DNA of 32,261 nt from an uncultured virus (IMG/VR IMGVR_UViG_2049941000_000847) (IMGVR_UViG_2049941000_000847), one strand, 5' to 3'; positions 1 through 32,261 are shown, numbered from the stretch's first letter. Translations and numbers: made by a program. The notes: generated from the sequence alone by a model not told the origin.

Positions 1-32
1 ACACGGACCAATTTCGTTTTGATCCGTAGATT

Positions 33-416
33 ATGGGTAGCAATATAAAATGCCCCGGCAAGTGGCAGCTTGATGGAGACAAACTGGTCTGGTTTGGCGA
101 CATAGAGAACACGGATGAGAATCCGATTTCCACAAAAGTATTCGAGATAGACGGAGCAAAAGTCCGGTTCGAGTGCCTTGCCGCACAGGGAATAGAGCCT
201 GGTTTCCCGTTCGATGTTCTGGAAGCGTATGACTTCGTCGTCGTGGAAGTCGAAGAAGACGGTCAGAAGACGAAGATGTGGTGGTCCGATCTGGAGAAGA
301 GACCGTGGTATCAGAAGCTGGTGGAGGCTTTCAAAGATGTGCCGGAGACGAATAGAATGAAGACAGCCACGACAAGCGAGATGATTGCCTGGTGGAGACT
401 TCCAATGCCTAGCTGA
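33..416 (+). CDS. hypothetical protein
   Basis: 127-aa ORF converging on the resolvase gene; no recognisable motif. Confidence 0.7.
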   Translation: MGSNIKCPGKWQLDGDKLVWFGDIENTDENPISTKVFEIDGAKVRFECLAAQGIEPGFPFDVLEAYDFVVVEVEEDGQKTKMWWSDLEKRPWYQKLVEAFKDVPETNRMKTATTSEMIAWWRLPMPS

Positions 417-418
417 TG

Positions 419-1096
419 CTAGGGCTTCGGCGCCTTCCTGTGCATACGAGTTTCGACGATGGATTCCGCGCCCTTTGTGGACGGAGATTCAAGAAGAGAT
501 CTCTTCCCATCGTCTATGGATTCAGGCCCTAGTTTGTCGTACTTGATGTGATGTCTTAAAACATCGGCCATCCAGAACGCGTCGCACAGGTCAGAGTGCG
601 GGTTTCCATATTGCTTCAAGGAGTGGAACTCGGTTGGATAGAGGTCTGGATATTGGTTCTGTATCGCGGACGCCATCATCGACTTGTCAGCGTTTCCATT
701 TCCGGTGGCGAACCTTTTCACAACCATCGGAGGGTATATAACTATTCCCTTTCCGGCATCGTAAAACAACTTCTTCTCACCGCCTATGAACTCCCCGAGC
801 TGGAATATGGACGAGCTGGACGACTTGGCAAACGCGTACCCTTCGAACGCGATGTACTCCACGTCATCCATGTCTTTCTCCAGTATGGCGTATACCAGAT
901 TCTGACGGTCGAACATGTTCATCTTCGAGTAGTCCTTCGGTATCTTGTCGACCAAGACGCGCTCTGTGCTCATAACGTATTTGTTCTTGTCGGTGTACCC
1001 GTAGAACTTGATGTCCGTTATGTCGAGCTTTTCGTCAAGTGTCATTATGCACTTGCCGGTCGAGGTTATGGACGGGTCTATTCCGCAGATCTTCAT
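419..1096 (-). CDS. RuvC-like Holliday junction resolvase (phage type)
   Basis: N-terminal GIDPSITSTG, IAFEGYAF, PxxVKRFATGNGNADK and SDLCDAFW supply the D/E/D/D RuvC catalytic pattern. Confidence 0.85.
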   Translation of the reverse strand: MKICGIDPSITSTGKCIMTLDEKLDITDIKFYGYTDKNKYVMSTERVLVDKIPKDYSKMNMFDRQNLVYAILEKDMDDVEYIAFEGYAFAKSSSSSIFQLGEFIGGEKKLFYDAGKGIVIYPPMVVKRFATGNGNADKSMMASAIQNQYPDLYPTEFHSLKQYGNPHSDLCDAFWMADVLRHHIKYDKLGPESIDDGKRSLLESPSTKGAESIVETRMHRKAPKP

Positions 1097-1144
1097 CGTT
1101 GCACTGTCCTGTGCGCCGTTTCCGGTTAATGGAAAATTACATTC

Positions 1145-1159
1145 ATAATATAGGTTTTT
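1145..1159 (-). promoter_or_regulatory. variant of recurrent phage promoter motif (AAAAACCTATATTAT)
   Basis: Close variant of AAAATACTATATTAT, about 50 nt upstream of the resolvase start. Confidence 0.5.
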
Positions 1160-1171
1160 ACAAATAATTGA

Positions 1172-3154
1172 TTATTTTGATGAGCCATCGAGCGCCGCAA
1201 ATGCATATACGGCTGTCTTGCCGTTTTGATTGACGAACTTGTATATAACGTTCAAGTCTTTTCCGCTTACGCTTGTATTGACCAGCTCGCCATCATGGCT
1301 ACCGCTTAGAACCCTTGCAGCCTTGACTTCCATGGAATGTTTGGCCTTGTTCCTGGCCATTTCCATGCTCTTTGCCTCGCCCTTCGCGATAACATATGGC
1401 TTGCCGTTCAGCTGCTTTATTTGCTCGGCGAACAGCTCGGCACCTTCCTGGTCCTGTTCCACGACCTGCTCGGTAGGAGCCTGTCTGGATATTGGAGCAT
1501 TGTCTGGTGTGGCAGCGTCCGCGTTTCCAGGTGTTCCGAGAGCCAGAGCGCCGGCGACGATAGCAGCCTTCCCAACGTTCTTCAGTTTGTCCATCATGCT
1601 TTCGTCTATCGCCATATCCGGATACATTACGTTGTGGATCCGCACGATGGCTTCCAACTGGGCTTCGTCCAGACCGAGGCCGATCATTGATTCTATGAAC
1701 AGGGTGTTCTTCTTGTTTGGATCTATGGAGTCAACAGATTCTTTTATGTTGCCCTTCGATACGTCCCGAGCTACTACAGCCTTCCCTCCAATTTTCACAT
1801 TACCAGATATCTTTGCGTTGTTTACGATCGAAGCATCGCCGTACACCTTTGCTTTATCAAATACCTTCGAACCCTCAGTCGTTTCCTCGTCGTTAGGACC
1901 ATATACCCAGCAATTTCCATTGTGGCTAAGGTTATTTTCCGATTCAATCCAACCACCGAGATCTCCGATTTTAATATAACCAAATTTCTTTATCGCTTTT
2001 ATGCGGTGAAGCGTGTGACCGTCCACTTCCATCGTTTTATCTGTGAACTCGTATTTTTTTTCTCCCGTAAACTCAGTCTCGTCATTTGTTTTTGTATCGT
2101 TATTTTGCTCAGACGCCTTCTTAATTCTGTGCGAATATCTAGGAGCATCTCCGCTTTTAAGAACAAAATTATCCAATTCCTTTAGATCGGTTATTGGCTC
2201 GTATTCGTTGTACATTTTCGATAGATATATTTCTGGGTCATATTCTTCCGGATCTATGCCAGTTGAGAATCGCCGCTTCTTTGCCACTTTGTTAGATCCC
2301 GGGATATCATTGAAGAATATATCGTTTGCTTCTCTGGGGGCCTTCTTGTCCCCATGGCCAAACCCTCTGAACAACGAGTCCTTGTCGATACTCTCGACGA
2401 CTCTACCAGACTTAAGAGTTTTTTCGATCATCTTGAACGGAATGCTCTTCCCGGACATAAGATCCGTGTATGTTTTCTTTATGTCGTCAACTGTTACTTT
2501 TTCACCGTCTTTTCCGGGTGCGACGTCTGTTCGCATGGCGAATATAACGTGTCTTTTCGACGCGTTTTTCTTTCCGCTGTCGCTCAATATGTCCAACCAC
2601 TTGTATTCTTCTGGATTCCAGTTTTCGTCATCGGTTACGAACAGCAGCAGGTCTTCAAACGTTCCTTCCTTATCCTTGTACTCTTCATTTTCCGAATTTT
2701 TGTATCCTTCCGGAAATTTCATCATCTTCTTTGCGTAAAGATACGTTCTGTCTTTGATTGGCACTCCGCCGAAGTTAGGATCTGTCAGAGCGGAGTCTTT
2801 GTGCTCTTTCATCTGCCTGCGAAGTTCTCGCTTTTTGTCTCGTTCTTCGTCTGGGGCATCATCCGACTTTTCATTGCTCTTCTTCGAATCAACCGTTTTT
2901 CCATTCTCCTTGGCAGATTTCTCCTCGGAGTCTTTCTTCTCCTCGGAGTCTTTCTTCGTCGTGCTGTCGGAATTACCATTGTCTTCAGGTACACTTTTAG
3001 CATTGCGTTTGTTCCATTCTTTTAGCGAAAAAGACCCGAATCCTTCCATTCTCGGGAAACATGTCCTATACGAATCCGATATGGCTTCAAGCAAATTGCC
3101 ATCTATTCCAAGACACTTAAGACCTTCCAAAAAGTATTTTTCGCAACCGGACAT
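1172..3154 (-). CDS. large multi-domain probable virion protein: left-handed beta-helix-like module and C-terminal signal-peptide-like segment
   Basis: 660 aa. KKYEFTD..GHTLHRIKA..GDLGGWIESENNLSHNGNCWVY followed by hexapeptide-like repeats (AKVYGDASIVNNAKISGNVKIGG); hydrophobic AAIVAGALALG near the C-terminus; late-type box upstream. Confidence 0.7.
   Translation of the reverse strand: MSGCEKYFLEGLKCLGIDGNLLEAISDSYRTCFPRMEGFGSFSLKEWNKRNAKSVPEDNGNSDSTTKKDSEEKKDSEEKSAKENGKTVDSKKSNEKSDDAPDEERDKKRELRRQMKEHKDSALTDPNFGGVPIKDRTYLYAKKMMKFPEGYKNSENEEYKDKEGTFEDLLLFVTDDENWNPEEYKWLDILSDSGKKNASKRHVIFAMRTDVAPGKDGEKVTVDDIKKTYTDLMSGKSIPFKMIEKTLKSGRVVESIDKDSLFRGFGHGDKKAPREANDIFFNDIPGSNKVAKKRRFSTGIDPEEYDPEIYLSKMYNEYEPITDLKELDNFVLKSGDAPRYSHRIKKASEQNNDTKTNDETEFTGEKKYEFTDKTMEVDGHTLHRIKAIKKFGYIKIGDLGGWIESENNLSHNGNCWVYGPNDEETTEGSKVFDKAKVYGDASIVNNAKISGNVKIGGKAVVARDVSKGNIKESVDSIDPNKKNTLFIESMIGLGLDEAQLEAIVRIHNVMYPDMAIDESMMDKLKNVGKAAIVAGALALGTPGNADAATPDNAPISRQAPTEQVVEQDQEGAELFAEQIKQLNGKPYVIAKGEAKSMEMARNKAKHSMEVKAARVLSGSHDGELVNTSVSGKDLNVIYKFVNQNGKTAVYAFAALDGSSK
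2919..2957. repeat. 18-bp tandem duplication encoding KKDSEEKKDSEEK
   Basis: ttctcctcggagtctttc x2, in frame in a low-complexity linker. Confidence 0.85.
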
Positions 3155-3186
3155 GAATAGCTCCAGGTTTGGTATATTTGCATATT

Positions 3187-3197
3187 TAGTTTATAAT
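3187..3197 (-). promoter_or_regulatory. putative late promoter ATTATAAACTA
   Basis: Identical 11-mer at 6040-6050 (-) and a near-identical one at 12487-12497 (+); each lies about 25-30 nt before an ATG. Confidence 0.65.
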
Positions 3198-3201
3198 AAA
3201 C

Positions 3202-3227
3202 ACCGGGAAATCGACCGGTCTCCCGGT
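3202..3227 (-). terminator. intrinsic terminator-like hairpin after the 940-aa gene
   Basis: accggga/tcccggt stem; followed by gtttatt on the minus strand. Confidence 0.55.
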
Positions 3228-3283
3228 AGATTTCCGTTCATCNNNNNNNNNNNNNNNNNNNNNNNNNNNNNNNNNNNNNNNNN

Positions 3284-6013
3284 AAGACATGCCATGGGAA
3301 CCTGTCCACCGTTTATGAATTCGACGGTGTTTCTATGCGCGTCAAATTTTATGACCATGCCTCTAGGACCATTATCGCACCAGTAATAGACAGACGACTG
3401 CGTGTCCATGCTAGGATGTTCGCCGACCGGGTCGTATGTCCCAGCAGGGAATATGCCGAAGTCGAAGCAGTCCAATCCATTCAAAAACTTTGACTTTATC
3501 AAATATGCGCCTTCATTTTTCCCCTTAATTCCAGACAATGGCGAATTTTCAATCACATTTCCGAGACACTCTCCGATAAGTGCCTCCCATTCGCGCTTTT
3601 TGGGTATATGCCACCCACCTGTAAGCGAGCAAACATTTTTCGCCTCGCTGAAGTTATACAAGACACCACCACCGATCTTGTCATCAAGATGCCGAACCAT
3701 AACATCCCTATTGGCGTTATATTCATATCCGCTATCATCGGATGTATCATTTTCGTTCAACTTGAAGCACATGTTCCGCGCGGTCCATATTCCATAATTT
3801 TTACCATCATATTCGAAGTTCACGGCATCATACTCCACCCCATGAATGGATTGATTGAGTCGAGTTGCGACGGTTATTCCTTCGTCTCCTTCGCCGGTAG
3901 GTATGCGGTATTCTATCTTCCCTTTGGAAGAAACGGTTTTGATGACATTATTTTCCCTTTCCATGCTATCTATGACCTTCCTGTCATTCTTAATCTTTTC
4001 GATATTTTTTTCCTCGGCCGATCGCATGTCAATTAAATGAGACACCATGGAAAGAGCTTCCTTTGCTACATTGGCCATGTCGTTCAACCGTTCCTTGCCG
4101 CTCCAATCCATTACAATGGAATCCACGGTTGATACGACATCTTTCTTGCAGTTTTCTGTGATTAGATTCATTTTTTCCCTTATATTTTCGACATTTTTAT
4201 TCTTTTTTTTCAATTCCTCATTCTTTTTCTCATTTTTTTCGCCCAAGGTCGCAAGCTTTTTCTTTTTCTCTTCGTCAGCGACCTTTGAATCTTCTATATC
4301 TTTCTTTTCAAGTTCGATATTATTGATTTCTTTTTCAACCTCATTAATTTCATCTAATATTGTGACGATTTCTTCCGACTTGTCGTTTATCAAACTGATA
4401 GCTTCATCTATTTTATCCATGACAGTCGTCATCGCATCTTCGTCCTTTCCGACTACCGTCCCATAGAATTGTCTATCAAAATTTTCACTCATCGCCTTAT
4501 AGAGTCTTGCCTTGTCATCCTCATCAATGTAGCCGGATTCCTTTGAATCCGTCCATTCATGAACTATTTCTAGCATTTTGGATAGGTTCTTGTCGATGAC
4601 GGTCTCGTCGGCGGCGTCACCGTTCCTAATACCGCCCGCTATCTTGTCGATATAATCGTCTACCTTTTTCTTATCTATTTCGTCCGGGTTCGCCAGAACG
4701 TAGTCCGCAAATTCATGTTCTATCTTGCGTGTTTTGTTTTCAGCGTCGTTCTTTGTTAGGCCGGTCACGATACCGATAATGCGACCTATCTTGTTATCTA
4801 TAGACCCTATGTTCTTGTTTACGTTCTTTATCTTTTCATCGTCGTCATCTGCATACCTGACAAACGTAAACTCCTTCGACTCGCGTTTCTTCAGCCCATT
4901 GTCTTCTGAGAAAGATTCGCCGTCAGAGCCCCTGTCAAACACCTTTCTTGTACCGATTCTCAGCGATTTCACCCCGGTTGGACTTGTTACAATTTCAGTG
5001 CTGGCATCCACCGGCTCTCCGTTTACAAGATGATCCCTGAACTGGTTGTACTGTGTCGTGAACGGACCGCCGTCTAGGCTGAACATATTGTCGCGTATGT
5101 CTTTCAATAATACAAATTCTTCAGAGTCTTCTTTCAGACCTTCAAACAGCTGCTTAAACATTTCGTCATTTATTTTCTCTACGTCATAGTTGATGGAATC
5201 CATTAAATCTTTGTACTTTTTAAACGCTTCCGGTGATACAGACATCAGCCTTTCTTCGAGTTTTGACAGCTTGATTATTCTTTCAAGTTCCCCCTTGTAC
5301 TTGCCATATTCCCCGTAGATCTTGTCATTTATTTTTAGAATTTCAAGTTTTTCTTTCCTCTGCAGCCTGTCTCCGGAGTCCAGCTTTTTTACTGTCTGTT
5401 GTATCAACTTGCGTTCGCTTCCACGCGGGACAAGTGGAAACAGTTCTTCCAGGTCTATATCGACATTTCTTTCCTGTGCGAGACGTGTCATGCCGTTTCT
5501 AGCGTTTCCATTTATCTTTATGTTAATTACGTGGTGTTTTTTCATGCCGTTGAATATTTTTTCATATGCTCCGAACACATCTCCAAGTAGTCTCATCACA
5601 TCATCTGATGTAGTTCTCTCGTGACTGACAAGGAAGTCGTACCCTCTCTTCACGTCATCGTCGGATTTGTATGTTGGCCAGCGGTTGCCTGTATATTCGT
5701 CTCCGTCAAAATCCCTGCACTTTTTGTAATAGTCCTCTATTGTTTTTATGTCGCCGTTGATTATAGGAGTTTTTTTGGCCGTACTTTCCAACTCTTCCAA
5801 TTTTTCAGCGAGCTTTTTATGCGGTTCAGAAAGGAAATGCTGTATAAGCTCCTGCTCCGTTTCAATAAAATTCTCATCCTCATCGCCGGTTCCAGTTTCC
5901 TCCGCCTCCATGACGGCTTTTCTCATGCCATTCACGGCCTCGCATAGATCTGTGGTCAATCCAAAGGCTCTGAGGGTATCGATGAACATCTGTTCGGAAT
6001 TGCTGGTTTTCAT
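3284..6013 (-). CDS. large coiled-coil protein with C-terminal Fib_succ_major-like (FISUMP, C-type-lectin fold) domain; true 3' end probably lies in the gap 3243-3283
   Basis: C-terminal WTARNM..GVLYNFSEAKNVC..GWHIPKKREWEAL..GLDCFDFGIFPAG..YYW matches the Fib_succ_major pattern; long K/E-rich heptad region. Confidence 0.75.
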
Positions 6014-6039
6014 GGGCGAAAGGTCCTATTTTACACCTG

Positions 6040-6050
6040 TAGTTTATAAT
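6040..6050 (-). promoter_or_regulatory. putative late promoter ATTATAAACTA
   Basis: Exact copy of the 3187-3197 box, 26 nt upstream of the ATG at 6013. Confidence 0.65.
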
Positions 6051-6103
6051 GTAGGTTTCTTTCGCCAGCATAAACGGCCAGAATCAGCGAGATTTCCAGG
6101 CAA

Positions 6104-6120
6104 GAAAAATACTATATTGT
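6104..6120 (+). promoter_or_regulatory. recurrent phage promoter motif GAAAAATACTATATTGT
   Basis: One of at least six near-identical intergenic copies; heads a + strand operon. Confidence 0.75.
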
Positions 6121-6189
6121 TCGTGAGGTTTTACCGTGCACGCCAAAAAATCCAGCTACCCGTTTATCTCCCGCGCCACCTACTCTGTG

Positions 6190-6975
6190 ATGGCATTTTT
6201 CCATAATATCAAAAGGAGACTCTTCCTTAAACGAAACGTCTACAGGTCGATGAAACCGGAAATCGACAGGTTCATGGCTGAATTCGACAAAGAAAATACC
6301 GACAGCTTTGGTAGGGAATATAAAATGGGGTGCATCAAGTCCGCGCTCAGGGCATATTGCTCGCTTTGCACCGACGGTCATTCCGGATATTCGATTTCCG
6401 AGACTATGGCGTTCCTCCGGCGAATGGTAAACCACCTGCCGCTAACGCCCCTCACAGCAGANNNNNNNNNNNNNNNNNNNNNNNNNNNNNNNNNNNNNNN
6501 NNNNNAATCCGAATGGAACGAAATCTCCGACGATGAGGACGGCAAACTTTTCCAGAGTCGAAGATGTCCAAGTGTGTTCAAAACGATTGGCCCTGAAGGA
6601 ACCTCGTACAGGGACATCGACCGCGTGGTTAAACTTGACCTTGAAACCGGGCTCGAATGGTCCAATGGCTGGGTGACTAAAATGGTGGACGAGCGTTTCC
6701 CGATTACGATGCCCTACATGCCTTCAGGAAAGAAGTTTGTAGTAGAGTGCAGGGAATTCGACTCAACAAACGCAAATCCGGGCACATACGACACCATTCT
6801 CATATCCAGGATTGTTCCTACGGAAGGCACCGGGGCGCCAATCGATATCAACAAGATGTACAAGGAAGTCGTCGGCGAGGATGGCAAGTCCACTCTTGTG
6901 GAGATCGACGAAAAGGAATATGGCGAGAGATACGCCAACTACCTAAAGTTCATTGGCAACCGAGAGAACAACTAA
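6190..6975 (+). CDS. conserved phage hypothetical protein (contains gap; start could be GTG 6136)
   Basis: GHSGYS..PLTPLT..EW..QSRRCPSVFK..DIDRVV motif series resembling a family common in large phages. Confidence 0.7.
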   Translation: MAFFHNIKRRLFLKRNVYRSMKPEIDRFMAEFDKENTDSFGREYKMGCIKSALRAYCSLCTDGHSGYSISETMAFLRRMVNHLPLTPLTAXXXXXXXXXXXXXXXXSEWNEISDDEDGKLFQSRRCPSVFKTIGPEGTSYRDIDRVVKLDLETGLEWSNGWVTKMVDERFPITMPYMPSGKKFVVECREFDSTNANPGTYDTILISRIVPTEGTGAPIDINKMYKEVVGEDGKSTLVEIDEKEYGERYANYLKFIGNRENN

Positions 6976-6978
6976 ACA

Positions 6979-7383
6979 ATGATTTCCCGCAACCTGCTTC
7001 GGACCATCCTGACACATAGCATGAAGGTCTCTGCGAGGCATTCGAAGACCAATGCCCAGCGTGTGTCCCATTATGACCATTATTCCTATGTGGTCGTCGG
7101 GAACGAGGTGATCGAAGGCGGCAGGAACTTGACCAGGAACACCCCTCCCGTCCATTGGGGGTACAAGGACTATCAAGGAATACATTCCGAGTTGTCGGCA
7201 TATATGAAGGCATCTGGTCTTCTGCGCGACCGGGATTTTGGTGTCGTAAATGTTCGTCTTTCCAGGAACCTGAAGCTGATGAATTCGGCGCCGTGCCCGA
7301 ATTGTCAGAGGATGCTTAGGTCTCTTGGAGGAAAATGGGTTGTCTATTCCACACCAGAAGGTTTCAAGAAGGTGAAGCTATGA
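6979..7383 (+). CDS. Zn-dependent cytidine/deoxycytidylate deaminase-like protein
   Basis: HSE (HxE) and SAPCPNC (PCxxC) zinc motifs, plus GRN and VVYST strands. Confidence 0.85.
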   Translation: MISRNLLRTILTHSMKVSARHSKTNAQRVSHYDHYSYVVVGNEVIEGGRNLTRNTPPVHWGYKDYQGIHSELSAYMKASGLLRDRDFGVVNVRLSRNLKLMNSAPCPNCQRMLRSLGGKWVVYSTPEGFKKVKL

Positions 7384-7724
7384 AGAAACCAACCCTCAAA
7401 GGTGAAGCTCGTAAGATGTTCGATGCGGTTTCGAAGCTATGCATCGAAACATTTTGTCGGAATTTCACGTTGGACAGCATTAGAGAAACCGGGCTTAAGT
7501 GCATGGATTGGATTCCTTGTGGGGATGACCCGTTGATTTGCAAACACGTCGAGTTTCAAATATCCAGAACTGGAGTTCGGTATAGAATCTGGGATGTTCC
7601 TTTTGGAACTGCATACAAGAGAATCTGGGAGCCGGGGATGGATTTCGATGAAGGTTTCAGTGCTTTTCAGGACGATATTGAAAAAACCGGTGAAATCTGG
7701 GATTGGAAAGGAAAGAGATTATAG
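7380..7724 (+). CDS. hypothetical protein
   Basis: ATGA overlap with the deaminase stop codon. Confidence 0.65.
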   Translation: MKKPTLKGEARKMFDAVSKLCIETFCRNFTLDSIRETGLKCMDWIPCGDDPLICKHVEFQISRTGVRYRIWDVPFGTAYKRIWEPGMDFDEGFSAFQDDIEKTGEIWDWKGKRL

Positions 7725-7752
7725 GTGGAAGTCAGACAGGAAATAGCTAGCC

Positions 7753-8142
7753 ATGTATTATTTGTTCTTGACGAAACAAGACGACCTGAAGAAATACAAA
7801 GTCGAACTTGACCGGGTTTTGTCTTCGATGGACGCTGGCAAGACACCGGTATTCAACGAACTCCGCTCGGCGAAAACACAGATGTACGAGACCTTTCCGC
7901 GGGATTCGTTGTCCGGTGTATTCTTGATAGCGAGTGCGGTAATAGTGTCCACAATCAAGTTGCCGGAATCCATAATGATAGCCGTGGTTCTTGTGGTGAA
8001 TTCACTGTGCAACTGCATAGCCAACTATCTGTTCACCCTGATTAAGCACTGGTTGAGAGTCCGCCTGTGCAAACGTCTGGGGATAGATCCAAACGAAAGA
8101 AACATCGCGGCAATGGAAAGTTTGGAATATCAGAGCGTGTAA
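7753..8142 (+). CDS. hypothetical membrane protein
   Basis: Two hydrophobic segments (GVFLIASAVIV; IMIAVVLVV). Confidence 0.65.
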   Translation: MYYLFLTKQDDLKKYKVELDRVLSSMDAGKTPVFNELRSAKTQMYETFPRDSLSGVFLIASAVIVSTIKLPESIMIAVVLVVNSLCNCIANYLFTLIKHWLRVRLCKRLGIDPNERNIAAMESLEYQSV

Positions 8143-8167
8143 AACCGGGAACTAGAGGAGAAAGTTA

Positions 8168-8707
8168 ATGCAAAAGCTATACTGCTACAGCGCAAACGAG
8201 TTTAAACAGACAATGGACGGCAACAAATGGACGAACAGAACCCTGCCGTCCAGTGTCGCCTGTATTGAGATTTGCGCGACTCCGGATGTCAGGGATTACT
8301 ATGGCCAACTATTTTCCATTACCGACAAACCCTGGTTTTTGAACAGAAAAAGCCTTGGCCCGGTTCCGGAAAATGTCCTCAAGTTGAACTTCGACGACAT
8401 TACCGAATCCGTGAGGCCTATAGGAGAAGATAAATTTGCCTATGGCATGAACGTGGACCAGGCCAAGCAAATCGTGGAATTCATCGACAAGAATATCGAC
8501 AAGGACTTCTACATCCATTGCCATGCCGGGAAGAGCAGGAGCCAGGCGATAGTCAGATATATTCTCGACTTCTACCCTGACCACGATTGGGAAACAAGAC
8601 CGGAAAATCCTTGTATGGTCGGGCTGGTCAATGGGCGAGTCTATTCGCTCCTAAGGATGGTAAAATGCGGGTATGAGTCCAGCTCGTTTCTTGACGACGG
8701 CGCCTGA
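8168..8707 (+). CDS. protein tyrosine / dual-specificity phosphatase-like protein
   Basis: P-loop IHCHAGKSRS (CX5R), FDDI acid loop; GAGGA RBS. Confidence 0.88.
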   Translation: MQKLYCYSANEFKQTMDGNKWTNRTLPSSVACIEICATPDVRDYYGQLFSITDKPWFLNRKSLGPVPENVLKLNFDDITESVRPIGEDKFAYGMNVDQAKQIVEFIDKNIDKDFYIHCHAGKSRSQAIVRYILDFYPDHDWETRPENPCMVGLVNGRVYSLLRMVKCGYESSSFLDDGA

Positions 8708-8722
8708 AAAATACTATATTAT
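8706..8722 (+). promoter_or_regulatory. recurrent phage promoter motif GAAAAATACTATATTAT
   Basis: Motif copy, preceded by TTGACG at 8691-8696. Confidence 0.75.
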
Positions 8723-8772
8723 ACACAGCATGCTAACCGCAATTGACATTCTAATCGTAGAGGAGAAGTGAT

Positions 8773-9129
8773 ATGAAGAAAGAAAATTTTTATGACGAAC
8801 TGTTTGTGATTCAGAACCTGCTGACAGACACATTCGGAAAGAGCGTGCCGGACATGGAAAAATGTGTCAAGATCGCTCTCACTAAGGTAAATGGCCTTAT
8901 CCGCGAGTGCTTTGCCGGTGATATGTGGTCGATGGTTTCCGGGGACAACGAGAAGGTCAAACTTCTTAACGAGCGGATCAATCATCTGCAGAAGCAGCTG
9001 GACAAGATAACCATCTCGGTTCCTAACAAGGAACACGAGCCGACGATTATTCATCCTGTCAATCCGCCGAAAAACGAAGGCGACTTCTATAGGCAATATC
9101 CGGGTGGTCCAATTCAGCCAACGTGCTGA
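8773..9129 (+). CDS. hypothetical protein (coiled coil)
   Basis: GAGGAG RBS, 118-aa ORF. Confidence 0.7.
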   Translation: MKKENFYDELFVIQNLLTDTFGKSVPDMEKCVKIALTKVNGLIRECFAGDMWSMVSGDNEKVKLLNERINHLQKQLDKITISVPNKEHEPTIIHPVNPPKNEGDFYRQYPGGPIQPTC

Positions 9130-9139
9130 GGAAAATGTA

Positions 9140-9422
9140 ATGTTCTACACAGCCAAAATCTACGAAGAAGACGACGCTTATCTGGTCGAGTTTCCCGATC
9201 TGCTTGGAACCTTGACATACGGTGAAACTTTGGAAGAGGCGAAGGCCATGGCGAAGGACGCTATGGACCTTACGCTTATGTGTTATAACGACGAAGGGGA
9301 GCCGTGGCCCGAGGCGAAGACAGAGCCGGATGAAGAGCATGGGTTCTATGCGATAGAGGTTTCTCCTGAGGTTGAGAAGAATGAAATCCCCGAGGCGGAA
9401 GACGCTTCGGCGAAAGAACCCG
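9140..9422 (+). CDS. HicB-like antitoxin N-terminal domain protein (3' end in gap)
   Basis: YTAKIYEEDDAYLVEFPDLLGTLTYGETLEEAKAMAKDAM..P is the HicB partial RNase-H fold signature; no hicA next to it. Confidence 0.8.
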
Positions 9423-9435
9423 NNNNNNNNNNCAC

Positions 9436-9762
9436 ATGGAAGACAAGAAAGACACCAACCTGTGGGAAACTGACGACTTGAAAAAACTAAAACCAATGCT
9501 GCATAAAATGTGGAAAGAACGAGAAGAGGAACGCAGAAAGAGAGGAGAACTAGACGAACCAGAACCCACCGCATTGGCCAAGTCTTCGCTACCAACACGA
9601 GAAGAAATAGAAGAGCTGGACAGAATCGGTATTGCGGGTATCATGAAGAAGCGCGAACGGCAGGAACGGTGGGACGCCATTTGGTTTTGGGTCATGGTGT
9701 CGTTGAGCTCCGTTTGTGGCGGCGTCGTGGGCACCGTGCTTTACAGGTTGATATTTGGCTGA
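9436..9762 (+). CDS. tail-anchored membrane protein
   Basis: Charged body with C-terminal TM FWVMVSLSSVCGGVVGTVLY. Confidence 0.65.
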   Translation: MEDKKDTNLWETDDLKKLKPMLHKMWKEREEERRKRGELDEPEPTALAKSSLPTREEIEELDRIGIAGIMKKRERQERWDAIWFWVMVSLSSVCGGVVGTVLYRLIFG

Positions 9763-9792
9763 GGACAGGGTTTAGGAACAAGGAGCTGAGCA

Positions 9793-10143
9793 ATGAGAAA
9801 CCACGACCTTTACAAGCGTTTCGTAGACACCTACCGCCTGCTTTGCGATGACATCGACCGTTTGGACAAAGCGGATGTTTTGGGAAAGGAGATAGTCCTG
9901 GGAGACCTGGGTTGCGACCTGTCTTATTTGAGAGGCCTTATCGACGAGGTTTACGGCGAAGAAGAACCAGCGAATAACAACCGTGCGAGAAGGCTGGCCG
10001 AAATCAAGAAGAAGGATTGCAAAATCAAATACACCTGGACGGAAAGAATCCTGTTCTGGGTGGTTCTCCTTTTCGGCTGTATCGGCGGCGGGTTTGCGGG
10101 ACATATCGTCGGGAATTTCATCAAGACCTTGCTCGGACTATGA
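9793..10143 (+). CDS. tail-anchored membrane protein
   Basis: AAGGAG RBS; C-terminal TM FWVVLLFGCIGGGFAGHIV. Confidence 0.7.
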   Translation: MRNHDLYKRFVDTYRLLCDDIDRLDKADVLGKEIVLGDLGCDLSYLRGLIDEVYGEEEPANNNRARRLAEIKKKDCKIKYTWTERILFWVVLLFGCIGGGFAGHIVGNFIKTLLGL

Positions 10144-10160
10144 CAAACGGGAGAACCTAG

Positions 10161-10531
10161 ATGTCGAAGTGGCTTTACAGACNNNNNNNNNNGCAAAGGA
10201 CCCCGGAAACGGGCTTTGGTATAATTCCCGCAATGAGTATGTTTGGGGTTGCAAGGACTGCCAGGGCGAAGCGAAGAATCTGCCTATGGGATTTGACGAA
10301 AGGTATCATATAGACGGGAAGAATTGGTTTTCCTCTTGTTCCCGTGCCGAGGATTTACTGCATTGGTATAGCAAGGAAGATGCCGAGTTTCTCATGTCTA
10401 ACGGGTTCGTTTTCACACGGTATCTCGCAACCGATTTTCACGAGTTCGACAAGGAAACGGTGTTCTTGAAAGAAACCGCTTTGCAACGGGAAGAGATTGA
10501 TTTTCTGTCGCTTTTTCATCAGGGGCGTTGA
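10161..10531 (+). CDS. hypothetical protein (spans gap)
   Basis: MSKWLYR before the gap plausibly joins KDPGNGLWYN...GFVFTRY after it; GGAG RBS. Confidence 0.6.
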
Positions 10532-10533
10532 GA

Positions 10534-10929
10534 ATGGAACTGACAAAAGAAAACATGCTTGATACCATTTCCGGGATTGCAAAAGACCTGGATGGTGTTG
10601 TTGTGGGCAAAGACAATGACACACTTGCGATATGTAAGAACGGAGAACGACTAATTTCATTGAGTATCCCGATAGATTGCTACCCTTACATGCTGTCGGA
10701 ATACACGTTCCCAAATGGGAAGACTGAGAGAATTATATCCGTGACTTATTCGGTTTACTGCATGGAAATAGAAAGATTTTCCATGTTCTTGAAGCGTCTC
10801 ATATCAGTCTGCGATAAAGCCCATAGGAGCATTTCGGATTTCATCTTGGACAAATCGCGAACGGACAAAGAGATCGCCGATTTTATGCGTGACGTAAACA
10901 AAACGGCCGTAAAGGAGTATTGCGTATGA
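10534..10929 (+). CDS. hypothetical protein
   Basis: ORF continuing the operon. Confidence 0.65.
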   Translation: MELTKENMLDTISGIAKDLDGVVVGKDNDTLAICKNGERLISLSIPIDCYPYMLSEYTFPNGKTERIISVTYSVYCMEIERFSMFLKRLISVCDKAHRSISDFILDKSRTDKEIADFMRDVNKTAVKEYCV

Positions 10930-10972
10930 CAAACCTTGACCCCAGTGTAGTGTTTTTTGTAGGGGGTAGATA

Positions 10973-11269
10973 ATGACCCACGAAGAATACGAAACCAAGA
11001 CCACCTATCTCCAAGAACACCTCGACAAGTGGGGCGCTCAATACGGATTCGACGAACTTGGAAAGCTGGAAAAGGACGGAGTTGAGTTGTTGTATTATGT
11101 TTCCACGGACGAGTTCGACGAGGAAATAAACGCTATTCTGCACGCAAGGAAGGGCAACCAAGTTTCCACGTTCATCTTCACCTTCAACGACCAGAACAAG
11201 GAAATCGACATAGAGGAGATTTTCGGAAAGTTCACGACCGTGGCGAACCTCATGGGAGCGAAACTATGA
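10973..11269 (+). CDS. acidic hypothetical protein
   Basis: 98 aa, D/E-rich; G-rich RBS. Confidence 0.7.
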   Translation: MTHEEYETKTTYLQEHLDKWGAQYGFDELGKLEKDGVELLYYVSTDEFDEEINAILHARKGNQVSTFIFTFNDQNKEIDIEEIFGKFTTVANLMGAKL

Positions 11270-11469
11270 CAGCGAAGGAAGAACTGCTCGCCTGTTTAGA
11301 CCAAAAATATGGTTCCATCGAAAGCGAAGGTTGGAATATTTCGGAAGCCGTCAAAACGGACGACATCATGAGAGCACTTAAAGCGCTGGAAGCTATTCAT
11401 CAGTGCGTATATGACATGGAAAATTTGTTTTTCGAATACCTCGAGCAGAAAACCGAAGAGGAGAAATGA
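11266..11469 (+). CDS. hypothetical protein
   Basis: ATGA overlap, GGAG RBS. Confidence 0.65.
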   Translation: MTAKEELLACLDQKYGSIESEGWNISEAVKTDDIMRALKALEAIHQCVYDMENLFFEYLEQKTEEEK

Positions 11470-11570
11470 GAGATGACCGAACAAGAACTCTACAAGCCGG
11501 CTGAACAGAAGGTCGGGGACCGGTCGATCACGCAGAAGAGAACGGAGAAATTTGGAGAGGACCGCTAACC

Positions 11571-12104
11571 ATGAACAACACCAAAAACCAAACCGGACCA
11601 ATGTTCTTTTTCAAGAAAACCAGGAACGTAAAGACCCCTGAGAGGGCACATCCGACCGATGCCGGTTTGGACATCTTCGTGCCGGAGTTTGACGAGGAGA
11701 TGGCATCGACATTCGTCGCCATCAATCCGGACAATCTGTGCCAAATCTCACCAGAAGGCATTGTAGTCCCGCCAGGAGCATCTGTAAGGGTTCCGATGGG
11801 TATTCATGTTCGTATCCCGGACGGTTGTGCCATGATCTCGTTCAACAAGTCCAGCGTCGCGTCCAGAACTGGGTTCGTCCTCGGCGCTTGCGTCATTGAC
11901 AGCGGATACACGGGCGAAGTAATCGGCAACATGCTAAATACGTCAAACGATGTCAGAAAAATCTCGTTCGGGCAGAAGTTGTTCCAGTCGGTCATAATCC
12001 CGGTCCTTTTCCCCGCGGTAGAAGAGGTCGATGCGGAAACGTATTCCAATCTTCGTCATGAAGGTGACCGTGGCACCGGCGGATTTGGTAGCACAGGAAA
12101 GTAG
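11571..12104 (+). CDS. dut: trimeric dUTPase
   Basis: Motifs I-V: AGLDI, NKSS, VIDSGYTGEV, KLFQ, RGTGGFGSTG. Confidence 0.95.
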   Translation: MNNTKNQTGPMFFFKKTRNVKTPERAHPTDAGLDIFVPEFDEEMASTFVAINPDNLCQISPEGIVVPPGASVRVPMGIHVRIPDGCAMISFNKSSVASRTGFVLGACVIDSGYTGEVIGNMLNTSNDVRKISFGQKLFQSVIIPVLFPAVEEVDAETYSNLRHEGDRGTGGFGSTGK

Positions 12105-12111
12105 GAGAAGA

Positions 12112-12417
12112 ATGATGAAGAGACTTTTCATTTCCCAGCCAATGCGAGACCGAACCGACGAGGAAATCCAGGCCGAGCGCGACAGAATCCTGGAGGAAGT
12201 CAGGGAGAAATACCCGGACGTTGAACCCATCCATTCGTTCTTTCAAGGCGCCAGCAACATGAGCCCGATCGAGTGCCTGGCCGAAGCCCTGAAGCGAATG
12301 GAGGGGGCCGACATCATCTACTTCGCCCCTGGGTGGAACACCGCTCGCGGATGCGTAGTCGAGCATTATGTGGCCGAGCTGTATTTGACGACCGCCATCA
12401 AGATAGAACGGTTCTGA
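12112..12417 (+). CDS. DUF4406 / nucleoside 2-deoxyribosyltransferase-like protein
   Basis: KRLFISQPM...ADIIYFAPGWNTARGCVVEHYVA signature; AGGAG RBS. Confidence 0.8.
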   Translation: MMKRLFISQPMRDRTDEEIQAERDRILEEVREKYPDVEPIHSFFQGASNMSPIECLAEALKRMEGADIIYFAPGWNTARGCVVEHYVAELYLTTAIKIERF

Positions 12418-12486
12418 GGTATCGCATGAGCCAGGATACAAAGATACTCGTAAGCTATTTTATAACTAATACCAAACGTGATTGCA

Positions 12487-12497
12487 ATTATAAACCA
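12487..12497 (+). promoter_or_regulatory. putative late promoter ATTATAAACCA
   Basis: 10/11 match to the two minus-strand boxes, 23 nt before the ATG at 12521. Confidence 0.55.
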
Positions 12498-12520
12498 CAT
12501 CAGAAAACGATAGGTTAATC

Positions 12521-13485
12521 ATGAAGACAAAGCAGGGTGATAACTCGCTGAACGAGATGGCAATCAATCGAGATAAATGGAAAGAGTCCGTCGGCGGAGA
12601 GTTCGAGAAAATAGTTTCGCATATCGGGGCAATTATTTACAATTATCTCGATGAAACCGTTTCCAACGAGGGTACGCGTAATGATTGGGCGCGCGAAATC
12701 GCGACATTTATCAGAAACTCGTCGAGAGATGACATTAAAGAAGGAAACTCAATCGATTATAGACGCAAAGCCGTCAAGGAAGAGTATACTCAAAAGAAAT
12801 ACGATGATGAAAATGTGATTCGAACGATCATCAAAAAGAAAATCAAAAGGTATGACGGGTATAAAAACAAAGCCATATTGGATAGGTGGAGCTCCAAAGG
12901 GGCATCCACNNNNNNNNNNCAGTAATCGAATTGATTGCCAAAAACGTAAACATAAAGAACCCGAAGAGGGGAATGATCGGTGGATTTCAAAAAGAAGGTG
13001 AACTGTTAGAGTTCTCAAAAGATCTAGCAACAACCGGAAAATATATAGTTGAATCGGTTGACTCAATTCATTCTGGAGACGTTGATATCATTAGAGAACT
13101 GAATTACATAATGGATGCTATCATGACATTTTCGTATCGAAGAAATGCGAAGGACATGACAGGAGTTAAGGTCAATTTTGGTAAACGCATGAGAGATCTC
13201 AAAAGAGGGCTCGAAACGGTTAGAAAGATGGGCCTTGGTTCCGACTTTTTTAAACGCGAGATAATACGGGAAACAATAAAGGACAGTGAATTTGACGACA
13301 AGCAAAGGACTGATTGGGCGTTCGCTCAGCTGGCACCACTTAATGGAATGACAGATACTGACACCATCATGAAGGCAACAGACGAGTTCATAAATCTGCT
13401 CCCGGAGATAACCGAGTTGATGACAACCGGAACTGAAGAGGATATTCAGAAGTTTTGCGACAAGGTTTCCAGGGAACGGAGCTAG
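12521..13485 (+). CDS. probable virion-associated protein (two ORF pieces joined across gap 12910-12919)
   Basis: Continuous coding on both sides of the gap; N-terminal LNEMA and internal IVES resemble prohead-protease sites; late-type box upstream. Confidence 0.55.
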
Positions 13486-13520
13486 ATAAAAGAATTAGGA
13501 CTCATATACATAGTTCCACC

Positions 13521-13536
13521 AAAAATACTATATTAT
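13521..13536 (+). promoter_or_regulatory. recurrent phage promoter motif AAAAATACTATATTAT
   Basis: Motif copy; 13521-13546 matches 8707-8732 at 25 of 26 positions. Confidence 0.75.
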
Positions 13537-13543
13537 ATACAGC

Positions 13544-13708
13544 ATGGTGATAACGAAGGGCATTGAGATCAGGCTCTATCCAAGTAAAGGACAGAGAACA
13601 ATGATCAACAAGAATATAGACGGTGCCCGTTTCGCCATAATGTCATGCTTCGCGTCAAAGAAGAACTATATCGAGAATACGGAATCAATTTCGATCCAAA
13701 ATATATAA
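13544..13708 (+). pseudogene. tnpB: frameshifted, truncated TnpB (IS200/IS605 OrfB) N-terminal remnant
   Basis: MVITKGIEIRLYPSKGQRTMINKNIDGARFA; restoring one base near 13636 gives YNVMLRVKEELYREYG, completing the RLYP...RFxYN HTH_OrfB_IS605 pattern. No RuvC or Zn-finger part follows. Confidence 0.7.
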
Positions 13709-13725
13709 ATCCAAGGATGGTACAC

Positions 13726-14166
13726 ATGACGAATTTCGAAAAGTGGAAGAATTCCATCGCGGCGAAGGATCTCACCGACACTAAGCACAGGTGTGCGTGT
13801 TTTCTCGACGGAGCATGCCGCTTTTGTCCGGCCGACAAGTTTTGCCCGAAGGGCAGCTCAGACGGTTCTACCTGCGCTGACATATTTTTAAAGTGGGCGA
13901 ATGCCGATGCTGATGAGGGGATCTGTGGCATTGACCATGGTGATCAGAATGGCGACGAGAGAGTCGTCGTCACGAGGTTTGACGGTGATGTCGTTTCCAA
14001 CGAAACGGTCCGGGAAAAAGACAATGACGGTGCAAACGAAGTTTCCGGTGTAGACGGGTGGTACGACGAACTTCTAGCTTTGGCGAAAAAGGATCGAGAT
14101 CTCGCACACATCATGCGCCTGGAACGCGAGATGCGGGAAAGAGACGAAGCTGGGAGCGCGAAATGA
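13726..14166 (+). CDS. MTNFEKW-family Cys-rich protein with acidic C-terminal extension
   Basis: MTNFEKWK..CRFCPADKFC..C..FLKWANAD; AAGGA RBS supports the 13726 start. Confidence 0.75.
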   Translation: MTNFEKWKNSIAAKDLTDTKHRCACFLDGACRFCPADKFCPKGSSDGSTCADIFLKWANADADEGICGIDHGDQNGDERVVVTRFDGDVVSNETVREKDNDGANEVSGVDGWYDELLALAKKDRDLAHIMRLEREMRERDEAGSAK

Positions 14167-14363
14167 CGAACTTCGAGAAATGGAAGGCCGGGCTTACGGC
14201 AGAAAAAATGCTAAACGCCGTCAAGCGAGTACAGAAAGTTGGACGAAGCAGCCGTTTTTGTTGCTTCTGCCCGGCTCAATATTCGTGTTCCGCCGTAAAT
14301 GACGAAGAGTGCAACGAACATATAATGGCTTGGGCGAACGCCGAGGCCAAGGAGAAGCGATGA
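14163..14363 (+). CDS. MTNFEKW-family Cys-rich small protein
   Basis: MTNFEKWK..CCFCPAQYSC..C..MAWANAE; ATGA overlap. Confidence 0.8.
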   Translation: MTNFEKWKAGLTAEKMLNAVKRVQKVGRSSRFCCFCPAQYSCSAVNDEECNEHIMAWANAEAKEKR

Positions 14364-14599
14364 GCGTTACAAATCAAGACAACCAAAAGATAAACGAACT
14401 GGTTTCGCTCATCCAGCAGCTGGTTTTGCAGATCGAACGCGTTTCCGACAGCGACCACGAACGCGCGAAGAATCTTCTTGCCAAACTCGATGATTGCATC
14501 GACTGTCTGGAGGGGTTCGAGGTGTTCCGCGGTTGCATGAGCCTTCGCATGCTTCGAGACAACATGAACGAGGTGCGCGACAGACTGAACGACGGGTGA
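14360..14599 (+). CDS. hypothetical protein
   Basis: ATGA overlap, AAGGAG RBS. Confidence 0.65.
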   Translation: MSVTNQDNQKINELVSLIQQLVLQIERVSDSDHERAKNLLAKLDDCIDCLEGFEVFRGCMSLRMLRDNMNEVRDRLNDG

Positions 14600-15021
14600 T
14601 GGGAATGGGAATCAAGGTAAAGGACGACAGACTCGATTGGTCGGCTCCGTGCCCGATATGCGACGCGCGTATCTGGGAAAACGACCGCAAGGTGACGAAG
14701 ACCGAGGACGGTGTTCTGAAATATCGCTGCCCCGGTTGCAAGCACATCGTGTTCCGCGGTCCTGTAAACGATTTCTTTTTCGCCTGGGACCCATATGCCA
14801 AGGAGGAAATCCAAGGCGAACCCGGCGAGGTGTGCGAACGCGATGTCTCCATCATCATGTTTGTGATCCGCTGGATAATGAAGATTGTTTTAGTGTTGCT
14901 TGACCGAAGGAACAACCGGAAGTACAAGCGCATGCGAGAGGACAAAAAACTGTTCGATGAAGCTAGGGTTCGCAGGATTCGTAGAATCAGAGCAAATCTT
15001 GAAAACGAGGGGAGCAACTGA
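14599..15021 (+). CDS. Zn-ribbon-containing hypothetical protein
   Basis: CPIC...CPGC pair, then a hydrophobic stretch and basic tail. Confidence 0.6.
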   Translation: MGMGIKVKDDRLDWSAPCPICDARIWENDRKVTKTEDGVLKYRCPGCKHIVFRGPVNDFFFAWDPYAKEEIQGEPGEVCERDVSIIMFVIRWIMKIVLVLLDRRNNRKYKRMREDKKLFDEARVRRIRRIRANLENEGSN

Positions 15022-15185
15022 TGCTCATTGCCATTTTTGTACTTCTTATTCTCATTTTCTCCGCCGTCTGCATCTTTGGTTGGCACATATTCGACACGCT
15101 GGTCGATATCTTCGGAGTCCTTGTCGACATCCTGGACATCATGTGGGAGCGCAAGCTGAAGGAATATAAGGAGAACGACAAATGA
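15021..15185 (+). CDS. small membrane protein (54 aa, below the ORF-track cutoff)
   Basis: MLIAIFVLLILIFSAVCIFGW...; TGATG and ATGA overlaps with both neighbours; GGAG RBS. Confidence 0.65.
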   Translation: MLIAIFVLLILIFSAVCIFGWHIFDTLVDIFGVLVDILDIMWERKLKEYKENDK

Positions 15186-15595
15186 TTGACCATGTTGTTC
15201 AGTTTGACATCGCCACAGGAGAAAAAATCTGTGGTCTAAGCAGGGAGGCGCTGACGGAAGCTCTTTGCTGGGCATACGAACATCCATATGACGTTGANNN
15301 NNNNNNNCAGAAAAAGTTCATGGACATGATGACCCCGCCGCCGGAAGCAAAAAAGCGGAGCAACGGAAACGGCGCCGCCGGCAAGTACTGCATTCTCGTT
15401 CAGTGGTGCGACGGGACGCTTTACAGGGATTTGAGTAGGACAGCGGACACGCCGGACGAGCTTGTCAAGATGCTTACATGGGATGAGAGGCGTTTTGCCG
15501 ACATCAAAATCCACTACGCCGAGGTTTCCAACGAGGCGTACCCAGTGCTTGGTTCGGACAGGAGAACAAGGGAATGGTTGAGGAGAGACCGATGA
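15182..15595 (+). CDS. hypothetical protein (spans gap)
   Basis: AAGGAG RBS, coupled start and stop. Confidence 0.55.
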   Translation: MIDHVVQFDIATGEKICGLSREALTEALCWAYEHPYDVXXXXQKKFMDMMTPPPEAKKRSNGNGAAGKYCILVQWCDGTLYRDLSRTADTPDELVKMLTWDERRFADIKIHYAEVSNEAYPVLGSDRRTREWLRRDR

Positions 15596-15777
15596 CCGGT
15601 GACGATGGGTACATGATCCGCGTCGAGATACCTGGCACGAACCGCGCCATTGGCATCAGTATGCAGCTTCTCGACCATTTCCCGGCAAATGACATCTGGA
15701 AAGAGGTCGTGGATTTTTCCAGAGACCCAGATGGATATGTGCCTGGCATTTGGATCGATGTTGAACGCATGAAATAG
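15592..15777 (+). CDS. hypothetical protein
   Basis: GAGGAG RBS, ATGA overlap. Confidence 0.6.
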   Translation: MTGDDGYMIRVEIPGTNRAIGISMQLLDHFPANDIWKEVVDFSRDPDGYVPGIWIDVERMK

Positions 15778-15798
15778 TGTAGGATCGCATCCGATCCG

Positions 15799-15814
15799 GA
15801 AAATACTATATTGT
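15799..15814 (+). promoter_or_regulatory. recurrent phage promoter motif GAAAATACTATATTGT
   Basis: Intergenic motif copy 14 nt before the ATG at 15829. Confidence 0.7.
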
Positions 15815-15828
15815 TGGAAAGGCGTCAC

Positions 15829-16272
15829 ATGAAAACACAAGAAGAACTTGTCAAAGAGATGGAGAATAGAAACGAGGCAAGCGCAATATACCGCGCCCTG
15901 CCGATGGTGGACTACGCGCTCATCGAGGTGCACAGAGTTGCTGACGCGTTGGGTGTCCTCGAAAAGGACGTTGACGGCCGCAATGCACAACATCCTGTGA
16001 ACTCGGCTTTGGTCCACATAGCAAAGGCCCAATCTCTTCTTAGAGACCACGCAGACAAGCTGGTTGGAATTGTTCGGTCCACCGGAGAAGAGAATAAGCA
16101 GTCTGGAGTAGAAACAATTACAATTAATCCGTACCGTGAATGGCATTGCCCGAAGTGCGGGTCCATCATAATCGCCGCGCACACGTACAAGAATGACGAG
16201 ATGGTATGCAGCTGCGGAGAAAAGATCGACCCGTTCTACTCGGTTCCTTGCAACAATAGGGGATGCCGATGA
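15829..16272 (+). CDS. helical protein with C-terminal Zn ribbon
   Basis: WHCPKCG...CSCG. Confidence 0.7.
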   Translation: MKTQEELVKEMENRNEASAIYRALPMVDYALIEVHRVADALGVLEKDVDGRNAQHPVNSALVHIAKAQSLLRDHADKLVGIVRSTGEENKQSGVETITINPYREWHCPKCGSIIIAAHTYKNDEMVCSCGEKIDPFYSVPCNNRGCR

Positions 16273-16497
16273 AAAACTGGAAGAAATGGATCAAAAGTCT
16301 TGACATAGAGCNNNNNNNNNNCGAACACAGACGCTTTCCGCGATCCGGGCGATTCGGTCTGCGCTCGTTGTCCGGCGCAAAGCACTTGTCCGTTGTATCA
16401 CAACGACCTTAGCAATGAGGAGAGAACTGTCGAACAGGTGTGCAATGAACATTTCGTCAAATGGTCAATGGGAGAAGCGGAGGAAACGAAATGCTGA
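16269..16497 (+). CDS. MTNFEKW-family Cys-rich small protein (spans gap; absent from the ORF track)
   Basis: MKNWKKWIKSLDIE-[gap]-..CARCPAQSTC..VCNEHFVKWSMGEAEETKC*. Confidence 0.7.
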
Positions 16498-16868
16498 CCT
16501 ACATAAACTTCAAAGAAGATGGAAAGTTCGAGTATAATGATGGATTCTCGTGCGGTTTGTTTTACCGCATTCCCACACGTGAAACCATCCTGCACCATTG
16601 TTCCGACGATTGGCGTGACGAGCGAGATGTTTGGATTGGGAACAGGAAGGATTCCAAGGCGAGGTATGTGCGAGACCAATGGATTAAGTTTTTGGAAGAA
16701 TTTGAATCGGGCGATGTGAAGCATGGAGTGCGGCTTGGTTGGTTCGATGAGAGCGAGGGCAAGGTTGTTGCCGAGATTGAGAAGTTCCGTGCCGCTCTAC
16801 GCAAGATTGGCTACGATGTCGATGACAGAATCGTGGAGGAGATTTTCAAGCTGGAGGGCGAGAAATGA
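16491..16868 (+). CDS. hypothetical protein
   Basis: GGAGG RBS before the ATG at 16491. Confidence 0.7.
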   Translation: MLTYINFKEDGKFEYNDGFSCGLFYRIPTRETILHHCSDDWRDERDVWIGNRKDSKARYVRDQWIKFLEEFESGDVKHGVRLGWFDESEGKVVAEIEKFRAALRKIGYDVDDRIVEEIFKLEGEK

Positions 16869-16979
16869 ACNNNNNNNNNNCGTTGCCGAGATTGAGAAGT
16901 TCCGTGCCGCTCTATGCAAGATTGGCTACGATGTTGATGACAGAATCGTGGAGGAGATTTTCAAGCTGGAGGGCGAGAA

Positions 16980-17375
16980 ATGAACCTTGAACAGATTGCC
17001 GCTACTTTGGGAGCAGAAGAAAAAGCTAGGCGCATGCGCGAAGAAAAAGAAAAGCGTCGGCAAGAAAAAGAGGAATTGAGGAAGCGCAAAAAAATCCTTG
17101 AAGCGAAAGAAAACCTTTGTCTGCGTTTTCGCAAACACGACAATCTCTTCGGATGCGTTTGCGATGGCCGTTGTCCGCTAGCGCAGATAAAGGTTTCGGG
17201 AAGCGGTGGATATGAATGTGCTGAAATCCACGATAGGGACTTCACAACGAACTACCTCTACGATGCGATTACCACGGACGGCTGGACGCCGCCGGACGAC
17301 TGGAAACGTCCAGAACACAGAGAGATTTGCCGCTCGTTTTACTCCAACATGAAAAACAAGGAGGAAACCAAATGA
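16980..17375 (+). CDS. hypothetical protein (charged helix plus Cys cluster)
   Basis: C..CxCxxxCPL..C pattern; coupled stop. Confidence 0.65.
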   Translation: MNLEQIAATLGAEEKARRMREEKEKRRQEKEELRKRKKILEAKENLCLRFRKHDNLFGCVCDGRCPLAQIKVSGSGGYECAEIHDRDFTTNYLYDAITTDGWTPPDDWKRPEHREICRSFYSNMKNKEETK

Positions 17376-17752
17376 CAGATTACAAGAAAGTGTATGAAGA
17401 TTTGAAGGCGTTTATCATAGGCCAAGCCGATGAACTGCCGAAAGACAAGTATAAGTATGAATGGTATGAGAACGGCGGACAACACAAAGAGTTCACGATA
17501 CTTCTGGGATTTGTGGGTGAAGCATCCAATATCTATAATTGTCGTATAGAGCTGATTCATAAAAAGCACTATTCCCCTGATTGGAGTCCGGAACCTTTTC
17601 CAGACACAGAACATGTATTGCTGAGGTGGGAGGACAAAGACGACAGTGCAGTTATGGCCAAAAATGAAAAAGAAGAAAAGAGGCAGGTGGACAAAATGAA
17701 GAAAAATTTGAGAGAAATGTTCAAAGGTTTCAAACTTTCGGAGAATAAGTGA
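17372..17752 (+). CDS. hypothetical protein
   Basis: AAGGAGG RBS, ATGA overlap. Confidence 0.7.
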   Translation: MTDYKKVYEDLKAFIIGQADELPKDKYKYEWYENGGQHKEFTILLGFVGEASNIYNCRIELIHKKHYSPDWSPEPFPDTEHVLLRWEDKDDSAVMAKNEKEEKRQVDKMKKNLREMFKGFKLSENK

Positions 17753-18210
17753 GTATGTTAAACACATTGAAGAATCTGTTTTCTCGCGCCACGCCACAAG
17801 AGGAAAAAGAACCGAAAAGATTCACTCTAGGCGCTTCGTATTTGATGTTCTCGTCCTACAGAAAAACGCTCGACAGCATCAAGACCTTCGTTGTTGATAG
17901 TGGTTTCAAGGAAACGTACCATAGGGTTTATGGAAATGAGATGCTTATCAACGAACATGACGAAACCTGGTATGAACTAGGAGACATTCACTTCATACTG
18001 GATGGAATTTTAAGCGGATATGCAATGCCCGGCAGTCAATATCCGTCCATTTTTGTTTTGATACACCGCGGGAACATCGTTGAAGGGCCGTATAAAGAGC
18101 TCTTCAACAGAAACTTTGAGTTCAATCTTAGCACATTTGATTATGGTGAATTGTTTTGTGCTGGCATCAAAAAGGCGGTAGAAGAAGCCATGAAGGAGGA
18201 AACAAAATGA
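17749..18210 (+). CDS. hypothetical protein
   Basis: GTGA overlap; ends EETK, which encodes the next RBS. Confidence 0.7.
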   Translation: MSMLNTLKNLFSRATPQEEKEPKRFTLGASYLMFSSYRKTLDSIKTFVVDSGFKETYHRVYGNEMLINEHDETWYELGDIHFILDGILSGYAMPGSQYPSIFVLIHRGNIVEGPYKELFNRNFEFNLSTFDYGELFCAGIKKAVEEAMKEETK

Positions 18211-18431
18211 AAAACAAGAACGACAAAGAAATGCATCTTTCTTGGATGTGCAAAAAGTGCAAATGCTACACTAAATCGTTGTCTTGCCGTGCACCGAAGT
18301 GTCCCATTTGCCAAAGCGACATGAGCGGCATTGATCGCAGTAAAGATTGGGAGAAATGGGTGGAATGGAGGAAGGAACACGAGTTCTTTCTGTATGTCCC
18401 TGAAAGCAAGATGTATAGGAGAAAGAAATGA
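18207..18431 (+). CDS. small Zn-ribbon protein
   Basis: CKKC...CPIC; AAGGAGG RBS. Confidence 0.7.
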   Translation: MKNKNDKEMHLSWMCKKCKCYTKSLSCRAPKCPICQSDMSGIDRSKDWEKWVEWRKEHEFFLYVPESKMYRRKK

Positions 18432-18640
18432 CGAATTGGGAGGAATATAGAAACGACAGTCTTTCCGTTGATAATTTCGCGGAACTTGTCGAGGAGCATC
18501 ATCGTATTTGTGGAGAGAACTGCTGCAAGAGGTTCTGTCCTCTTCGCAATTGCGGAATGGAAAAATACTTGGATGCTGACTGCAAAGAACAAATCGTCGA
18601 ATGGGGGAACTGGCCAACTCCAACATTGGAGGATGAATGA
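18428..18640 (+). CDS. MTNFEKW-family Cys-rich small protein
   Basis: MTNWEEYR..CCKRFCPLRNC..CKEQIVEWGN. Confidence 0.75.
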   Translation: MTNWEEYRNDSLSVDNFAELVEEHHRICGENCCKRFCPLRNCGMEKYLDADCKEQIVEWGNWPTPTLEDE

Positions 18641-18837
18641 CGAACTTCGAAAAATGGAAGGCTGCACTGAATGCTAACAACTCGGCATATATAGGTGAAG
18701 CACTTGCCGCACTTGACAGAGGCCGATGCACCTTCTGTCCAGCCAGACACCATGAGCTGGTTATGGATTATGGAATTATTTGTAGTGAATGTTGGGAGGA
18801 ATGGGCGAACACCGAGACCGAGGAAGAACCCAAATGA
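18637..18837 (+). CDS. MTNFEKW-family Cys-rich small protein
   Basis: MTNFEKWK..CTFCPARHH..CSECWEEWANTE. Confidence 0.8.
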   Translation: MTNFEKWKAALNANNSAYIGEALAALDRGRCTFCPARHHELVMDYGIICSECWEEWANTETEEEPK

Positions 18838-19352
18838 CACATTGCGTTGAATCCTTTTCAAAAGAGGACTTGGATACACTCAAGACGGAGTTCGGCAAGA
18901 TGTATTATGGACCCGGACCGAGAGTGACATTATACATTTGTGATGGAAACAAAAGTGTAGAGATATACCACGACACTCATTGCAGATACCTTGTAAAGTT
19001 TTATGGATCGGAATCCGTTGACCATATAGAGCAGACTATAGGTGAATGTATACAAACCATACGGAAAAAGGAAAAAGAGTTTTTCGTTTGCATGGATAAA
19101 ATGAACAGCTTCATCGATATCATAAAATCCGGTCTGATGGACATCGGCAAATGCAAGGGAATGCTCGCCCACATGCCATTGGACTTTATCGAAATGTTCG
19201 TAGATGAAGAAAAGAATAACATTGTGAATTTCCGACCGTTCCGTCAGAAGGCGTATTTTATAGACAAATGTGGTGTTGCATACGTCGAGACTGTCATAAA
19301 CAATGAAAACGCGCATAAGATGCTAGAATTTATAGGAGATTCCATCAAATGA
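18834..19352 (+). CDS. hypothetical protein
   Basis: ATGA overlaps at both ends. Confidence 0.7.
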   Translation: MTHCVESFSKEDLDTLKTEFGKMYYGPGPRVTLYICDGNKSVEIYHDTHCRYLVKFYGSESVDHIEQTIGECIQTIRKKEKEFFVCMDKMNSFIDIIKSGLMDIGKCKGMLAHMPLDFIEMFVDEEKNNIVNFRPFRQKAYFIDKCGVAYVETVINNENAHKMLEFIGDSIK

Positions 19353-19570
19353 AAACGAACTTTGACAAATGGAAGGAAAGTTGGACACCGGAATCGGCCG
19401 GTGAGGCGATGTCCGAAGGTTATCCTTATTGGTGCGGAAATTGTCCTTGCAAGAAACGGTGCGAGGAGTTGGACGACGGTTACGACGGCTGCATCCAGGC
19501 TCACACCGAATGGATGAAGGAAGAAGCCGACGAGGAGTGGTGGAAAAAGGCAGAAGAACAAGGGATTTGA
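19349..19570 (+). CDS. MTNFEKW-family Cys-rich small protein
   Basis: MKTNFDKWK..CGNCPCKKRC..CIQAHTEWMKEE. Confidence 0.78.
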   Translation: MKTNFDKWKESWTPESAGEAMSEGYPYWCGNCPCKKRCEELDDGYDGCIQAHTEWMKEEADEEWWKKAEEQGI

Positions 19571-19621
19571 CAAAGAGGCGACATACTGGCAAACTTTGAG
19601 AAACATGAAGGAGAACAACGA

Positions 19622-19978
19622 ATGACCAACTTCGAGAAGTGGAAGTCTGGACTGACTGCGGAGAATTGCGAGCGTTTCATGCTTGCAGTATTGCAACAGG
19701 TTTTCCCAGATTTTAAACTGACAATCCCCAAAGAAGCGAGTGAGAAATTTCTCGCCTGGGCGAACGCCGAAACCGATGAGGAGGAAACGAAATATATCGT
19801 CCGTTGCGAAGCAGACGTCGGTGCTTGTATGTTCAGTTCTTTTTGGAATGGAAGAACTTTCGAAAAGGGAGAGGAAAATGCAAAGGTGTTCCACAGAAGG
19901 GAGTCTGCCGAAGAGGAGTTGAATCGGTTTGGATATTCCAAAAGAGACTATTCGATCCTGAAGACAACGGAGCTATAA
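19622..19978 (+). CDS. MTNFEKW-family protein lacking the Cys cluster, with a fused C-terminal module
   Basis: MTNFEKWKSGLTAE..FLAWANAE..EEETK, then about 60 more residues. Confidence 0.75.
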   Translation: MTNFEKWKSGLTAENCERFMLAVLQQVFPDFKLTIPKEASEKFLAWANAETDEEETKYIVRCEADVGACMFSSFWNGRTFEKGEENAKVFHRRESAEEELNRFGYSKRDYSILKTTEL

Positions 19979-19980
19979 AG

Positions 19981-20331
19981 ATGAACATGGAAGAGTTCAC
20001 CGAGTATTCGAAGACAGAGTGGACAAAGATTCAAGAAAGGCTGGACGCGCTGGCAAAGAAAAATTGCTGGAAGGCCGAGCTATTCAAGGACAATTGCGTG
20101 TCTAGTTCTTGGTCTATTTGCATAAGAAACAACAATAGATGCGTCGTTGGCGGGTTCACAATTCCGGGATACATCAAGCTAATGTTAGTTGACACGGCAA
20201 CGCATGACGAGGGTAAGTTCGTCGTCGGACGCAAGAGCGATTTCAAGCACATCGTCCCATACACAAAGGAGTGGTTGACGGAAGATGTGATCGAAAATTG
20301 GAAGATGCCCGAGACTGAGGAGACGAAATGA
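19981..20331 (+). CDS. hypothetical protein
   Basis: GGAG RBS; ends EETK. Confidence 0.65.
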   Translation: MNMEEFTEYSKTEWTKIQERLDALAKKNCWKAELFKDNCVSSSWSICIRNNNRCVVGGFTIPGYIKLMLVDTATHDEGKFVVGRKSDFKHIVPYTKEWLTEDVIENWKMPETEETK

Positions 20332-20540
20332 CCGCGAAAGACAAGGTTAAGACTCTTATATCCGTTGACCGAGTGCTAAGCAAAGCCATCAGGCATAGCG
20401 AAGCAAGGCTTGCGCTACAACTTGAACGCGCCGCGTCTAAGCTTGGCTACGATTGTTTGCAAGCCTATCTATTCGGGAAGAAACTTGCCCACGAGATCGT
20501 CGACGAATGGGCGAACGAGGAAACGAGGGAGGAAAAATGA
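20328..20540 (+). CDS. small protein ending in the family-like EWANEE motif
   Basis: ATGA overlap; C-terminus IVDEWANEETREEK. Confidence 0.65.
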   Translation: MTAKDKVKTLISVDRVLSKAIRHSEARLALQLERAASKLGYDCLQAYLFGKKLAHEIVDEWANEETREEK

Positions 20541-20632
20541 CACCCATTGAAGAGTTTGTAATGGCTTTTTTATCTATCGGTATCACTCTTTACCTTTTGT
20601 GTGCTTTGAGAGACCTCCTGTCTGTTTTTTGA
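20537..20632 (+). CDS. 31-aa single-TM peptide
   Basis: GGAGG RBS, ATGA overlap, MTPIEEFVMAFLSIGITLYLLCALRDLLSVF. Confidence 0.5.
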   Translation: MTPIEEFVMAFLSIGITLYLLCALRDLLSVF

Positions 20633-20642
20633 GGGAACATTT

Positions 20643-20852
20643 ATGACGAATTTTGAGAAGTGGCGCCAGACAGTAAGGCCGGAACAACTGGCAGATTTAT
20701 TCAGCAATTTGAACTCTGATGCATGCATTAACTGCCCCGCTAATGGGTTCTGCAACGTGGATGAATATGACGGCATGGAAGATCCAACACTTGTCAGCTG
20801 CTGCCGAGGGGAGTTCCTTAAGTGGGCAAACACCGAGTCGGAAAAACGTTAA
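20643..20852 (+). CDS. MTNFEKW-family Cys-rich small protein
   Basis: MTNFEKWR..CINCPANGFC..CCRGEFLKWANTE. Confidence 0.8.
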   Translation: MTNFEKWRQTVRPEQLADLFSNLNSDACINCPANGFCNVDEYDGMEDPTLVSCCRGEFLKWANTESEKR

Positions 20853-20872
20853 AGACGCATAGGAGACATTTC

Positions 20873-21247
20873 ATGATTATTCGTGGATTCAAACCCGGTA
20901 ATGTGTATGTAAAACAAAGAATGGTGCAAGCCCCTGTGTTTTCGAATGTACCATCCTATCCTGTATATGAAGGGACTGAAATGGAACCCTCGTCGCTCAT
21001 CATAGATTTTGACTATCCCGGCGAAATGATTGAGTTCAAGAAAAATTTTGACAAGATATGTAACGGGGAACTTAGTGCCAAGATAGACATCGTATTCCAC
21101 GAACCAAAGAAGTATGATCCACCGAAGGAGAAAAGCGCGGAACAGCTCGCGAAAGAACTTGCAGAACTAATGGCTGAAGGAGATGTTCTGCGAGAGGAAA
21201 CAAAGAAACTACTCGGAATACCGCTGGGAGACGACTTCGACGAGTGA
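20873..21247 (+). CDS. hypothetical protein
   Basis: AGGAG RBS before the ATG at 20873. Confidence 0.7.
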   Translation: MIIRGFKPGNVYVKQRMVQAPVFSNVPSYPVYEGTEMEPSSLIIDFDYPGEMIEFKKNFDKICNGELSAKIDIVFHEPKKYDPPKEKSAEQLAKELAELMAEGDVLREETKKLLGIPLGDDFDE

Positions 21248-21352
21248 ATTCGTGCCAAAATCGGAGTTGAACATGCGAAAGTTGTATTGCTGCTTGTCAA
21301 GTGCGGGTACGAAACCGACGCATATCTCGACCTGTATTGAGATTCCCGCCGA

Positions 21353-21369
21353 GAAAAATACTATATTGT
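21353..21369 (+). promoter_or_regulatory. recurrent phage promoter motif GAAAAATACTATATTGT
   Basis: Exact 17-mer copy of 6104-6120; TTGAGA upstream. Confidence 0.75.
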
Positions 21370-21407
21370 AGATGACTGGTGAAATCAAATGAACCTAGAG
21401 GTCAGAA

Positions 21408-21632
21408 GTGTCCGACGTTGAAATCTACGAATTGGCAAGCTGGTTGGGAGATACCGAGACCATGTTTTCCATATTCGAAAAGAAAAACACCCCGGAACTC
21501 GACCGCAAGCTGTTCGATGACGATCTCGTCGCGTACTACTGCGACAACTACCACTTCTTCTACGACATCGGAGACCACCTGTTAGACATTTTCGGGCAGG
21601 AACTCAAGTTCGTGATGGATATGGCCGGCTAG
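21408..21632 (+). CDS. small, strongly acidic protein
   Basis: GAGGT RBS with GTG start; rich in D/E and aromatic residues. Confidence 0.65.
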   Translation: MSDVEIYELASWLGDTETMFSIFEKKNTPELDRKLFDDDLVAYYCDNYHFFYDIGDHLLDIFGQELKFVMDMAG

Positions 21633-21667
21633 TTTCCAAAAACACACAAAAAACTAAAGGAGAGACC

Positions 21668-22168
21668 ATGTCGATCGAACGAGAAAAGCTCAACAGATTC
21701 AAGTGTGCCGTACTTCTGGGGGAGCTGAAGGAGACCTTCTCCAGAATCTACGACAACTACAAGGAAGCGTACAACTTCCTGAAGAGCAACGGACGCAAGA
21801 CGGACGAGCTAAATCTCTGCGTGGGAACCGCCAGGGTCAGCGGATACTTCGACGTCGCGGACGGGAAGATAGTCTCCGACATGTGCGACGGCTTCTACAA
21901 GATCGGAATCACCGCTAGCGTCGACATCAACTATGGCGGAATCGTCCTGGTCGGATGCAGCAAGCAGCTGGGGGCGGAATCAATCCCGCTCGATCTAACC
22001 GACTTCGACGCAGTGCTCGATGTTTTAAAAGAAGGGCTTCCACGCAAATTCCCGGGCAACACCAAGAGCCACGCCCTCCATGAATACCGGACCGTTCTCT
22101 CCATTTTCGCGGAGAACATGAACTTCTTCGAGAAGGAAGTCGGCAAGAAGATACGGGAAACCCTCTGA
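21668..22168 (+). CDS. hypothetical protein
   Basis: AAAGGAG RBS, 166 aa. Confidence 0.75.
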   Translation: MSIEREKLNRFKCAVLLGELKETFSRIYDNYKEAYNFLKSNGRKTDELNLCVGTARVSGYFDVADGKIVSDMCDGFYKIGITASVDINYGGIVLVGCSKQLGAESIPLDLTDFDAVLDVLKEGLPRKFPGNTKSHALHEYRTVLSIFAENMNFFEKEVGKKIRETL

Positions 22169-22343
22169 CAAGGACAACGCGATGCAACACGACACCTGTA
22201 CAAACACCACACTGATCGAGGCGTTCATGGGGACCGTATACTCCAGGCACCCTCACGATCTCCAGCCAGGCATGCCAGACAAGATGCCAGGCGGCGAGAA
22301 TGGAAGAAGAAGAAAGTTCGCGGAGTCTCTGACATTTAGGCCG

Positions 22344-22360
22344 GAAAAATACCATATTAT
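22344..22360 (+). promoter_or_regulatory. recurrent phage promoter motif variant GAAAAATACCATATTAT
   Basis: One mismatch to consensus; CTGACA upstream. Confidence 0.65.
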
Positions 22361-22406
22361 ACATTGAGGCCATTAAGATAGACAAGCTTACCAAAGGAGA
22401 AGCAAA

Positions 22407-22721
22407 ATGACGAAAAATCACAAACTCTATGAAGACATCAAAAACGCAATCACGCCCGTTCTGGAGGAATTCTGCTTCGAGCTAAATGACAGCAGTGCCC
22501 GCTCAAGGGTCAAGTCCAGGACGGAGGAGGTTTTGAAAACCTTCCACGACGCCGGCAGATTCGACAGGTTCGCCGTGACCTGCAACGAATTCAACAACAT
22601 CCCTGGCGTCGTCGACAACATGCTCATCATGGACGTCGACATGTCAAACACAGGTTTGAAGAGTCATACAAAGATCCGTTTCTCGATCAGGCCGTCCGGA
22701 ACAGACTGTCAGGAAGCTTAG
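22407..22721 (+). CDS. stand-alone contractile tail sheath C-terminal domain-like protein
   Basis: FELNDSSARSRVK..L..F..G..DRFAVTCNEFNNIPGVVD..parallels sheath C-termini (FEPND..R....L.....G..DF.V.CDE.NNTP.VID); own AAAGGAG RBS. Confidence 0.7.
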   Translation: MTKNHKLYEDIKNAITPVLEEFCFELNDSSARSRVKSRTEEVLKTFHDAGRFDRFAVTCNEFNNIPGVVDNMLIMDVDMSNTGLKSHTKIRFSIRPSGTDCQEA

Positions 22722-22742
22722 CCTGCTTCCACTAGATTTTGC

Positions 22743-22795
22743 CACAAACTTTGTGCAATTTCCCGCCAAAATCGCACAAAAGTTTGTGCAATTTC
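22743..22795. promoter_or_regulatory. tandem palindromic operator-like boxes upstream of the methyltransferase
   Basis: cacaaactttgtgcaatttc (22743-22762) and cacaaaagtttgtgcaatttc (22775-22795). Confidence 0.55.
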
Positions 22796-22854
22796 ACGAC
22801 AAGACTCGCACGGCCGCTGCAAAACAATCTATATTACTCCTAAAGAGGACGTGA

Positions 22855-23709
22855 ATGGCATACAAGATTTTCAACGAAGATTGTTTTGAGTGGATGGGGA
22901 AACAGTCCGAGAACACGATAACCGCCATTGTAACAGACCCTCCATACGGCGTGAAGGAATACACCTCCAAGGAACTCGCCAAGAAGAGATCCGGTTCAGG
23001 AGGCATCTGGCGCATTCCGCAGAAATTCGACGGCTGCACCCGCCAACCCGTTCCAAGGTTCAGCGTGATCAACGACGACCCCGAAGAGAGAAAGAACGTC
23101 TCCCTCTTCTTCGAAAACTGGGCGAAACTGGCAAAAAGGATAATAGTCCCCGGCGGACACATATTCATAGCGGCGACACCCCTCCTCTCCGACCTCGTCA
23201 GCGCGGCTCTCAGATCGGCCGGATTGGAAAAGAGGGGAGAGATAATCCGCACAGTCCACACCCTGAGAGGCGGAGACCGTCCAAAAGGAGCCGAAAAGGA
23301 ATTCCAAGACACATCCGTCATCCCGAAAGCGCAATGGGAACCCTGGCTATTGTTCAGAAAACCATTGTCCGAGAAAACCGTCGCGGAAAATCTCAGAAAA
23401 TGGAAAGCCGGTGCCCTGAGAAGACCAGGAACAGACAAACCATTTTGCGATTTCATTCCCAGCGGGAAAACTCCCAAAACGGAGCGTGAAATCGCAAACC
23501 ACCCGAGCATAAAGCCACAAGCCTTCATGAGACAGATAGTCCGCGCCTCCCTGTCACTCGGAGAAGGAATCGTGTTGGATACCTTTTCAGGCAGCGGATC
23601 CACAATAGCGGCAGCTGAATACATTGGATATGACAGCATAGGGGTGGAGATGGACCAGGAGTTCTATCAGCAGTCCCTGACCGCCATACCTAAATTGGCC
23701 AAATTATAA
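22855..23709 (+). CDS. beta-class N6-adenine/N4-cytosine DNA methyltransferase (orphan)
   Basis: TDPPY near the N-terminus, HPSIKP, LDTFSGSGST and IGVE near the C-terminus; no nuclease gene next to it. Confidence 0.92.
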   Translation: MAYKIFNEDCFEWMGKQSENTITAIVTDPPYGVKEYTSKELAKKRSGSGGIWRIPQKFDGCTRQPVPRFSVINDDPEERKNVSLFFENWAKLAKRIIVPGGHIFIAATPLLSDLVSAALRSAGLEKRGEIIRTVHTLRGGDRPKGAEKEFQDTSVIPKAQWEPWLLFRKPLSEKTVAENLRKWKAGALRRPGTDKPFCDFIPSGKTPKTEREIANHPSIKPQAFMRQIVRASLSLGEGIVLDTFSGSGSTIAAAEYIGYDSIGVEMDQEFYQQSLTAIPKLAKL

Positions 23710-24040
23710 GTGGTCGTTTCCATTTCGGAAACAATTGAATACCGCAGAAGATCGTAGTCTTCGTCTGAACGGACAAATTAACATGTTTCAAAACGAAACA
23801 TGGGGAGACCGGTATATGAATGTATACAAACCATACGGAANNNNNNNNNNNNNNNNNNNNNNNNNNNNNNNNNNNNNNTGAAAAACGAGATTCGGGTCCC
23901 AAAAAACACCCCCGGTGGGGTATTCGGAAGGGGGTATACAAAAATGGTGTTATATTGGCATTTATTGGCAATATCTGATGATATATTGCCAGTTGCAGGT
24001 GGTTTTGGATAAATGAAGAAGAAGAAGAAGNNNNNNNNNN

Positions 24041-24349
24041 ATACCTCCGTCATCCCGAAAGCCCTGTGGGAACCATGGCTATTGTTCAGAAAACCATTGT
24101 CCGAGAAAACCGTCGCGGAAAACCTCAGAAAATGGAAAGCGGGCGCTCTGAGAAGACCTTCCACCGACAAGCCGTTCTGCGATTTCATCCAAAGCGAGAA
24201 GACGCCGAAAATCGAAAGAGACATCATGAACCACCCGAGCATCAAGCCGCAGTCGTTCTTGAGGCAAGTGGTCCGAGCTTCTTTGCCGCTTGGAGAAGGC
24301 GTCGTACTTGACACGTTTTCCGGGAGCGACACCAATTGCGGATACCTTG
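24041..24349 (+). other. diverged partial second copy of the methyltransferase on a small contig between gaps
   Basis: TSVIPKALWEPWLLFRKP...LDTFSGS parallels 23309-23598 with many substitutions, then diverges. Confidence 0.7.
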
Positions 24350-24515
24350 NNNNNNNNNNGTTTCCCTGGAGTTCCATAGTTTTTCCTGGTTTTGCCTGGT
24401 TTTGCGCGGCTGCGCTGGTTGGAGGCTGGAGGTGGGATAGTTTTTTGGGAAGATGGAATTAATCGATCGGTAAACCCTAGGTTGTATACTTTAACTAAAA
24501 TATCCCAAAGGGCTT

Positions 24516-24674
24516 TTTGCACCAATGGAAATTTTCCCGCTTGCGCCTTAAAAATATATATAGGGGCACAAGGGAAAACGAACGGACGGCCGAACGGCCG
24601 ACCGATTTGCACCAATGGAAATTTTCCCGCTTGCGCCTTAAAAATATATATAGGGGCACAAGGGAAAACGAACG
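24516..24674 (+). repeat. perfect 69-bp direct repeat (24516-24584, 24606-24674) with 21-bp palindromic spacer; probable tandem promoter
   Basis: tttgcaccaatgg...aaaaatatatataggggcacaagggaaaacgaacg x2; not next to a gap. Confidence 0.9.
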
Positions 24675-24700
24675 ACCACCACCAACACAAGGAGCCTCAA

Positions 24701-24976
24701 ATGGCAAACAGCTACATCTCCCTCGAAACCGCCCGCGCCCGTTTCGCAGAAAGCGAAAAGATGCTCAAGCGTTGCAAAATCAAGAACCCCTCCGCCACCG
24801 TCCTGCTCCGGGAGGTGCGCGCCCCCTCCGTCGACTACGCCCGCAGCAAGGGAAAGTCCCTCGCCAAGTGGCGAAAAGCCCAGGCCGAAAGGGTGGAGCG
24901 CATCGCTGAACTGAATGCGTGGGAACGAAAGGTCGAGGCGGCTCGCCAGGCTCTCAAAATCCACAAGGCCAAATAA
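24701..24976 (+). CDS. basic hypothetical protein, first gene after the tandem repeat
   Basis: AAGGAG RBS; K/R/A-rich, 91 aa. Confidence 0.75.
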   Translation: MANSYISLETARARFAESEKMLKRCKIKNPSATVLLREVRAPSVDYARSKGKSLAKWRKAQAERVERIAELNAWERKVEAARQALKIHKAK

Positions 24977-25018
24977 GGCCTTGTGTTCCCCTCCCCAGGG
25001 TTACCACAATGGGGAAAC

Positions 25019-25066
25019 AGGCCTACTGCGTTGGGCAGTATAGGGGGTTCGACTCCCCCTAGGCCT
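25019..25066 (+). ncRNA. tRNA-like three-way junction with T-loop (not a full tRNA)
   Basis: aggcc[tactgc-gttgg-gcagta][taggggg-TTCGACT-cccccta]ggcct. Confidence 0.5.
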
Positions 25067-25163
25067 CTATGAGGTGAATACTTTCACCTCAAAGCACTCT
25101 ATGAGGTCTGCACTTTGCCTCATATGGTGCTAAATCAACTCAAAGTGCAAAAAGGAGAGCACT

Positions 25164-25642
25164 ATGCTCAACGCCGAACTGAAGTCCATTCTCACCCCCT
25201 CCACCACCCTCGTTCTCGCCGTCCGTGCGAAGACCGAAGACAAGACGCTCACTCCTACGAACGCGTCCTATATCAATGCGGTGGATCCCATGGCTCCCAA
25301 GAAGAGCCTGGCCGACGTGGACTCTCGCTTCCTCTCGGAACGCAAGTCCAAGACCAATCCCAATCCTCGCAAGGCTCATGCTTTCAAGGAGTATACCTCC
25401 CTCCTCTTCGTCGGCGGTCAGTATGACTACCGTGCGGAGAACGCCAAGCTCGGTGGTCAGTCGCTTCTCGAAGCGGCCGATGCCGCCGCCGCTCGCAAGG
25501 CGGAAGGCAAGGTCTACGAGTCCAAGAAGGAGTGGGTCGAGGGCTATGGTCCCGTCAAGACGGGGGCTCACCTCCCCTGCACTGACGGCACGGACAGCCC
25601 GATTGAGGTCACTTCTCAGGCTGGCGTCCTCCTTGCCGACAA
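25164..25642 (+). CDS. hypothetical protein (3' end obscured by gaps)
   Basis: AAAGGAG RBS, strong codon bias. Confidence 0.7.
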
Positions 25643-25918
25643 NNNNNNNNNNTGCTGCGGCTCGCAAGGCCGAAGGTAAGGTCTACGAGTCCAAGAAGGA
25701 GTGGGTCGTGGGATACGGTCCCGTGAAGACGGGGGCTCATCTCCCCTGCACTGACGGGACTGACAGCCCGATTGAGGTCACTTCTCAGGCTGGCGTCCTC
25801 CTTGCCGACAANNNNNNNNNNCCGCGAAGAGTTTGAGCAGTCGTATGATAGAGAGTGACCACTGAAGAGGGTTCACGGTGAACCCTCGGTTTCCAACCCC
25901 CAAACAAGGAGAAAAGCC

Positions 25919-26335
25919 ATGAAGCTTTTTAACCTCGCAACCGACATGAACCGCGTCCTGGAAAAGTACGGTTTCTCCGAAACCGAAGCTCGTAACATGA
26001 CGCAGAAGTGGGAAAGGGATCTCGGTCGTGGTCTCGTGANNNNNNNNNNGGAGAACCCCGAGTCCCTGACTCTTGTCGGGTACTCGGTCGACGGCCTGAA
26101 GAAGACCGCCAAGGAGGCTGGCATCTCCATCCCCGAGACCACCTATGAGGTGATCACTATGGACGGGGAGGTCTCCTCCTACAATCCGTGGGACGATCAG
26201 TACAAGGAATTCCATTCCTATGCTGAGAAGACCCGCGAGCCGGTCACTCCCATCAACATCCTCGCCGAGAACATCATCTCGGTGGAGGTCGTCGGGACGC
26301 GCAATCCCGACGGGACCATCGACTGGGCCAAGTAG
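25919..26335 (+). CDS. hypothetical protein (spans gap)
   Basis: AAGGAG RBS. Confidence 0.7.
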   Translation: MKLFNLATDMNRVLEKYGFSETEARNMTQKWERDLGRGLVXXXXENPESLTLVGYSVDGLKKTAKEAGISIPETTYEVITMDGEVSSYNPWDDQYKEFHSYAEKTREPVTPINILAENIISVEVVGTRNPDGTIDWAK

Positions 26336-26453
26336 CCTAGTCGAACAACCCCCACGCACCCGGGGAAATGAGGTGCCCTGGTACACACTTAACACCGTTC
26401 ACGGTGTGTACTGGGAATTGAGTGAACGGGTCGCGAGCTGACTTGCCCTTTCA

Positions 26454-26541
26454 AGGCTGGCGACATATGCAAAGGGAGCTAGACCACGCGGTCGACATGT
26501 GCCCAACTAGCCATGTGGGAGGTTCGACTCCTCCCGGGCCT
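26454..26541 (+). ncRNA. second T-loop-containing structured element
   Basis: gggagg-TTCGACT-cctccc at 26517-26535; possible closing stem aggctgg/cgggcct. Confidence 0.4.
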
Positions 26542-26614
26542 AATTTCTTGCAAGGTCCGTCCCTTGACTTGCAAGGTCACCTCCTCAAGGGGCAACCTCA
26601 AAAAGGAGCAGAAA

Positions 26615-26929
26615 ATGATCACCAAAGAAGAGCTTCGTCCTGAGATCGAACGGCTCAAAAATGGCGTCTGCGCGGATTCCGCGGACATGTTCAAGGACGA
26701 CAAAAGGATGCTGGAACACTTCAAGCTCCATGCCAGCCAGAGAATCGACAGCCTCAATAGACTCCTCGAAACAATCGAGAAGAACTATTGGGGTCTCAAA
26801 GAAGGCGAAGAGCTCGACCGGTCGCAGCAAGGCGTCATCGATGCTTTTTCGTCCGAACTGGCATTTAACTATGCCACCAAAGAAGTGTATGAAGAAGCTC
26901 TCCAGAACCTGAAGAAACAGGAGGCCTGA
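26615..26929 (+). CDS. hypothetical helical protein
   Basis: AAAGGAG RBS before the ATG at 26615. Confidence 0.75.
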   Translation: MITKEELRPEIERLKNGVCADSADMFKDDKRMLEHFKLHASQRIDSLNRLLETIEKNYWGLKEGEELDRSQQGVIDAFSSELAFNYATKEVYEEALQNLKKQEA

Positions 26930-26930
26930 G

Positions 26931-27026
26931 ATGAAAGAACCCCGGATGGAAGTGGAAACCATCGTGCTCTTCTGCACGTGGTTCTGCCTGTTTAACCTCG
27001 TGCTCGTCTCCGTCCTCGGATTCTGA
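26931..27026 (+). CDS. 31-aa single-TM peptide
   Basis: GGAGG RBS; IVLFCTWFCLFNLVLVSVLGF. Confidence 0.5.
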   Translation: MKEPRMEVETIVLFCTWFCLFNLVLVSVLGF

Positions 27027-27093
27027 ACACGGAAACCGGGAGAGGAGTGGTTCCTCTCCCCAAAAAACCCAAAGAACTCAAAGGAGTCAACCC

Positions 27094-27323
27094 ATGCTGC
27101 ACAACACCCGTCGAATTCTCAGGGAAAATCCCCGCATGAAGCGTGGATACAAGTTCGCCCAGGAGAATGGCATCGACCTCGATACCATCCTCGAAGACGA
27201 GATCGACTACAAGAAGACCCGTCATCACAAGCGCAAGGCGTACCTGGTTCCCACGCCGGCTGAGCAGAGGGAATACCAGGAAGAACTGCAGGAAGAACTG
27301 CAGAAGATCGAAATCGTCTGCGA
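27094..27323 (+). CDS. hypothetical protein (runs into gap)
   Basis: AAAGGAG RBS. Confidence 0.65.
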
Positions 27324-27687
27324 NNNNNNNNNNNNNNNNNNNNNNNNNNNNNNNNNNNNNNNNNNNNNNNNNNNNNNNNNNNNNNNNNNNNNNNNNNNNN
27401 NNNNNNNNNNNNNNNNNNNNNNNNNNNNNNNNNNNNNNNNNNNNNNNNNNNNNNNNNNNNNNNNNNNNNNNNNNNNNNNNNNNNNNNNNNNNNNNNNNNN
27501 NNNNNNNNNNNNNNNNNNNGCCTGGCCATCGCAGGACCAAGGGATTCTGTCGAGGACTGATCCCGTGGCACAGTGACATAGTCTACACAAACGGGGTGGA
27601 AGATGTCGATACTACGCCTGCTCCTTGATTTTACCACCGCAATCGCGCTTTTCATTGCGCTGGTAGGNNNNNNNNNNAGAAAGAAAG

Positions 27688-28011
27688 ATGAAGAGTCTCA
27701 CCATCAAGCAGAAGAAAGCCCTTTGCTTCGAAATCGCTCGCGACGTCGCGGTTTACGCCTCGGGTTCTCCGGTGTTCCTCGGGGTCGATTCCGTCGGCAT
27801 CGAAGGGATGGCATTCAAGGCACATGCCCTCTACAATGATATGATGACCATCTCTTTTCCTCGGTTCAAGGACGAAAAGTGCTTCAGGCGCTTCCTTAAG
27901 GGCTTTCGTGATATCATCACCTTCTGCTTCAAGGACTGCAACAAGCACATGTCCTATAAGCTCCCCGTTCCGGGAAGTCTGAAGAGCATCCAGCAGGTCC
28001 TAGCTGCCTAG
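27688..28011 (+). CDS. hypothetical basic protein
   Basis: 107-aa ORF with regional codon bias. Confidence 0.65.
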   Translation: MKSLTIKQKKALCFEIARDVAVYASGSPVFLGVDSVGIEGMAFKAHALYNDMMTISFPRFKDEKCFRRFLKGFRDIITFCFKDCNKHMSYKLPVPGSLKSIQQVLAA

Positions 28012-28036
28012 TCCAACCACCAAAGGAGAAAAGAAC

Positions 28037-28327
28037 ATGGAAATGACCAAGCTCGAACTTGCAAAGGCCGTCGTCGGAGATTATCGAATCGAAAACGAAT
28101 GGTTTCATTGCATCTTCGACGACTGCAAAGGCTGGGATCCGGGTGCCATGGAAAACTACGTCTTCTTTGAAGAGGACGGTATCTCCATCGGCGACTGCTC
28201 CCACGGCGAATACAACGTGTTCTGCATCCAGGGCCTGTCCGACGAGGAGTTCGAACAGCTCACGAAGTGGAGCTATGCCGTTGACGCAGCCATGGACGAG
28301 GCTCTCAAGTCTGCTCTCAACCACTAA
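28037..28327 (+). CDS. small acidic protein
   Basis: AAAGGAG RBS; D/E-rich. Confidence 0.75.
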   Translation: MEMTKLELAKAVVGDYRIENEWFHCIFDDCKGWDPGAMENYVFFEEDGISIGDCSHGEYNVFCIQGLSDEEFEQLTKWSYAVDAAMDEALKSALNH

Positions 28328-28342
28328 CAAGGAGACAAGAAC

Positions 28343-28555
28343 ATGACCAAAGACCAGCTCTACACTTTCGTCGAGTCCATCCGGAACATTCTCCCGGATG
28401 AAGTCGATATCTCCCTTACCACGGAGCACGGCAACGACGTCGCCGTCGTCGAAAACGGCAACTACCAGGAGACGATCGTGCTCAGCGGGTTCAACAAGAC
28501 CTACTGTGCGAAGAGAATCCTGAATAGCGAACCCGTTTCCAGGGCCCTTGAATAA
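28343..28555 (+). CDS. hypothetical protein
   Basis: AAGGAG RBS. Confidence 0.72.
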   Translation: MTKDQLYTFVESIRNILPDEVDISLTTEHGNDVAVVENGNYQETIVLSGFNKTYCAKRILNSEPVSRALE

Positions 28556-28566
28556 GGAGGTGACAT

Positions 28567-28767
28567 ATGCCTGATCTCAACTATCCCGAAGAGGTGATCC
28601 CCATCGACGAGGCGATCGCCATCGAAAACTATGCCCGTGAACGTGCTGAGCAGTACAAACCCGGCCATCGCAGGACCAAGGGATTCAGCCGTGGACTGAT
28701 CCCATGGCACTCCGACGTGGTCTACACAAACGGGGTGGAAGATGTCGATACTCCGTCTGCTCCTTGA
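28567..28767 (+). CDS. hypothetical protein
   Basis: TAAGGAGGT RBS. Confidence 0.7.
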   Translation: MPDLNYPEEVIPIDEAIAIENYARERAEQYKPGHRRTKGFSRGLIPWHSDVVYTNGVEDVDTPSAP

Positions 28768-28918
28768 TTTTACCACCGCAATCGCGCTTTTCATTGCGCT
28801 GGTAGGTTTCTTCAGCCATGACTGGGAACATATGTATATCCCCGGATATATGTTCCTTGCCACGGCCGTGCTCTATGCAATAGTCGGGGAAGACAAGAAA
28901 AGGAGAAAGAAGAAGTGA
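28742..28918 (+). CDS. small two-TM membrane protein with basic tail (58 aa)
   Basis: MSILRLLLDFTTAIALFIALVGFF...YMFLATAVLYAIVGEDKKRRKKK. Confidence 0.6.
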   Translation: MSILRLLLDFTTAIALFIALVGFFSHDWEHMYIPGYMFLATAVLYAIVGEDKKRRKKK

Positions 28919-29110
28919 TTTTCTACTCGTGGACCTACACTCTGATCGATCAAACCTTCAGCACCCGTAGGTTCCGTTCCCGATACTGATCGGGAGAAGA
29001 CTCAGTCGGCGATCAGTGAGTGCTGATCGCTGATATCCACCGTCGGTGTCCAGCGAGTGCTGGATAACTGACACGTAAACCGGCCACAACCCATACCAAG
29101 GAGGTATATA

Positions 29111-30383
29111 ATGGCCATTCTGCGCAAGTCCAGCGCCATGCTGGTCACCATCAACGCCGCCGAACAGCTCATCGATGACAACATCGAGATGCGTGAACAG
29201 GGGCTCAACCCGAACCCCCTNNNNNNNNNNTATCGATGACAACATCGAGATGCGTGAACAGGGGCTCAACCCGAACCCCCTGATGTTCATCGGGGCTCCC
29301 GGCATCGGCAAGTCGGAGATGATCCGTCACGCCGCCGCGAAGCACGGCATGGGAGTCCGTGTCGTCAACATCGCCAACATGGCGAAGGAAGACGTCAACG
29401 GCATGCCGCTGCCCATCAACATGGGCACGCCCAATCCCTCGTTGGACTATGTTCCGAACAATCTGTTCGTCTTCCCCGACGACAAGGAGAAGAAGTACAT
29501 GCTCTTCCTCGACGAGCTGACCAACGCTTCCGAGGACGTGCAGGCGGTCTGTCTGACCCTGCTCCTCGAGCGTCGTCTCAACAACTACACGCTCCCGGAC
29601 AATGTCTTCGTCGTCGCCGCGGGCAACCGCATGGTCGACAAGTCGAGGACGTTCAACCTGATCGGACCGGCCATCACCCGTCTCGCCCAGTACGAGCTGA
29701 AGTCCACTCCCGCCGAGTGGACCAAGTGGGGCCGCATGTACGGCAACATCAATCCCAAGGTGTTGGCGTTCATCGAGGCGTATCCCACCAAGCTCCACGC
29801 GATGTACGAGGAGGAGGATGCCGCGACCGGCGACGGCAAGAAGCTCGATCGCGACAAGGCCTGGTACGCCTCGCCTTGGTACTGCCATCGCACCGTCACC
29901 GCGGCGTCCCGCAAGGTGGACTTCTGCGAAAAGAAGTACTCCGAGGACGAGGAGAACTTCCTCTCGATCCTGAAGCGGCATGTCGCCGGGGACTGTGGCG
30001 AGGCGTGGGCCGACGCGTTCGTCGCCTTCTACCACATGGCCGGGGCGTATGACAACGTTCGCGAGATCATGCTTGATCCCACGAAGAGCGTCACCATCCC
30101 GCACGAGGCGGACAAGAAGTGCGCCCTCGCGGTCGCGCTGACGTTCAACCTCTGGCAGGCCAGCGACGCCGCCGAGCAGGAGCAGCTCATCAAGGGCTTC
30201 TACCGGATCTCGATGAGCGATGGGATGCCCGTCCCGTTCGCCATCAAGATCTTCGAGGATGCCGTGTTGGGCAACTCCCGCGTCGACACCGCGACCGCCG
30301 GCAACCTCCTGACCATCGATCACCATGACGAGTTCATCGCGTGGTCGAAGAAGTACCGCAAGGACAAGAACGTCAAGCTCTAG
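29111..30383 (+). CDS. MoxR-like AAA+ ATPase (false duplication across gap 29221-29230)
   Basis: AAGGAGGT RBS at the 29111 start; Walker A GAPGIGKS, Walker B LFLDE, VVAAGNR. Confidence 0.88.
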
Positions 30384-30455
30384 TCCGAAAGGGGGAGGGG
30401 AGAGGTTCCCCTCCCCCAATCTTTCACAACCAAAATCCTCAAAAAGGAGAGAAAC

Positions 30456-32162
30456 ATGGCAAAGAAGACTGTCGCGAAGAAGGATATCGCGCTTCCTCTC
30501 AAGTACTATGAGGGGAATGAACCGAGCGAAGAAGAGCTCGCCTATTATGCTCTTGTACTCAAGAGCATCAATGCGAGTCACGGTCAGCTGCTCAAGGTGG
30601 ANNNNNNNNNNAAAAAATGAAAAGCTGGGCAAAAAGGTGTACATCACCGGCAAAGGCCGCTGCAACGTGACCAACGCCTGCGAGGATATGCAGGACTTTC
30701 TGCGGGAAGTGCCGCGGAATCCCCGGTTCCTGTACAGCGCCCTCCAGTCCTTCGGCCCCTTCGACATGCTTGCGCTGCTTCATGAGCTGGGCTGCGAAAC
30801 CAAAATCGAGCGGGGCAGGCGGGCCTATCCCGTATCCGATCACGCCAGCGACGTGACCAAAGCGCTGGAAAAAGGGCTGCGGCTGGCCGGCGCGGACATC
30901 NNNNNNNNNNGCCGTTCATCGGGAATCTTCTCATGAACCTCACCTTCGTGATCGACCTCACGATTCCCACCGCGGCGACGGACTTCCGCAATGTCTACGT
31001 CAATCCCACGTTCTGGACCAATCTGGAACCCGGGGAACGACTCTTCACGCTGGCTCACGAGACGTGGCATGTGGCCATGAGCCATGCGAATCGCCGCCAG
31101 ACTCGGTTTCCCGAACCGTGGAACGTCGCGTGCGACCTTGAGATCCACTTCATCCTTCAGGGTGAGTCGAATAAGATCAAGGAACCGTGGTGCCTTCCCC
31201 ACGACCCGGCGTGGAGCACGTGGTCTGCCGAGCAGATCTACGATGCCATCACCAAGGGCAAGGGAAAGGATCCCGGTGGCAGTGGCAAGAATCCCGGTGG
31301 GAATGATGGTCCCAAGGGTGGCTGGGTGTTCCCCGTTCCTCCGGGTAGCAATCCCGGGACGCAGAACGACCACTTCGGTCCGAACGACCAGCCGTTCGAC
31401 GGCGTCATCTACGATGACAATCCGAGCGACCAGGGAAACGGCGACGACGACGGAAAGGTCATCTCCCGCAGGGGTGACTGGTCTCCGGCTTCCGAGAAGA
31501 GCGAAAGCATCGACGACTTCACCAGTCGCGTGATTCGCGAGGCCGCCGAGGCCGCTCGGAAGTCCCATGGGACCATTCCCGGGGCCGTCTCCGGCATCAT
31601 CGACGAGCTCGACAATCCCGTCATTCCTTGGCGGGAAAAGCTGAGCCTGTGGACCAACAAGGTCACCAGCTCCAGCGGTCGTCGGAGCTATGCCAGGCTC
31701 AGCCGGCGCACGTGGTCTCTCGGAGCCATCCTTCCGACCAGGGAGGACATGTCTCTGAAGATCGCCGTGGCGATCGACACGTCGGGTTCGTGCGATGACG
31801 AGATCGTTCGCGAGTTCTTCTCCGAACTGACCGGCATCATGGACGCGTTCGACGAATACGAGATCACTGTCATTCAGTGCGACTCTCGTGTTCGGAGGGT
31901 CGACAAGTTCACGACCGACGATCCCTACGACCCCAACAAGGGGTTCGAGATCGAGGGTCGTGGCGGCACGGACTTCCAGCCGGTCTTCGACTATGTCGAA
32001 GAGAACGAGCTGAATCCCACGGCTCTCGTCTACCTGACCGACGGTTGGGCGGAAGAACCCAACGAGCCGGATTATCCGGTCCTCTGGGTCATCACGAAGG
32101 GTGGCAAGCGTCCCTGCTCGTGGGGCGAAGCAACCAGCATGACCAACGACCGGATCGAGTAG
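30456..32162 (+). CDS. DUF2201-type HExxH metallopeptidase plus C-terminal vWA domain protein (interrupted by a misplaced contig)
   Basis: TAATD, LAHETWH, WNVACDLEI, G/D-rich linker, AIDTSGS MIDAS, GRGGTDF, YLTDG. Joining 30601 to 30911 restores the frame LLKVEPFIGNLL. Confidence 0.88.
30612..30900 (+). other. internal fragment of a bacterial HI0933/YhiN/BaiN-family flavoprotein gene; probably a mis-scaffolded contig
   Basis: KNEKLGKKVYITGKGRCNVTN...ERGRRAYPVSDHASDV signature; gaps on both sides. Confidence 0.85.
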
Positions 32163-32261
32163 TCAACNNNNNNNNNNCGAACCGAGCGAAGAAGAACTCG
32201 CCTATTATGCTCTTGTCCTCAAGAGCATCAATGCGAGTCACGGTCAGCTGCTCAAGGTGGA

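Follow-up and report, generated by a model that had tools for sequence, protein, structure and literature searches.

Diverged copies of a small, probably metal-binding helical protein in a large rumen phage as candidate host-manipulating proteins

Background

Among the small accessory proteins of uncultured phages, where new functions in counter-defence and host takeover usually come to light, most resist grouping into families. WhiB-like (Wbl) proteins are helical and have a G[VI]WGG turn and a basic tail, and the zinc ribbon is a beta-hairpin knuckle fold. The [4Fe-4S] ligands of WhiB are given as Cys-X14-22-Cys-X2-Cys-X5-Cys (PMC5462746). For Bacillus phage G, Iyer et al. (2021, PMC7824862) describe about 35 copies of a small zinc ribbon, with a guessed function as transcription factors or DNA-binding proteins. 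The internal proteins of T-even phages are described as having a capsid targeting sequence, some of them being anti-restriction proteins (PMC3012670).

The window analysed here is a stretch of 32,261 nucleotides from an uncultured virus (IMGVR_UViG_2049941000_000847). Eight ORFs between 13,726 and 20,852 form one family of about 65 aa with the layout MTNFEKWK..LT.E, then C-x2-C-P-x4-C, another C, and then x3-F-x2-WAN-x-E. The Wbl proteins (PF02467, for example TM4 gp49; about 70–100 aa, phage-borne) share C-x2-C-P-x4-C and a fourth Cys with this family, but by eye WhiB lacks the MTNFEKWK and WAN motifs, and the family has neither the G[VI]WGG turn nor the basic tail. As described for the phage G ribbon, one large phage genome holds many paralogous copies of a small protein rich in Cys; however, the phage G family is a zinc ribbon and the family here is predicted to be all-helical. 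The T-even internal proteins, as described, resemble the family in bearing a short conserved N-terminal motif on diverse small proteins of an accessory region. Unlike these, the family also has a conserved C-terminus and an N-terminal motif that is predicted to be within the fold, and it is not known to have a protease site or to be associated with virions.

Results

An ORF is present at each of the nine starts from which the sequence-only reading had proposed a multi-copy family of small proteins with conserved ends. With up to 3 mismatches allowed, the degenerate motif ATGACNAAYTTYGARAARTGG is present at 6 sites in the window, all on the + strand and at these starts, where shuffling gives an expected count of 0.02 (0 out of 100 shuffles gave 6). 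A family HMM, A3, run on the six-frame translation of the entire window, matches eight ORFs (M1–M7 and M9) with E from 3.8e-21 to 9.9e-7; five of these are in the seed alignment and match by construction, M1, M3 and M7 being outside it. Diversified paralogs are therefore confirmed by the motif count and the HMM. No extra members were found outside the nine ORFs in this six-frame search of the window, a weak match at 30671–30853 being rejected as out-of-frame noise. The ORFs and the region that holds them are as follows.

Array, 12521..22721, + strand: about 35 small genes, an accessory (hyperplastic) region of about 10 kb holding the family
M1, 13726..14166, + strand: 146 aa, 7 Cys; domain at residues 1–65 (to about 13920) and a C-terminal tail of about 80 aa; A3 E 1.3e-19; ortholog P0022 (95% over 146 aa)
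M2, 14163..14363, + strand: canonical 66-aa member, ATGA overlap with M1; A3 E 3.8e-21; orthologs P0003 (94%) and P0004 (92%)
M3, 16269..16497, + strand: 72-aa member, MKNWKKW variant, with an N run inside at 16312–16321
M4, 18428..18640, + strand: 70-aa divergent member (MTNWEEYR ... EWGNW); A3 E 1e-11; ortholog P0010 (96%)
M5, 18637..18837, + strand: 66-aa member, ligands shifted to C-x2-C ... C-x2-C, ATGA overlap with M4; A3 E 1.8e-18; P0006 (80%)
M6, 19349..19570, + strand: 73-aa member (MKTNFDKWK ... EWMKEE); A3 E 9.8e-18; ortholog P0005 (92%)
M7, 19622..19978, + strand: Cys-less member, residues 1–57 (to 19792) with 61 residues fused in frame; A3 E 6.5e-9
M8, 20328..20540, + strand: doubtful relative, family likeness limited to the C-terminal ...EIVDEWANEETREEK; P0082 (63% over 51 aa)
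M9, 20643..20852, + strand: canonical 69-aa member; A3 E 1.7e-20; ortholog P0007 (94%)

M3 is broken by the run of 10 N, which is a scaffold artefact; contigs of two other runs (X6 and X10) do not have these N. Read through the run, M3 is an intact 72 aa, is 94% identical to P0012 and matches A3 with E 9.9e-7. M7 has both of the conserved ends and none of the Cys ligands, with an hhalign probability of 98.5% over residues 1–57. The ORF at 20328 had been taken as a C-terminus-only relative; there is a likeness to the family over 19 C-terminal columns, but its hhalign probability is 54% and it was not recovered by A3 in the six-frame search of the window, which on sequence grounds leaves the membership of M8 doubtful.

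The consensus middle of the family is a variable helix and C-x2-C-P-x4-C, then 5–12 more residues before C-x3-F-x2-W-A-N-x-E. By eye, C-x2(3)-C-P-x4-C with a distal C-x3-hydrophobic-x2-W is found in M1, M2, M3, M6 and M9, the spacing is altered in M4, M5 has C-x2-C ... C-x2-C, and the motif is absent from M7 and M8. At least 4 Cys are present in 7 out of 9 ORFs. The family is predicted to be a small helical protein that probably binds a metal. Seven of the nine ORFs are acidic (pI 4.45–5.04), the exceptions being M2 (pI 8.69) and M8 (pI 7.88).

The AlphaFold model of M2 (pLDDT 86.8, pTM 0.69) has four helices, at residues 3–9, 13–24, 31–34 and 47–59, and the N-terminal helix belongs to the fold in the models (block pLDDT 95). 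The fold is predicted with confidence to be a four-helix mini-domain; a structure prediction had been proposed as a check in the sequence-only reading, and none of the findings that it named as contrary emerged. One shared alignment was used for AlphaFold, so the models are not independent proof that every member has the same fold. The model of P0001, a tandem double (pLDDT 85.7, pTM 0.75), has single-residue beta-bridge marks in DSSP at residues 3, 58, 66 and 119. In each half these correspond to the T of the N-terminal motif and to the second residue after WAN. Such marks name no partners, and the pairing of N- and C-termini in P0001 is the authors' reading of them. This suggests that the two conserved motifs adjoin in the modelled fold, which would explain the conservation of both ends. 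No informative structural neighbour was found by Foldseek in the PDB (best E 7.5) or in a VIA-wide structural search (best Z 4.3 and 3.7).

Identity between the paralogs is 25–54%, and to orthologs it is 92–96% for six members. Judged by these ortholog identities, the copies are old and individually conserved. The middles, which had been called hypervariable, are so between paralogs but not between orthologs of these six. Diversity-generating retroelement targets, marked by a reverse transcriptase, a template/variable repeat pair and variation between near-identical genomes, were rejected as an explanation: no reverse transcriptase domain was found in the 43 larger window ORFs scanned, no long repeat pair was found in the window other than a scaffold artefact, and the orthologs are 92–96% identical.

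The array is densely packed with translationally coupled small genes. Stop and start codons overlap as ATGA at 12 junctions between 13,726 and 20,540, and the last codons of the upstream genes contain the ribosome-binding sites. Most of the acidic EE(T)K tail is the ribosome-binding site of the gene that overlaps it downstream, and KEETK or TEETK endings are also seen at ATGA overlaps of unrelated array genes. This site and the ATGA overlap therefore account for part of the conservation at the C-terminus. The array is missing at the syntenic place in a 132-kb relative (G001) and is mosaic between strains, as seen in contigs of other runs, which are from bovine gut. Gene order is thus not static between strains or relatives, in keeping with the earlier reading. 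The accessory context includes a Tad3-like anti-Thoeris gene at 6136–6975 (Pfam 56 bits, cut-off 27), with a dUTPase and methyltransferases close by. No structural genes were found adjoining the array.

A family profile finds 507 protein clusters at E≤0.001 among 1.84 billion representatives, and the family therefore has at least 507 clusters. No Pfam, NCBIfam or named PHROG match to the family is above cut-off. The sole library families that any member touches at E≤0.01 are phrog_2999 (5 out of 100 members) and phrog_22292 (3 out of 100), both without annotation and matched weakly (best 4.4e-4); the window's own members match neither at E<0.5. The set had been put forward as the best candidate here for an undescribed system; it matches no curated family, but the family is widespread in phages and not specific to this locus. 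After removal of three hits, C-x2-C-x(3-8)-C-x(3-40)-C-x3-hydrophobic-x2-[WF] fits 126 of 158 retrieved proteins, and in these the spacing from the second to the third Cys is exactly 5 in 111 and a Pro follows the second Cys in 118. Among the polar positions, N59 is shared by at least 70% of members, and T2 and N3 by at least 90%. Cys-less members are M7 here and P0020 elsewhere, and in L002:9576-10001, P0095 and P0132 the middle is by eye a hydrophobic, apparently membrane-spanning stretch.

Tandem-fused doubles (P0001, P0025, P0041, P0089, P0102, P0107 and P0120) suggest that the domains of the family pair. Other elements have 1–3 copies, compared with 8–9 in this phage; the copy number is the unusual feature of this phage, and the family itself is widespread in uncultured phages. 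In other elements its genes are found upstream of terminase, between integrase and primase, or next to SSB, contexts that suit a regulator no less than an inhibitor. In small phages and integrative elements there is a single family gene, among early or replication genes.

Discussion

The sequences make the eight or nine diverged copies candidate host-manipulating proteins of a large rumen phage. The explanation preferred here, which has about an even chance of being right, is that an unannotated mini-domain of about 60–70 aa, carried by phages, has undergone a lineage-specific expansion. The N-terminal motif of the mini-domain and its C-terminal WAN-x-E would pack against each other and close the domain like a clasp. 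A structural metal held by the four Cys, either Zn or an Fe-S cluster, would tie the loop to the last helix, leaving this loop and the variable second helix exposed. Because the proteins have no catalytic signature, their action would most likely be stoichiometric, through binding to macromolecules of the host or the phage, in the service of host takeover, counter-defence or regulation, and the best guess is that the copies serve this phage as a panel of such binders. Most of the acidic tail would be incidental, owed to the ribosome-binding site of the following gene.

One motif here defines at least 507 clusters, with a confidently predicted fold that has no structural neighbour. There are natural variants with and without the putative metal site, and the predicted closure of the termini is unusual. 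Eight diverged, individually conserved copies in one rumen phage that also carries a Tad3-like anti-Thoeris gene are a ready-made panel, and the function of one member, once found, could annotate hundreds of phage genes.

The Cys motif raises the alternative that the proteins are WhiB-like regulators in which C-x2-C-P-x4-C and the distal Cys hold a [4Fe-4S] cluster, each small helical paralog redirecting host transcription by docking on its machinery, for example on a sigma factor. The prevalence of the spacing of 5 and of the Pro would fit this, as would the anaerobic source habitat, the bovine gut. Both kinds of protein are small, helical and phage-borne, TM4 WhiB gp49 aligns to the family over exactly the Cys motif (MCMRCPLLDEC and FCCFCPAQYSC), and the L002 family member and TM4 WhiB are each directly upstream of a nucleoside deoxyribosyltransferase gene. 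However, the hhalign probability of gp49 to A3 is just 6.8%, the Pfam Whib family is touched by 1 out of 100 members (E 0.02; P0102 has 17 bits against a cut-off of 23.6), and WhiB is not among the three hits of a PDB profile search at E≤10. The fourth Cys is 5–12 residues downstream in the family and upstream in WhiB. Membership of PF02467 was rejected on the score below gathering, the lack of profile homology and this ligand order. The M5 subfamily and the Cys-less M7 and P0020 are easier to square with a structural metal that can be lost than with a sensing cluster, and CX2CX5C also lies within the Zn-binding sequence given for DnaI (PMC1636449). WhiB-like regulation is therefore rather unlikely. 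The C-x2-C-x5-C spacing being compatible with the [4Fe-4S] of WhiB or the Zn of DnaI, zinc is only one predicted option. The middle is tolerant of change, as in the Cys-less forms and those with a hydrophobic stretch, and a further tentative and improbable reading makes the clasped termini a conserved docking unit, a universal handle with an exchangeable insert (metal knuckle, plain helices or hydrophobic stretch) and possibly a WhiB-like Fe-S cluster. If so, phages would have a natural scaffold for the display of many payloads at one shared host or virion site, and the Fe-S cluster, where present, would be a WhiB-like one outside actinobacterial phages. It is similarly improbable that the ends are a docking or targeting tag and the middle a cargo, as with the T-even capsid targeting sequence, for example for delivery into the capsid and injection. 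The same ends do flank unrelated middles (the Cys knuckle, the Cys-less helices of M7 and P0020, the hydrophobic stretches), and a hydrophobic core alone would not call for such conservation of the polar T2, N3 and N59. A tag of this kind is at odds with an N-terminal helix that is part of the modelled fold, with the single early or replication-region genes of small phages and integrative elements and with the lack of structural genes next to the array, and there is no evidence of a cleavage site.

That the ends are kept as DNA homology anchors for the shuffling of cassettes, as the sequence-only reading had suggested, is very unlikely. All five synonymous sites of T-N-F-E-K vary among the five copies with the exact motif, and the repeat blocks of the family have 62–95% identity over just 20–45 nt, so there is no homogenisation at the DNA level and little exact homology. 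Since every synonymous site in the shared N-terminal codons varies, the ends are, by this sequence measure, conserved at the protein level and not as recombination anchors. Strains do differ at the level of cassettes: in contig X10 M7 is absent as a unit and swapped for 28 nt (joint 19609 to 19977), another joint runs from 16484, 13 nt before the M3 stop, to 20399, loose contig ends coincide exactly with the start codons of M9 (20643; X5 and X6) and M3 (16269; X10), and the middle of M9 is absent from one contig (20688 to 20842). By the authors' count 7 out of 16 joint endpoints are within 25 nt of a family gene boundary, a count biased by the partial alignments that conserved ends draw at 80% likeness, each joint being one contig at depth 3–9. 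Breakpoints were found at family ends, but also at unrelated gene boundaries (17372, 15761 and 13521) and inside genes. The same contigs bear on the least probable alternative, that the copies have no function and are duplicates in decay or artefacts of ORF calling. The loss of Cys and the fusion in M7, the tail of M1, the M9 remnant in one strain and P0014, an M3-like protein running into another frame, all have the look of decay. Against this, six members have full-length orthologs at 92–96%, all 4 of the listed differences of M3 in another strain are at third codon positions, the ORFs remain intact and have coupled starts and ribosome-binding sites, and the family spans 507 clusters.

Two other comparisons were rejected. 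Curated zinc-finger families of Pfam give sub-threshold matches only (for example DZR_2, E 0.024 for M5), and the model is all-helical. Ranthipeptide-type radical-SAM-modified peptides are touched by 2 out of 100 members, which reach freyrasin_like (best 7.8e-4), and no radical SAM domain is present in the 43 window ORFs scanned. Distant relatives found by the family profile at about 1e-7 (P0116, P0129 and P0149) start with MTNYERIKTM..DELADFL and continue with C.GCP....C and WL.E. These share the N-terminal helix, the CxxCP motif and a C-terminal helix containing W with the family, but have other letters in the N- and C-terminal motifs; they are likewise unannotated, and are presumably common in prophages.

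Members of the family in the window

The small proteins encoded between 13,726 and 20,852 are a real finding and represent a copy-number expansion of a widespread, undescribed phage mini-domain. The nine candidate members start at the following positions.

13726 (+), M1
14163 (+), M2
16269 (+), M3
18428 (+), M4
18637 (+), M5
19349 (+), M6
19622 (+), M7
20328 (+), M8
20643 (+), M9

A small-protein family with fixed ends had been proposed by the sequence-only reading, and this is borne out by the degenerate N-terminal DNA motif, which occurs 6 times against 0.02 expected on shuffling, and by the family HMM, which matches eight of the nine ORFs in a six-frame translation of the whole window, with no credible match outside these eight. 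The aligned proteins follow the pattern MTNFEKWK, variable part, CxxCP, C, C, WANxE. M3 is broken by a 10-N run (16312–16321) that contigs from two other sequencing runs omit; with the run bridged, the gene encodes a complete 72-aa member that shares 94% identity with database relative P0012. M7 has both conserved ends, no Cys, and then 61 more residues, and M1 carries a tail of about 80 aa. The resemblance of M8 is confined to its 19 C-terminal residues (probability 54%), and it is not counted as an established member. A 31-aa hydrophobic ORF at 20537–20632 (+) is ATGA-coupled to M8, and the database relative P0082 combines a hydrophobic N-terminal segment, an M8-like part and a family member, in that order, in a single ORF.

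Distribution of the family

A profile of seven window members retrieved 507 clusters at E<=0.001 and 19 at E<=1e-10 from 1.84 billion representatives, and a word-index search gave 21 matches. No source of the word-index matches or retrieved relatives names the family; the ESM Atlas clusters, mostly viral, are all named 'hypothetical protein'. After removal of three profile matches (P0032 and P0100, repetitive and of low complexity, and P0056, 3003 aa and uninspected), C-x2-C-x(3-8)-C-x(3-40)-C-x3-hydrophobic-x2-[WF] was fitted by 126 of 158 retrieved proteins. The C2–C3 spacing is five in 111 of these 126, and Pro follows the second Cys in 118. Variants include the Cys-less P0020 and M7, and a C-x2-C ... 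C-x2-C ligand set in M5, P0006 and P0042. In L002:9576-10001, P0095 and P0132 the middle between the family end motifs is hydrophobic and, by eye, apparently membrane-spanning. The N-terminal motif in these three is followed by an apparent two membrane helices, and P0095 has the C-terminus FLKWANEESK. Several family proteins are two domains fused in tandem, and the profile also retrieves proteins of the same layout starting MTNYERIKTM..DELADFL.

A search with family profile A3 for longer fused forms scored nothing, and no informative additional domain was seen when 31 longer or fused matches were scanned with Pfam. For the nine ORFs and 100 family members, Pfam, PHROGs and NCBIfam gave sub-threshold matches only, with nothing at useful E-values; the weak matches to DDE_Tnp_1_6, Whib, Fer4_20 and MSC span only about 20 residues at the CxxCP and were read as motif resemblance. 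The GenBank phage collection gave no match by megablast with the region or tblastn with M2, P0069 and P0129, but such searches are insensitive with 60-aa queries, and the null result does not show that relatives are absent. No close relatives were found in IMG/VR with two neighbouring window proteins as queries. Full-text searches found no papers with the motif string 'mtnfekw' or with 'C-X2-C-X5-C' together with '4Fe-4S', and only a jumbo-phage review was relevant in the literature on small cysteine-rich paralogous phage proteins.

Window positions 6979–12417 are syntenic with 100262–104874 of the 132-kb IMG/VR record G001, at 73–96% amino-acid identity, and G001 is a true relative. At the syntenic place it is without the 12.5–22.7 kb array, having one full member and one ORF with the N-terminal motif only. 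Other viral records carry 1–3 copies, and the expansion is therefore specific to this lineage. One G001 member adjoins a nucleoside deoxyribosyltransferase and RuvC; elsewhere, members lie 0.4–1.5 kb upstream of the large terminase gene on two small contigs and near methyltransferases at two loci. Among 185,579 species genomes the exact motif had four matches, of which three are true members, on contigs labelled as Fibrobacter, Kiritimatiellia and Treponema MAGs, located beside SSB or between integrase and primase. In the Treponema-labelled case (L021:1792-4920) the member has an integrase gene on one side and a primase/helicase gene on the other, a layout like that of a small integrative element.

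Age of the copies and conservation of their ends

Paralog identity is 25–54% over 50–68 aligned residues. Orthologs at 92–96% identity are present in other assemblies for M1, M2, M3, M4, M6 and M9; for M5 there is one at 80%, and none was found in other assemblies for M7. All four listed differences of M3 in another strain are at third codon positions. The copies are thus old and each under purifying selection. The hypervariable middles that had been described are therefore a property of comparisons between paralogs, but not of the orthologs of these six members. No reverse transcriptase and no template repeat were found in the window.

The array that houses the family is about 10 kb long and consists of small plus-strand genes; stop and start codons overlap as ATGA at 12 places from 13,726 to 20,540. 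A GGAGGA-like ribosome-binding site lies inside the final codons of each upstream gene at these overlaps. Unrelated array genes likewise terminate ...KEETK or ...TEETK, because the ribosome-binding site occupies the last codons of the upstream gene. The family's acidic tail is accounted for by this site; the W-A-N residues are not. Scans for promoter-like sites (30 against 18.3 expected) and terminator-like sites (19 against 17.7) were uninformative.

The conserved ends had also been suggested to act as recombination anchors. Every synonymously variable codon of T-N-F-E-K varies among the five exact-motif copies, and likewise for W-A-N, while the repeat blocks are just 20–45 nt long and 62–95% identical. 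The ends are therefore conserved at the protein level, which tells against the anchor proposal. The array is nevertheless mosaic across strains in the parts of the region with contig cover. In one contig 28 nt take the place of M7 (19609->19977). Position 16484 is joined to 20399, separated by 184 nt of different sequence. The start codons of M9 (in two runs) and of M3 coincide exactly with loose ends, and further loose ends or joints are seen where the unrelated gene at 17372 begins and within other genes. Each joint comes from a single low-depth contig, and partial alignments can be drawn to the conserved ends at 80% likeness. The system is not hypervariable or recombination-driven.

Predicted structure and putative metal site

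The AlphaFold2 model of M2 (100-sequence alignment) has a mean pLDDT of 86.8 and a pTM of 0.69, with predicted helices at residues 3–9, 13–24, 31–34 and 47–59. That of the tandem double P0001 has a pLDDT of 85.7 and a pTM of 0.75. In P0001, DSSP marks single-residue beta-bridges at positions 3, 58, 66 and 119, corresponding in each half to the T of the N-terminal motif and to the position two beyond WAN; the marks do not name pairing partners. Our reading of the model is that the N- and C-termini would be tied together within each half, and from this we infer a clasp between the N-terminal motif and WAN-x-E. If the reading holds, it would account for the conservation of both ends and for a middle that can be replaced. 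The only pointers to dimerisation are relatives fused in tandem and the model of P0001. A profile search of PDB sequences gave only eL40, eS27 and glycerate kinase (E 0.2–1.6). With both models, Foldseek found nothing above noise in the PDB (best E 7.5), and a VIA-wide structure search gave best Z scores of 4.3 and 3.7, with nothing standing out. Foldseek against BFVD found only uncharacterised phage proteins (E>=0.6). Two matches to T4 endonuclease VII, at Z 3.6–3.7, were treated as chance.

Zinc had been assumed in the sequence-only reading. The dominant Cys spacing of the family, C-x2-C-x5-C, is that of the WhiB cluster motif (PMC5462746). The WhiB of TM4 aligns to the family over exactly the 15 residues of this motif, but the profile comparison gives no indication of homology (probability 6.8%). 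The same spacing also forms part of a Zn-binding sequence in B. subtilis DnaI (PMC1636449). The shifted-ligand and Cys-less variants favour a metal site that is structural and dispensable. As a rough split, we infer that zinc has somewhat better than even prospects, that an Fe-S cluster is plausible at a lower probability, and that neither is improbable.

Seven of the nine members are acidic. The products are small and mostly acidic, and are most likely helical, non-enzymatic proteins of a coupled accessory operon. Their probable mode of action is to bind host or phage macromolecules, with specificities that would differ by paralog. Precedents of the same kind are the zinc-ribbon expansion of about 35 copies in Bacillus phage G (PMC7824862) and the T-even internal proteins, which are diverse and have only a targeting sequence common to all (PMC3012670).

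The array and neighbouring genes

The window is phage-like. PHROGs matches identify a RuvC-like resolvase and two large minus-strand proteins; a dUTPase, DNA methyltransferases and an AAA_5/DUF2201 pair are also present. Located features are as follows.

1172–3154 (-), second large minus-strand ORF, noted with 3191–6013
3191–6013 (-), 940-aa protein
6136–6975 (+), Tad3-like anti-Thoeris gene, 279 aa (Pfam Tad3, E 3.6e-15, 56 bits against a cut-off of 27)
14599–15021, 15826–16272, 16980–17375 and 18207–18431 (+), array ORFs outside the family with zinc-ribbon-like CxxC pairs
22855–23709 (+), N6/N4 DNA methyltransferase
24013–24462 (+), partial methyltransferase-like ORF

Tad3 is a type I Thoeris inhibitor, and the Tad3-like gene heads the plus-strand series that includes the array. 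The CxxC pairs of the non-family ORFs include CPICD...CPGC, CPKCG...CSCG and CKKC...CPIC. The window contains 20 N runs, and ORFs spanning them should be read with care; the methyltransferase stretch at 22855–24462 is interrupted by such runs. A 104-nt repeat at 98% identity flanks the 10-N run at 16871–16880 (span 16767–16985), and this run and that at 16312–16321 look like unmerged scaffold joins. Near-identical DNA is found in four bovine gut metagenome runs, flagged as a possible source, and related pieces are found in runs of other studies.

The GC content at 25000–32261 is 0.52–0.61, against 0.42–0.50 in the array, the exception being a 0.42 bin at 27001–28000 with a 196-N run. This stretch has the AAA_5 ATPase and DUF2201 metallopeptidase/VWA pair, for which the G001 matches are just 25–28% identical, and could be a module of separate origin or a scaffolding join. 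The protein at 3191–6013 (-) has a Fib_succ_major domain below threshold (30.7 bits against a cut-off of 33.9), which, with the family member in the Fibrobacter-labelled MAG contig L019, is a weak hint of Fibrobacter as the host.
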